From the NCBI RefSeq assembly GCF_003790525.1, contig NZ_CP033635.1: a DNA stretch of 64,000 nt; one strand, given 5' to 3'. The stretch comes from Escherichia coli (GTDB lineage Bacteria; Pseudomonadota; Gammaproteobacteria; Enterobacterales; Enterobacteriaceae). The notes under the pieces were generated by a model. It did no database searches. It saw only the letters and a list, made by a program, of their open reading frames with translations, and was not told the origin of the DNA. Shown one piece after another: positions 1 to 64,000 of the stretch. Each line of letters opens with the position of its first letter. The stretch's first letter is position 1. A program made the translations under genes and the position numbers.

Positions 1-165
1 TTAATTAGCGGGCAATTGTACCCTGGTTAAGCCTCGGGTGGCAGCATCAGGTCTTGTATGGAAAAGCATATCTTTGTAAAGCGGAGGTAATTGCGGGTCT
101 AAGCTATGGGCAAACCGCAGCAAGTGGCGAGCGAGTTAATGTTTGCGTAGTGAAATATATAGGAA

Positions 166-179
166 TTGATTTAAATCAC
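166..179 (+). promoter_or_regulatory. FNR-type box upstream of ompW
   Basis: TTGATTTAAATCAC matches the TTGAT-N4-ATCAA consensus in 9 of 10 positions, about 150 nt upstream of the ompW ATG. ompW is known to be anaerobically induced. Confidence 0.4.
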
Positions 180-327
180 ATTAACCAGGATTCACAGTGC
201 AACTTCTAAATTAATCCAGATCAATAAAGGGTGAATTATCATATATAATGTGATCTGTGTAGGATCATTTGTTACTCCAATGTGGGTATATTCGTCACGT
301 TTTTATAACCATAACGACGGAGCGGAT

Positions 328-966
328 ATGAAAAAGTTAACAGTGGCGGCTTTGGCAGTAACAACTCTTCTCTCTGGCAGTGCCTATGCGCATGAAGCAG
401 GCGAATTTTTTATGCGTGCAGGGTCTGCAACCGTACGTCCAACAGAAGGTGCTGGTGGTACGTTAGGAAGTCTGGGTGGATTCAGCGTGACCAATAACAC
501 GCAACTGGGCCTGACGTTTACTTATATGGCGACCGACAACATTGGTGTGGAATTACTGGCTGCGACGCCGTTCCGCCATAAAATCGGCACCCGGGCGACC
601 GGCGATATTGCAACCGTTCATCATCTGCCGCCAACACTGATGGCGCAGTGGTATTTTGGTGATGCCAGCAGCAAATTCCGTCCTTACGTTGGGGCAGGTA
701 TTAACTACACCACCTTCTTTGATAATGGATTTAACGATCATGGCAAAGAGGCGGGGCTTTCCGATCTCAGTCTGAAAGATTCCTGGGGAGCTGCCGGGCA
801 GGTGGGGGTTGATTATCTGATTAACCGTGACTGGTTGGTTAACATGTCAGTGTGGTACATGGATATCGACACCACCGCCAGCTATAAATTTAATGGAACC
901 CCCGTGAAAGACGCGGTACGACTGGATCCGTGGGTGTTTATGTTCTCTGCCGGATACCGCTTCTAA
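328..966 (+). CDS. ompW: Outer membrane protein W, chimeric: host 5' part plus prophage-supplied 3' end
   Basis: 212-aa ORF starting MKKLTVAALAVTTLLSGSAYA (signal peptide), typical OmpW beta-barrel sequence. The C-terminus after 'WYMDIDTTA' differs from the orphan native 3' end at 54735-54853. Confidence 0.95.
   Translation: MKKLTVAALAVTTLLSGSAYAHEAGEFFMRAGSATVRPTEGAGGTLGSLGGFSVTNNTQLGLTFTYMATDNIGVELLAATPFRHKIGTRATGDIATVHHLPPTLMAQWYFGDASSKFRPYVGAGINYTTFFDNGFNDHGKEAGLSDLSLKDSWGAAGQVGVDYLINRDWLVNMSVWYMDIDTTASYKFNGTPVKDAVRLDPWVFMFSAGYRF
848..880. repeat. attL core (direct repeat with 54735-54767)
   Basis: CAGTGTGGTACATGGATATCGA(C/T)ACCACCGCCA occurs at both prophage ends. The first 22 bp are identical, followed by one mismatch and 10 more identical bp. 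Confidence 0.85.
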
Positions 967-972
967 TTTTCT

Positions 973-1005
973 CTGCAAAACCTCTGCAAAACTCTTCTGC
1001 AAAAC
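973..1005 (+). promoter_or_regulatory. Three direct CTGCAAAAC repeats (candidate integrase arm-type sites, P' arm)
   Basis: CTGCAAAAC at 973-981, 984-992 and 997-1005, between the att core and int. A fourth copy lies at 54607-54615 near attR. Confidence 0.4.
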
Positions 1006-1030
1006 TGGTTATCAAATAACCAGTTTTTTC
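1003..1030 (+). terminator. Rho-independent terminator after chimeric ompW (overlaps int stop)
   Basis: 10-bp perfect stem AACTGGTTAT/ATAACCAGTT with loop CAAA, followed by a T6 run. Confidence 0.7.
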
Positions 1031-2142
1031 CACTCTTTACCGCGTGCGTCGTTGTAAATATCGGTCATTTTTTGATTCGAATGGCCCAGCAAAATTTTGG
1101 TATCAATTCCCTGTTCTCTGAACAATCGTTCTGATAAAGATCTTTGCTCATGGAAAGAGGGTGGCGTGCCATTAGCACGCCAGTTGTAATCCACAGAATC
1201 CCGGGCTTTTTTAAATGCGACTGTTAATGTTGCTGGTTTAACCATCCCGCCGCGCTTACCCATCCCCTTAGCGTGATGATGGTGCAATAACCACGGACTA
1301 AGGATGTAATCACGACAGGATGACACCACGTCACCCAGGGTAAGATTTAATTTGTCGCAACGCAGAGCCAGAGGAATGGCTATCCGGGCTCCTGTTTTTT
1401 GCTGTTCGACATGAAGGTAACCATCCCGGATATCCGAAAACTGCATTTTGCAAATATCCGAAAGACGCTGGCCCGTCATCAGTGCCAGCAGCATGCCGCG
1501 CTGTAAAAAGTAACCATCCTTTTCCGCTGCGTTATAAATCATCATCCACTCATCAAAAGTCAGTCGCTGTCTTGATATCCGCACTTGCGGTTTTTTTGCC
1601 GATTCAGCCGGGTTAAAGCCTGGCGGAACATCACCAGTTTGTTGAGCCTCCCGGAAAACATCGATCAATACCTTCCTGAAAATTTGTCCCATTCTGTTAT
1701 GTCCCTTTGCCTTGTATTCTTCCAGCACCGATACCACATCTTTTACGGTTATGGCATCTAGCGGCCTGGCTCCAAAACGTTCATCAAACACCCTGAGAGG
1801 AGCCGCTTTTTGCTTCAGCGTGCTGAGTTTGATCTCTCCGTTCTCATATCTTTCCTGTTGAATTTTTCTGTAATTATTCAGAAAAATGGAAACGGTTGAT
1901 GCGCCGCCGGTATCACTAATAATTTTCTCCTGCAGACTGAGCATTTGCTCCATTTGTTGTCTGGCAAGACGGCTGTTCGCTTCTGCTGAAATGGTTTCCG
2001 CCAGTTTCTGGTCAATACTGCCGAGTCCATGATTTTTACCTGTGATGGGATTCCTGTAACGCCAGTAAACTTTGTTATTTCTTTTGTCAAAATACGGAGA
2101 TAAACCCGGAACATCGGTTTTATATTTTCTCGGGCGCGCCAT
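1012..2142 (-). CDS. int: Tyrosine-recombinase integrase
   Basis: 376-aa ORF adjacent to attL. Catalytic-type motifs are GQRLSDI, HEQRSLSERL and LLGHSNQKMTDIYND. It overlaps xis by 23 nt. Confidence 0.95.
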   Translation of the reverse strand: MARPRKYKTDVPGLSPYFDKRNNKVYWRYRNPITGKNHGLGSIDQKLAETISAEANSRLARQQMEQMLSLQEKIISDTGGASTVSIFLNNYRKIQQERYENGEIKLSTLKQKAAPLRVFDERFGARPLDAITVKDVVSVLEEYKAKGHNRMGQIFRKVLIDVFREAQQTGDVPPGFNPAESAKKPQVRISRQRLTFDEWMMIYNAAEKDGYFLQRGMLLALMTGQRLSDICKMQFSDIRDGYLHVEQQKTGARIAIPLALRCDKLNLTLGDVVSSCRDYILSPWLLHHHHAKGMGKRGGMVKPATLTVAFKKARDSVDYNWRANGTPPSFHEQRSLSERLFREQGIDTKILLGHSNQKMTDIYNDARGKEWKKLVI

Positions 2143-2368
2143 CTTCCAGTATCCTCTTCAAAGCAGGGTGATCTGTGGCGATCACCTCCGGCTTGTTTAC
2201 CATTCCGACAAAGCGAGCGCGTGGATCCACTCGCCAGTGCCTTCCTACTTTTTTGGGGAGAGGAAATATCATTCCGGCTTTAGCGTATTTACTTAACGTA
2301 CCCGGAGTAGGGACTGGTTCACTGAATTCCTCTTTTGCCCACTCAGTGAGCAGAATAAGTCTTGCCAT
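2120..2368 (-). CDS. xis: Excisionase (lambda Xis-like)
   Basis: 82-aa ORF upstream of and overlapping int. The pattern L..EW....T......AG.IFP.PKKVGR.W.V resembles lambda Xis. Confidence 0.8.
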   Translation of the reverse strand: MARLILLTEWAKEEFSEPVPTPGTLSKYAKAGMIFPLPKKVGRHWRVDPRARFVGMVNKPEVIATDHPALKRILEDGAPEKI

Positions 2369-2432
2369 GAGCGTCGTTCGCTAATCATGGTCGCCGCCAC
2401 TATAGCCGGTGGGCGACGACCGGGGTTGAACA

Positions 2433-4886
2433 TTAAAAATCAGCCTGATTCGGGATCAGTTTTTGTATAGTGGCTGTTACGTATTTTGCCTGGTGAAGAG
2501 CGTCATCCAGAGCATTATGGCGCACGCCTTCGAATGGAATTACGCTTCTGGCATTGAAGTCTGTGATTTTCCCCATCTCAACGATTGTGCGTACATCACG
2601 ATCGTTGCTGTAATGCCACGGACAGGGGATGTCCAGACGTTCGTATGAGGTGCGCAAAATTGCGTTATCGAACGTTGCGCCATTACCCCACACCTGAACG
2701 AATTTTTCATCAGAGTGTTCATTGACGAATTCCCGAAAACGCAAAAGGGCATCTTTCATTTTTACCTGGTCAGTTAAAATGGCAGCTCTGGCTTCGCTGG
2801 ACTGCTTCAGCCACCATTCGATGGTGCCACCATCAGGAACAGCCCCTGTATTCATTGCGTCAGTCAGGCTGATAACGATATAAAATACCGGCCCGATTTC
2901 CCCTGTTTCCGGGTCGAAGAAAACCGCACCAATAACTACTATGGGTGCATTGGTGTTGGCTCCCATTGTTTCAAGGTCGACTGACAGGTGATTCCATACT
3001 CTGCTGGTGGATGTGATTTCACGATGACCGTTCATCTTAATTAAGGAATTTTCTGTTTCGCCAGTTTTATTATCGCTGGCGTGGCCCTGAGCGCCGCCAG
3101 TGTTCTCCTTGTGCGGATGCTCAGTGCCTTCCGTTTCCTCCGGATTTTTTTCCTGAGATTCAGCCTGATTTTCTCCATTGAATGTTTCCTGGTATGTTGC
3201 GTCACCCATTACTGAGCCACAATCAGGGCAGTTGCCGCCGCTGGTCTGACCGCAGGCGGTGCAGACTTTTTCCGGTTCCTGTTGCGCTACTGGCTCAGGT
3301 TGTTTCGTTTCTGGCTCGTTTTGTAACGCATTTTGGCTGTTTTGTTCCGCTTTCTGGTCGTTCTGTTCCGTTTCTTGCTGGTTCTGGTTCACTGAATCGC
3401 GAGTCTGGACTCCCTTAACCCATTTCAGATCATTCGGGTCGCTAATCCCTTCAACGAACTCACCACGCGAGGCCGCCAGTAATTTGTCTGCATCGACAGG
3501 ATTTTTGGGCGGAATGTTTTTCCTAGCTTCATGGAGTTCTGCCCGCAGTTTCTGATATTTCGCATCAACAGAATTCACCTGCGGCTGAGCATCCAGCGGC
3601 TGCGTGTCCGGATGATGTTCAGTTGTATCCGGTTCCACTGTTTCAGTCGTTGGCTGTTCATCTGCCATTGCGCCAGACGGTTGCGGTTTTTCTTCATCAT
3701 CCTGTTTTCCTTCTTCTGTTACACGCTGCGGCATTGGGGCAGAGGAACGACCGCAGGCAATATCCACGATTTCCGGATCAGGGTTGGCATGATCGGTTTC
3801 GGTCAGCACTTTATTCAGGTATTCGGTGACGCGCTGGGGCATAGCCTCTATACCAACCGGTGCTTCTTTCACGGAGGCAACCACGATGGCGCGGGAATAA
3901 TCCATCCCGCCTGGCATGTTCAGAAAAGCCTTAAGGAAGACGGAGAAACAGGGATCATTTTCTGCGATAATTTCGTTAACACGTCTGGTATGTGAAGGAT
4001 GCATGTTGTAAATATCCACATCCATCGAACGAGCCAGTTTTCCTGTAGCAACATCGAATGCCATTGACGCATTATCATGCACAAAACCTTCGCCGCGATC
4101 GGTAAGGATACCGCCGCCAGCGTTAGCGCCGGATGGTGTGCGACTGATGCGAGAAACACGATTTCCTTTCATCCACTCTTTTGTAAGCAGACCACGATCA
4201 GTGTAGTCAGCGTCCAGGTATGCTTCGATGAAGGAGGTCATCAGTCCCAGGTCTGAATTTACGGGGGCGGGAAAAACTTTGTCAGTGTCCCGCACCAGTT
4301 TGTACAAATCCCGAATCTCCAGCGGTTCGAGTTGCGCTGCTTTATTTGAGATGGCCAGCGCGGTAACGGCGGGAAGTTTTTCTTCCTGTGCGTTATGTAA
4401 TGAGCGCAGTTCATCCCGCGAAACGTGCGTTACTGGTTTTTCGCCGCCGTGTTGCGCCAGCCAGCGAACAGGCAGAATCTGACCTGAAACCGGCAGAAGC
4501 ATATTCTCCTCAATCTCAGTCATGTCTTCGCCATTAACATTGGTGTTGTCAGTGCTGGCTGGTTTGTCCTGCGCGGATGGCGGGGGCGCGATAAATATCA
4601 TTGTGATGCCATCTTCGCCGCCTTTTTCATACCGGTTACAGAATTCGGTATCAAACACGCCTTCCGGTGGAAGGTCATCAACAACGGGCAAATGGACGCG
4701 AACAGGTTTTTTAAAGTCGTCTTCATCATAATCGTTATCATCCATTGCGGTAATACAGCGGGAGATGGCAACAGATAATTTTTTTGCTGTAGTCCAGTAA
4801 AAACCACCTTTAATCCCAAGGCGTTTTCTGACTTTGTCATTTTTAGCTTCGCAATATAGCGCAAAAGTTTCTTTATCAGTGCTCAT
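2433..4886 (-). CDS. RecE N-terminal-region homolog fused to a DEDDh (DnaQ-like) 3'-5' exonuclease domain
   Basis: 817-aa ORF. The C-terminal ~190 aa carry the motifs [15 protein letters not shown] and [13 protein letters not shown]. The N-terminal ~600 aa match remembered Rac RecE non-catalytic sequence ([49 protein letters not shown]). Confidence 0.85.
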
Positions 4887-5005
4887 TGATAAACCTCATT
4901 GCTGTTTTAAGGTTGTGCGAATCCCTGCCATTGCTGGCATATGAGAATCGACCCTTATGTATTTATTAAGCTGAATGTCGTATTGGGTCAGTTATTTATT
5001 ACAGC

Positions 5006-5227
5006 TCACCATGCCTCCGCCTTTACAGGTAAACCATCACGACCGAGGAAGACTTTAATCATGCGGTCAGTAATGCATGTTTTTGTAGTGAAATCACGGA
5101 TATAAAGTTTTTGCTTTTCGATATTGTTTGCCGATGCAACATATGTCCGGCCTTCGTAAATAACGTAATCGCCGGGAGTGACGCACTGGCGTGGTATTTC
5201 ATCGGTTCCGAAGTGATGAGCAATCAT
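5006..5227 (-). CDS. Hypothetical early-left-operon protein (73 aa)
   Basis: ORF in the same orientation as the flanking early genes. No recognisable motif. Confidence 0.55.
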
Positions 5228-5272
5228 AATAATCTCCTTAATAATTTGTGATATGAAGGAAATTCCAGAAAA

Positions 5273-5818
5273 CTATTTAATACTCAGCAACTGCTCGACG
5301 GTCATATTTTTAATTGCGCCCCGGTTTATGAGAGTCCATCCCTGCTTTTCCAGATAAAAACGGAAAGTATCCAGAGTACAGACCAGTGCGCCATCAGGAA
5401 CGGTTTCGGTGAATTTGATGTAGCCGTGTTCGTCGAAGCGGATAACCAGGGTGTGGTCATCACCCGGGATTATTTTGTCAGCGGGTGTGGTGTTATTCCG
5501 GCGCAGTTCTTCCTCCATGCGGTCGAACTCGGCAATGTAGGCTTCCTTGAATGCAGCGGCTTTTTTGCCGGTGAAGCCCATCACCAGGAAAACGAAGCCG
5601 TTTTTGGTGATTTGGTAGGCATTGTAGGTATTGCCACGGTGCTCGAATTTAACCCGCGAAAAGTTGCTGGTTAAAAAGCGTTCAGAACATTCGAGGGCTT
5701 CTATTTTTTGAACAACATGGTGATGCTGCTTGCCGAAGAATTCTGCGATCGCAATAGACGTAGTGACAGCGCGACCATTTTCAATGGTTACGTCAGGGTG
5801 AGAAAGGGTAGTAGCCAT
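5273..5818 (-). CDS. rha: Rha-family phage regulatory protein
   Basis: Starts at internal Met (MATTLSHPDV...). The sequence RAVTTSIAIAEFFGKQHHHVVQKIEAL fits the pRha domain. The 99-codon upstream extension of the ORF contains a terminator hairpin and is judged non-coding. Confidence 0.8.
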   Translation of the reverse strand: MATTLSHPDVTIENGRAVTTSIAIAEFFGKQHHHVVQKIEALECSERFLTSNFSRVKFEHRGNTYNAYQITKNGFVFLVMGFTGKKAAAFKEAYIAEFDRMEEELRRNNTTPADKIIPGDDHTLVIRFDEHGYIKFTETVPDGALVCTLDTFRFYLEKQGWTLINRGAIKNMTVEQLLSIK

Positions 5819-5985
5819 GATGGCATCCTCAAGTGTTAAGTTAATTAACTCACCACCGAGGCTTTCCACGACCATAAGGGTGGCGAGACGTACAGGGGTG
5901 GAAATACCGGTCACTCGAGAACCCGGCCAGCCTTGCAGCTGCCCTGCACGCCCCACCATTATCTGAATGTGGCTGTGCTTAACGC

Positions 5986-6011
5986 ATAAAAAAACCGCTT
6001 CGGCGCGGTTA
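5986..6011 (-). terminator. Rho-independent terminator in the early-left transcript
   Basis: On the minus strand, AACCGC-GCCGAA-GCGGTT is followed by T7 (plus strand: A7 then AACCGCTTCGGCGCGGTT). Confidence 0.5.
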
Positions 6012-6293
6012 TGCGCTCGAGTAACTTTCGGGTTTCCACGCCCGGCACCCGTTTTATGAGGTGCAGGTGCACTATAATTCCACCCGTACTGGTTTTCAAT
6101 AGCTACATTCAACATTTTCTCTTACCTTTCATCACCGAAGTGAACTTTGTTGATGCGGTGCCAGGTGCCTCCAGGTGACGTTAACCAGTTAACAATTAAC
6201 GCCGGATACAGAGAATCCACCCATAACACTGTTTTTGGTTTTAACTGTTCCGCGTGCGCTGAGCCGCATTCACCACATCACAAAATTCACTTT

Positions 6294-6349
6294 AAAAAGG
6301 GCGGCAGAGCAGTCACGGAGTAAAACTGATACCGCCACGTCACCAGAAA
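6294..6349 (-). ncRNA. dicF: DicF-like small RNA
   Basis: The reverse complement reads TTTCTGGTGACGTGGCGGTATCAGTTTTACTCCGTGACTGCTCTGCCGCCCTTTTT. This is nearly identical to remembered Qin DicF (2-nt shorter after GACGT), including its terminator stem and U tail. Confidence 0.8.
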
Positions 6350-6540
6350 ATTGATAACAGAGGGCGTTGCAGCGGGGTTGTCACTCAGGCGCATGGTCAA
6401 CCTGACAACCCGGTGTCCTCAAGGGGAAGGGAACCCCGCCATGCTTACCGCCGCGCGCTTTCGTGTTGTGTGCCTGCTTTTAACCACGTCAGGCGAGGTG
6501 GTATCCTCTGAGGGGTCTGTTACCCGAGAGGAAATTGGTT

Positions 6541-6741
6541 ATGAATACAATCAAGTTTTCTTGCCCAGAATGTGGTGGCGAAGTCTTCGACACATCCTTT
6601 AAGCCGCAGGGCTCTGACAGTTTCGCGGGAGCCATCTGCAAAAATTGTGGTCACCTTGTAACTGAAGATGAGTCCTCGCAATTCGATGAGGAAATCGTTG
6701 ACAATATCTTCGGTGTAATCACCGGAGCCTTTCTGAAGTAA
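6541..6741 (+). CDS. Small zinc-ribbon protein (66 aa)
   Basis: MNTIKFSCPECGGEVF...CKNCGHLV gives two CxxC pairs. GAGG lies upstream of the ATG. The ORF is antiparallel to the pL operon and overlaps a less convincing minus-strand ORF. Confidence 0.45.
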   Translation: MNTIKFSCPECGGEVFDTSFKPQGSDSFAGAICKNCGHLVTEDESSQFDEEIVDNIFGVITGAFLK

Positions 6742-7059
6742 AGGCACATACCGCTTAGTTACCGCTCTGATAATTCTTACCTGTCCGGCAATGGCGCTGA
6801 TGTCAATATAAAGCGCCATTGCTGCTTCTTTGCCGATCCCGGGATGCCTTCCATTCTGATGTTTGACTTCGCCCACTGAGAAATCCTCTGTTTCCCCTTA
6901 ACGCCGGGGTAGCGGAACAAAAACCTGCTGCATAGTTAAAGTTAAACCCTGCCGTCATGTTCATACGCCTCGGGCTGGCTACTTAACCCCTGACCACTGC
7001 CTGGTAACTCGAAGTATTGCCCTGCGTTCTGTGGGGCGGGGTGGGTTGGTATGAAAGAA

Positions 7060-7100
7060 AGGATACCCATGGGTATCCAAAAAGTAAATACCCATGGGTA
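7060..7100 (-). promoter_or_regulatory. OL-type operators and candidate pL
   Basis: TACCCATGGGTA occurs at 7064-7075 (inside the perfect 18-bp palindrome GGATACCCATGGGTATCC) and at 7089-7100. The minus strand reads TTTACT-17 nt-TATCCT. Confidence 0.5.
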
Positions 7101-7144
7101 ATTTTTTTTGATGTATCTTAACTGGTGACTGGTTGTTTGGTGAG

Positions 7145-7564
7145 TTATGATGCGTTTTGTGCTTTCTTTTTACGGATTTCTTCGTAGATCATATTGTAAT
7201 ACTGTTTTTTCTCTTCAAGAGTTTTTAATAAGTTATCCGCTTCACTTTCAGGCAGTTCGTCTAAGAGATCTAAAAAAATACGTTGTCGTGGCGTTAGAAC
7301 CCTTGTTTCATAATTGGAGGCTGTGTTCGTTGATGATGAAACGATACCATCCATCCATCCCCGGGGTAACCCAAAGGACTCTTCTATAATCTCCACCATA
7401 TCATCAGCGATCCGTTTTTTTCCTTTTTTCCCCTCTGGGTACAACATTCTTGATACATAAGAAGGCTCGCGACCGATCTTTCTGGCCACGTTAACCGCTT
7501 TACCATCGCATTTCTCATCACGAATTTTGATGAGTTGTTGTCGTCTAAATTCATATTTGTCCAT
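7145..7564 (-). CDS. Prophage repressor (RacR/phage-CI HTH type)
   Basis: 139 aa from MDKYEFRRQQL. The HTH region is AVNVARKIGREPSYVSRML and the IEESFGLPRGWMDG motif is like RacR. It is divergent from the cro-like gene, and the start sits almost directly behind a TATTAT -10, so the mRNA may be leaderless. Confidence 0.8.
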   Translation of the reverse strand: MDKYEFRRQQLIKIRDEKCDGKAVNVARKIGREPSYVSRMLYPEGKKGKKRIADDMVEIIEESFGLPRGWMDGIVSSSTNTASNYETRVLTPRQRIFLDLLDELPESEADNLLKTLEEKKQYYNMIYEEIRKKKAQNAS

Positions 7565-7584
7565 AGGTAAATAATAGATGCGAT

Positions 7585-7640
7585 TACCGCAAGGTAAACA
7601 ACCCAAGGGTATTGACTTTTGTTTACCTGTGGGTATTCTT
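7585..7640. promoter_or_regulatory. OR-type operators (three sites) and candidate pR
   Basis: TACCGCAAGGTA (7585-7596), AACCCAAGGGTA (7600-7611) and TACCTGTGGGTA (7624-7635). TTGACT at 7612-7617 and TATTCT at 7634-7639 face the cro-like gene. Confidence 0.55.
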
Positions 7641-7665
7641 TTGCTGTGTTTACTAAGGAGTAGCT

Positions 7666-7947
7666 ATGGAAGAATTAAGAATATTTCTCAATTCTCTTTC
7701 GTCAGATGAACAGCGTATGTTTGCATGTGAGTGTGGTACTAGCATCGGTTATCTAAGAAAGGCATTGAGTAAAGGTCAAATGTTAGGGGCATCGTTATGT
7801 GTCCTTATTGAGCGAGCCAGTAATGGTGAAGTTACACGTCAGCAACTAAGGCCTTTTGATTGGATGAATATTTGGCCCGAGCTGGAAGATACCAAAACGT
7901 TAACACAACCACTTACTAGGAGCTTGATTCATGAAAATCAAGCATGA
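7666..7947 (+). CDS. Cro/YdaS-like HTH regulator
   Basis: 93 aa, first gene of the rightward operon. The motif ...IERASNGEVTRQQLRPFDW resembles Rac YdaS. Confidence 0.8.
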   Translation: MEELRIFLNSLSSDEQRMFACECGTSIGYLRKALSKGQMLGASLCVLIERASNGEVTRQQLRPFDWMNIWPELEDTKTLTQPLTRSLIHENQA

Positions 7948-8356
7948 ACACATCCGCATGGCGATGAATGCCTGGGCGCGTCCTGATGGCGAAAAAGTTC
8001 CGGCAGCTGAAATAACCCGGGCTTATTTTGAGCTGGGTATGACGTTCCCGGAACTGTATGACGACAGCCATCCCGAAGCCCTGGCCCGTAATACCCAGAA
8101 AATTTTCCGCTGGGTGGAGAAAGACACCCCTGATGCGGTTGTAAAAATTCAGGCGTTACTACCAGCGATCGAAAAGGCAATGCCGCCTTTGCTGGTGGCC
8201 AGAATGCGTAGCCACAGCTCAGCCTATTTCAGGGAGCTGCTGGAGACACGAGAACGGCTGGTGAGAGACGCTGATGATTTTATCGCAGTGGCAATCGCCG
8301 GTTTCAATCAGATGAATCGTGGTGGCCCGGCGGGTAATGCTGTGGTGATGCACTGA
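7931..8356 (+). CDS. CII/YdaT-like protein
   Basis: 141 aa starting MKIKHEHI, as remembered for Rac YdaT. It overlaps the cro-like stop. Confidence 0.8.
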   Translation: MKIKHEHIRMAMNAWARPDGEKVPAAEITRAYFELGMTFPELYDDSHPEALARNTQKIFRWVEKDTPDAVVKIQALLPAIEKAMPPLLVARMRSHSSAYFRELLETRERLVRDADDFIAVAIAGFNQMNRGGPAGNAVVMH

Positions 8357-8426
8357 CTGGCAATAGTTATACCGGATCGCTTTCGGTAGTACGTGATTAA
8401 GGAATTCGGTATCAGAAGAGGCAATT

Positions 8427-9437
8427 ATGGCCGCATTACCATACATGCAACTGTACATCGCTGATTACCTGGCTGACACCATGCATTTATCAGCAGAGGA
8501 GCACGGTGCGTATTTGTTGCTGATGTTCAATTACTGGCAAACAGGAAAGCCAATACCTAAAAACAGGCTGGCAAAAATTGCCCGTCTGACTAATGAGCGA
8601 TGGGCTGATGTGGAGCCATCCTTGCGGGAGTTTTTTCACGATAACGGCGATGAATGGGTGCATCTTCGGATTGAGGAAGATCTGGCATCAGTCAGGGAAA
8701 AATTAACCAAAAAATCAGCCGCCGGAAAAGCATCTGTTCAGGCCAGAAGAAGCAGAAAGGAAGCAGATGTTCAAACAAAACAAGAGAGAGATTTAACAGG
8801 TGTTCAAACAAATGTTGGTGTGGTGTTTGAACATAACGCAAACACAAAGGCAACTAATAAAGATACAGATAAAGAATTAAACCCCACACATAACGCGCGC
8901 GTGCGCGAGAGTGCTCCGACCAGTGAACCGAACGGTACGCCGTTGCAGGTGGCGGAACCTGAATTTCCGGATGGCCTGAGTGAACCCATCGGGAAATTTC
9001 CGATGGCCGATGGCTGGCATCCGTCGCTGGATTTTCGACGACGGGCTGCGTTGTGGGGAGCAGCTTTGCCGGAACCGGAATTTACACCTGCTGAACTTGC
9101 CGCCTTCCGGGATTACTGGATGGCGGAGGGGAAAGTGTTCACACAGGTTCAGTGGGAGCAGAAATTCGCCCGTCACGTAAATCACGTCAGGGCGCAGGTT
9201 AAACCAGTCAGCAAGGGGGTGAACCATGCAGCAGCACCAGGTGGCACCGCATCACGGGCAGTTCAGGAAATTCGGGCAGCACGTGAGCAGTGGGAACGTG
9301 AAAACGGATTTTTCAGCGACGGAAACAGCCTGGAAGCTGTGGGAACTCATGGGGGAGGTTTATTCGGACCGCTGGACCCGGAAGAACGGGACCGCACCTT
9401 CGAAGCTCTGGATTGCACAGATTGGTGCGATGACTGA
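8427..9437 (+). CDS. Replication initiation protein (DUF1376/YdaU-like, O analog)
   Basis: 336 aa. The N-terminus MAALPYMQLYIADYLADTMHLSAEEHGAYLLLMFNYW is typical of DUF1376. It has a central low-complexity linker and sits before the P-like gene. Confidence 0.85.
   Translation: MAALPYMQLYIADYLADTMHLSAEEHGAYLLLMFNYWQTGKPIPKNRLAKIARLTNERWADVEPSLREFFHDNGDEWVHLRIEEDLASVREKLTKKSAAGKASVQARRSRKEADVQTKQERDLTGVQTNVGVVFEHNANTKATNKDTDKELNPTHNARVRESAPTSEPNGTPLQVAEPEFPDGLSEPIGKFPMADGWHPSLDFRRRAALWGAALPEPEFTPAELAAFRDYWMAEGKVFTQVQWEQKFARHVNHVRAQVKPVSKGVNHAAAPGGTASRAVQEIRAAREQWERENGFFSDGNSLEAVGTHGGGLFGPLDPEERDRTFEALDCTDWCDD
8768..8833. repeat. Iteron-like repeats inside the O-like gene (candidate ori)
   Basis: TGTTCAAACA at 8768-8777 and 8801-8810 and its inverted form TGTTTGAACA at 8824-8833, followed by an A/T-rich stretch (8848-8880). 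Confidence 0.35.
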
Positions 9438-9891
9438 GCAGCAAATCCGGCAGGTCTGCCGCCAGTGCATGGACCGCTGCCGGGCGGGTGAAACATGGCC
9501 TCCTGACCTGGCTGAGTTTGTGGCGCTGATTTCTGAAAGCGGAGCCAATCCATTCGGTCTGACGTTGGATGCCGTGATGGAGGAGTACCGTCGCTGGCGC
9601 AACGAGTCCTGGCGATACGACGGGAGCGATAAATACCCGTGGTCTCAGCCTGTGCTGTATCACATATGCCTCGAGATGCGTTCAAAGGGGATTGAGCGGC
9701 AGATGACCGAAGGGGAGTTAAAACGGCTTGCAGAACGGCAACTGACGAAATGGTCAAAGCATGTTGGTATGGGCCTCAGCGTTCCGCCAGTCCGGCGACA
9801 ACTGGCGGCCCCCAAACGCCCGTCGGGACCAACGCCAATTGAGTTGCTGAAACAGGAGTATGAACGCCGGAAAGCGGCTGGTTTTGTCTGA
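9226..9891 (+). CDS. Lambda P-like replication (helicase loader) protein
   Basis: The C-terminal half resembles lambda P (DKYPWSQPVLYHICLEM versus lambda ESYPWKSNAHYWLVTNL). The start is uncertain (ATG 9226, GTG 9298 or ATG 9349), and the longest form overlaps the O-like gene by 212 nt. Confidence 0.7.
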   Translation: MQQHQVAPHHGQFRKFGQHVSSGNVKTDFSATETAWKLWELMGEVYSDRWTRKNGTAPSKLWIAQIGAMTEQQIRQVCRQCMDRCRAGETWPPDLAEFVALISESGANPFGLTLDAVMEEYRRWRNESWRYDGSDKYPWSQPVLYHICLEMRSKGIERQMTEGELKRLAERQLTKWSKHVGMGLSVPPVRRQLAAPKRPSGPTPIELLKQEYERRKAAGFV

Positions 9892-9923
9892 GTTGAGAAG
9901 TAATTTTTACCGGGAGGAAATTT

Positions 9924-10688
9924 ATGGAGACTGTTTTTGACGCACTGAAAGCGATGGGAAAAGCCACATCGGTAGAACTGGCTACGCGACTTGATATCAG
10001 TCGTGAAGAAGTGCTGAACGAGCTGTGGGAACTCAAAAGAAATGGCGTCGTTGATAAAACTGGTCACACCTGGTTTCTGGCTGGCGAAGGTGAATCCCGG
10101 GTAACCGAAGAGCGACCAGAAAAATCTGAAGCACAGGATATGCTGACCGGGGAGGTTGAACAAAAAGTTACCGCAGACATGATGATTGAGTTTATCAGTC
10201 AGGAGGGGGCTAAAACGTGTGAGGAACTGGCGGGTAAGTTCGGTGTCAGCACTCGCAAGGTTGCTTCCACACTGGCGGTAGTAACCGCAACGGGGCGGCT
10301 GGCACGCGTTAATCGGAACGGTAAATTTCGTTACTGCATGCCGGGCGGTAATTTACCAGCAGAGCCGAAAGCGGCATCGGTAGCGGAAACTGATGGTAAA
10401 GCCTTTCCTCAGCCTGCATGTGTTGCGTTACCAGTACAGGAAGCTGCAACACAGGAAGATATTAAAACAGAAACTGTGGCGGACATTGTGCAGTCGCTGC
10501 CATCGTTCACCGAAACGCGAGCGGATGACCTGATTTTACCATCGCTGCATATGGCAAACCGCGAACTGCGTCGGGCGAAAAGTCATGTCCAGAAGTGGGA
10601 GCGAGTCTGCGCCGCGCTGCGGGAGCTGAATAAATATCGCGATATTGTCGCCCAGCTTTGCCAGGAGGAAACCAGTGAGCAACATTAA
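9924..10688 (+). CDS. Hypothetical protein with two winged-helix-like segments (DUF1627-like)
   Basis: 254-aa ORF. It contains [31 protein letters not shown] and a second similar segment, [18 protein letters not shown]. Confidence 0.65.
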
Positions 10689-11244
10689 TTACCAGGCACT
10701 GCGAATGGCGGCAGAAAATGCAACCCCTGGCGAATGGTGTTCTGATGATTACTATGGGGTAATTGCTGATGCCGGACTGAACGCAAATTACTACATAGCA
10801 TCATGCTCAGGACCAGATAATCGCGCTAATAAGCGATTCATAGCAGCAGCCAATCCGGCTACCGTGCTGGCAGTGCTTGATGAACGGGAAGCCCAAAACA
10901 AACGCATTGCTGAACTGGAAATTAATCTTGCTGCACTTGCGGCGGAGAATGCGGGGCTGAAACACGCAATGGCCGTAACTCTTGAGCATGTGTCGGTCAC
11001 GGATGCAGGGCAGGCCGGAGTTGCTGCGATGATTATTAATGATGCCCTGCACCACAGCGAAACGCCAGCTACCGACGCTTTCCTGGCGGAAGTGCGGGCG
11101 CAGGGGGTGGATATGGCTCGTAACGCGATGATTGATTTTGTTGATGGTGAAGTTGGGCCAAACAAGAACGTTCCGGGGCTGATTAGAGGCGCAGAGATAT
11201 GCGTAAGTATTGCTGAACAGCTTCGCAAAGGAGGCAACCAGTGA
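10675..11244 (+). CDS. Ea22-like protein, paralog 1
   Basis: GTG start after AGGAGG. The N-terminus is [20 protein letters not shown], followed by a coiled-coil segment [15 protein letters not shown]. Confidence 0.75.
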
Positions 11245-11870
11245 GCGAAATTAATTACCAGGCACTGCGTGAGGCGGCGGAACGTGCAATTCCAGCAATG
11301 GAACGCCTGTTAATGTTGCCAGCTGATGATGATTTGTTAAGTGAACAGGAACTTAAAGATTACGGTGTGGATATTGATGCGCTCAACGCCTTCAAATTTC
11401 TGACCGGACCAGAAACCGTGCTGGCGCTGCTGGATGAACGGGAAAGAAACCAGCAATACATAAAACGCCGTGACCAGGAGAACGAGGATATTGCGCTAAC
11501 GGTAGGGAAGCTGCGCGTTGAGCTGGAAGCCGCAGAGAAGCGCATTGCAGAGCTGGAGGGTAATTTCACGGTGCTGGCAGTGGAGAATGCCTCAATGAAG
11601 CTGTTTATCAGGGGTTGTTGCTACGTGTTTGATGGTCAGCAGGATGAAATATCTGATGCGTATATCTGCGCAACAGACGGAGGGATGCCGCAAACCTCGA
11701 CTACAGATGCTTTCCTGGCTGATGTACGGGCGGTGGCGTTTAACGAGCTTCGCGCGGCGTTTGTCAGGCACGCAAAAGTTGCAGGACTGGATGATGCCGA
11801 TACCGTAACGCTTAAGGAAGTGACAGAAGCATTGTTGCATTGTGCGGAACAGATTCGCGCGCCTGAATAA
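11241..11870 (+). CDS. Ea22-like protein, paralog 2
   Basis: GTG start after AAGGAGG, overlapping the previous stop. It shares [25 protein letters not shown] and TDAFLA.VRA with paralog 1. Confidence 0.75.
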   Translation: MSEINYQALREAAERAIPAMERLLMLPADDDLLSEQELKDYGVDIDALNAFKFLTGPETVLALLDERERNQQYIKRRDQENEDIALTVGKLRVELEAAEKRIAELEGNFTVLAVENASMKLFIRGCCYVFDGQQDEISDAYICATDGGMPQTSTTDAFLADVRAVAFNELRAAFVRHAKVAGLDDADTVTLKEVTEALLHCAEQIRAPE

Positions 11871-11965
11871 TTAAATTTAGTGTTGTAAATAAAATTTAAT
11901 CCTTAACCGGAGGGATTTCTGCACCTTCAGAACAGCAGGAGGCCACCCGAAAGGGCGGTAGTGAA

Positions 11966-12148
11966 ATGCGAAAGTTCAAAATAATTATTGAAACTGGAAT
12001 AGCTGGTGGAGATTTTGAGGATGTATTCGAAGTGGACGATGACGCAACACCTGATGAAATTCATGACGAAGCAAAAGAAATTTTCTTTAACTACTGCAAT
12101 TACTCATATCACGAAATAAAAGACGAAGAGGAAGAACAAAATGGCTGA
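11966..12148 (+). CDS. Small acidic hypothetical protein (60 aa)
   Basis: ORF in operon orientation. Its stop overlaps the next small ORF. Confidence 0.5.
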   Translation: MRKFKIIIETGIAGGDFEDVFEVDDDATPDEIHDEAKEIFFNYCNYSYHEIKDEEEEQNG

Positions 12149-12317
12149 TTTTGGTTCAACTAAATACAACGTCAGTTTTGAAGAATGGCATGAACTGTTA
12201 ATGGATTATGCAGAGTTACGTGGTGGAAGTGCTGCTGATGCTGAAGCCTGGCGTGATGACTACGAAGCAGGAAAAACTCCGGTCGAAGCATATTGTGATG
12301 AGTGGGGCGATGAATGA
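12141..12317 (+). CDS. Small hypothetical protein (58 aa, below the ORF-track cut-off)
   Basis: MADFGSTKYNVSFEEWHELLMDYAELRGGSAADAEAWRDDYEAGKTPVEAYCDEWGDE. It overlaps the upstream ORF by 8 nt, and its stop overlaps the next start in ATGA, which suggests translational coupling. Confidence 0.45.
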   Translation: MADFGSTKYNVSFEEWHELLMDYAELRGGSAADAEAWRDDYEAGKTPVEAYCDEWGDE

Positions 12318-12829
12318 GCGAGATTAATTATCAGGAAGGGCATGAAATGGCAGGGCAGGCAAAACCAGTTGCATGGCGATATCGCTACGTGAAAAAAGGC
12401 GTTACGGACTTTCAGGAGAAGATGTGGGTTGGTGACTGGAAATATGTACCGACAAAAGAGGATTGCAACGACAGGCCGAGCTATGAGATTCAGGCCTTAT
12501 TCACTGCCCCGTCAGTCCCGGTGACATCAGAAGGACTGGTTAAAGCCGTGCGCTTTTATGAACAGGTAAAGCGTGAGAATCCACCAGTCGAAACAGGAGC
12601 ATGGAAAGATGCTGTTGATTGGGTGCTCAAAGAGGCCTGCTGTGCTGTCATTCTGAGTAAAGCCGACAATCCACTGGCATCCAGTAATCAGGTTGGCGAA
12701 TTAACAATGTGGGTTAAACGACTGGTCAGTCAACTGAAAAAAGCTCAGCCGGACTGCAAATTACCGGAGAAGGCGATGGATTACCTGAAACGAAATGGAC
12801 TGATAAGCGCGGAGGATATTTTACGATGA
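12314..12829 (+). CDS. Hypothetical protein with Ea22-type N-terminus (paralog 3, diverged)
   Basis: 171 aa beginning MSEINYQEG. The remainder is unrelated to paralogs 1 and 2. Confidence 0.7.
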   Translation: MSEINYQEGHEMAGQAKPVAWRYRYVKKGVTDFQEKMWVGDWKYVPTKEDCNDRPSYEIQALFTAPSVPVTSEGLVKAVRFYEQVKRENPPVETGAWKDAVDWVLKEACCAVILSKADNPLASSNQVGELTMWVKRLVSQLKKAQPDCKLPEKAMDYLKRNGLISAEDILR

Positions 12830-12914
12830 CCTGGCCTGAAGCATTCACAACGGCAGGAATTGCAATGGCGGAGGCGCTGGTGATGTATTCTATTTGCGGT
12901 TGGGGATAAATCGT

Positions 12915-12958
12915 TGAAAAAAGCTCCCGACACAAACATGAGTCGGGAGCTTTGATTT
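12915..12958. terminator. Bidirectional rho-independent terminator
   Basis: 11-bp stem AAGCTCCCGAC/GTCGGGAGCTT flanked by A6 on the left and a T-rich run on the right. It lies between convergent genes (the Ea22-like block and parE). Confidence 0.65.
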
Positions 12959-13033
12959 ATATGGCTTACGAATCCGCCAGCAAGAGAGCGGGCGGACATT
13001 TTATTCTAACACCGGAATTCTGTGGGGACAAGT

Positions 13034-13333
13034 TTATAAGAAATCGGTTTCATAACTTTGTCCGCCATGATAAACACCTGCGATAAAGACTTTATTGTCA
13101 TCAACGGCAAAAGCAATAATCGTTCTGTGGCGGAAATGAGTTACCCGCATCCCCTGGCGAATATCATCGCGTTTATTGCCCCGATGCGGAAATGCAGAAA
13201 ACCCATCAAGATAATCAAGAAGCGCATTGGCATAATTGTCAGCAATGACGCCTCCTGCTTTCTCCGTTATATATCTGTGCAGGTTTATTATCTGCTGTTC
13301 GGCCTCGGGGGTAATGATGACTTCAAATGTCAT
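13034..13333 (-). CDS. parE: ParE/RelE-family toxin
   Basis: 99 aa, MTFEVIITPEAEQQIINLHRYI...FPHRGNKRDDIRQGMRVTHFRHRTIIAF, which is a typical ParE pattern. It lies 5 nt downstream of the antitoxin gene. Confidence 0.9.
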   Translation of the reverse strand: MTFEVIITPEAEQQIINLHRYITEKAGGVIADNYANALLDYLDGFSAFPHRGNKRDDIRQGMRVTHFRHRTIIAFAVDDNKVFIAGVYHGGQSYETDFL

Positions 13334-13338
13334 GCAGA

Positions 13339-13596
13339 CTACTTCCCGGATCTAATCGCGGCGCGAACCTGTGAAATGGAGCGTCCGTTGTTTGGGTTTT
13401 CGCGGATAGAATCAAGAGAGGGGGCGACTGAATGCGTTAACCACGCTTCGATTGCTTTATCGCGCTCATTCAGTGCGCGAAGCCCTTCACGAATGACCTC
13501 GCTTTCTGAAGCATAGGCACCGGAAGCCACACGGGAGCGCACCATGTCAGCCATCTCGTTAGTTAATGTAATACTGAATTGTTGGGTTGTACGCAT
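13339..13596 (-). CDS. parD: ParD/CopG-type (RHH) antitoxin
   Basis: 85 aa from the internal Met (MRTTQQFSITLTNEMADMVRSRVASGAYASESEVIREGLRAL). This is a ribbon-helix-helix N-terminus. Confidence 0.85.
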   Translation of the reverse strand: MRTTQQFSITLTNEMADMVRSRVASGAYASESEVIREGLRALNERDKAIEAWLTHSVAPSLDSIRENPNNGRSISQVRAAIRSGK

Positions 13597-13731
13597 GGTA
13601 AACCTCACGGAGTAGGATAGAACACCATTCGATGATAGCACGCTGCCTGTTGACGACAACAGAAATCAGAGACAATATTGCCTCCAGCCAGCCTGAACAA
13701 CTGGCACCTGCTGCGCCAGCAGAGACAACGG

Positions 13732-14010
13732 ATGGCGCACGATACCAGATTACACAATTCTGATAATCTCGCCGTCTTTGCCAGCAGGCACGGGCGGCAT
13801 TCACACGCATTCAAATCTGACTGGTTCCGGCATGATCCATGTACTGAAGAACAGGCAGAGTGGCTAATTCAGAACTACCGCAGACGTGGTTACGAGTTTC
13901 AGAAAGACCTAAGTCTTGACCGCCTGTACTGGATCATCTCCGTCAGGCTCCCTTATTCCGAACGCCCACCGCGTCCATCCCGCACGTACCAGCAACGGAT
14001 CTGGAGGTAA
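13732..14010 (+). CDS. Hypothetical protein (92 aa)
   Basis: ORF from MAHDTRLH. Its 3' end contains the GGAGG that serves the next gene. No motif recognised. Confidence 0.45.
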   Translation: MAHDTRLHNSDNLAVFASRHGRHSHAFKSDWFRHDPCTEEQAEWLIQNYRRRGYEFQKDLSLDRLYWIISVRLPYSERPPRPSRTYQQRIWR

Positions 14011-14011
14011 C

Positions 14012-15064
14012 GTGAGGGTATTAGTGACACCTGAAATTGCTCACCGTCTGGGGATTGTACTTTTCAGACCCGGTCCTGATGCGATGCCTTTGTTTATGCA
14101 GGGGCGTGTGCTGGTGGAGCCTGAACCGAAAAGCATGCGCGGTCTGCCGTCCGGAGTCGTTCCTGCCGTTCGCCAGCCGTTGGCGGAAGATAAATCATTA
14201 CTCCCATTTTTCAGCAATGAGCGTGTGATTCGTGCTGCCGGCGGCGCTGGTGCACTGTCTGACTGGCTGTTGCGTCATGTCAAATCCTGCCAGTGGCCTC
14301 ATGGTGACTATCATCACAGTGAAACCGTCATACATCGTTACGGTACCGGAGCGATGGTGTTGTGCTGGCACTGCGACAACCAGCTGCGTGACCAGACATC
14401 CGAATCACTTGAGCAACTTGCTCAACAAAACCAGGCAGAATGGATGATTGACGTCATACGCCATGCAATGAACGGCACGCAGGAGCGGGAATTATCGCTG
14501 GCTGAATTATGCTGGTGGGCGGTGTGCAATCAGGTGACGGATGCACTACCCGAGACAGTATTGAGTCGTTCGATGGGATTACCTGCGGAAAAAATACGCT
14601 CTGTATACCGCGAAAGCGACATCATACCAGGAGAAAAGACCGCCACCAGCATACTGAAACAGCGCACAAAAAATCTTGTGCTGCCGACCCACCAGCAACA
14701 GAACCGACCACAGGAAAATAAGGTGGTCACCCTTACCGTTGATCCCGATTCTCCGGCTCAGTATCTCCGGCGCCAGAAACCACAACGGGAAGAGATGCCC
14801 GTATACACGCGCTGGGTAAAAACGCAGAAATGCATGACGTGTGGCAATCAGGCAGATGATCCGCATCACATCATTGGTCATGGACTGGGAGGGATGGGAA
14901 CAAAGGCTGACGATTTATTTGTTATTCCGCTGTGTCGTAAATGCCACAACGAACTGCATGCCGGGGTAAAAGAATTTGAAGAAAAACACGGCAGCCAGCT
15001 GTTGTTGTTGATTTGTTTTTTAATGCACGCGAAAAATTCGGGCGTCCTGAAGTGGAATGCATAA
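14012..15064 (+). CDS. DUF968 (YdfU-like) protein with C-terminal HNH-like Cys/His motif
   Basis: GTG start 4 nt after GGAGG. The C-terminus is CMTCGNQADDPHHIIGHGLGGMGTKADDLFVIPLCRKCHNELH. Confidence 0.8.
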   Translation: MRVLVTPEIAHRLGIVLFRPGPDAMPLFMQGRVLVEPEPKSMRGLPSGVVPAVRQPLAEDKSLLPFFSNERVIRAAGGAGALSDWLLRHVKSCQWPHGDYHHSETVIHRYGTGAMVLCWHCDNQLRDQTSESLEQLAQQNQAEWMIDVIRHAMNGTQERELSLAELCWWAVCNQVTDALPETVLSRSMGLPAEKIRSVYRESDIIPGEKTATSILKQRTKNLVLPTHQQQNRPQENKVVTLTVDPDSPAQYLRRQKPQREEMPVYTRWVKTQKCMTCGNQADDPHHIIGHGLGGMGTKADDLFVIPLCRKCHNELHAGVKEFEEKHGSQLLLLICFLMHAKNSGVLKWNA

Positions 15065-15430
15065 ATGACTGAACACATAGAATTTGTTTTGCCTTACCCG
15101 CCAACGGTGAATACTTACTGGCGACGTCGTGGCAGCACATATTTTGTATCAAAAGTCGGTGAACGTTATCGCCGGGATGTGGCGTTAATTGTTCGCCAAC
15201 AGCGGTTGAAATTAAACCTGTCCGGAAGGCTGGCAATAAAAATTATTGCAGAGCCACCGGATAAGCGCCGCCGCGACCTGGACAATATCCTGAAGGCACC
15301 ACTGGATGCACTGACGCATGCCGGACTATTCATAGACGACGAGCAGTTTGATGAAATTAATATTGTGCGCGGTCAGCCCGTTCCTGGTGGGCGGCTGGGG
15401 ATAAAAATCACAGAACTGGAGTGCGCATGA
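15065..15430 (+). CDS. rusA: Holliday junction resolvase RusA
   Basis: 121 aa, with FVLPYPPTVNTYWRRRG ... DLDNILKAPLDALTHAGLFIDDEQ. Confidence 0.95.
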   Translation: MTEHIEFVLPYPPTVNTYWRRRGSTYFVSKVGERYRRDVALIVRQQRLKLNLSGRLAIKIIAEPPDKRRRDLDNILKAPLDALTHAGLFIDDEQFDEINIVRGQPVPGGRLGIKITELECA

Positions 15431-16095
15431 ATAACCAGTATTTACAGTTTGTGCGTGAGCAGCTCATTATCGCCACCGCTGATTTGAGTGGGGCAACAAA
15501 AGGTCAGCTTGAAGCCTGGCAGGAGAATGCCATGTTCGATACAGGGCGTTACAGGCGTAAAAAAATCCGGTACCGCGATGAAGTGACTGGAAAAATGATA
15601 ACGCGGGATAATCCACCAATCCCGGGAAAACAATCGCTGGCGAAAGGCTCATCAATTGCCCTGGTCAGCCCGGTTGAGTTTTCGACATCATCATGGCGGC
15701 GGGCGGTTCTGTCTATTGAAGAACATCAGAAAGCCTGGTTGTTGTGGTGTTACAGCGGGAGTATTTGCTGGGAGTATCAGGTCACTATAACCCACTGGGC
15801 ATGGGAAGAGTTTAAGGCCCATTGTGGCAACAGGAAAATTGCAGAGAAAACACGGGAACGCCTGAAAAAATTAATCTGGCTGGCGGCGCAGGCAGTAAAA
15901 GCAGAAATTTTTGGTAAGGAAGGTTACGAATACCAGGATCTGGCATTACTGGCGGGAGTGACAGCCAAAAACTGGTCCAAAACATTTACTGGTCACTGGA
16001 TTGCAATGAAACACATTTTTCACCGGCTGGATAGTGAGGCTTTATTGTTTGTGACGAGAACACGTTCAAAACAAAAGGCGGCATTTTCACAGTAA
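15427..16095 (+). CDS. Late-gene antiterminator Q
   Basis: 222 aa. The ATG overlaps the rusA stop (ATGA). It is the last gene before a strong promoter-plus-terminator pair, and its sequence is of the phage antitermination Q (QuuD/82-type) kind. Confidence 0.8.
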   Translation: MNNQYLQFVREQLIIATADLSGATKGQLEAWQENAMFDTGRYRRKKIRYRDEVTGKMITRDNPPIPGKQSLAKGSSIALVSPVEFSTSSWRRAVLSIEEHQKAWLLWCYSGSICWEYQVTITHWAWEEFKAHCGNRKIAEKTRERLKKLIWLAAQAVKAEIFGKEGYEYQDLALLAGVTAKNWSKTFTGHWIAMKHIFHRLDSEALLFVTRTRSKQKAAFSQ

Positions 16096-16099
16096 AGTA

Positions 16100-16128
16100 T
16101 TGCAAAAGTAGATTAAAAGGCATATATT
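16100..16128 (+). promoter_or_regulatory. Candidate late promoter PR'
   Basis: TTGCAA, then a 17-nt spacer, then TATATT, immediately downstream of Q. Confidence 0.5.
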
Positions 16129-16178
16129 TCGTGTGAATTTGATATTCTGCCGATTTTGTACGTAATGGCAAATCAAGC

Positions 16179-16206
16179 AAAACCCGCCGCCGAGTGGGTT
16201 TTTTTA
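16179..16206 (+). terminator. Candidate tR' terminator
   Basis: AAAACCCGC...GTGGGTTTT hairpin followed by a T7 run, about 50 nt downstream of the candidate PR'. Confidence 0.5.
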
Positions 16207-16345
16207 TACCTGAAAAAGACACAGAACATTAAATGTGATGGCTATTGTGCTATGAGTTTTTCCTGCTATGAAGCTTCTTGACTACATGGAGCTCCATTTG
16301 TTATGCAATATATTGTTATGTTTTTGAGTTGTTAATGGTGTTGCT

Positions 16346-17059
16346 ATGGATGACAGTACTCTGCTCAGGTACTCTTCACTTTTTGTTGCTTATATGGGAT
16401 GTCTTGGGTGGGGAAGCGCTTACTTTTATGGCTGGGGTACATCCTTTTATTATGGTTTCCCATGGTGGGTGGTTGGGGCTGGTGTCGATGATGTGGCCAG
16501 AAGCCTTTTTTATGCCGTTACAGTCATTGTTATATTCCTGATTGGGTGGGGAGTCGGTGTTGTTTTCTTCCTGGGGATCAAACAAAAAAATAATGTGCAG
16601 GATCTGAGTTTTATCAGACTTTTTCTGGCGATATTGTTGCTTTTTGTTCCGCCTGCTCTGGAGTTTTCAGTAATTCATCGACGCGTTGCGCTAGATGCAT
16701 TGGTTTTATGCGTTATTGCTGCCTTAATAATTACGGTTTTTGTCAGGTCAGGAAGAAGACTTATTTCAGTCAAATGTTTTTCGGAAATGTCTTTTATTCG
16801 TCATCACTGGATTGAGTGTATGATGGTCGGATTCATGATCTATTTCTGGGGATTTTCACTTATTGCCGGTTGGTACAAACCCCAGTTTAAGAAGGAATAT
16901 CAGATGCTCCACTATGATAGTGTCTGGTATTATGTTCTTGCACGCTATGATGACAGGCTGGTGTTGTCGAAATCGTACAGTAATGGGAGTTCTACATTCG
17001 TTATACTTAATAGCGGGCAGATTGATGACTTCGAAGTTAATGTAGTCAGAGTGCGTTAA
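16346..17059 (+). CDS. Polytopic membrane protein of unknown function (moron)
   Basis: 237-aa ORF with about five hydrophobic segments rich in aromatic residues and Gly, and a soluble C-terminal ~60 aa. It lies in an A/T-rich DNA island between tR' and the tRNA cluster. Confidence 0.65.
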   Translation: MDDSTLLRYSSLFVAYMGCLGWGSAYFYGWGTSFYYGFPWWVVGAGVDDVARSLFYAVTVIVIFLIGWGVGVVFFLGIKQKNNVQDLSFIRLFLAILLLFVPPALEFSVIHRRVALDALVLCVIAALIITVFVRSGRRLISVKCFSEMSFIRHHWIECMMVGFMIYFWGFSLIAGWYKPQFKKEYQMLHYDSVWYYVLARYDDRLVLSKSYSNGSSTFVILNSGQIDDFEVNVVRVR

Positions 17060-17181
17060 TATTGCCTGAGTAATTTTCTGTTGACCGCTCAAATTCTTTT
17101 ACCATGTGTAGGCCAATATGCAGGATTTAATCAGGGAAGGGTATTGCAGAGCAAAACTGGCATAAGTATTATTCCGCATAC

Positions 17182-17257
17182 GTCCCTTTAGCTCAGTGGT
17201 GAGAGCGAGCGACTCATAATCGCCAGGTCGCTGGTTCAAATCCAGCAAGGGCCACCA
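17182..17257 (+). tRNA. tRNA with CAT anticodon (Met or lysidine-modified Ile2 type)
   Basis: 76-nt cloverleaf with D stem GCTC/GAGC, anticodon loop CTCATAA, T arm GCTGG-TTCAAAT-CCAGC and an encoded CCA. There is one acceptor-stem mismatch (U2-C71). Confidence 0.85.
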
Positions 17258-17258
17258 A

Positions 17259-17335
17259 CCGCCACTAGCTCATCAGGAGAGAGCATCAGCCTTCTAAGCT
17301 GACTGTGCGGGGTTCGAGTCCCCGGTGGCGGTCCA
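17259..17335 (+). tRNA. tRNA-Arg (UCU)
   Basis: Perfect acceptor stem CCGCCAC/GTGGCGG, anticodon loop CTTCTAA, T arm CGGGG-TTCGAGT-CCCCG and an encoded CCA. Confidence 0.9.
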
Positions 17336-17337
17336 GC

Positions 17338-17410
17338 GCCGACTTACCTCAGTCGGCAGAACAGTTTAGTTGTAACCATCAGGCCACCACTTCAATTCCG
17401 GTAGTCGGCA
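17338..17410 (+). pseudogene. Decayed tRNA-Thr(UGU)-like sequence
   Basis: The acceptor stem GCCGACT/AGTCGGC is intact and the loop GTTGTAA is present. The D stem (CCTC/GAAC), anticodon stem (GTTTA/CCATC) and T stem (ACCAC/CCGGT) are largely unpaired, and there is no CCA. Confidence 0.5.
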
Positions 17411-17750
17411 CTAAATTTCCAGGCTCGTGCTCACGGCCTGCTTCATATCCGCGCCAGGTCCGTCGCGATTAAACCACAGGGCTTTTCAGGAGGGGCCACA
17501 GAGAGCGTCACACTGACCATTCCCTGTGGCTTGTGCTGAGATCCGGTCAGTGAAATTGTGCAAAGGGAATCTTCGGGAGCTTTGGGCAGAATGTCAGTTA
17601 TTGATGTTGACATCCTCCACACCCTGAAGGTCGGGGTTTTACGGCGCACTGGATAAAATACCTGAACAAACAGCCTCTTCGTGCGGCTTTTTTATAACGA
17701 GATTCTGACTTGCTGCCGTCCGTAATGTCGGATGGCGGAGGTGAGGGACT

Positions 17751-18023
17751 ATGAGAATGGACGAACGATACAGTAACGCTGCATACGGCAGCGCAGGACT
17801 TGTTGCGTTCTTTGCCAGCCTGTCACTGCAGGATTGGGGATTTATTATCGGCGTGGCGTTCAGTATCATTCTTGGTGTTCTTACTTATCGCCTTAACAAA
17901 CGGGAGCAGGAAAAACGAACCCGCATATTGCTCGAAATTCTGGAACGAACTAATGCCGGTAATGTTCCGGCTACGGCACATGCTGTGGCTGAGATTGCGA
18001 AAAAGGCACCAAAAGAAATATGA
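17751..18023 (+). CDS. Class II (two-TMD) holin, probable pinholin, with Met1-Arg2-Met3 dual-start motif
   Basis: 90 aa with two hydrophobic segments and a charged C-terminal tail. It is the first gene of the lysis cassette and follows GGAGGTGAGGG. Confidence 0.85.
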   Translation: MRMDERYSNAAYGSAGLVAFFASLSLQDWGFIIGVAFSIILGVLTYRLNKREQEKRTRILLEILERTNAGNVPATAHAVAEIAKKAPKEI

Positions 18024-18179
18024 CGAATATCCCGGGAGTGAGGGGATAATATACCTTTTAACAAAATCCGGGAACATGAAACGCCCGGAACGTTTCATGA
18101 GACATGCCCCGTGGGGAGCAGGGCATAACTGTGCGGAATAGCTTTCATTGTGATATCAATAATCACGGTATTCAAAATA

Positions 18180-18557
18180 TTACGGGCCTGTGGGATCAGG
18201 TTGTTTTTTGTCTGATTCCAGAGGGAAGGGACGCTGTTTCGGTTCTCTGAACTTTAGTGATAATGAATTGAAAATCCTCATTTTTTGCTGCCATGCATAA
18301 TGTCTGTCCCATGAACAGGGGGGGCTCAATTCTTCATTCACCCATGCGTTAATATCTTGTTTCAGGTGTTGAAGCATATGGGGTGTTAATGCACTCATAA
18401 TAATATCCAGCGTTTTATGCGAGAGTTTACCGTAAGGGTCTGCAAGGATGCTGCTCGTTGCTTCGTTATTATCCACCATAAGTGGAAGTAGCGCTGATTT
18501 AACTTTTTCTGTCATTAGTTGCAAAAATCTACTGCGCAAATTTTCTTTACTGTTCAT
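18180..18557 (-). CDS. Hypothetical protein encoded antisense between holin and endolysin (moron)
   Basis: 125-aa ORF on the opposite strand in an A/T-rich segment. It looks helical and has no recognised motif. Confidence 0.55.
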   Translation of the reverse strand: MNSKENLRSRFLQLMTEKVKSALLPLMVDNNEATSSILADPYGKLSHKTLDIIMSALTPHMLQHLKQDINAWVNEELSPPCSWDRHYAWQQKMRIFNSLSLKFREPKQRPFPLESDKKQPDPTGP

Positions 18558-18680
18558 TTCTGAAGCCTCATCTGTTGTCGTTTGGTTTTCCTGAACGGGT
18601 ATGTTTATGAGACATGCTGGTACTGGATTATATACCTGATATATCCAGGGCTATAAACCTTTAGATCCTGATAAATATAC

Positions 18681-19214
18681 ATGAACGCAAAAATCAGATA
18701 CGGCCTGTCGGCTGCCGTTCTGGCGCTGATTGGTGCTGGCGCATCTGCTCCTCAGATACTTGATCAGTTTCTGGACGAAAAAGAGGGTAACCACACAACG
18801 GCATACCGCGATGGTTCTGGCATATGGACCATCTGCCGCGGTGCCACGGTGGTGGATGGAAAACACGTTTTTCCCGGAATGAAGCTGTCGAAGGAAAAAT
18901 GCGCTCAGGTTAATGCCATTGAGCGTGATAAGGCGCTGGCATGGGTGGAGCGCAATATTAAAGTTCCACTGACCGAAGCACAGAAAGCGGGTATTGCGTC
19001 ATTCTGTCCCTATAACATTGGCCCCGGTAAGTGTTTCCCGTCGACGTTTTATAAGCGGCTTAATGCCGGTGATCGAAAAGGCGCCTGCGAGGCGATTCGC
19101 TGGTGGATAAAGGATGGTGGGCGCGATTGCCGCATACGTTCAAATAACTGCTATGGACAGGTTATTCGTCGTGACCAGGAAAGCGCATTAGCCTGTTGGG
19201 GGATAGATCAGTGA
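18681..19214 (+). CDS. SAR endolysin (GH24 lysozyme, P21 R type)
   Basis: The N-terminus is Gly/Ala-rich and weakly hydrophobic ([16 protein letters not shown]). The catalytic pattern is E-x8-D-x5-T ([16 protein letters not shown]). Confidence 0.92.
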
Positions 19215-19678
19215 GCAGAGTCGCCGCGATTATTTATGCTCTGGTTATCTGCATCATCGTCTGCCTGTCGTTGGCGGTCAATCATTACCGTGATAACGCC
19301 ATAGCCTACAAAGAACAGCGTGATAAAAAAGTCAGTGAACTGAAGCAGGCGACCGCCACCATTACTGACATGCAGCAGCGTCAGCGTGATGTTGCTGCGC
19401 TCGATGCAAAGTACTCGAGAGAATTAGCCAATGCGAAAGCTGAAAATGAAACTCTGCGCGCTGATGTTGCCGCTGGCCGTAAGCGCCTGCGGGTCAATGC
19501 CAGTTGCTCCGAAGCCGTGCGTGAAGCCACCGGACCCACCAGCGTGGATAATGCAACCAGCCCCCGACTGGCAGACACCGCTGAACGGGATTATTTCACC
19601 CTCAGAGAACGGTTGATGACGATGCAGAAGCAACTGGAAGGGGCACAGGAGTATATCCGCACTCAGTGCATTAAGTAG
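19211..19678 (+). CDS. Rz-like i-spanin
   Basis: The GTG start overlaps the endolysin stop (GTGA). It has an N-terminal TMD, then coiled-coil sequence, and contains the embedded Rz1 frame. Confidence 0.85.
19431..19616 (+). CDS. Rz1-like o-spanin lipoprotein (embedded in Rz, +1 frame)
   Basis: Lipobox LAVSAC followed by a Pro-rich mature peptide. It lies entirely within the Rz gene. Confidence 0.8.
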
Positions 19679-19701
19679 CCTTTTTGTTATCAGGAGAATG
19701 T

Positions 19702-19971
19702 ATGAAGAAATTACTGGTAACCGCAAAGCTCTTTAATGGAAGAATCCCGTTCCGGATTTTACAGCGTGGTCGTGTTCTGGCTGAAGGTACATTCAGTGGT
19801 AAATGCACGGAATGTTATTCACGAATATATGAAGTGGATGCCACGGATGAAGATATAATCGTTGAGTGTAATGCCGGGATTGTATCGGCCACATTGCTTC
19901 ATGGGCGAATTGAGTTGTCGCTGGAGGATGCGGCAAATGAATTACCAACTGGCAAAACTTTATCGCGGTAA
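19702..19971 (+). CDS. Hypothetical protein (89 aa)
   Basis: ATG preceded by AGGAG. It lies directly after Rz, and its 3' end overlaps the next ORF by 35 nt. Confidence 0.5.
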   Translation: MKKLLVTAKLFNGRIPFRILQRGRVLAEGTFSGKCTECYSRIYEVDATDEDIIVECNAGIVSATLLHGRIELSLEDAANELPTGKTLSR

Positions 19972-20137
19972 ACATTTCGCAGGGTATGGGATTGCAGTTA
20001 ATGGTGAGTTACTGGAGGGGCAGCTTTCCGCCAGGACAGAGTCACGCGGAGGCGAGCCACCAACAGTCACTGTGACTTTCAGACTGACAGCAGAACATAT
20101 CGAGAATCAGCCCGTCATTCAACTGAACAGGGTGTGA
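19937..20137 (+). CDS. Hypothetical protein (66 aa)
   Basis: ATG 9 nt after GGAGG (19923-19927), located inside the preceding ORF. Confidence 0.45.
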   Translation: MNYQLAKLYRGKHFAGYGIAVNGELLEGQLSARTESRGGEPPTVTVTFRLTAEHIENQPVIQLNRV

Positions 20138-20144
20138 GGTATTT

Positions 20145-20333
20145 ATGCCATCACGAATCCCACGTGCCTGCCGTAAGCGTGGATGCGCAGGTACAATCAC
20201 AGACAGTTCTGGTTACTGCGATAAACATCGTGTGCGACCGTGGTTGCTCGGTATCTTTGTCTCTCTTGGTAACTTATTTGTTCGAACCGGTTTACAACTT
20301 ACAGGATATAAACATGCAAGAAGAAGCAAATAA
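20145..20333 (+). pseudogene. N-terminal remnant of a phage HNH endonuclease
   Basis: MPSRIPRACRKRGCAGTITDSSGYCDKHR matches the characteristic N-terminus of HK97-type packaging-associated HNH endonucleases. The rest of the 62-aa ORF is unrelated and no HNH core is present. Confidence 0.45.
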
Positions 20334-20763
20334 AATTCTTGTTGATTTATTGACGAAGGCCAGCGATGGAATTGATTCCGCCATTGCATTCAGTCAGGCT
20401 CAGATTCCGGATGTTGTTCATCAGTTGCTGGTATGGAATATGGTTGATAGCCTGATTAAAACATTAATAGCCATTTCAACAATCCCTCTGGTTTTCTGGT
20501 TTATGAAGAAGCAGTGCCAAAGAGTTGAGACAGGTAAAATCGGTGATGAAGGATATTCATGGGAGAAGGGAAATCCCAAATACAGGCCGACAATGGTTTG
20601 GGATAGCAAAGGTGATATTAATCTTCTTATCGTGCCATTGGTTGGAGTTTTGACTATGTGGGGGATTTTTATTATTTGTGCAGTAACCAATATGACATGG
20701 TTAAAAATCTGGCTGGCACCTAAGTTATATCTAATCGAATACGCAGCATCACTAATTAAATAG
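20314..20763 (+). CDS. Hypothetical membrane protein (149 aa)
   Basis: Starts at MQEEANK and has two or three hydrophobic segments. It lies in A/T-rich DNA. Confidence 0.55.
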   Translation: MQEEANKILVDLLTKASDGIDSAIAFSQAQIPDVVHQLLVWNMVDSLIKTLIAISTIPLVFWFMKKQCQRVETGKIGDEGYSWEKGNPKYRPTMVWDSKGDINLLIVPLVGVLTMWGIFIICAVTNMTWLKIWLAPKLYLIEYAASLIK

Positions 20764-21194
20764 TCCATTACAAAAGCCATTCGCTACAGAGTGGCTTTGA
20801 TAATGGCTTATACCCTGTACGGGATAACTTAATTGATATCCCTTTTAACGGATAAAGGTATTCAAGCCTGACACATCATTCGCTATATAGTCGCCGTATT
20901 CCCGTATGAACAGAAACCGTAGCCCGACGGGGAACTCCTTCTGCGCGAGTGTGCGGGAATAATCAAAAACGATGTACACCGGGTTTTTACCGCGTTAATG
21001 ATTCGCGGGTTTATCCCTCATAGTCGCCTGTCCGGTGCGATGGTGGAAGAAACCGGAAGCTGTATTACAGAAAGTGCTACTACTGTATCCTGATGCGATG
21101 TATGTAATGTGAGTCAGATAATGGCACAGGATGTGGTGATGTGGCAGTCTGGAACACAGGATATATTGTCAGAATAAGACCCGTAGGAATAAAA

Positions 21195-21521
21195 ATGAAA
21201 AGACGCCTTTCACTACTTTTTCTGTTATCTGCCCTGGCAGTGGGATGCTCGCAGCAAAAAGCTGATGAGCCCCGGCAATTAGTGACGGTGTATCCACGAT
21301 ATCCGGAATATGCTGCAGCAAATTATATCAAGGGGCTGGTTGAGGTTAAGTTCGATATTGGTGCTGACGGGACTGTGACACGGATCGTTTTTCTCCGCTC
21401 AGAGCCTCATAATTTGTTTCGTGATGAAGTGGTGAAGGCCATGGCGAAATGGAGATTTGAAAAGAATAGTCCCCGTCAGGGAGTGAAGAGACAATTTATC
21501 TTTACGCCATCACGTCCCTGA
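21195..21521 (+). CDS. Lipoprotein consisting of a TonB C-terminal-type domain
   Basis: Lipobox LAVGC. The mature part, YPRYPEYAAANYIKGLVEVKFDIGADGTVTRIVFLRSEPHNLFRDEVVKAMAKWRF, fits the TonB_C pattern. Confidence 0.75.
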   Translation: MKRRLSLLFLLSALAVGCSQQKADEPRQLVTVYPRYPEYAAANYIKGLVEVKFDIGADGTVTRIVFLRSEPHNLFRDEVVKAMAKWRFEKNSPRQGVKRQFIFTPSRP

Positions 21522-21885
21522 TGCTTCCAGGTAGAGAGGGGCTGGAAGCAGGAGAAAAATGAAAGAGCCAGCGGTTATATTTTTGTCATGGCTGACGAGA
21601 AATGATGGAAGAAGGCGTTGTATGCCACACAACGCCTCACTGTTCATTTCTTCTTTTTCTCTGGTGTAACCCGATGAATAAGAGTTGCACTGGTTTCCGG
21701 TGAGATGGCGATATGCTCGGGCAAAGTATGCTGGCAGTTTTCCAACTGGTCAAAAATATCTGCTCTCGTCTGTTGCAATGCCTGCAGCATGCGGCGGCAA
21801 TGCGCCTTTGCTTTTGCTAACCATCTTTCCTTCCTCTATCAGTCGCTGCGTGAACTCATCATGGAATACCAGGTAAATGCGGATG

Positions 21886-22137
21886 TTATCGGTTTTGGCT
21901 ACGCAGCATAGTACAAAACGGACAGGTGCATCCCGGAATGGGGGAGGCGTCACATGTCCCTGTGATGGTTGTTCCGGGTAATGCACTGTGTGGGGCATAA
22001 AAATGTCCGATAATTTTACTTTCTACCGCAGTTAGTTGATTCGTTGGTCCTGGTAGCACATTGGGCGAGGGTTTAAATGCCAGGCAACTGAAGGATGATG
22101 TTGCAAGGGAGATAGCGAGAATATTTCTGATTTTCAT
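21886..22137 (-). CDS. Small secreted Cys-rich protein (83 aa)
   Basis: Starts at MKIRNILAISLATSSFSCLA (signal-peptide-like). The C-terminus is TGTCDASPIPGCTCPFCTML. It overlaps another minus-strand ORF, so the coding assignment is uncertain. Confidence 0.45.
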   Translation of the reverse strand: MKIRNILAISLATSSFSCLAFKPSPNVLPGPTNQLTAVESKIIGHFYAPHSALPGTTITGTCDASPIPGCTCPFCTMLRSQNR

Positions 22138-22261
22138 TTGATGATGCCTCTGTGTGAAATGACGGTAAACGACGCACTTGTGCCGGCACATAATAGCAAG
22201 CATCAGAATAGATCAGATTCGATTCTTGCTGTAAGTGATAATTATTCTCGTTTTTTCGGGT

Positions 22262-22476
22262 CCTTTCCGGCGATCCAACAGGTTACGGGGCGTCGACCTC
22301 GCGGGTTTTCGCTATTTATGAAAATTTTCCGGTTTAAGGCATTTCCGTTCTTCTTCGTCGTAACTTAATGTTTTTATTTAAAATACCCCCTGAAAAGAAA
22401 GGAAACGACAGGTGCTGAAAACGAGCTTTTGGGCCTCTGTCGTTTCCTTTCTCTGTTTTTGGCCGTGGAATGAACA
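22262..22476 (+). other. cos: Lambda-type cos site (cosQ-cosN-cosB)
   Basis: Near-identity to the remembered lambda termini: ...GGTCCTTTCCGGCGATCC.ACAGGTTACG / GGGCGTCGACCTCGCGGGTTTTCGCTATTTATGAAAATTTTCCGG... The cosN 12-mer is at 22288-22299. Confidence 0.85.
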
Positions 22477-23025
22477 ATGGAAGTCAACAAAAAGCAGCTG
22501 GCTGACATTTTCGGTGCGAGTATCCGTACCATTCAGAACTGGCAGGAGCAGGGAATGCCCGTTCTGCGAGGCGGTGGGAAGGGTAATGAGGTGCTTTATG
22601 ACTCTGCCGCCGTCATAAAATGGTATGCCGAAAGGGATGCTGAAATTGAGAACGAAAAGCTGCGCCGGGAGGTTGAAGAACTGCGGCAGGCCAGCGAGAC
22701 AGATCTGCAGCCCGGTACGATTGATTACGAACGCTACCGTCTCACAAAAGCACAGGCAGATGCGCAGGAACTGAAAAATGCTCGTGAAGAAGGGCTGGTT
22801 CTTGAAACGGAATTATTTACCTACATTTTTCAGCGAGTTGCGCAGAATATATCCGGGATCCTTGTTCGTGTTCCGCAGACACTGCAGCGTAAATACCCTG
22901 ATATATCACCAGCACATCTTGATGCTGTGAAAACTGAAATCGCGAAAGCATCCGATGTGGCTTCTGAATCAGGTGAGAATGTGTGGAGGTGGATTGATGA
23001 TTTCAGACGAGCTGAGGGCGGCTAA
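22477..23025 (+). CDS. nu1: Terminase small subunit Nu1
   Basis: The first ~90 aa are essentially identical to lambda Nu1 ([74 protein letters not shown]). Confidence 0.95.
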
Positions 23026-24925
23026 CTCTACAGGAGCGATAACGACTGGTCTCCTTGCGCTAAAAATTCCTGTACCCCTGACGACAGTTCAGTGGGCAGA
23101 TCAACATTATTACCTGCCGAAAGAGTCGTCTTACACACCAGGGCGGTGGGAAACATTGCCGTTTCAGGTTGCCATAATGAACAGTATGGGTAATGACCTG
23201 ATCCGCACTGTTAATCTGATTAAATCTGCCCGTGTTGGTTATACAAAAATGCTGTTGGGAGTGGAGGCTTATTTTATTGAGCATAAATCCCGCAACAGTC
23301 TGCTTTTTCAGCCCACGGACTCAGCTGCTGAAGATTTTATGAAATCTCATGTTGAGCCAACGATAAGGGATGTTCCTGCATTGCTGGAGCTGGCTCCATG
23401 GTTCGGAAGAAAACACCGCGATAATACGCTCACCCTGAAGCGTTTTTCCTCCGGTGTGGGGTTCTGGTGTCTGGGTGGTGCGGCAGCAAAAAACTACCGT
23501 GAAAAATCCGTGGATGTGGTCTGTTATGACGAGCTTTCCTCGTTCGAACCGGATGTTGAAAAAGAGGGCTCGCCAACCCTGCTGGGGGATAAGCGTATTG
23601 AGGGCTCTGTATGGCCAAAATCCATTCGCGGCTCGACGCCTAAAATCAAAGGCTCCTGCCAGATCGAAAAAGCCGCTAACGAGTCGGCACATTTCATGCG
23701 TTTTTATGTGCCCTGCCCGCACTGTGGGGAGGAGCAGTATCTGAAATTTGGCGATGAATCCACGCCTTTTGGCCTTAAATGGGAGAAGGAAAGCCCCGAA
23801 AGCGTTTTCTACCTTTGTGAGCATCATGGCTGTGTGATCCATCAGTCTGAGCTTGACCAGAGTAACGGGCGGTGGATCTGTGAAAACACGGGCATGTGGA
23901 CCCGTGACGGCCTGATGTTTTTCAGCGCCCGGGGTGATGAAATTCCGCCGCCGCGCTCCATCACTTTCCATATCTGGACGGCGTACAGTCCGTTCACCAC
24001 CTGGGTACAGATTGTCTATGACTGGCTGGATGCACTGAAAGATCCCAACGGCCTGAAAACCTTTGTGAACACCACGCTGGGCGAGACCTGGGAAGAGGCC
24101 GTGGGCGAAAAACTCGATCACCAGGTACTGATGGATAAGGTTGTGCGTTACACGGCGGCGGTGCCTGCCCGGGTGGTTTATCTGACGGCGGGCATTGACT
24201 CGCAGCGAAACCGTTTTGAGATGTATGTCTGGGGATGGGCTCCGGGAGAGGAAGCCTTTCTGGTGGATAAAATCATTATTATGGGGCGTCCCGATGAGGA
24301 AGAGACACTGTTACGTGTGGATGCAGCGATCAACAAAAAATACTGCCATGCAGACGGAACCGAAATGACCATTTCCCGTGTCTGCTGGGACATCGGGGGG
24401 ATCGATGGCGAAATCGTTTATCAGAGGTCAAAAAAACACGGTGTTTTCCGGGTGCTGCCGGTAAAAGGCGCATCTGTCTATGGCAAGCCGGTGATCACCA
24501 TGCCAAAAACCCGCAATCAGCGGGGCGTGTATCTGTGTGAAGTGGGCACGGACACCGCAAAAGAAATTCTCTATGCCCGTATGAAAGCCGCTCCCACGCC
24601 TGCGGATGAATCCACGTCGTATGCCATCCGTTTTCCTGATGATCCGGAGATTTTTTCGCAGACAGAGGCGCAGCAACTGGTCGCGGAAGAGCTTGTGGAG
24701 AAGTGGGAAAAAGGAAAGATGCGTCTGCTGTGGGATAACAAAAAGCGGCGTAACGAAGCGCTGGACTGCCTGGTGTATGCCTACGCGGCATTACGTGTGT
24801 CCGTGCAACGCTGGCAGCTTGATCTGGCTGTACTGGCAAAATCCCGGGAAGAAGAGACGACCCGGCCAACCCTTAAAGAACTGGCAGCGAAGCTGTCCGG
24901 AGGAGTGAATGGTTACAGTCGCTGA
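22997..24925 (+). CDS. A: Terminase large subunit gpA
   Basis: 642 aa from [10 protein letters not shown] (GGAGGTGG upstream). It is collinear with lambda gpA ([42 protein letters not shown]). Confidence 0.95.
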
Positions 24926-25115
24926 ACTGCAGGCGCTGCGTCAGGCGCGCCTTGATTTATTAACCGGTAAACGGGTGGTGTCTGTCCAGAAAGATGGTCG
25001 CAGAATTGAATATACGGCGGCTTCTCTGGATGAGCTTAACCGGGCGATCAATGATGCGGAGTCGGTACTGGGGACAACCCGACGTCGCCGTCGTCCGCTG
25101 GGAGTGAGGTTATGA
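24909..25115 (+). CDS. W: Head-tail connector protein gpW
   Basis: 68 aa. LLTGKRVVSVQKDGRRIEYTAASL matches lambda W. Confidence 0.9.
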   Translation: MVTVAELQALRQARLDLLTGKRVVSVQKDGRRIEYTAASLDELNRAINDAESVLGTTRRRRRPLGVRL

Positions 25116-26704
25116 AAAGAACGCCTGTCCTGATTGATGTGAACGGCGTTCCGCTTCGTGAGAGTCTCAGCTACAACGGGGGCGGCGCAGGATTTGGCGG
25201 GCAAATGGCGGAGTGGTTGCCACCGGCGCAGAGTGTCGATGCGGCCCTGCTGCCCGCGTTGCGTCTGGGGAATGCCCGGGCAGATGATCTGGTGCGCAAT
25301 AACGGAATAGCGGCTAATGCGGTGGCCCTGCATAAGGATCACATAGTCGGGCATATGTTTCTGATCAGCTACCGTCCGAACTGGCGCTGGCTGGGGATGC
25401 GGGAGACCGCAGCAAAAAGCTTTGTCGATGAGGTGGAGGCGGCCTGGTCGGAATACGCCGAAGGGATGTCTGGCGAGATCGACGTGGAAGGAAAACGCAC
25501 GTTCACGGAATTTATCCGGGAAGGCGTGGGCGTTCATGCGTTTAACGGCGAAATCTTTGTGCAGCCGGTCTGGGATGCGGAGACTACGCAGCTGTTTCGT
25601 ACGCGTTTTAAAGCCGTGAGTCCGAAACGGGTGGACACGCCAGGATACGGTTTGGGGAACCGCTTTCTGCGGGCCGGGGTGGAGGTCGATCGGCATGGAC
25701 GGGCCGTTGCGTACCATATCTGTGAGGATGATTTTCCGCTCTCTGGTAGTGGACGATGGGAACGGATCCCGCGTGAACTTCCCACCGGGCGTCCGGCCAT
25801 GCTGCATATTTTCGAGCCGGTTGAGGACGGGCAGACCCGTGGGGCTAATCAGTTTTACAGCGTCATGGAACGGCTGAAAATGCTCGATTCCCTGCAGGCA
25901 ACACAGCTTCAGTCAGCCATAGTGAAGGCGATGTATGCAGCGACGATTGAAAGTGAACTTGATACCGAAAAGGCCTTTGAATATATCGCCGGTGCGCCGC
26001 AGGGGCAGAAGGATAATCCGCTTATTAATATTCTGGAGAAGTTCTCCAGCTGGTATGACACGAATAACGTGACACTGGGCGGTGTCAAAATTCCGCACCT
26101 TTTCCCCGGTGATGATCTGAAACTACAGACTGCGCAGGATTCAGACAATGGATTTTCTGCGCTTGAACAGGCGCTGCTGCGGTATATCGCCGCCGGTCTT
26201 GGCGTTTCCTACGAACAGTTGTCCCGTGATTACTCGAAGGTCAGTTATTCAAGTGCCCGCGCCTCCGCCAATGAGTCGTGGCGCTATTTTATGGGGCGGC
26301 GAAAATTTATTGCGGCCCGGCTGGCCACGCAGATGTTTTCCTGCTGGCTGGAAGAGGCTCTTCTGCGGGGGATTATTCGTCCGCCACGGGCGCGTTTTGA
26401 TTTTTATCAGGCGCGTTCATCCTGGTCACGGGCAGAGTGGATTGGAGACGGAAGAATGGCCATTGACGGGCTCAAGGAGGTCCAGGAATCGGTGATGCGC
26501 ATTGAGGCCGGACTGAGCACGTATGAGAAAGAGCTGGCGCTGATGGGTGAGGATTATCAGGACATTTTCCGCCAGCAGGTCAGGGAATCTGCAGAGCGGG
26601 AAAAAGCCGGACTCTCACGTCCGGTGTGGATAGCGCAGGCGTATCAGCAGCAGATAGCGGCGAGTCGCAGGCCGGAAGAGGAGACAACACCACGTGAGAC
26701 GTAA
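25112..26704 (+). CDS. B: Portal protein gpB
   Basis: 530 aa in the lambda gene order (W-B-C), of lambda gpB size. Confidence 0.95.
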   Translation: MKRTPVLIDVNGVPLRESLSYNGGGAGFGGQMAEWLPPAQSVDAALLPALRLGNARADDLVRNNGIAANAVALHKDHIVGHMFLISYRPNWRWLGMRETAAKSFVDEVEAAWSEYAEGMSGEIDVEGKRTFTEFIREGVGVHAFNGEIFVQPVWDAETTQLFRTRFKAVSPKRVDTPGYGLGNRFLRAGVEVDRHGRAVAYHICEDDFPLSGSGRWERIPRELPTGRPAMLHIFEPVEDGQTRGANQFYSVMERLKMLDSLQATQLQSAIVKAMYAATIESELDTEKAFEYIAGAPQGQKDNPLINILEKFSSWYDTNNVTLGGVKIPHLFPGDDLKLQTAQDSDNGFSALEQALLRYIAAGLGVSYEQLSRDYSKVSYSSARASANESWRYFMGRRKFIAARLATQMFSCWLEEALLRGIIRPPRARFDFYQARSSWSRAEWIGDGRMAIDGLKEVQESVMRIEAGLSTYEKELALMGEDYQDIFRQQVRESAEREKAGLSRPVWIAQAYQQQIAASRRPEEETTPRET

Positions 26705-28199
26705 TCTTTCACACATTATTGCCGCAGCATTCAATGAACCGCTGCTTCTGGAGCCCGCCTATGCGCGGGTTTTCTTTTGCGCGCTCGGGCGCGAGATGGG
26801 GGCAGCAAGTCTTTCGGTACCACAACAGCAGGTACAGCTTGATGCTCCCGGAATGCTGGCTGAAACGGACGAGTACATGGCCGGAGGTAAACGACCGGCC
26901 CGTGTTTACCGGGTGGTGAACGGTATTGCTGTACTGCCGGTGACCGGCATGCTGGTGCACCGGCTGGGTGGTATGCGGCCATTTTCCGGAATGACAGGCT
27001 ATGACGGCATTGTCGCCTGTCTTCAGCAGGCAATGGCGGACACCGCTGTCCGGGGCGTACTGCTGGACATTGACAGTCCGGGCGGGCAGGCCGCAGGCGC
27101 GTTTGACTGCGCTGACATGATTTACCGCCTCCGTCAGCAGAAGCCGGTCTGGGCAGTGTGCAATGACACGGCCTGTTCTGCAGCCATGCTGCTGGCGTCG
27201 GCCTGCTCCCGACGGCTGGTTACCCAGACATCCCGTATCGGCTCCATTGGCGTGATGATGAGCCATCTCAGCTATGCCGGTCATCTGGCGCAGGCCGGTG
27301 TGGATATCACGCTGATTTATGCCGGGGCGCACAAGGTGGATGGCAATCAGTTTGAAGCCTTACCGGAAGAGGTGCGTCAGGACATGCAGCAGCGCATTGA
27401 TGCGGCACACCGGATGTTTGCCGAAAAAGTGGCGATGTATACCGGGCTGTCTGTGGATGTGGTCACGGGAACAGAGGCCGCCGTTTTTGAAGGTCAGTCC
27501 GGCATTGAGGCCGGGCTGGCGGATGAATTAGTCAATGCGTCGGATGCCATCAGTGTGATGACCACGGCGCTGTACACACATGATACAGGAGGCACTATGC
27601 CGCAATTAACTGCAACGGAAGCCGCCGCGCAGGAGAACCAGCGAGTGATGGGGATCCTGACGAGTAAGGAAGCGAAAGGACGTGAACAGCTTGCCACGAT
27701 GCTGGCGGGACAACAGGGCATGAGCGTTGAACAGGCCCGGGAGATCCTGGCCGCGGCGGCACCACAGCAGCCGGTGGCATCCGCGCAGAGTGAAGCCGAT
27801 CGCATTATGGCGTGTGAAGAGGCGAAAGGTCGTGAACAACTGGCGGCAACGCTGGCGGCGATGCCGGAGATGACGGTGGAAAAAGCCCGCCCGATCCTGG
27901 CAGCTTCACCGCAGGCGGATGCCGGACCATCACTCCGTGATCAGATCATGGCCCTGGATGAGGCAAAAGGGGCTGAGGCGCAGGCTGAACAGCTGGCTGC
28001 CTGCCCGGGAATGACCGTGGAGAACGCCCGGGCTGTGCTGGCTGCGGGATCAGGTAAGGCAGAACCGGTCTCTGCATCCACAACCGCCATGTTTGAACAT
28101 TTCATGGCGAACCATTCACCGGCAGCGGTACAGGGTGGCGTGCCACAGACGTCAGCAGACGGTGATGCGGACGTGAAAATGCTCATGGCCATGCCATGA
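26694..28199 (+). CDS. C: Head maturation protease/scaffold gpC (S49 family) with nested Nu3-type scaffold region
   Basis: FNEPLLLEPAYARVFFCAL and SRRLVTQTSRIGSIGVMM match lambda gpC. The C-terminal scaffold motif is present three times. Confidence 0.9.
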   Translation: MRRNLSHIIAAAFNEPLLLEPAYARVFFCALGREMGAASLSVPQQQVQLDAPGMLAETDEYMAGGKRPARVYRVVNGIAVLPVTGMLVHRLGGMRPFSGMTGYDGIVACLQQAMADTAVRGVLLDIDSPGGQAAGAFDCADMIYRLRQQKPVWAVCNDTACSAAMLLASACSRRLVTQTSRIGSIGVMMSHLSYAGHLAQAGVDITLIYAGAHKVDGNQFEALPEEVRQDMQQRIDAAHRMFAEKVAMYTGLSVDVVTGTEAAVFEGQSGIEAGLADELVNASDAISVMTTALYTHDTGGTMPQLTATEAAAQENQRVMGILTSKEAKGREQLATMLAGQQGMSVEQAREILAAAAPQQPVASAQSEADRIMACEEAKGREQLAATLAAMPEMTVEKARPILAASPQADAGPSLRDQIMALDEAKGAEAQAEQLAACPGMTVENARAVLAAGSGKAEPVSASTTAMFEHFMANHSPAAVQGGVPQTSADGDADVKMLMAMP

Positions 28200-28235
28200 A
28201 GCCAGTGCTGACCATCAATAGGAGGTTTTGACAAT

Positions 28236-28583
28236 ATGGTAACGAAAACCATCACTGAACAGCGTGCGGAAGTACGTATTTTTGCCGGTAATGATCCGGC
28301 TCACACCGCCACAGGCAGCAGCGGGATTTCCTCGGCAACACCGGCACTGACGCCCCTGATGCTGGATGAAGCCACCGGGAAACTGGTGGTCTGGGACGGA
28401 CAGAAAGCCGGAGGTGCGGTTGGCATACTGGTACTGCCGCTTGAAGGCACAGAGACGGTGCTGACGTATTACAAGTCGGGGACTTTTGCGACGGAGGCAA
28501 TCCGCTGGCCTGACAGTGTGGATGAACACAAAAAGGCCAACGCCTTTGCAGGCAGTGTCCTGAGTCACGCGGCGCTGCCGTAA
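28236..28583 (+). CDS. D: Head decoration protein gpD
   Basis: 115 aa. NDPAHTAT, TPLMLD, VGIL and YKSGTF match lambda gpD. Confidence 0.9.
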   Translation: MVTKTITEQRAEVRIFAGNDPAHTATGSSGISSATPALTPLMLDEATGKLVVWDGQKAGGAVGILVLPLEGTETVLTYYKSGTFATEAIRWPDSVDEHKKANAFAGSVLSHAALP

Positions 28584-28640
28584 CACGTTATCAGGCCACC
28601 GCGGTGGCCTGACTGATTTCTGAATGAAAGGAACTGATTT

Positions 28641-29669
28641 ATGGGATTGTTTACGACCCGCCAGTTACTCGGTTATACCGAACAAAAAGTGAAATTTCGT
28701 GCGCTGTTTCTGGAGCTGTTTTTCCGTCGTACGGTGAATTTCCATACCGAAGAGGTGATGCTGGACAAAATTACCGGAAAAACGCCGGTGGCGGCCTATG
28801 TCTCCCCGGTTGTTGAAGGAAAAGTGCTGCGTCATCGTGGTGGTGAAACCCGCGTCTTGCGTCCGGGATACGTCAAGCCGAAACACGAATTTAATTCCCG
28901 GCAGGCGGTTGAGCGCCTTCCTGGTGAAGATCCGGCTCAACTGAACGATCCGGCTTACCGCCGTCTGCGTATCATTACCGATAACCTCAAACAGGAAGAG
29001 TACGCGATTGTCCAGGTGGAAGAAATGCAGGCGGTAAATGCCGTGCTGTATGGCAAATACACCATGGAAGGAGACCAGTTCGAGAAAATTGAGGTCGATT
29101 TTGGCAGATCGCCGGCGAATAACATTACGCAGGCCAGTGGTAAAAAATGGTCTGAGCACGATCGTGACACGTTCGATCCTGCGCATGATATTGACCTCTA
29201 CTGCGACCAGGCCAGCGGCCTTGTGAATATTGCCATTATGGACGGTAGCGTCTGGCGTCTGCTGAATGGTTTTAAGCTGTTCCGCGAAAAACTGGATACC
29301 CGTCGCGGTTCAAATTCGCAACTCGAAACGGCAGTGAAAGACCTGGGGGCGGTGGTGTCTTTCAAAGGGTATTACGGTGATCTGGCCATTGTGGTGGCGA
29401 AAACGTCTTATGTGGCAGAGGACGGTACCGAAAAACGTTATCTGCCAGACGGCACGCTGGTCCTGGGGAATACTGCTGCAGATGGGATCCGTTGTTACGG
29501 TGCCATTCAGGATGCACAGGCGTTGTCTGAAGGCGTGGTGGCCTCTTCCCGTTATCCGAAACACTGGCTGACGGTGGGGGATCCCGCCCGTGAATTTACC
29601 ATGACGCAGTCCGCGCCGCTGATGGTGTTGCCGGACCCGGATGAGTTTGTGGTGGTACAGGTGAAATAA
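28641..29669 (+). CDS. E: Major capsid protein gpE
   Basis: 342 aa. GYVKPKHE, DPAYRR.RII, VEEMQAV.AVL.GKYTM, LDTRRGSNS.LETAVKDLG and TGDPAREFTM.QSAPLM match lambda gpE. Confidence 0.95.
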   Translation: MGLFTTRQLLGYTEQKVKFRALFLELFFRRTVNFHTEEVMLDKITGKTPVAAYVSPVVEGKVLRHRGGETRVLRPGYVKPKHEFNSRQAVERLPGEDPAQLNDPAYRRLRIITDNLKQEEYAIVQVEEMQAVNAVLYGKYTMEGDQFEKIEVDFGRSPANNITQASGKKWSEHDRDTFDPAHDIDLYCDQASGLVNIAIMDGSVWRLLNGFKLFREKLDTRRGSNSQLETAVKDLGAVVSFKGYYGDLAIVVAKTSYVAEDGTEKRYLPDGTLVLGNTAADGIRCYGAIQDAQALSEGVVASSRYPKHWLTVGDPAREFTMTQSAPLMVLPDPDEFVVVQVK

Positions 29670-29676
29670 TCCGTGA

Positions 29677-29706
29677 GCGGGGGCGAAATGCCCCCGTGTC
29701 TTTTTT
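29677..29706 (+). terminator. Hairpin plus T-run after the major capsid gene
   Basis: GCGGGGGC-GAAAT-GCCCCCGT followed by GTC and T6. Confidence 0.55.
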
Positions 29707-29720
29707 CACAGAGGCCTGAT

Positions 29721-30083
29721 ATGGCAACGAAAGAGCAAAATCTGAAACGGCTTGATGAACTGGCCCGGATTCTGGGGCGTGAGCCGGATATATCCGGGAG
29801 TGCCGCAGAGATAGCGCAGCGGGTGGCGGAATGGGAAGAGGAAGCAGAGGACAAAAACCAGGAGAGTGATGAGAACGAAAGGCATTTGATGACGTATAGC
29901 TACTCCACTGGCGGGGATGAAATGAGCACTGTTCGTGTACTCAAAACCCTGCATGTGGCGGGAAAACATCCGCATGATGACAGTGATATGGAGATTGTTG
30001 TTACAGGTATGACTGTCAGAGTTGATCCAGTGAATGTTGCGGAACTTGTCCTGGAGGGGCTTGTTACAGATGAAAGTTATTAA
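29721..30083 (+). CDS. FI: DNA packaging protein FI
   Basis: 120 aa from MATKEQNLKRL, acidic, at the lambda FI position. Confidence 0.8.
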   Translation: MATKEQNLKRLDELARILGREPDISGSAAEIAQRVAEWEEEAEDKNQESDENERHLMTYSYSTGGDEMSTVRVLKTLHVAGKHPHDDSDMEIVVTGMTVRVDPVNVAELVLEGLVTDESY

Positions 30084-30432
30084 TATCAGGGATAACGGTT
30101 TTGATACAGCCATTGCCCGGGCTGATGAAACGATACGCGGGCATATGGGAACGTCAGCCACCATTACATCCGGTGAGCAGCCCGGCGCAGTAATACGTGG
30201 TGTTTTTGATGACCCTGAAAATATCAGCTATGCCGGACAGGGCGTGCGCGTTGAAGGCTCCAGCCCGTCCCTGTTTGTCCGGACTGATGATGTGCGGCAA
30301 CTGCGGCGTGGAGACACGCTGACCATCGGTGAGGAAAACTTCTGGATAGACCGGGTTTCGCCGGATGATGGCGGAAGCTGTCATCTCTGGCTTGGGCGTG
30401 GCGTGCCGCCTGCCGTTAACCGTCGTCGCTGA
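30070..30432 (+). CDS. FII: Head-tail joining protein FII
   Basis: AIARADETIRGHMGTSATITSGEQPGAVIRGVFDDPENISYAGQGVRVEGSSPSLFVRTDD is almost identical to lambda FII. Confidence 0.9.
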   Translation: MKVINIRDNGFDTAIARADETIRGHMGTSATITSGEQPGAVIRGVFDDPENISYAGQGVRVEGSSPSLFVRTDDVRQLRRGDTLTIGEENFWIDRVSPDDGGSCHLWLGRGVPPAVNRRR

Positions 30433-30443
30433 AAGGGGGATGT

Positions 30444-31019
30444 ATGGCCATACAGGGTCTTGAGCAGGCCGTTGAAAACCTCAGTCGTATCAGCAGAACG
30501 GCGGTGCCCGGTGCGTCAGCAATGGCCATTAACCGCGTGGCCACAACGGCGATTAATCAGTCTTCGTCTCAGGTCGCCCGTGAAACCCGGGTGCCGAGAA
30601 AACTGGTTAAACAGCGATCCAGACTGAAACGGGCTACGGTCAGAAATCCGAATGCAAAAATTATCGTTAACCGAGGTGATCTCCCTGCTATTAAGCTGGG
30701 GATCAGGATGCTTGGTCATCGCCCGAACAGCATACTCAAAGCCGGTCAGCATCGTTATCAGCGGGCATTCATCCAGCGATTAAATAATGGGCGCTGGCAT
30801 GTTATGCAACGTCTGCCAGAAGCCAGGTATGCGAAGGGCAATGACGATAAGGGAAGGAAAAAGCGTAATCGTCTTCCCATTCAGGTGGTGAAAATTCCGA
30901 TGGCGGTCCCACTGAAACAGGCTTTTGATGAGAACGTTAACCGTATCCGGCGAGAACGTCTGCCAAAAGAACTGAGCTATGCGCTGAAACAACAACTGAG
31001 GATTGTGATAAAGCGATGA
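30444..31019 (+). CDS. Z: Minor tail protein Z
   Basis: MAIQGLEQAVENLSRIS... and the C-terminus RRERLPKEL.YAL..QLR.VIKR match lambda Z. Confidence 0.9.
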   Translation: MAIQGLEQAVENLSRISRTAVPGASAMAINRVATTAINQSSSQVARETRVPRKLVKQRSRLKRATVRNPNAKIIVNRGDLPAIKLGIRMLGHRPNSILKAGQHRYQRAFIQRLNNGRWHVMQRLPEARYAKGNDDKGRKKRNRLPIQVVKIPMAVPLKQAFDENVNRIRRERLPKELSYALKQQLRIVIKR

Positions 31020-31411
31020 AACATACTGAACTCCGTGCAGCCGTACTGGATGCACTGGAGAAGCATGACACCGGGGCGACGCTTTTTGATGGTCGCCCCG
31101 CTGTTTTTGATGAGGCGGATTTTCCGGCAATTGCCGTTTATCTCACCGGCGCTGAATACACGGGCGAAGAGCTGGACAGCGATACCTGGCAGGCAGAGCT
31201 GCATATTGAAGTTTTCCTGCCTGCTCAGGTGCCGGATTCAGAGCTGGATTCGTGGATGGAGTCCCGGATTTATCCGGTGATGAGTGATATCCCGGCACTG
31301 TCAGATTTGATCACCAGTATGGTGGCCAGCGGCTATGACTACCGGCGCGACGATGATGCGGGCCTGTGGAGTTCAGCCGATCTGACTTATGTCATTACCT
31401 ATGAAATGTGA
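31016..31411 (+). CDS. U: Tail terminator protein U
   Basis: 131 aa, near-identical to lambda U ([22 protein letters not shown]). Confidence 0.95.
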
Positions 31412-31418
31412 GGACGCT

Positions 31419-32171
31419 ATGCCTGTACCAAATCCTGTAATGCCGGTGAAAGGTGCCGGGACCACACTGTGGGTTTATAAGGGGAACGGTGACCCTTATG
31501 CGAATCCGCTTTCAGACGTTGACTGGTCGCGTCTGGCTAAAGTTAAAGACCTGACGCCCGGCGAACTGACCGCTGAGTCCTATGACGACAGTTATCTCGA
31601 TGATGAAGATGCGGACTGGGCCGCGACCGGACAGGGGCAGAAATCCGCCGGAGATACCAGCTTCACGCTGGCGTGGATGCCCGGAGAGCAGGGGCAGCAG
31701 GCGCTGCTGGCGTGGTTTAATGAAGGTGATACCCGTGCCTATAAAATCCGCTTCCCGAACGGCACGGTCGATGTGTTCCGCGGCTGGGTCAGCAGCATCG
31801 GTAAGGCGGTGACGGCGAAAGAAGTGATCACCCGCACGGTGAAAGTCACTAACGTGGGTAAACCTTCTGTAGCGGAAGAACGCAGCAAAATTACGCCGGT
31901 CAGTGCGATTAAGGTGACGCCGACATCCGGTACGGTGGCAAAAGGGAAAACAACCACCCTGACGGTTTCTTTTGAGCCGGAAAGTGCAACCGACAAGACG
32001 TTCAGAGCGGTTTCCGCCGATCCGTCGAAAGCCACCATTAGTGTGAAAGATATGACAATTACGGTAAACGGCGTGGCGACAGGTAAGGTGCAGATCCCTG
32101 TGGTGAGCGGAAATGGTCAGTTCGCCGCAGTGGCTGAAGTCACCGTTAGTGAAGCGGGCGCTGCAGGGTAA
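31419..32171 (+). CDS. V: Major tail protein V with C-terminal Ig-like domain
   Basis: 250 aa from [22 protein letters not shown], at the lambda V position. The C-terminal segment is Big_2-like ([22 protein letters not shown]). Confidence 0.95.
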
Positions 32172-32184
32172 ACGGAGGTAATAC

Positions 32185-32616
32185 ATGTTTCTGAAAACAG
32201 AACAATTTGAATATAACGGTGTGTCTGTCACGCTTTCCGAATTGTCTGCGCTGCAGCGTATCGAGCATCTTGCCCTCCTGAAACGGCGTGCAGAACAGGC
32301 AGAATCCAGCGGCAACCTGCAGGTAAGCGTGGAAGATCTCGTCAGAACCGGCGCGTTTCTGGTGGCGATGTCCCTGTGGCATAACCATCCACAGAAAACG
32401 CAGTCACCGTCAATGAATGAGGCCGTGATGAAGATAGAGCAGGAAGTGCTCACCACCTGGCCTGCCGATGCCATTGCCCGGGCGGAAGACGTGGTGTTGT
32501 GCCTGTCCGGGATGATCGAAGCTGTTCGTCCGGATACTGATATTACTGAAGTGGCGAAAAATAACACGCTGACTGATGATGATTTTTCTGCGGGAAAGTC
32601 TTCGACGGCGAGCTGA
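32185..32616 (+). CDS. G: Tail assembly chaperone G
   Basis: MFLKTEQFEYNGVSVTLSELSALQRIEHLALLKRRAEQAE matches lambda G. Confidence 0.9.
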   Translation: MFLKTEQFEYNGVSVTLSELSALQRIEHLALLKRRAEQAESSGNLQVSVEDLVRTGAFLVAMSLWHNHPQKTQSPSMNEAVMKIEQEVLTTWPADAIARAEDVVLCLSGMIEAVRPDTDITEVAKNNTLTDDDFSAGKSSTAS

Positions 32617-33032
32617 ACTTTGCCCTCAGACTGGCGCGTGAGATGGGGAGACCCGACTGGCGCGCCATGCTTGCCGGGATGTCATCCACGGAGTATGCCG
32701 ACTGGCACCGCTTTTACAGTACCCATTATTTTCATGATGTTCTGCTGGATATGCACTTTTCCGGGCTGACGTACACCGTGCTCAGCCTGTTTTTCAGCGA
32801 TCCGGATATGCATCCGCTGGATTTCAGTCTGCTGAACCGGCGTGAGGCTGACGAAGAGCCTGAAGATGATGTGCTGATGCAGAAAGCGGCAGGGCTTGCC
32901 GGAGGCGTCCGCTTTGGCCCGGACGGGAATGAAGTTATCCCTGCATCCCCGGATGTGGCGGACATGACGGAGGATGACGTAATGCTGATGACAGTATCAG
33001 AAGGGATCGCAGGAGGAGTCCGGTATGGCTGA
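32185..33032 (+). CDS. G-T: Tail assembly chaperone G-T produced by programmed -1 frameshift
   Basis: The slippery heptamer G GGA AAG at 32592-32598 is in the G frame. The -1 frame continues GKVFDGELNFALRLAREMGRPDWRAMLAGMSSTEYADW, as in lambda gpGT. The product is join(32185..32598, 32598..33032). Confidence 0.85.
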
Positions 33033-35604
33033 ACCGGTAGGCGATCTGGTCGTTGATTTAAGTCTGGATGCGGCCAGGTTTGACGAGCAGATGGCCAGAG
33101 TCAGGCGTCATTTTTCCGGTACGGAAAGTGATGCGAAAAAAACAGCGGCAGTCGTTGAACAGTCAATGAACCGGCAGGCGCTGGCTGCACAGAAAGCGGG
33201 GATTTCCGTCGGACAGTATAAAGCCGCCATGCGTATGCTGCCTGCACAGTTCACCGACGTGGCCACACAGCTTGCAGGCGGGCAGAGTCCGTGGCTGATC
33301 CTGCTGCAACAGGGCGGTCAGGTGAAGGACTCCTTCGGCGGGATGATCCCCATGTTCAGGGGGCTTGCCGGTGCGATCACCCTGCCGATGGTCGGGGCCA
33401 CCTCGCTGGCGGTGGCGACCGGTGCGCTGGCGTATGCCTGGTATCAGGGCAACTCAACCCTGTCCGATTTCAACAAAACGCTGGTCCTTTCCGGCAATCA
33501 GGCGGGACTGACGGCAGATCGTATTCTGGCCCTGTCCAGAGCCGGGCAGGCGGCAGGGCTGACGTTTAACCAGACCAGCGAGTCACTCAGTGCACTGGTT
33601 AAGGCGGGGGTAAGCGGTGAGGCTCAGATTGCGTCCATCAGCCAGAGTGTGGCGCGTTTCTCCTCTGCATCCGGCGTGGAGGTGGACAAGGTCGCTGAAG
33701 CCTTCGGGAAGCTGACCACAGACCCGACGTCGGGACTGACAGCGATGGCACGTCAGTTCCATAACGTGACGGCGGAGCAGATTGCGTATGTTGCTCAGTT
33801 GCAGCGTTCCGGAGATGAAGCCGGGGCATTGCAGGCGGCGAACGAGGCCGCAACGAAAGGGTTTGATGACCAGACCCGCCGCCTGAAAGAGAACATGGGC
33901 ACGCTGGAGACCTGGGCAGACAGGACAGCACGGGCATTCAAATCCATGTGGGATTCGGTGCTGGATATTGGTCGCCCGGACACTGCCCAGGGAATGCTGG
34001 AGAAAGCAGAAAAGGCTTTTGATGAGGCGGACAAAAAATGGCAGTGGTATCAGAGCCGGAGCCACCGGCGCGGTAAAACCTCAGCATTTCTTGCCAATCT
34101 CCGGGGAGCATGGGAGGACAGAGCGAATGCGCAACTTGGGCTTTCAGCCGCCACGTTGCAGGCCGATCTTGAAAAGGCCAGAGAGATGGCAGCAAAGGAC
34201 TGGGCCGAGTCTGAGGCATCACGGCTGAAATATACCGAAGAGGCGCAGAAGGCTTACGAACGGCTGCAGACACCGCTGGAGAAATATACCGCCCGTCAGG
34301 AAGAACTGAACAAGGCACTGAAAGACGGGAAAATCCTGCAGGCAGATTACAACACGCTGATGGCGGCGGCGAAAAAGGATTATGAAGCGACGCGGAAAAA
34401 GCCGAAACAGTCCGGCGTGAAGGTGTCTGCGGGCGATCGTCAGGAAGACAGTGCTCATGCTGCCCTGCTGACGCTTCAGGCAGAACTCCGGACGCTGGAG
34501 AAGCATGCCGGAGCGAATGAGAAAATCAGCCAGCAGCGCCGGGATTTGTGGAAGGCAGAAAGTCAGTTCGCGGTACTGGAGGAGGCGGCACAACGTCGCC
34601 AGCTGTCCGCACAGGAGAAATCCCTGCTGGCGCATAAAGATGAGACGCTGGAGTACAAACGCCAGCTGGCTGCACTTGGCGACAAGGTTACGTATCAGGA
34701 GCGCCTGAACGCGCTGGCGCAGCAGGCGGATAAATTCGCACAGCAGCAACGGGCAAAACGGGCCGCCATTGATGCGAAAAGCCGGGGGGTGACTGACCGG
34801 CAGGCAGAACGGGAAGCCACGGAACAGCGCCTGAAGGAACAGTATGGCGATAATCCGCTGGCGCTGAATAACGTCATGTCAGAGCAGAAAAAGACCTGGG
34901 CGGCTGAAGACCTGCTTCGCGGGAGCTGGATGGCAGGCCTCAGGTCCGGCTGGAGCGAGTGGAAAGAGAGTGCCACGGACAGTATGTCGCAGGTTAAAAG
35001 TGCTGCCACGCAGACCTTTGATGGTATTGCGCAGAATATGGCGGCGATGCTGACCGGCAGTGAACAGAACTGGCGTAGCTTCACCCGCTCCGTGCTGTCC
35101 ATGATGACAGAAATTCTGCTTAAGCAGGCAATGGTGGGGATTGTCGGGAGTATCGGCAGCGCCATTGGCGGGGCTGTTGGTGGCGGCGCATCCGCGTCAG
35201 GCGGTACAGCCATTCAGGCCGCTGCGGCGAAATTCCATTTTGCGACCGGAGGGTTTACGGGAACCGGCGGCAAATATGAGCCAGCGGGGATTGTTCACCG
35301 TGGTGAATTTGTCTTCACGAAGGAGGCAACCAGCCGGATTGGTGTCGGCAACCTGTACCGCCTGATGCGGGGCTATGCGGAAGGTGGTTATGTGGGCGGT
35401 GCCGGAAGTCCGGCGCAGATGCGGCGGGCTGAAGGCATTAATTTTAATCAGAACAATCACGTGGTGATTCAGAACGACGGTACGAATGGTCTGCCAGGTC
35501 CACAGATGATGAAGGCAGTGTATGACATGGCCCGCAAGGGTGCCCGTGATGAAATTCAGGCACAGATGCGCGATGGTGGTCTGTTCTCCGGAGGTGGACG
35601 ATGA
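33025..35604 (+). CDS. H: Tape measure protein H
   Basis: 859 aa, long helical protein at the lambda H position and of lambda H size. Confidence 0.95.
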   Translation: MAEPVGDLVVDLSLDAARFDEQMARVRRHFSGTESDAKKTAAVVEQSMNRQALAAQKAGISVGQYKAAMRMLPAQFTDVATQLAGGQSPWLILLQQGGQVKDSFGGMIPMFRGLAGAITLPMVGATSLAVATGALAYAWYQGNSTLSDFNKTLVLSGNQAGLTADRILALSRAGQAAGLTFNQTSESLSALVKAGVSGEAQIASISQSVARFSSASGVEVDKVAEAFGKLTTDPTSGLTAMARQFHNVTAEQIAYVAQLQRSGDEAGALQAANEAATKGFDDQTRRLKENMGTLETWADRTARAFKSMWDSVLDIGRPDTAQGMLEKAEKAFDEADKKWQWYQSRSHRRGKTSAFLANLRGAWEDRANAQLGLSAATLQADLEKAREMAAKDWAESEASRLKYTEEAQKAYERLQTPLEKYTARQEELNKALKDGKILQADYNTLMAAAKKDYEATRKKPKQSGVKVSAGDRQEDSAHAALLTLQAELRTLEKHAGANEKISQQRRDLWKAESQFAVLEEAAQRRQLSAQEKSLLAHKDETLEYKRQLAALGDKVTYQERLNALAQQADKFAQQQRAKRAAIDAKSRGVTDRQAEREATEQRLKEQYGDNPLALNNVMSEQKKTWAAEDLLRGSWMAGLRSGWSEWKESATDSMSQVKSAATQTFDGIAQNMAAMLTGSEQNWRSFTRSVLSMMTEILLKQAMVGIVGSIGSAIGGAVGGGASASGGTAIQAAAAKFHFATGGFTGTGGKYEPAGIVHRGEFVFTKEATSRIGVGNLYRLMRGYAEGGYVGGAGSPAQMRRAEGINFNQNNHVVIQNDGTNGLPGPQMMKAVYDMARKGARDEIQAQMRDGGLFSGGGR

Positions 35605-35930
35605 AGACCTTCCGCTGGAAAGTGAAACCCGGTATGGATGTGGCTTCGGCCCCTTCCGTCAGGAAAGTGCGCTTTGGTGATGGCTATTCCCAGCGAGCGC
35701 CTGCCGGTCTGAATGCCGACCTGAAAACGTACAGCGTGACGCTGTCTGTCTCCCGTGAGGAGGCCACGGCGCTGGAGTCGTTTCTGGCTGAGCACGGGGG
35801 CTGGAAGGCCTTTCTGTGGACGCCGCCTTATGAGTGGCGGCAGATAAAGGTGACCTGCGCAAAATGGTCGTCGCAGGTCCGTATGTTGCGTGTTGAGTTC
35901 AGCGCAGAGTTTGAACAGGTGGTGAACTGA
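35601..35930 (+). CDS. M: Minor tail protein M
   Basis: 109 aa, matching lambda order and size. Confidence 0.9.
   Translation: MKTFRWKVKPGMDVASAPSVRKVRFGDGYSQRAPAGLNADLKTYSVTLSVSREEATALESFLAEHGGWKAFLWTPPYEWRQIKVTCAKWSSQVRMLRVEFSAEFEQVVN

Positions 35931-64000: not shown

Follow-up and report, generated by a model that had tools for sequence, protein, structure and literature searches.

A RecE-type scaffold joined to a DexA-type DEDDh exonuclease domain, with no annealase partner, in an Escherichia coli prophage

The stretch of E. coli DNA analysed here (64,000 nucleotides, hereafter the window) carries an intact prophage gene whose product combines a RecE-type scaffold and linker with a DEDDh nuclease head, in the place where Rac RecE has its PD-(D/E)XK nuclease. 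We consider it probable that this protein is a stand-alone 3'-5' DNA exonuclease, built on a scaffold able to carry the one nuclease or the other, and that it serves DNA degradation or phage conflict and not annealing recombination.

2433..4886, minus strand: exonuclease gene, 817 aa, comprising RecE-type scaffold, linker with zinc ribbon and DEDDh head (ORF and translation)

The ORF is intact, with an ATG start and a GAGG 8 nt upstream (read from the sequence). The sequence blocks quoted in an earlier reading made from the sequence only were all recovered at their positions in the 817-aa translation, as follows.

aa 114-132: 19-residue quoted block, found in the translation
aa 232-245: 14-residue quoted block, found in the translation
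aa 378-405: 28-residue quoted block, found in the translation
aa 542-557: 16-residue zinc-ribbon block, found in the translation
aa 559-569: 11-residue quoted block, found in the translation
aa 637-642: DLETMG, found in the translation
aa 733-741: WGNGATFDN, found in the translation
aa 790-796: HNALDDA, found in the translation

The protein can be divided into the following modules, all encoded on the same strand as the gene.

4716..4886, minus strand: N-terminal alpha/beta sub-module, aa 1-57, absent from K-12 RecE and common to other RecE-family proteins
4182..4715, minus strand: RecE-type scaffold part 1, aa 58-235, overlapping PF06630, with a helical domain at ~aa 114-240 (AF2)
3687..4181, minus strand: conserved core of the scaffold family, aa 236-400 (motifs from alignment)
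2994..3686, minus strand: linker, aa 401-631, acidic, Q/E/P-rich and mostly disordered (composition, AF2)
3216..3263, minus strand: CxxC...CxxC zinc-ribbon motif, 16 residues, aa 542-557 (read from sequence)
2472..2993, minus strand: DEDDh 3'-5' exonuclease domain, aa 632-805 (PF16473; DexA/EcD/Rv2179c-like family)

Residues 1-620 had been described as collinear with the N-terminal region of Rac RecE. This holds for aa 58-616, which align with residues 50-591 of K-12 Rac RecE at 70% identity (BLASTP, 790 bits) with nothing aligning beyond, but not for aa 1-57, for which BLASTP returned no match to K-12 RecE. These first residues are covered by NF007259 and phrog_32949, and are modelled by AF2 with a pLDDT of about 72-92. 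Residues 1-616 match positions 1-602 of the 877 in the NCBIfam model NF007259, with a score (1028) that lies under the cutoff of 1269 because the C-terminal third is absent, and Pfam places the RecE-specific N-terminal region, PF06630 (Exonuc_VIII), at aa 57-189 (E 1e-26). At the DNA level, similarity to Rac recE starts at nt 339 of the gene. The conserved core at aa 236-400 is the most widespread sub-module among 175 representatives, and is recognizable in alignments by the motifs RTxSGxNAGGGxxTDR, DFDIYN, PGxLDYSRA and LTExDHxxP..ACG. AF2 predicts it to be a helical domain (pLDDT about 81-95), and fold searches with the predicted scaffold found no structural relative in PDB or BFVD. A further unit, module B, begins at ~aa 440, holds a 24-residue motif together with the zinc ribbon, and is common to RecE, the 817-aa protein and the related exonuclease of phage Tritos. 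The cysteines of the ribbon are nearly invariant among aligned homologues, and aa 465-610 match Rac recE and the Tritos gene alike at ~79% DNA identity. An AF2 model of aa 440-817 gave pLDDT values below 50 across aa 490-627 and yielded no confident structure for the linker and zinc ribbon. The break in similarity to RecE falls ~15 residues ahead of the point where the crystallised RecE nuclease domain begins; past RecE residue 591 there is no BLASTP similarity, and no PD-(D/E)XK domain was matched by Pfam in the 817-aa protein. Pfam, BLASTP and the boundaries of the DNA mosaic concur with the earlier proposal of a nuclease exchange on a conserved scaffold, with DEDDh standing where RecE has PD-(D/E)XK. 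To say that one nuclease stands instead of the other carries no information on which form is ancestral.

The match of the head to PF16473 has an E-value of 2.7e-66 and, at 223 bits, lies above the cutoff of 27; it spans positions 1-175 of the 177 in the model. The Exo I (DxE; D637/E639), Exo II (Nx3FD; N735..F739-D740) and Exo III (Hx4D; H790..D795) motifs are all present, and the catalytic residues D637, E639, D740, H790 and D795 align with D7/E9/D119/H186/D191 of T4 DexA and are kept by 109-110 of the 110 unique homologues. AF2 models this domain with a pLDDT of about 75-94, and a Foldseek search of PDB with it ranked T4 DexA (8kel) first, with E 8.7e-12; next came RNase T, Orn/REXO2 and a DnaQ domain, and each of these matches had a probability of 1.00. 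By sequence, phmmer against PDB, run at E up to 1, also placed DexA first (E 2e-9), the remaining matches being chance hits to T-cell receptors. Motifs, Pfam PF16473 and Foldseek agree on the DEDDh fold, in keeping with the DnaQ-like C-terminal domain recognised in the sequence-only reading. On these similarities the head is best explained as a putative DEDDh exonuclease that would depend on Mg2+, in the family of T4 DexA, E. coli EcD and Rv2179c-like proteins; 3'-5' polarity would follow by analogy from family membership, and the substrate is presumably DNA. RNA 3' ends could instead be the target, whether of host or phage transcripts, of sRNAs such as DicF or of nucleotide-based signals, as Pfam and PGAP have named the family for Rv2179c, the 3'-5' exoribonuclease of M. 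tuberculosis, many sources call the protein a '3'-5' exoribonuclease', and RNase T and oligoribonuclease are among its structural neighbours. We regard a role as an exoribonuclease as very unlikely, however, since DexA, the sole sequence match in PDB, is a DNA exonuclease, since DNA is the substrate of EcD, the closest E. coli relative assayed, and since the DEDDh domain takes the place of a DNA nuclease on a scaffold of DNA recombination.

The earlier reading implied that such a protein would be rare. A survey of both C-terminal variants found both of them in E. coli, and the DEDDh head proved to be the majority form, being present in 4177 of 5426 complete genomes (77%) as compared to 1743 (32%) for the RecE nuclease. 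An identical protein, WP_097733765.1, is labelled 'exonuclease' in TUM1886 (PGAP) and belongs to a 90% cluster of 973 members; PGAP already gives the DEDDh form the name "3'-5' exonuclease". Identical copies of the 817-aa protein occur in several complete genomes, with two copies within one genome, and the gene is also found in the phage collection, for example in Tritos, HannyBb, Evi and mEp460. Lambdoid prophages show high mosaicism and frequent decay in their early regions, K-12 ydfE being a decayed remnant of this gene family and PPompW_EH2246 having a frameshifted copy, all of which could point to a non-functional chimera produced by prophage decay or by misassembly. The intact ORF, the identical copies in complete genomes and the size of the cluster oppose such an origin, as do the conserved catalytic residues, the occurrence in phage-collection phages and the pattern of substitutions in the domain, where 315 synonymous-like exceed 268 amino-acid changes, consistent with purifying selection. 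We accordingly judge a chimera or remnant to be extremely improbable. A pseudogene or assembly chimera was rejected as effectively refuted by the conservation data, and a swap unique to one strain was rejected as ruled out by the prevalence across E. coli genomes.

Across the family, both types of N-terminus were found with both heads (IMG/VR loci), and the family is a mosaic of a scaffold, a common linker with zinc ribbon and an interchangeable nuclease. Among 150 representatives ~21 have the RecE nuclease and ~15 the DEDDh head. A Pfam scan for a third head in 45 long representatives with neither of these, most of which look like fragments, returned only two RecT fusions and one weak PDDEXK-like match. 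The Tritos type is the commoner among 64 IMG/VR DEDDh loci (45/64, versus 6/64 for the type in the window), and K-12 ydfE is a truncated remnant of the Tritos/Qin-type exonuclease. Searches of the literature on the PF16473 family, on ydfE and on DexA-like prophage exonucleases found nothing on long RecE-scaffold forms, and the family has been overlooked partly because K-12 has no copy of it other than ydfE, a truncated pseudogene.

The gene resides in a ~54-kb lambdoid prophage inserted at the 3' end of ompW, which is duplicated at window positions 848-956 and 54735-54843, and lies in an early-left operon with the order Rha-kil-exo-xis-int.

1012..2142, minus strand: integrase (ORF list, PGAP)
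2120..2368, minus strand: excisionase, 64 nt downstream of the exonuclease gene (ORF list, PGAP)
5006..5227, minus strand: kil, FtsZ inhibitor, Rac KilR-like, upstream in the same operon (PGAP of identical region)
5273..6115, minus strand: Rha-family regulator, farther upstream in the early-left operon (PGAP; phrog_995/518)
7145..7606, minus strand: candidate prophage repressor in CI/RacR-like position, marking the start of the leftward early operon (ORF list; PGAP 'hypothetical protein')
7666-7947, divergent from the repressor: cro-like gene

The kil region has 89% DNA identity to the stretch upstream of Rac recE, where kilR lies. The candidate repressor adjoins a transcriptional regulator and a YdaT-family gene (PGAP), a layout like that of the annotated CI/Cro of phage Tritos. 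Consensus scans for a promoter or terminator belonging to the gene itself gave matches at chance level, and gene order suggests early expression with the rest of the operon.

Neither the PGAP annotation of the corresponding, near-identical region of TUM1886 nor PHROG profiles run against ten early window ORFs revealed a RecT, Bet or Erf beside the gene or elsewhere in the prophage, which extends to the whole prophage the earlier observation that none is adjacent. The position of recT in Rac is empty here because no gene lies between the exonuclease and xis. Related IMG/VR loci were covered by a seed search for RecT, Bet and Erf, and the window by the TUM1886 annotation and the PHROG scan. RecT, Bet, Erf, lambda Exo, Gam and Abc2 were found in none of the 64 DEDDh loci, whereas RecT accompanies the RecE nuclease in 80 of 80 control loci, a set that is almost clonal (Rac prophages 99-100% identical); in Klebsiella, too, a RecE with the PD-(D/E)XK head has RecT after it. 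Tritos, 689R5, PPompW_EH2246 and Chris1 all have the order exo-xis-int or exo-int with no annotated annealase. In the SSA and RecF pathways RecT, Bet and RecA use 3' tails, which 3'-5' resection destroys. The protein should thus not be a two-component (SynExo) recombinase, both because there is no annealase and because 3'-5' resection makes no 3' tails for RecT, Bet or RecA, and the earlier suggestion that it is not a classical recombineering exonuclease is the best-supported reading, RecT being tied to the other head.

A recombination or end-processing exonuclease that trims phage 3' ends or flaps, and feeds RecA/RecFOR or an unrecognised distant annealase, would likewise be expected to remove the 3' tails that RecT, Bet and RecA need. 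Such a role would suit the genomic slot and the large part of scaffold and linker in common with recE; the slot is one where lambda and Rac keep recombination genes, which argues for some recombination-related function, and the nin region of the prophage has kept RusA and a DUF968/HNH protein in the position of NinG. Full-length RecE, scaffold included, is also cited as enhancing linear-linear recombination (Fu 2012, via PMC11611040). We nonetheless think this role unlikely given the absence of RecT, Bet, Erf, Gam and Abc2 from 64/64 loci and from the window prophage, and the strict linkage of RecT to the RecE-nuclease head.

The relatives of the head that have been assayed on DNA are DexA and EcD, both 3'-5' exonucleases, of which EcD protects against T4 (PMC12153337). 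EcD is the 'HREX' anti-T4 exonuclease (Kang et al., NAR 2025), with T4 resistance resulting from leaky plasmid expression, and the same study treats the stand-alone proteins as bacterial defence genes, with long RecE-scaffold forms and prophage context unmentioned (PMC12153337). DexA W152 and D169 have been proposed to recognise 5hmC, and the tetramer-forming DexA D90 corresponds to Ala78 in EcD, a loss said to prevent cleavage of unmodified DNA (PMC12153337).

2607..2609, minus strand: codon 760, AGC (Ser), aligned with DexA W152, the proposed 5hmC-stacking residue

No site in the domain varies more than codon 760 (top column entropy among 101 sequences; Y/H/C/T/S/N), which lies in a column anchored by the invariant N153, R155 and R158 of the DexA alignment. 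Near-identical DNA copies differ at this codon, and parsimony assigns to it 8 amino-acid versus 0 synonymous changes. Homoplasy at the codon could reflect inter-prophage recombination instead of repeated mutation. Where EcD has the Trp and an acidic residue (Glu) at the two 5hmC positions, the 817-aa protein has Ser760 and Lys773, the W152 column being well anchored and the D169 column, which adjoins a gap of 4 residues, less certain. At the position of DexA D90 the protein still has an Asp (Asp712), as do 100 of 110 homologues. The analogy to DexA and EcD may consequently not reach substrate choice, because the proposed 5hmC residues are not conserved (W152 to Ser, D169 to Lys). A 189-aa protein, taken as EcD by its match to the forward cloning primer, its length, A78 and its C-terminal sequence, has 34% identity to aa 636-810 with an intact catalytic site, and its gene belongs to the early genes of a P2-like prophage. 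The published EcD reverse primer has a one-base mismatch to the loci, and the EcD accession, HAK9828821.1, was not among the 15 listed cluster members of the 189-aa protein.

These comparisons bear on whether the protein is a long-form HREX/EcD-type defence nuclease, which would be expressed from the prophage and shield the lysogen by specifically attacking DNA with 5hmC or other hypermodification when T-even-like phages superinfect. EcD, which confers T4 resistance, belongs to the same family at 34% identity, a hypervariable residue occupies the position of DexA W152, and the gene is found widely, and in several copies, across E. coli. In relatives, this operon also holds known exclusion factors such as dicB, whose part in exclusion was reportedly described by Ragunathan and Vanderpool in 2019. 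However, the Ser/Lys pair at the W152/D169 positions and the D90 equivalent, retained unlike in EcD, are not what EcD would predict, and the gene lies in a repressed early-left operon with no promoter of its own detected. The presence of the EcD-like gene in a P2-like prophage early region suggests instead a phage-cycle function for the family. PADLOC defence models did not match the 817-aa protein, and gave the Tritos-type and EcD-like proteins only a weak generic match ('DEDDh, Cas-associated'). Dedicated defence of the EcD type therefore appears quite unlikely to us.

Returning to the reading that we favour, a stand-alone exonuclease for DNA degradation or phage conflict, lambdoid prophages would have a modular early gene, of which this is one allele, made up of a scaffold (aa 1-400), a linker (aa 401-631) and an exchangeable head. 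Loss of the repressor would lead to its transcription from the leftward early promoter along with kil, xis and int. The DEDDh head would then strip nucleotides from DNA 3' ends, while scaffold and linker may tether or deliver it to a target, independently of which nuclease is attached and of RecT; both this delivery role, for which fold searches with the scaffold gave no match, and the biological target are inferred. A degradative or discriminatory role would be the more likely one, directed at host, competitor-phage or modified DNA as for DexA and EcD, and the fast-changing residue 760 may tune the choice of substrate. A bolder extension, in which the RecE N-terminal region is a general nuclease-delivery platform of temperate enterobacterial phages with interchangeable heads, and the DEDDh version a DNA-discriminating weapon for conflict between phages or between phage and host, carried by about three quarters of E. 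coli genomes, often in multiple copies and with its specificity repeatedly retuned at residue 760 as a lone base-recognition site, is one that we hold to be doubtful. If it were true, the long-unexplained RecE N-terminus would be a targeting module, and many E. coli 'exodeoxyribonuclease VIII' genes would have no recombination function.

A structural review of 2023 still described the 600-residue N-terminal region of RecE as 'of unknown function' (PMC11611040). Its reuse with two nucleases amounts to a natural experiment on this region, and as these are unrelated it is reasonable to propose that the region has a role of its own, as the sequence-only reading had suggested. Since the N-terminus works with both nucleases and without RecT, hypotheses on its function narrow to targeting or tethering to DNA or to a host factor, and away from RecT loading. 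In most E. coli prophages, moreover, the RecE-like gene is not functionally RecE, having another nuclease fold with the opposite expected polarity and lacking RecT. The label 'exodeoxyribonuclease VIII' is still used by some sources, and both the label and the inference of RecET-type recombination are unsafe. Here the DexA/EcD family proves to include a great many long forms carried by prophages, and hypervariability of a residue whose position is proposed to read DNA modification is what one would expect of an arms-race determinant.

Amongst known systems, Rac RecE resembles the 817-aa protein in its conserved core, linker and zinc ribbon, all within the 70%-identical stretch, and in occupying the equivalent genomic slot between kil and xis-int of the early-left operon. 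It differs in that its PD-(D/E)XK nuclease (crystallised residues 606-866) gives way here to a DEDDh domain that is unrelated to it and expected to have the opposite polarity, in having first residues unlike the 57 aa of the window protein, and in the recT gene that is missing downstream of the latter. The Tritos/Qin-type exonuclease (TRITO_27) has the same three-module plan, a DEDDh head (73% identity over aa 465-817) and the same position before xis-int with no annealase. BLASTP detects no relation in its N-terminal 460 aa, where the RTxSGxNAGGGxxTDR loop is missing, although hhalign identifies a diverged homologue of the scaffold core (99.3%, E 2.6e-20), and its residue 760 is Tyr. T4 DexA (PDB 8kel/8ken) is of the same DEDDh family, with the five catalytic residues in common and the best sequence and fold match in PDB, but it comes from a virulent phage, stands alone with 227 aa, has extra surface loops and is only ~26% identical. 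EcD has a homologous DEDDh domain, and its 189-aa counterpart is also encoded in a prophage early region (P2-like); it stands alone without a scaffold and has Trp, Glu and Ala at the W152/D169/D90 positions as opposed to Ser, Lys and Asp in the 817-aa protein. M. tuberculosis Rv2179c, after which PF16473 is named, belongs to the same family but is a stand-alone bacterial exoribonuclease, and is more distant from the head than DexA, assuming that its structure was in the PDB copy searched. Lambda Red (Exo-Bet-Gam) and other SynExo modules hold the equivalent early-left position in lambdoid genomes, but the 817-aa protein is unrelated to Exo, Bet and Gam, has neither annealase nor RecBCD inhibitor with it, and is expected to act with the opposite polarity.

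A single long ORF on the minus strand (window 2433-4886; ATG start, GAGG 8 nt upstream) encodes an 817 aa product, in which all peptide blocks quoted in the sequence-only reading were found in the order given. A Pfam scan places Exonuc_VIII (PF06630) at aa 57-189 and a Rv2179c-like 3'-5' exonuclease domain (PF16473) at aa 632-805 (E 2.7e-66). The NCBIfam exodeoxyribonuclease VIII equivalog aligns model positions 1-602 of 877 with aa 1-616, but the score misses the cutoff, since nothing in the window protein corresponds to the final third of the model. By direct BLASTP, residues 50-591 of K-12 RecE, taken from the Rac prophage, are 70% identical to aa 58-616, bearing out the proposed likeness of the N-terminal part to RecE, and the alignment ends there. 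The crystallised RecE nuclease domain (PDB 3H4R) begins at residue 606. A review delimits the same domain as 564-866 (PMC11611040). The point of exchange therefore coincides with the domain boundary.

Motifs, sequence matches and predicted fold identify the C-terminal head as a genuine member of the DEDDh exonucleases. Its catalytic residues D637, E639, D740, H790 and D795 come from the Exo I, II and III motifs and align with D7, E9, D119, H186 and D191 of the phage T4 3'-5' DNA exonuclease DexA. These residues are kept in 109-110 of 110 unique homologues, and a dead chimera is hardly credible. In a phmmer search of the PDB the sole matching sequences were wild-type DexA and its S87A/D90A mutant (8kel, 8ken). 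An AF2 model of aa 440-817 (head pLDDT ~75-94) gave DexA as the best Foldseek match in the PDB (E 8.7e-12), followed by RNase T, oligoribonuclease/REXO2 and a DnaQ domain; together with the motifs and Pfam match, this agrees with the earlier assignment of the head to the DEDDh fold. RNA as the substrate, to which the RNase T and oligoribonuclease matches might point, is very unlikely, with DexA leading both searches.

Comparison across the family shows a mosaic of three modules, namely an N-terminal scaffold (A), a middle region (B) and the nuclease head (C). Module A occurs as A1, the RecE type present in the window protein, and A2, present in phage Tritos; the two have no BLASTP relation, yet hhalign detects the conserved core of A1, in diverged form, within A2 (99.3%, E 2.6e-20). 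Module B (aa ~440-616) is common to RecE, the window protein and Tritos (~79% DNA identity) and offers an obvious place for shuffling by recombination; in it are the [24 protein letters not shown] motif, a disordered Q/E-rich stretch, an acidic tail and a zinc ribbon of the CxxC...CxxC form. The head, module C, is either PD-(D/E)XK, RecE's own nuclease, or DEDDh, and each A type was found with each C type in IMG/VR. The scaffold family is small and enterobacterial (175 representatives at E <=1e-3 among 1.84 billion clusters), the best 150 representatives including ~21 RecE nuclease and ~15 DEDDh heads. One representative (P0121, 703 aa) lacks a nuclease domain, its RecE-type scaffold being joined directly to a RecT domain (PF03837, aa 528-678), and a RecT domain is also found on one other of 45 scanned scaffold proteins. 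In K-12, the ydfE pseudogene of the Qin prophage (L183:1579-2343) corresponds to the first 255 aa of an A2/DEDDh (Tritos-type) exonuclease at 99% identity and is cut by IS2E. The sole K-12 member is this truncated dead copy, which explains why K-12 genetics has not come across the family; K-12 is said to lack DexA homologues (PMC12153337), with which the truncated ydfE is consistent.

AF2 modelling of aa 1-400 from an 83-sequence alignment covering several enterobacterial genera (mean pLDDT 82) predicts an alpha/beta unit (aa 1-100) and helical domains at aa ~114-240 and ~270-390. Within the core (aa 236-400, window 3687-4181) lies a nearly invariant, glycine-rich loop, RTxSGxNAGGGxxTDR (aa 249-264), where model confidence is lower and which is missing from the homologous Tritos/ydfE-type scaffold. 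The scaffold is found with either of two unrelated nucleases and can do without RecT, and we infer that it serves as a targeting or tethering module.

The gene belongs to a ~54-kb lambdoid prophage inserted at the 3' end of ompW, whose duplication marks the prophage ends (window 848-956 and 54735-54843). E. coli TUM1886 is nearly identical over the left 43 kb of the window; from ~43 kb on, collinearity with the closest complete genome is lost, with rearranged tail-fibre repeats and an IS element. The genes around the exonuclease run in the order repressor, dicB fragment, Rha, kil, exonuclease, xis, int.

Neighbours of the exonuclease gene, from repressor to integrase (window coordinates)
7145-7606, minus strand, repressor, first in the order
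6535-6741, plus strand, small ECs_2282-family zinc-binding ORF, between Rha and the repressor
~6147-6230, minus strand, truncated dicB remnant, between Rha and the repressor
5273-6115, minus strand, Rha
5006-5227, minus strand, kil, preceding the exonuclease
2120-2368, minus strand, xis, following the exonuclease
1012-2142, minus strand, int, last in the order, after xis

The exonuclease and xis are just 64 nt apart; in Rac, by contrast, the interval from recE to xisR holds recT, ralR and rcbA. Related phages such as Tritos and 689R5 have an intact dicB-ydfD pair directly upstream of the exonuclease, a place taken by kil in the window prophage. In TUM1886 the 817-aa gene is present twice, as identical copies (L002:12001-14454 and L003:2435-4888) in different prophages, one at ompW and the other at tRNA-Ser, each just upstream of a different excisionase-integrase pair. 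The early-right region of the window prophage encodes a RelE/ParE-family toxin paired with a ParD antitoxin (~13034-13597, minus strand; names from PGAP of the near-identical genome). Downstream of the Q antiterminator are two phage-borne tRNA genes (17182-17335, plus strand), called tRNA-Met (CAT) and tRNA-Arg (TCT) by ARAGORN; in PGAP the first is a tRNA-Ile, the reading to be expected if its CAT anticodon is lysidine-modified.

Across loci, RecT tracks the head and not the scaffold. None of the 64 DEDDh-head IMG/VR loci, with flanks of up to 10 kb, matched RecT (two seeds), Bet, Erf, lambda Exo, Gam or Abc2. Sak, Sak4, Rad52-like and gp2.5-like annealases were covered through the PGAP and PHROG annotations of several loci, where none appears. 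RecT was present in 80 of 80 RecE-nuclease loci, a nearly clonal Rac set, and lies immediately downstream of a 1012-aa RecE in a Klebsiella phage. No annealase is annotated in Tritos, 689R5, PPompW_EH2246, Chris1 or around either TUM1886 copy. RecT, Bet and Erf are all absent from the PGAP annotation of the near-identical prophage in TUM1886, and a PHROG scan found none among ten unnamed early ORFs of the window, in keeping with the earlier claim that no such gene is adjacent. A part in recombination or end processing, played together with host RecA or with an annealase that escaped notice, as the RecE-type scaffold might suggest, is unlikely beside this distribution of RecT. We consider it probable that the window protein is a 3'-5' DNA exonuclease working alone, which would be expressed together with the early-left operon, delivered by a scaffold able to carry both kinds of nuclease, and used in degrading or discriminating DNA rather than in single-strand-annealing recombination.

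The window gene is common, not exceptional, and the DEDDh form dominates in E. coli. DNA queries against 5,426 complete E. coli genomes located the DEDDh head in 4177 (8894 places; median 2, maximum 8 per genome), the RecE PD-(D/E)XK head in 1743 (about one copy per genome, with recT under or beside the match), and the window-type architecture, taken as the whole gene at a coverage of at least 80%, in 1017. All of the best 120 matches in a 5.8-billion-protein collection have the PF06630+PF16473 architecture, under the names 'exonuclease', '3'-5' exoribonuclease' and occasionally 'exodeoxyribonuclease VIII', and the 90% cluster of the window protein has 973 members. Carriers in the phage collection are vB_EcoS-689R5 and relatives, Tritos, HannyBb, Evi, mEp460, PPompW phages and Citrobacter phage Chris1.

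The structure of T4 DexA was solved by Kang et al. (NAR 2025; PMC12153337), and an E. coli homologue, EcD, was described there as a 3'-5' exonuclease that cuts 5hmC-containing T4 DNA, not unmodified DNA, and protects cells against T4, a strategy named 'HREX' (PMC12153337). The EcD cloning primer from the supplement of that paper led to a stand-alone DEDDh protein of 189 aa (MIDTET...TPFLNI) in six IMG/VR contigs (L179 at 6401-6991, L158, L163, L173, L174 and L176). Like EcD as described in the paper, it has Ala at position 78, and it shares 34% identity with aa 636-810 of the window protein. Its gene belongs to the early part of a P2-like prophage, where a gpA-like nickase, a DNA methyltransferase and an integrase are encoded nearby, and this 'bacterial' defence gene is therefore itself phage-borne. 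DexA W152 and D169, proposed for 5hmC recognition (PMC12153337), correspond to Ser760 and, by a less certain alignment, Lys773 in the window protein (Trp and Glu in the EcD-like protein), and D90, proposed for tetramer formation (PMC12153337), is retained as Asp712 (Ala78 in the EcD-like protein). The window protein, although of the same enzyme family as DexA and EcD, differs from them at the specificity-linked positions and therefore lacks the specific features of HREX. True HREX-type lysogen defence against modified phages, although suggested by this kinship, is quite unlikely.

Within the DEDDh domain, entropy peaks at the column that matches DexA W152 (Y 44, H 18, C 17, T 9, S 7, N 6 among 101 unique long-form domains). 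Across 52 DNA copies codon 760 (window 2607-2609, minus strand) is CAC, TAC, TGC or AGC, differing between copies otherwise 2-5 nt apart in 591, with W757, Y759, N761, D762 and R763 unchanged around it. Fitch parsimony on a neighbour-joining tree gives residue 760 8 amino-acid and 0 synonymous changes (mean 1.35 amino-acid changes per site), equalled or exceeded only by aa 623 (9) and aa 813 (8), both outside the Pfam domain; because prophage recombination could inflate this count, it is a lead and not proof of positive selection. Residue 760 is a hypervariable putative specificity position.

Since both domains, like their architecture, had been catalogued before and the gene is abundant, it does not amount to a new kind of system. 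New with respect to the accessible literature are the recognition of the RecE scaffold as a shared platform with interchangeable heads, the strict linkage of RecT to one head only, the dominance of the DEDDh form in E. coli, and the tie to the DexA/EcD family, with a putative specificity residue that is hypervariable.

Follow-up and report, generated by a model that had tools for sequence, protein, structure and literature searches.

In lambdoid phages, the slot between the antiterminator gene Q and the lysis genes houses Shiga toxin and its regulation, and the other genes that occupy this slot show what selection favors there. One of its commonest alternative occupants is tfpB. Members of the family to which this gene belongs have been scattered in the record as "hypothetical proteins," including gp68 of phage 434, STM1630 of Salmonella, CP0168 of Shigella, and TfpB of Moraxella, and the present analysis links them as one family. 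STM1630 is bound by H-NS and has its own mapped transcription start, with a -10 element that has been destroyed in ST313 strains; the gene is expressed both within macrophages and in SPI-2-inducing medium (PMC6785131 S1 Text). Signature-tagged STM1630 mutants were attenuated in calves and chicks, and deletion of the gene in strain 4/74 resulted in higher intramacrophage replication (PMC6785131 S1 Text). A deletion mutant was hypermotile in one screen (PMC4219756), but STM1630 is absent from the seven mutants that were confirmed on re-testing (PMC4534456). The phenotypes associated with STM1630 are small and inconsistent. We know of no function ever shown for Moraxella TfpB, the protein that gave Pfam family PF27470 its name. 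Our literature searches returned nothing useful on PF27470 or CP0168, and the paper on the LT-II prophage does not mention a tfpB-family gene. Another described group, the TfpY/FimB-like proteins, comprises assembly adaptors of 235 to 245 amino acids that have three transmembrane (TM) helices and a periplasmic domain (PMC11841053).

We analyzed a tfpB-family gene carried on a 64-kb stretch of Escherichia coli DNA (hereafter, the window), in a region that is 100% identical to a prophage of E. coli LR-31. With moderate confidence, we favor the reading that this is a functional TfpB-family inner-membrane gene that acts as a self-promoted lysogenic-conversion moron at the head of the late operon of a lambdoid E. 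coli prophage, and that it encodes a periplasm-facing, nonenzymatic protein affecting the envelope and host fitness. As starting points for experiments, the analysis offers a model of the topology, a conserved motif, and a candidate promoter.

The 237-amino-acid window protein had been assigned to no family in the first-pass annotation, and this was the one part of that observation that did not hold. It is a new member of the catalogued but functionally uncharacterized TfpB family (PF27470, PHROG 1521), of which the partly studied orthologue is STM1630. It matched PHROG 1521 (function unknown) with an E value of 2.5e-89, residues 17 to 237 aligning with positions 1 to 221 of the 222-position profile. 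A search of 5.8 billion proteins returned 124 homologs, and a precomputed match to PF27470.1 (TfpB) was present on all 120 listed homologs, including one (P0001) that is 99% identical to the window protein. The TfpB architecture, with five TM segments, an aromatic- and glycine-rich tip, and a C-terminal beta domain, was recovered in the window protein from alignments, charges, and an AlphaFold2 model. By BLASTP, the window protein was 26% identical over 235 amino acids (E = 6e-23) to an open reading frame (ORF) in a pilin segment of Moraxella bovis, and a Moraxella protein that is 97% identical to that ORF (P0238) bears the JGI name "protein tfpB." Searches of a Pfam model set lacking PF27470, of NCBIfam, and of PADLOC with the window protein gave nothing useful. 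A match to YedE (E = 0.007) and a match of one family member to a bacterial PH domain (E = 0.045) were at chance level and were set aside.

The TfpB family is small (1.84 billion representatives contained 70 clusters of it at the 50% identity level) and ranges over Enterobacterales, Pasteurellaceae, Neisseriaceae, and Moraxella. Scans of one genome per species found relatives in M. bovis, M. lacunata, M. equi, M. oblonga, many Pasteurellaceae, and Conchiformibius. For the locus scans, a very diverse family alignment proved too divergent as a query, and two other alignments worked. All members for which an organism was named came from animal-associated genera. The window gene does not represent a new kind of element; what makes it interesting is how frequently this gene is found in the toxin slot and the company that it keeps there.

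The tfpB ORF is a real gene under purifying selection. Pairwise dN/dS values between the window allele and those of an ETEC plasmid, an H19-type prophage, phage 434, Salmonella, and Yersinia were 0.13 to 0.21, with synonymous sites near saturation. Together with the homologs found, these values speak against a chance ORF. Hydropathy analysis gave four clear TM segments and a weaker N-terminal one. The AlphaFold2 model (59 sequences; pLDDT 80.4, pTM 0.74) contains five helices (residues 4-36, 47-82, 89-111, 116-136, and 155-181) and a five-stranded C-terminal beta domain (residues 184-235), matching the approximately five TM segments and small C-terminal domain described from the sequence at the outset. 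Across 59 sequences, the mean number of Lys and Arg residues was 3.5 in the loop between TM2 and TM3 and 3.9 in that between TM4 and TM5, versus 0.9 between TM1 and TM2 and 1.0 between TM3 and TM4. Under the positive-inside rule, these charges would place the N terminus in the cytoplasm, with the tip and the C-terminal domain facing the periplasm. The periplasmic site of the C-terminal domain is thus a prediction from this rule and the structural model.

The tip lies between TM1 and TM2 (residues ~22 to 52) and is conserved, with the aromatic- and glycine-rich motif GWGSAYFYGWGxSFYYGFPWWxVGAGxDDxARS. The C-terminal domain opens with GWYKPQFKKEY. In the family alignment, the only residues invariant across the family were Y26, G31, G37, and G175, and no acidic, basic, His, Ser, or Cys residue was conserved family-wide. 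This lack of conserved polar or catalytic residues argues for a binding or structural role over catalysis. The TfpB protein is most likely nonenzymatic and would act by binding an inner-membrane or periplasmic partner. The fold of the confident AlphaFold model had no match in the PDB or in BFVD (viral structures).

The features of the cargo slot and its surroundings are listed in the table. The first-pass annotation had described an A/T-rich island that carries cargo and is located between Q/PR'/tR' and the lysis genes, and had reported a promoter and a terminator 3' of Q. Each of these descriptions held. The GC content is 0.38 to 0.43 over positions 16000-17200 versus 0.48 to 0.56 on both flanks, and the promoter and terminator were found again by promoter scan, RNA folding, and conservation.

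Table. Features of the Q-to-lysis region of the window (positions are those of the window)
Feature	Position	Strand	Evidence or remarks
DUF968/HNH gene	13916-15064		5' of Q
RusA gene	15065-15430		5' of Q
Q antiterminator gene (Q82/434 type)	15421-16095	+	PF06323, E 1.1e-90; PHROG 304, E 9e-106
PR'-like late promoter, TTGCAA-17-TATATT	16100-16128	+	Sequence; promoter scan 9/12
tR'-like intrinsic terminator	16179-16206	+	RNA fold; ~50 nt past promoter
Candidate tfpB promoter	16278-16307	+	-35 TTGACT 16278-16283; 18-nt spacer; TG 16299-16300; -10 TATGCA 16302-16307
tfpB-family gene	16346-17059	+	714 nt; ATG start; 237 aa; ~140 nt past terminator
tRNA, CAU anticodon (RefSeq: tRNA-Ile, lysidine type)	17182-17257	+	ARAGORN; Rfam 64 bits
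tRNA-Arg (UCU)	17259-17335	+	ARAGORN, Rfam, RefSeq
Degenerate third tRNA-like sequence	17338-17410	+	Rfam tRNA 19.8 bits versus gathering score of 29, E 0.64; no ARAGORN call
Holin (first lysis-cassette gene; downstream limit of cargo slot)	17751-18023	+	PHROG 1350, E 3e-29; weak Pfam holin matches
Endolysin	18681-19214	+	Pfam Phage_lysozyme, E 1.7e-24
Rz, with Rz1 embedded at 19431-19616	19196-19678	+	PHROG 13 and PHROG 3198 spanins

The Q gene starts in RefSeq at the ATG at 15427, according to the annotation of the identical LR-31 prophage, and its product is 76% identical to Q of phage 434. The PR'-like promoter is of the sigma-70 type, begins 5 nt past the Q stop codon, and is kept among loci that have the same Q type. 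A -10-like GATATT at 16141-16146 is a candidate for a sigma-dependent pause element and could possibly act as one. The predicted terminator hairpin has 9 bp (16179-16202), with a GC core of CCCGC/GUGGG, a 6-nt loop, and a 3' arm that runs into a U-tract ending at 16205. It is kept in the window, APEC O1, UPEC 26-1, phage 434, and E. albertii, and a T-to-C change in relatives turns a G-U pair into a G-C pair. E. coli nucleotide matches at ~85% identity start at window position 16183 (query position 88), inside the terminator, and tR' is the mosaic joint at which the Q/PR' and tfpB modules meet. Since the matches start exactly at the terminator, the terminator, the gene, and often a tRNA array move as one module behind different Q/PR' modules. 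The tRNA with the CAU anticodon lies ~126 nt past tfpB in many loci.

A survey of the distribution of tfpB among prophages and of its co-occurrence with Q, as had been suggested in the first-pass annotation, covered 91 loci (the window, 80 IMG/VR contigs, and ten others). The Q genes ahead of tfpB belong to at least four mutually unrelated families, and in most of the 91 loci the gene starts 210 to 290 nt past Q. The position between Q/PR'/tR' and the lysis cassette was also found in the 90 of 91 surveyed loci that have Q within 4 kb. Relatives of tfpB were encoded on 188 IMG/VR viral contigs, and 311 of 5,426 complete E. coli genomes matched the window allele group alone in a nucleotide search. 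Among the Stx phages of a 50,697-record phage collection, no tfpB homolog was found; only 434 (one record) and 2B8 (two records) carried one.

A connection to the stx position came from prophages L045 to L050, which have the order Q, methylase, tRNAs, tfpB, LpxR, PmrD, NanS-p, DUF1378, DUF826, and holin. The flanks of this cassette (methylase plus tRNA on one side, nanS-p on the other) match Stx2 phages that have stx2AB between them. In L045 to L048, the tRNAs are ~1.3 kb upstream of tfpB, which therefore lies downstream of the tRNAs, as stx does. In the window, the two tRNAs (17182-17335) come after the gene, as initially observed.

A candidate promoter of tfpB itself lies 39 to 68 nt upstream of the ATG. 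In a six-allele alignment of the tR'-to-ATG region, which is otherwise 66% identical, the blocks TCTTGAC and TTTGTTATG are invariant. A relaxed pattern based on the element was present in 86 of 91 loci, representing 31 distinct upstream sequences, and had a single match in the whole window. The spacer is always 18 nt, and the element reads TTGACT-18-TGtTATGCA, with a -10 element that does not have the usual final T. This promoter-like element travels with tfpB behind the unrelated Q families, and on ETEC plasmids, where there is no Q and the gene is next to eltAB, homology is kept from just upstream of the candidate promoter onward. The conserved element makes the gene look like a classical moron with its own promoter. 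Expression of tfpB had been proposed to be coupled to Q-dependent late transcription. The presence of the element in nearly all loci and on Q-less plasmids, and the separate transcription start of STM1630, suggest instead that expression is probably not coupled to Q alone.

Homologs were also found outside prophages. Porcine ETEC plasmids with STb carry a 78% identical copy in divergent orientation, 866 bp from eltA, and this copy is present in 19 of ~70 LT plasmids. The Shigella homolog, CP0168 (57% identical), is on 106 pINV invasion plasmids, ~5.5 kb from spa40. STM1630 of Salmonella is 47% identical over its full length and is chromosomal, between steB and sseJ; a primer in the STM1630 paper encodes the same N terminus as the Salmonella homolog. 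We considered whether the STM1630 promoter is a domesticated PR' and rejected this, because the Salmonella upstream region has no significant similarity to the window or to phage 434. The M. bovis match is on a 1,900-bp contig, where a 261-amino-acid ORF lies between two opposed pilin C-terminal halves. We take this locus to be the classical pilin segment that is inverted by Piv and contains tfpB. In Avibacterium, Neisseria, Pasteurella, and Gallibacterium, tfpB is a single orphan gene that lies among unrelated housekeeping genes and has no conserved neighbor; it evidently works alone. A third, very divergent clade (~15% identity) occurs in Klebsiella and Enterobacter, where the gene follows a SRAP gene and faces umuDC, and one of these loci has a phage integrase nearby.

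These observations suggest how tfpB might act as a lysogenic-conversion gene. In the lysogen, it would be transcribed from its own sigma-70 promoter, and H-NS bound to the A/T-rich DNA probably holds it down, by analogy with Salmonella. After induction, Q-modified RNA polymerase would also read through the gene. The protein would insert with its N terminus in the cytoplasm and its C terminus outside, so that the tip of the helical hairpin and the beta domain would be at the periplasmic face. The likely outcome would be lysogenic conversion affecting the envelope and fitness in an animal host, rather than a virion or lysis function. We favor an effect on the envelope and host fitness because of the host range of the family, the neighbors of the gene, and the regulation and infection data from Salmonella. 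The neighbors include toxins (eltAB and STb), the Shigella entry region, effectors (sseJ and steB), and lipid A modifiers (LpxR and PmrD). The association with virulence genes might simply reflect phage remnants that hitch-hiked along; only 19 of ~70 LT plasmids keep tfpB.

As prophage cargo placed like a moron, and with a likely promoter capable of acting in the lysogen, tfpB could also be a superinfection exclusion or other anti-phage gene. The inner-membrane protein would then use its periplasmic tip and beta domain to block genome injection. HK97 gp15, P22 SieA, and T4 Imm are known examples of proteins that block injection. The predicted periplasm-facing conserved parts of the inner-membrane protein would suit such a role, as would its encoding by a single gene without conserved partners and the presence of tfpB on other kinds of mobile DNA, namely plasmids and an invertible segment. 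However, PADLOC gave no match (0 families at E values up to 1), and comparisons with PHROGs, BFVD, and the PDB showed no likeness to exclusion proteins already described. The copy in Pasteurellaceae and Neisseriaceae looks stable and chromosomal within species (12 similar places in Avibacterium) and not like part of a variable defense island, and the regulation of STM1630 resembles that of an intracellular-virulence gene. We consider an exclusion function possible but rather unlikely.

The Moraxella locus raises the question of a pilin or pseudopilin accessory. TfpB would then be an analogue of TfpY/FimB-like proteins that modulates assembly of type IV pili or type II secretion systems, and the phage copy would alter these in the lysogen. 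Type IV pili or competence pseudopili occur in Moraxella, Neisseriaceae, and Pasteurellaceae, and the Moraxella gene is directly 3' of the expressed pilin in the invertible segment. TfpY-like proteins are of the same size, have an N-in topology with an odd number of TM helices and a C-terminal domain in the periplasm, and serve as nonenzymatic adaptors (PMC11841053). The window protein has five TM helices, however, not three. In 22 loci of Pasteurellaceae and Neisseriaceae, no pilin gene was found within 6 kb of tfpB, and the enteric loci had none either; pilin adjacency is confined to Moraxella and was rejected as a family-wide trait. None of 34 TfpB members matched any NCBIfam pilin-accessory model, a set that presumably includes one for the TfpX/TfpZ family, and enteric hosts mostly lack active type IV pili. 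A pilin-accessory function is therefore improbable. A broader version is that TfpB proteins are a second, unrecognized class of adaptors, for pilins or pseudopilins or for single-helix membrane-anchored proteins, and that phages, toxin plasmids, and pathogenicity islets of enteric bacteria carry them to re-tune the surface-fiber or secretion machineries of the lysogen. This would explain why tfpB recurs near stx-slot cargo, eltAB, sseJ, and the Shigella entry region, and if true it could alter the release of toxin or how sensitive the lysogen is to incoming phages; we regard it as a speculative idea of low probability.

It is also quite improbable that tfpB is a functionless passenger, that is, a phage relic spread only by its linkage to the tR'/tRNA module. 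The gene often lies in IS-ridden remnants, truncated copies are common among the listed homologs, and the STM1630 promoter has been inactivated in Salmonella ST313 without obvious cost (PMC6785131). Against this stand the low dN/dS values over saturated synonymous divergence, conservation over the full length from E. coli to Moraxella, and conservation of the promoter element. A role in lysis timing, as an antiholin or holin-like late-operon membrane protein, would fit a polytopic membrane protein encoded by the first late-operon gene, 5' of the holin, endolysin, and spanins, but is very unlikely given that no holin or antiholin family was matched (Pfam, PHROG), that a complete lysis cassette is already present 3' of tfpB, that lysis genes are missing from the surroundings of most non-enteric homologs and of the copies on plasmids and in Salmonella, and that other cargo genes separate tfpB from the holin in phage 434 and L045-type prophages.

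The tfpB gene of the window can be set beside several known systems. The genes for the TfpY, TfpX, TfpZ, and FimB-like proteins directly follow that of the major pilin, an arrangement also seen for tfpB in Moraxella, but these proteins differ from TfpB in the number of TM helices (three versus five) and have no sequence match to it, and TfpB has no pilin linkage outside Moraxella. TfpB of M. bovis and M. lacunata is a full-length homolog of the same length class as the window protein and shares with it an N-terminal motif (AYxYGWGxxxYxGYPWW) and a C-terminal one (YYIL...IL). In Moraxella, tfpB is flanked by two pilin C-terminal halves within an invertible segment, whereas the window gene is phage cargo behind Q. 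STM1630 resembles the window gene in its full-length similarity and its A/T-rich DNA, and it has its own transcription start. It differs in its chromosomal location between steB and sseJ, where neither Q nor lysis genes are close by, and in being expressed under SPI-2-inducing conditions.

The closest described phage counterparts are CPT_434_68 of phage 434 ("putative membrane protein") and gp58 of 2B8, which are 59 to 60% identical to the window protein. Their genes are in the same place, directly after a Q82-type Q gene and terminator, and have the same promoter-like element. Gene 68 of phage 434 is followed by TciB, a small membrane protein, and a NanS-p esterase, whereas the window gene is followed by tRNAs. 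The window tRNA with the CAU anticodon is like ileZ of Stx phages, and the stx operon of those phages occupies the same variable slot, from Q/PR'/tR' to the lysis genes, as tfpB of the window. The two cargoes encode unrelated proteins, TfpB not being a toxin, and tfpB of the window precedes the tRNAs whereas stx follows them. In the L045-type prophages, tfpB, LpxR, and PmrD take the place of stx2AB.

Genes of the TfpB family were found near virulence loci on plasmids of two enterobacterial pathogens. In porcine ETEC enterotoxin plasmids, which also encode STb and EAST1, eltA and a tfpB homologue with 78% identity to the window protein are divergently oriented, 866 bp apart and flanked by IS elements. 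This linkage was retained in 19 of approximately 70 LT plasmids; the part shared with human-type LT plasmids (e.g., those of H10407 and E24377A) comprised only eltAB and ~250 bp. A homologue with 57% identity (CP0168 on pCP301) was carried by 106 Shigella invasion plasmids, where it is surrounded by IS remnants at the margin of the entry region for type III secretion, with spa40 ~5.5 kb away.

The name-giving tfpB of Moraxella bovis lies within an invertible pilin segment, and the assembled inversion segment was recovered as a separate 1.9-kb contig (locus L026). Two contigs of M. lacunata NCTC10359 (L029 and L030) differ in the side of tfpB on which the pilin N-terminus lies and in its strand with respect to this gene, and both orientations of the segment may therefore have been captured. 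The matches in M. lacunata and M. equi spanned residues 10–141 only, so these copies may be truncated.

The most divergent TfpB clade, with ~15% identity, was that of Klebsiella and K. aerogenes (loci L141–L144). In each of these loci the tfpB homologue was located ~50 nt after a SRAP (YedK-like) gene and faced a umuDC pair. At L143, the cassette adjoined a phage integrase and excisionase. Homologues with 59% and 76% identity to the E. coli protein were present on short contigs labelled as a Veillonella MAG (L009) and an Acinetobacter MAG (protein P0028), respectively; these contigs most likely represent DNA of enterobacterial phages that was mis-binned.

Coordinates of features around the window gene and of the plasmid-borne homologues
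Feature	Location	Strand	Remarks
ParE/RelE toxin and ParD antitoxin pair	window 13034-13659	-	RefSeq annotation of the identical prophage of E. coli LR-31
Weak STnc370-like Rfam match	window 16171-16241	-	31.6 bits vs gathering score of 54; E 0.077
Decayed third tRNA-like sequence	window 17338-17410		Rfam 19.8 bits, below threshold
Gap of ~340 nt, tRNA-like sequence to holin	window 17411-17750		
ORF between holin and endolysin	window 18180-18557	-	partial PHROG 1853 match; truncated pseudogene in RefSeq
tfpB homologue CP0168, pCP301	L057 6001-6717		57% identical
tfpB homologue and eltA region	L058 1987-4714	divergent genes	ETEC plasmid; like loci L039-L044

Within the window, the ORF between the holin and endolysin genes occupies an A/T-rich interval (GC ~0.38) of the lysis cassette and matched only positions 58–158 of PHROG 1853, a family of unknown function; this ORF may represent another moron, now decayed. 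The ParE/RelE–ParD pair is situated just upstream of the DUF968–RusA–Q block, on the opposite strand. STnc370 is a Salmonella sRNA candidate, and its match, antisense to the tR' terminator, is probably a chance hit to a terminator-shaped sequence.

Stx phages carry a three-tRNA array, which the window resembles in having tRNA-Ile2, tRNA-Arg and, directly after this pair, a tRNA-like remnant; at this site, related prophages have other arrays (e.g., Ile-Lys-Thr-Gly or Ile-Arg-Arg). The gap that follows, where a Stx phage would have stx, contained no convincing ORF, and megablast against the phage collection gave no match to it. In H19-type prophages (L045–L050), the stx position holds a three-gene cargo block, with the tfpB homologue followed by a lipid A deacylase gene (LpxR) and a PmrD-like gene on the opposite strand. 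LpxR is also present in phage 434, but there it lies upstream of Q.

What the first reader, a model, noticed from the sequence alone, without database searches (positions are those of the whole stretch)
21195..21521. Stand-alone TonB C-terminal domain made as a lipoprotein (possible interference with TonB-dependent uptake)
The 108-aa product has a lipobox (LAVGC) and then essentially only a TonB_C-type domain (YPRYPEYAAANYIKGLVEVKFDIGADGTVTRIVF...AMAKWRF). It lacks the TonB N-terminal anchor and Pro-rich spacer. A periplasmic, membrane-tethered TonB-C decoy could compete for TonB boxes of receptors such as FhuA. It would then block TonB-dependent phages and colicins. The same prophage also encodes a Cor-like FhuA-blocking lipoprotein (42642-42887), so two independent exclusion devices may be aimed at one uptake pathway.
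Basis: inference. Interest (0 to 1): 0.6.

Follow-up and report, generated by a model that had tools for sequence, protein, structure and literature searches.

The report
Prophage lipoprotein copying TonB's C-terminal domain
A lambdoid prophage carries a small, conserved gene for an outer-membrane lipoprotein that is only the receptor-docking end of the TonB energy transducer; it probably jams or tunes TonB-dependent uptake, but this is untested.

Summary
Window 21195-21521 (+) encodes 108 aa: a signal peptide, a lipobox (LAVGC, Cys18, Ser at +2) and a complete TonB C-terminal domain. Pfam PF03544 gives E=2.6e-13. The AF2 model lies 0.9 A from BtuB-bound TonB. There is no membrane anchor and no Pro-rich spacer.

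The gene is already annotated. It is phage 21 CPT_21_73 ("TonB C-terminal domain protein") and "TonB fragment" in LF82 prophage Perceval, where it is transcribed 8-fold above prophage background in the lysogen. This allele is in 1220 of 5426 complete E. coli genomes; a 70%-identical allele is in 414. dN/dS between the two alleles is 0.12. The gene always sits between the lysis cassette and the terminase.

Two points are new here. First, it belongs to a wider family of ~110-aa TonB_C lipoproteins that is also chromosomal (Klebsiella, Raoultella, Erwinia) and plasmid-borne. Second, most relatives have a Fur-box-like site 28-37 nt upstream of the start. The window allele lost that site region through a 13-nt deletion.

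The decoy function is plausible and has experimental precedent, but no study was found. The Cor link is weak and not general. My verdict is a real, common, uncharacterised moron, with moderate interest.

The parts
21195..21521 (+). Coding sequence of the 108-aa TonB_C lipoprotein, stop codon included
   Evidence: ORF and translation. RefSeq annotates it as 'TonB family protein'. Pfam, NCBIfam and PDB matches.
21195..21248 (+). Lipoprotein signal peptide (MKRRLSLLFLLSALAVGC). The lipobox L-A-V-G-C is at 21234-21248 and Cys18 is the acylated first residue of the mature protein. Ser19 at +2 is not Asp, which predicts Lol-dependent outer-membrane sorting.
   Evidence: Direct reading. Cys18 is invariant in all E. 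coli alleles and in 11 diverse family members; +2 is always S, T or A. Localisation is inferred from the +2 rule and was not tested.
21249..21269 (+). Short tether (SQQKADE, residues 19-25) between the lipid anchor and the domain
   Evidence: Residue-block pLDDT 60-84 here, against >=97 in the domain. It lies before P26, which aligns to TonB P153.
21270..21503 (+). TonB C-terminal domain, residues 26-103, equivalent to E. coli TonB 153-230. It contains the YP motif (Y36, P37), all five aromatic positions (F53, F75, W86, F88, F103) and the beta3 strand (residues 94-103) that pairs with Ton boxes in TonB.
   Evidence: Ungapped alignment to 1u07, 2gsk and 2grx. AF2 pLDDT is >=97 over the domain. 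Foldseek: 2gsk_B rmsd 0.9 A over 79 columns, TM 0.93; 2grx_C rmsd 0.8 A over 74 columns.
21185..21188 (+). Shine-Dalgarno sequence AGGA, 6 nt before the ATG
   Evidence: Direct reading. The same site is annotated as RBS in phage 21.
21171..21184 (+). Remnant half (AGAATAAGA) of a palindrome, AGAATAAGACTTATTCT, that is intact in the other E. coli allele. A 13-nt deletion in the window allele lies just after 21184.
   Evidence: Alignment A6. Fur-consensus scoring: JLK allele 13/19, window allele 11/19, which is background.
21059..21194 (+). Module-specific upstream non-coding DNA; the promoter is not identified. The GATAAT at 21117-21122 is conserved in both alleles.
   Evidence: Alignment A6. 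Megablast shows that only 20800-21058 is shared with phages lacking the gene. The consensus scan finds no sigma-70-like site on the + strand here.
18681..19678 (+). Context, not part of the gene: endolysin (18681-19214), Rz i-spanin (19196-19678) and embedded Rz1 o-spanin (19431-19616). The prophage has its own spanins.
   Evidence: ORF list. RefSeq annotates 'lysozyme' and 'lysis protein'.
22477..24925 (+). Context: terminase small subunit (22477-23025) and large subunit (22955-24925). The TonB-C gene lies in the accessory slot between lysis and packaging genes, in the same direction as the late operon.
42642..42887 (+). Context: 81-aa lipoprotein (lipobox LVSGC) downstream of the tail-tip genes, weakly Cor-like.
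   Evidence: ORF. phrog_1119 Cor E=8.6e-7 and phrog_27799 E=1.7e-8. No Pfam hit. No tblastn match in the phage collection.

Best explanation
This is a lysogenic-conversion ('moron') gene of lambdoid prophages. [quoted passage not shown] There, a 7-residue tether holds a complete TonB C-terminal domain against the periplasmic face of the outer membrane.

The most likely mechanism is as follows. The free beta3 edge of the domain pairs, by beta-strand augmentation, with the Ton boxes that ligand-loaded TonB-dependent transporters (FhuA, FepA, CirA, BtuB and others) and incoming group-B colicins expose in the periplasm. The protein has no transmembrane anchor, no ExbB/ExbD contact and no spacer, so it cannot transmit force. 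It occupies the site that TonB needs. This uncouples a fraction of the transporters. The expected result is lower TonB-dependent entry of colicins, microcins and phages such as T1 and phi80, at some cost to siderophore and B12 uptake.

In most relatives a Fur-type operator would switch the gene on exactly when the transporters are derepressed. The window allele has lost that operator and is transcribed in lysogens in rich medium. It is also co-directional with the late operon, so it should be made late in lytic growth as well.

Shown: domain identity, fold, lipobox, purifying selection, prevalence, and transcription of an orthologue in a lysogen. Inferred: outer-membrane location, Ton-box binding, Fur control in relatives, and every phenotype.
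For: - Domain and fold: PF03544 E=2.6e-13. Ungapped alignment to TonB 151-230. AF2 pLDDT 88 overall and >=97 in the domain. The model superposes on TonB as bound to BtuB and FhuA at 0.9 and 0.8 A.
- Conserved residues: beta3, the YP motif and all five aromatic positions of TonB are kept, and they are invariant or nearly invariant across the family.
- Q160 position: the equivalent residue is Tyr in this allele and Leu in the other E. coli allele. Q160L in TonB is a functional suppressor of Ton-box mutants (PMC11658791).
- Ton-box binding is mainly beta-augmentation. It depends on secondary structure more than on side chains, and soluble TonB fragments bind FhuA at KD 20-200 nM (PMC11658791).
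- Precedent: overproduced periplasmic TonB domain inhibits TBDT iron import in E. coli (Howard et al. 2001, cited in PMC9841981).
- Lipobox and non-Asp +2 are invariant across the family.
- Real gene: dN/dS 0.12 at dS about 1.5. It is intact in 1220 plus 414 of 5426 genomes.
- Expression: transcribed in the LF82 (Perceval) lysogen 8-fold above local prophage background.
- Position: it occupies the same accessory slot as bor in four unrelated phage backbones.
- Iron link: Fur-like sites in relatives tie it to the iron/TonB regulon.
- Analogy: Llp and Cor show that phage outer-membrane lipoproteins do act on the periplasmic face of a TBDT (bioRxiv 10.64898/2026.03.26.714494).
Against: - No experiment on this protein was found, so binding to Ton boxes is pure inference.
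- A blocker of siderophore uptake that is induced by iron starvation looks self-defeating for the chromosomal members in Klebsiella, Raoultella and Erwinia.
- From my own knowledge, transporters greatly outnumber TonB, so a decoy would need to be abundant. The only expression figure is 8-fold above a repressed-prophage background.
- The Q160-equivalent residue is not conserved in the family.
- The AF2 model shows a short N-terminal strand (residues 28-30). This strand might occupy the beta3 edge, and I could not inspect the coordinates.
- No PADLOC defence model matches.
- No sigma-70 consensus promoter or Fur box was found in front of the window allele.
Confidence: 0.4

Rival explanations
1. 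It is a positive or tuning accessory of TonB-dependent uptake rather than a blocker. One version: the outer-membrane-anchored domain captures and holds extended Ton boxes for hand-off to scarce TonB. Another version: it pairs with TonB's own C-terminal domain and so docks TonB at the outer membrane under iron starvation. The phage would then give its lysogen better, or re-prioritised, iron acquisition.
For: - Fur-box-like sites sit at -28 to -37 in most family members, chromosomal ones included, so the protein would be co-induced with transporters.
- Chromosomal, non-phage members exist.
- All five aromatic positions are conserved. From my own knowledge, these positions give TonB-TonB disulfide dimers in vivo when changed to Cys.
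- Phage 21 and Perceval carry this gene together with the iron/manganese importer sitABCD, which is also expressed in lysogens.
Against: - No mechanism is known by which an unenergised TonB domain helps transport.
- The only experimental precedent, periplasmic TonB fragments, is inhibitory.
- The window allele has lost the Fur-like site.
- The sitABCD linkage is absent from the window prophage and from the Stx1a/JLK-type phages.
Confidence: 0.2
2. It is an envelope lipoprotein whose TonB_C fold binds something other than Ton boxes, such as peptidoglycan or another outer-membrane protein. It would then contribute to envelope robustness, serum resistance or virulence, like the neighbouring-slot moron Bor.
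For: - It occupies the same accessory slot as bor; in phage 21 the two genes are adjacent.
- In Klebsiella and Raoultella it lies next to two small predicted periplasmic/envelope ORFs, judged Spy/CpxP-like and glycine-zipper-like by eye from the translations, with no profile search run.
- The TonB_C and TolA-III folds are used for varied protein-protein contacts (lower-ranked hits).
- From my own knowledge, TonB's C-terminal domain has been reported to have affinity for peptidoglycan.
Against: - The residues and strand that TonB uses for Ton-box pairing are the most conserved part of the protein.
- The Fur-like sites argue for an iron or TonB link.
- There is no positive evidence for any alternative ligand.
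Confidence: 0.15
3. It is a lysis accessory, a spanin-like lipoprotein, as the PHROG family label 'Rz-like spanin' suggests.
For: phrog_1267 'Rz-like spanin' matches at E=2.1e-40. The gene lies downstream of the lysis cassette in the late operon.
Against: - The prophage already has Rz (19196-19678) and an embedded Rz1 (19431-19616).
- The protein is a globular TonB_C domain, not a short Pro-rich o-spanin, and it has no i-spanin partner.
- Family members exist in chromosomes and on a plasmid without any lysis genes.
- It is transcribed in lysogens.
- The PHROG label is most likely an annotation carried over from position.
Confidence: 0.03
4. It is a non-functional remnant of a captured host tonB gene, as in the annotations 'partial TonB' and 'TonB fragment'.
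For: Database names such as 'Partial tonB-like membrane protein' and 'TonB fragment'.
Against: - dN/dS is 0.12 across alleles with saturated dS.
- The reading frame is intact in about 1600 genome copies.
- A purpose-built lipoprotein signal is conserved family-wide.
- The protein is closer to the chromosomal lipoprotein family (45-49% identity) than to E. coli TonB (38-40%).
- It is transcribed.
Confidence: 0.02

Closest known systems
E. coli TonB (P02929), C-terminal domain, residues about 150-239 (PDB 1U07, 1XX3, 2GSK, 2GRX)
   Same: Same Pfam domain and same alpha-beta-beta-alpha-beta fold. Sequence identity is 38-40%, with rmsd 0.8-1.4 A. The YP motif, the five aromatic positions and the Ton-box-pairing beta3 strand are conserved.
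   Different: It has no N-terminal transmembrane anchor, no ExbB/ExbD coupling and no Pro-rich spacer. It is anchored by lipid to the opposite membrane, the outer one, by inference. It fails every TonB equivalog cut-off. Tyr or Leu replaces Q160.
Engineered periplasmic TonB fragments (Howard, Herrmann, Stratilo and Braun 2001, J Bacteriol 183:5885)
   Same: An anchor-less TonB C-terminal region delivered to the periplasm by a signal peptide. These constructs inhibit FhuA- and FecA-dependent transport (cited in PMC9841981). The mature phage protein (91 residues, equivalent to TonB 145-235) is about the size of the 92-residue fragment crystallised as 1U07.
   Different: The engineered fragments are artificial, soluble and overproduced. 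The protein here is natural, lipid-anchored, only 38-40% identical to TonB and of unknown abundance. Its effect is untested.
Phage superinfection-exclusion lipoproteins Llp (T5) and Cor (phi80, N15, HK022, mEp167)
   Same: Small phage-encoded lipoproteins of the outer-membrane inner leaflet that act on the periplasmic face of a TonB-dependent transporter (bioRxiv 10.64898/2026.03.26.714494).
   Different: The fold and family are unrelated: there is no Cor PHROG hit for this protein, and the fold is TonB_C. The genomic slot differs (lysis-terminase rather than next to the receptor-binding protein genes). Llp is specific to FhuA and acts allosterically, whereas a TonB-domain decoy would be generic for all Ton boxes.
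Uncharacterised anchor-less TonB_C proteins: ~110-aa lipoproteins of Klebsiella, Raoultella, Erwinia and Sodalis, and secreted proteins with 2-6 tandem TonB_C domains
   Same: The window protein is a member of the ~110-aa lipoprotein group. It shares 36-49% identity and the same architecture and lipobox.
   Different: Most relatives carry a Fur-box-like site upstream and some are chromosomal. The window allele is prophage-borne and lacks the site. None has a known function, and no dedicated Pfam or NCBIfam model exists.
Bor / Iss (lambda lysogenic-conversion lipoprotein)
   Same: An outer-membrane lipoprotein moron in the lysis-to-cos accessory slot, expressed in lysogens. In phage 21 it is adjacent to the TonB-C gene.
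   Different: There is no sequence or fold relationship, and bor is on the opposite strand.

Membership tests
TonB_C domain (Pfam PF03544 / TIGR01352) | Profile match above the curated threshold | tested here: met
   PF03544 scores 50.7 bits against a gathering score of 24.6, E=2.6e-13. TIGR01352 scores 48.6 against 27.1.
TonB_C domain (Pfam PF03544 / TIGR01352) | Alpha-beta-beta-alpha-beta fold superposable on solved TonB C-terminal domains | tested here: met
   AF2 pLDDT is >=97 over residues 30-100. Foldseek: 1u07 E=3.7e-8; 2gsk_B rmsd 0.9 A, TM 0.93.
TonB_C domain (Pfam PF03544 / TIGR01352) | Conserved YP motif and aromatic core (TonB Y163, P164, F180, F202, W213, Y215, F230) | tested here: met
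   Y36, P37, F53, F75, W86, F88 and F103 align to these positions. They are invariant or nearly invariant in the family.
TonB energy transducer (NCBIfam equivalogs NF008081-NF008084) | N-terminal transmembrane anchor that couples to ExbB/ExbD | tested here: not met
   The N-terminus is a cleavable lipoprotein signal peptide. The alignment covers only TonB 149-235.
TonB energy transducer (NCBIfam equivalogs NF008081-NF008084) | Pro-rich periplasm-spanning spacer | tested here: not met
   Only 7 residues (SQQKADE) lie between Cys18 and the domain.
TonB energy transducer (NCBIfam equivalogs NF008081-NF008084) | Score above the equivalog cut-off | tested here: not met
   The best score is 66.8 bits against a cut-off of 265.
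Bacterial outer-membrane lipoprotein | Signal peptide ending in a lipobox [LVI][ASTVI][GAS]-C | tested here: met
   MKRR-LSLLFLLSALAV-G-C. The Cys is invariant in 11 diverse members.
Bacterial outer-membrane lipoprotein | No Lol-avoidance signal (Asp at +2), hence outer-membrane sorting; actual acylation and location | not testable with these tools
   The +2 residue is Ser here and S, T or A in all relatives. Location is inferred from the rule only.
Cor / Llp superinfection-exclusion lipoproteins | Sequence or fold relationship to Cor or Llp | tested here: not met
   There is no Cor PHROG among the hits. The fold is TonB_C.
Cor / Llp superinfection-exclusion lipoproteins | Gene placed next to the receptor-binding tail genes | tested here: not met
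   The gene lies between the lysis cassette and the terminase in every phage examined.
Cor / Llp superinfection-exclusion lipoproteins | Blocks infection through a TonB-dependent transporter | not testable with these tools
   Needs plating assays.
Spanins (PHROG phrog_1267 label 'Rz-like spanin') | PHROG profile match | tested here: met
   E=2.1e-40. The label is judged to be a misnomer.
Spanins (PHROG phrog_1267 label 'Rz-like spanin') | o-spanin/i-spanin pair: a short Pro-rich lipoprotein embedded in or adjacent to a type II membrane protein gene | tested here: not met
   A separate Rz/Rz1 pair is present at 19196-19678 and 19431-19616. This protein is a globular domain with no partner.
Moron / lysogenic-conversion gene | Accessory module absent from related phages | tested here: met
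   Related phages share 20800-21058 but lack the gene. Only 15 of 50,697 phage records carry it.
Moron / lysogenic-conversion gene | Transcribed from the repressed prophage | tested here: inconclusive
   This is shown for the 96%-identical Perceval copy (LF82_160, 8-fold above background; PMC9928086). It is not shown for this prophage, and no promoter was identified.
Fur regulon (predicted) | Fur box overlapping the promoter | tested here: not met
   Window allele: best match 11/19, which is background; no hit with up to 3 mismatches. Relatives score 14-17/19 or match TGATAATNATTATCA exactly at -28 to -37.

The most novel reading that the evidence does not exclude
A widespread family of outer-membrane-tethered TonB C-terminal-domain 'decoys' exists. 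It is ancestrally under Fur control and has been repeatedly captured by temperate phages. About 22% plus 8% of complete E. coli genomes carry it, and classical phage 21 is one carrier. The family would give lysogens generic protection against everything that enters through Ton boxes: group-B colicins, siderophore-microcins, and T1, phi80 or H8-type phages. It would do so by competing with TonB at the periplasmic face of all TonB-dependent transporters at once. That would be a receptor-independent, pathway-level exclusion mechanism, distinct from Cor and Llp.
Probability: 0.3. Interest if true: 0.75.

Novelty: new variant of a known kind. Interest (0 to 1): 0.55.

Why it matters
TonB-dependent transporters are the main gates for iron. 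They are also the gates for many colicins, microcins, phages and siderophore-antibiotic conjugates.

If a natural TonB-domain decoy works as proposed, three things follow:
- It would be a new pathway-level exclusion or tolerance mechanism.
- It could influence colicin and phage susceptibility, and possibly 'Trojan-horse' antibiotic uptake, in the roughly 30% of E. coli that carry the gene.
- It would be a natural proof of principle for targeting the TonB-Ton box contact.

If it instead assists uptake, it would be an unrecognised component of the Ton system. Either way, the gene is common, conserved, expressed and unstudied, and the experiments are simple.

Tried and rejected
- Fur box in front of the window gene: none. 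There are 0 hits with up to 3 mismatches, and the best score of 11/19 equals the shuffle mean.
- Sigma-70 promoter or terminator flanking the gene on the + strand: nothing above shuffle expectation. The promoter stays unidentified.
- PADLOC defence models for this protein, the Cor-like protein and neighbours: no hits.
- BFVD viral structure library: no match at E<=0.001.
- Literature: ten full-text searches found no functional study. The key precedent paper (PMC99666) is not held, so I cite it second-hand.
- A conserved partner gene: the small ORFs downstream differ between the two E. coli alleles and show no similarity, so the gene acts alone.
- Cor co-occurrence: no annotated cor gene in the phage 21 region downstream of J. 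The window's Cor-like ORF has no tblastn relative among phage records.
- sitABCD linkage: present in phage 21 and Perceval, absent from the window prophage and not among the 7 kb of JLK-2012 genes examined around its copy. I rejected it as a general feature.
- Exact Fur 7-1-7 motifs found about 460 nt downstream of the gene in B-allele phages lie in the cos region upstream of the small terminase gene. They are not related to this gene. They also warn that AT-rich palindromes of this type can have other roles.
- The first AF2 run, on 6 near-identical sequences, gave pLDDT 54 and was not used.
- The search for related loci with the 11-sequence alignment failed because no stretch was conserved enough.
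Full report
OBSERVATION. Window 21195-21521 (+) is an intact 108-codon ORF. It has an AGGA ribosome-binding site 6 nt upstream of the ATG. The product reads MKRRLSLLFLLSALAVGC|SQQKADE|PRQLV...IFTPSRP. Pfam TonB_C (PF03544) matches residues 33-102 at E=2.6e-13, 50.7 bits against a gathering score of 24.6. TIGR01352 (tonB_Cterm) also passes its cut-off. The full-length TonB equivalog models match only through their last ~85 positions and score far below cut-off. Against PDB sequences the protein aligns without a gap to E. coli TonB, query 24-103 to TonB 151-230, at E about 2e-14. Query residue n therefore corresponds to TonB residue n+127.

ANATOMY.
- Residues 1-18 are a lipoprotein signal peptide with a basic n-region, a hydrophobic core and the lipobox L-A-V-G-C.
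- The Cys is invariant in all E. coli alleles and in eleven diverse relatives. The +2 residue is always Ser, Thr or Ala and never Asp. [quoted passage not shown] This is an inference and was not tested.
- Only seven residues separate the lipidated Cys from Pro26, the equivalent of TonB Pro153, which is where the ordered part of TonB begins in the BtuB complex.
- The domain keeps the YP motif (Y36, P37 = Y163, P164). It keeps all five aromatic positions of the TonB C-terminus (F53, F75, W86, F88, F103 = F180, F202, W213, Y215, F230). It also keeps the beta3 strand.
- The Q160 equivalent is Tyr here and Leu in the second E. coli allele. Q160L in TonB is a functional suppressor allele (PMC11658791).
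- An AF2 model built on a 17-sequence alignment has pLDDT 88 overall and >=97 across the domain. It superposes on TonB as seen bound to BtuB (2GSK_B: rmsd 0.9 A, 79 columns, TM 0.93, 40% identity) and bound to FhuA (2GRX_C: 0.8 A).
- An earlier model built from six near-identical sequences was poor (pLDDT 54) and was discarded.

CONTEXT IN THE WINDOW. The window holds a lambdoid prophage inserted in ompW next to the trp operon. The gene lies in a lower-GC accessory stretch. Upstream is the lysis cassette: endolysin 18681-19214, Rz 19196-19678 and embedded Rz1 19431-19616. Downstream is the terminase: nu1-like 22477-23025 and the large subunit 22955-24925. The gene is co-directional with the late operon, and no terminator-like site precedes it on the + strand. 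It should therefore also be transcribed late in lytic growth; this is an inference. The PHROG family it hits (phrog_1267, E=2e-40) is labelled 'Rz-like spanin'. The prophage has its own Rz/Rz1, and this protein is a globular TonB_C domain, so I regard that label as an error of position-based naming.

THE GENE IS KNOWN BUT UNSTUDIED. The same module at 95.5% nucleotide identity, encoding a 96%-identical protein, is in several named phages:
- classical phage 21 (OL657228, CPT_21_73 'TonB C-terminal domain protein', between bor and cos);
- phage ev017 ('Partial tonB-like membrane protein encoded within prophage CP-933N');
- LF82 prophage Perceval ('TonB fragment');
- several ECOR phages.

A second allele, 70% identical in protein, is in JLK-2012 and in Stx1a-converting phages. 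Among 5426 complete E. coli genomes the first allele is present in 1220 and the second in 414. Almost all copies are annotated as intact 'TonB family protein'. Only 15 of 50,697 phage records carry the gene, and the BFVD viral structure library has no significant match. Between the two alleles dN/dS is 0.12 (dS 1.47, dN 0.18), and 0.11 over the domain. The gene is therefore under strong purifying selection and is not a decaying fragment. [quoted passage not shown] It is thus a moron expressed in lysogeny. Ten full-text literature searches found no functional study.

THE WIDER FAMILY (new here). An exhaustive profile search of 1.84 billion representative proteins gave 5357 hits at E<=1e-3. These are mostly TonBs and multi-domain proteins. 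The top of the list holds a distinct set of ~110-aa proteins with the same architecture. Some have lipoboxes (P0037, P0039, P0040, P0042, P0043, P0049, P0059, P0096, P0106). Others have plain signal peptides (P0103, P0105, P0160). Their genomic settings vary:
- Prophages, in the same lysis-terminase slot: a Sodalis prophage (L015), Klebsiella phage ST13-OXA48phi12.4, and the P0037 clade, which sits between an Rz-like DUF2514 gene and HNH/terminase genes.
- Ordinary chromosomal loci: Klebsiella and Raoultella next to lacZ-lacI, Erwinia, and a locus between ahpCF and a GST gene.
- One plasmid-like contig, beside parM/stbB and a Qat defence system.

The window protein is closer to these lipoproteins (45-49% identity) than to E. 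coli TonB (38-40%). It is therefore a captured member of this family and not a truncated copy of the host tonB gene.

PREDICTED IRON CONTROL IN RELATIVES, LOST IN THE WINDOW ALLELE. I scored the 19-bp Fur consensus in the region upstream of each gene. Scoring windows varied by call: 310 nt, 130 nt, up to 200 nt and 90 nt; the 13-14 shuffle maxima come from the 310-nt windows. Matches of 14-17/19 were found, all 28-37 nt before the start codon, against shuffle maxima of 13-14:
- Klebsiella sp. 16/19;
- four Raoultella 15/19;
- a Raoultella paralogue 14/19;
- Erwinia typographi 16/19;
- the Sodalis prophage 17/19;
- the ahpC-linked chromosomal gene 15/19;
- the P0037 phage clade 15-16/19;
- the Klebsiella-phage clade 12-14/19.

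Several of these contain the exact 7-1-7 Fur motif TGATAATNATTATCA. The second E. coli allele has a perfect palindrome, AGAATAAGACTTATTCT, at the same place. It scores only 13/19 and is ambiguous. The window and phage 21 allele has a 13-nt deletion that removes half of this palindrome, and it scores at background.

One caveat applies. The exact 7-1-7 motif also occurs in the cos region of some of these phages, where it presumably serves another purpose. Fur control is therefore a strong prediction and not a demonstration.

MECHANISM. Several facts are established from the literature read here.
- This pairing depends on secondary structure more than on side chains.
- Soluble TonB fragments bind FhuA at KD 20-200 nM (PMC11658791).
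- Overproduced periplasmic TonB domain inhibits transporter-mediated iron import (Howard et al. 2001, via PMC9841981).
- Phage lipoproteins Llp and Cor act on the periplasmic face of FhuA.

Against that background, the best-supported reading is a decoy. An outer-membrane-tethered, force-incompetent TonB C-terminal domain would occupy Ton boxes and so uncouple transporters from TonB. I put this at about 0.4. The main counter-argument is that an iron-starvation-induced inhibitor of siderophore uptake is hard to rationalise for the chromosomal family members. A helper or tuning role in TonB-dependent uptake, including pairing with TonB's own C-terminal domain, is therefore a serious rival (0.2). 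A different ligand with an envelope or virulence role comes next (0.15). The spanin and dead-remnant readings are essentially excluded.

THE COR CLAIM. The ORF 42642-42887 is a small lipoprotein downstream of the tail-tip genes. It matches the Cor PHROG only weakly (E=8.6e-7) and matches an unnamed PHROG slightly better. It has no Pfam hit and no tblastn relative among phage records. Its target is unknown. Phage 21 carries the TonB-C gene with a lambda-type J and no annotated cor gene in the region downstream of J (record 9000-26000 inspected). The pairing is therefore incidental to this prophage.

VERDICT. This is a real, intact, selected, expressed and very common gene. Its identity as a TonB C-terminal-domain lipoprotein is already in the databases, and its function is unknown. 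It is a new variant of known kinds: the TonB family in structure, and possibly the Llp/Cor type of exclusion lipoprotein in role. Interest is moderate (0.55) for two reasons. The decisive experiments are simple. A positive result would reveal a generic, pathway-level exclusion or tolerance mechanism present in roughly 30% of E. coli.

Noticed in passing
L007-L012, L014, L015, L023, L027, L112-L151 (upstream of the TonB_C lipoprotein genes); window 21171-21184: Most non-E. coli members of the family carry a Fur-box-like site 28-37 nt before the start codon. Scores are 14-17/19, and several contain the exact motif TGATAATNATTATCA. This holds for prophage and chromosomal copies alike. The window and phage 21 allele lost the corresponding region through a 13-nt deletion.
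   Followed up: yes
window 22236-22250; L106 3787-3801 and the same site in other B-allele loci: A Fur-like 7-1-7 palindrome lies in the cos region about 230 nt upstream of the small terminase gene. It is exact in many JLK-type phages (TGATAATTATTATCA) and has 2 mismatches in the window. It is probably a packaging or IHF-type site rather than a Fur site.
   Followed up: partly
window 40516-41175 (inside J, 37982-41698): The central tail fibre gene contains tandem repeats: 2.9 copies of a 174-bp unit and 2.4 copies of a 33-bp unit. They encode a repeated coiled-coil-like segment before a Phage_Tail_Tip (PF09327) domain. The TUM1886 prophage, otherwise near-identical, has a different J end.
   Followed up: partly
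window 41698-42887: Three small ORFs follow J: 86 aa; 220 aa (phrog_425 'membrane associated protein'); and the 81-aa Cor-like lipoprotein. The arrangement resembles a split receptor-binding and exclusion locus. The receptor is unknown.
   Followed up: partly
window 42960-46111: The side tail fibre gene (N-terminal part at 42960-43190) is interrupted by an IS256-family element (transposase 43264-44472, minus strand) and an IS66-family transposase (44531-46111, minus strand). The prophage tail fibre is probably defective.
   Followed up: no
window 17182-17335: Two tRNA genes lie between Q and the lysis genes, at the same position as the tRNAs of phage 21. One has anticodon CAT (called Met by ARAGORN and Ile in RefSeq). 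The other is Arg-TCT.
   Followed up: no
L031 (plasmid-like contig carrying P0059): A family member sits directly after parM/stbB partition genes and two genes upstream of a QatA/QatB (Qat) anti-phage system.
   Followed up: no
P0038, P0041, P0058, P0074: Secreted or lipid-anchored proteins made of 2-6 tandem TonB_C domains, with no TonB anchor, are among the best profile hits. They form another uncharacterised class of anchor-less TonB_C proteins.
   Followed up: no
phrog_1267: The PHROG family that contains this protein is labelled 'Rz-like spanin' in the lysis category. The label appears to be wrong for a TonB_C-domain lipoprotein.
   Followed up: partly
phage 21 OL657228 21967-25416 (L005) and Perceval (LF82): Phage 21 and Perceval carry sitABCD, a TonB-independent Fe/Mn importer, in the same genome as the TonB-C gene. 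In Perceval both are transcribed in the lysogen. The linkage is absent from the window prophage.
   Followed up: partly
L006 (Modestobacter excelsi contig, 418 bp): A 97%-identical fragment of the E. coli gene appears in an actinobacterial assembly on a 418-bp contig. This is almost certainly contamination.
   Followed up: no
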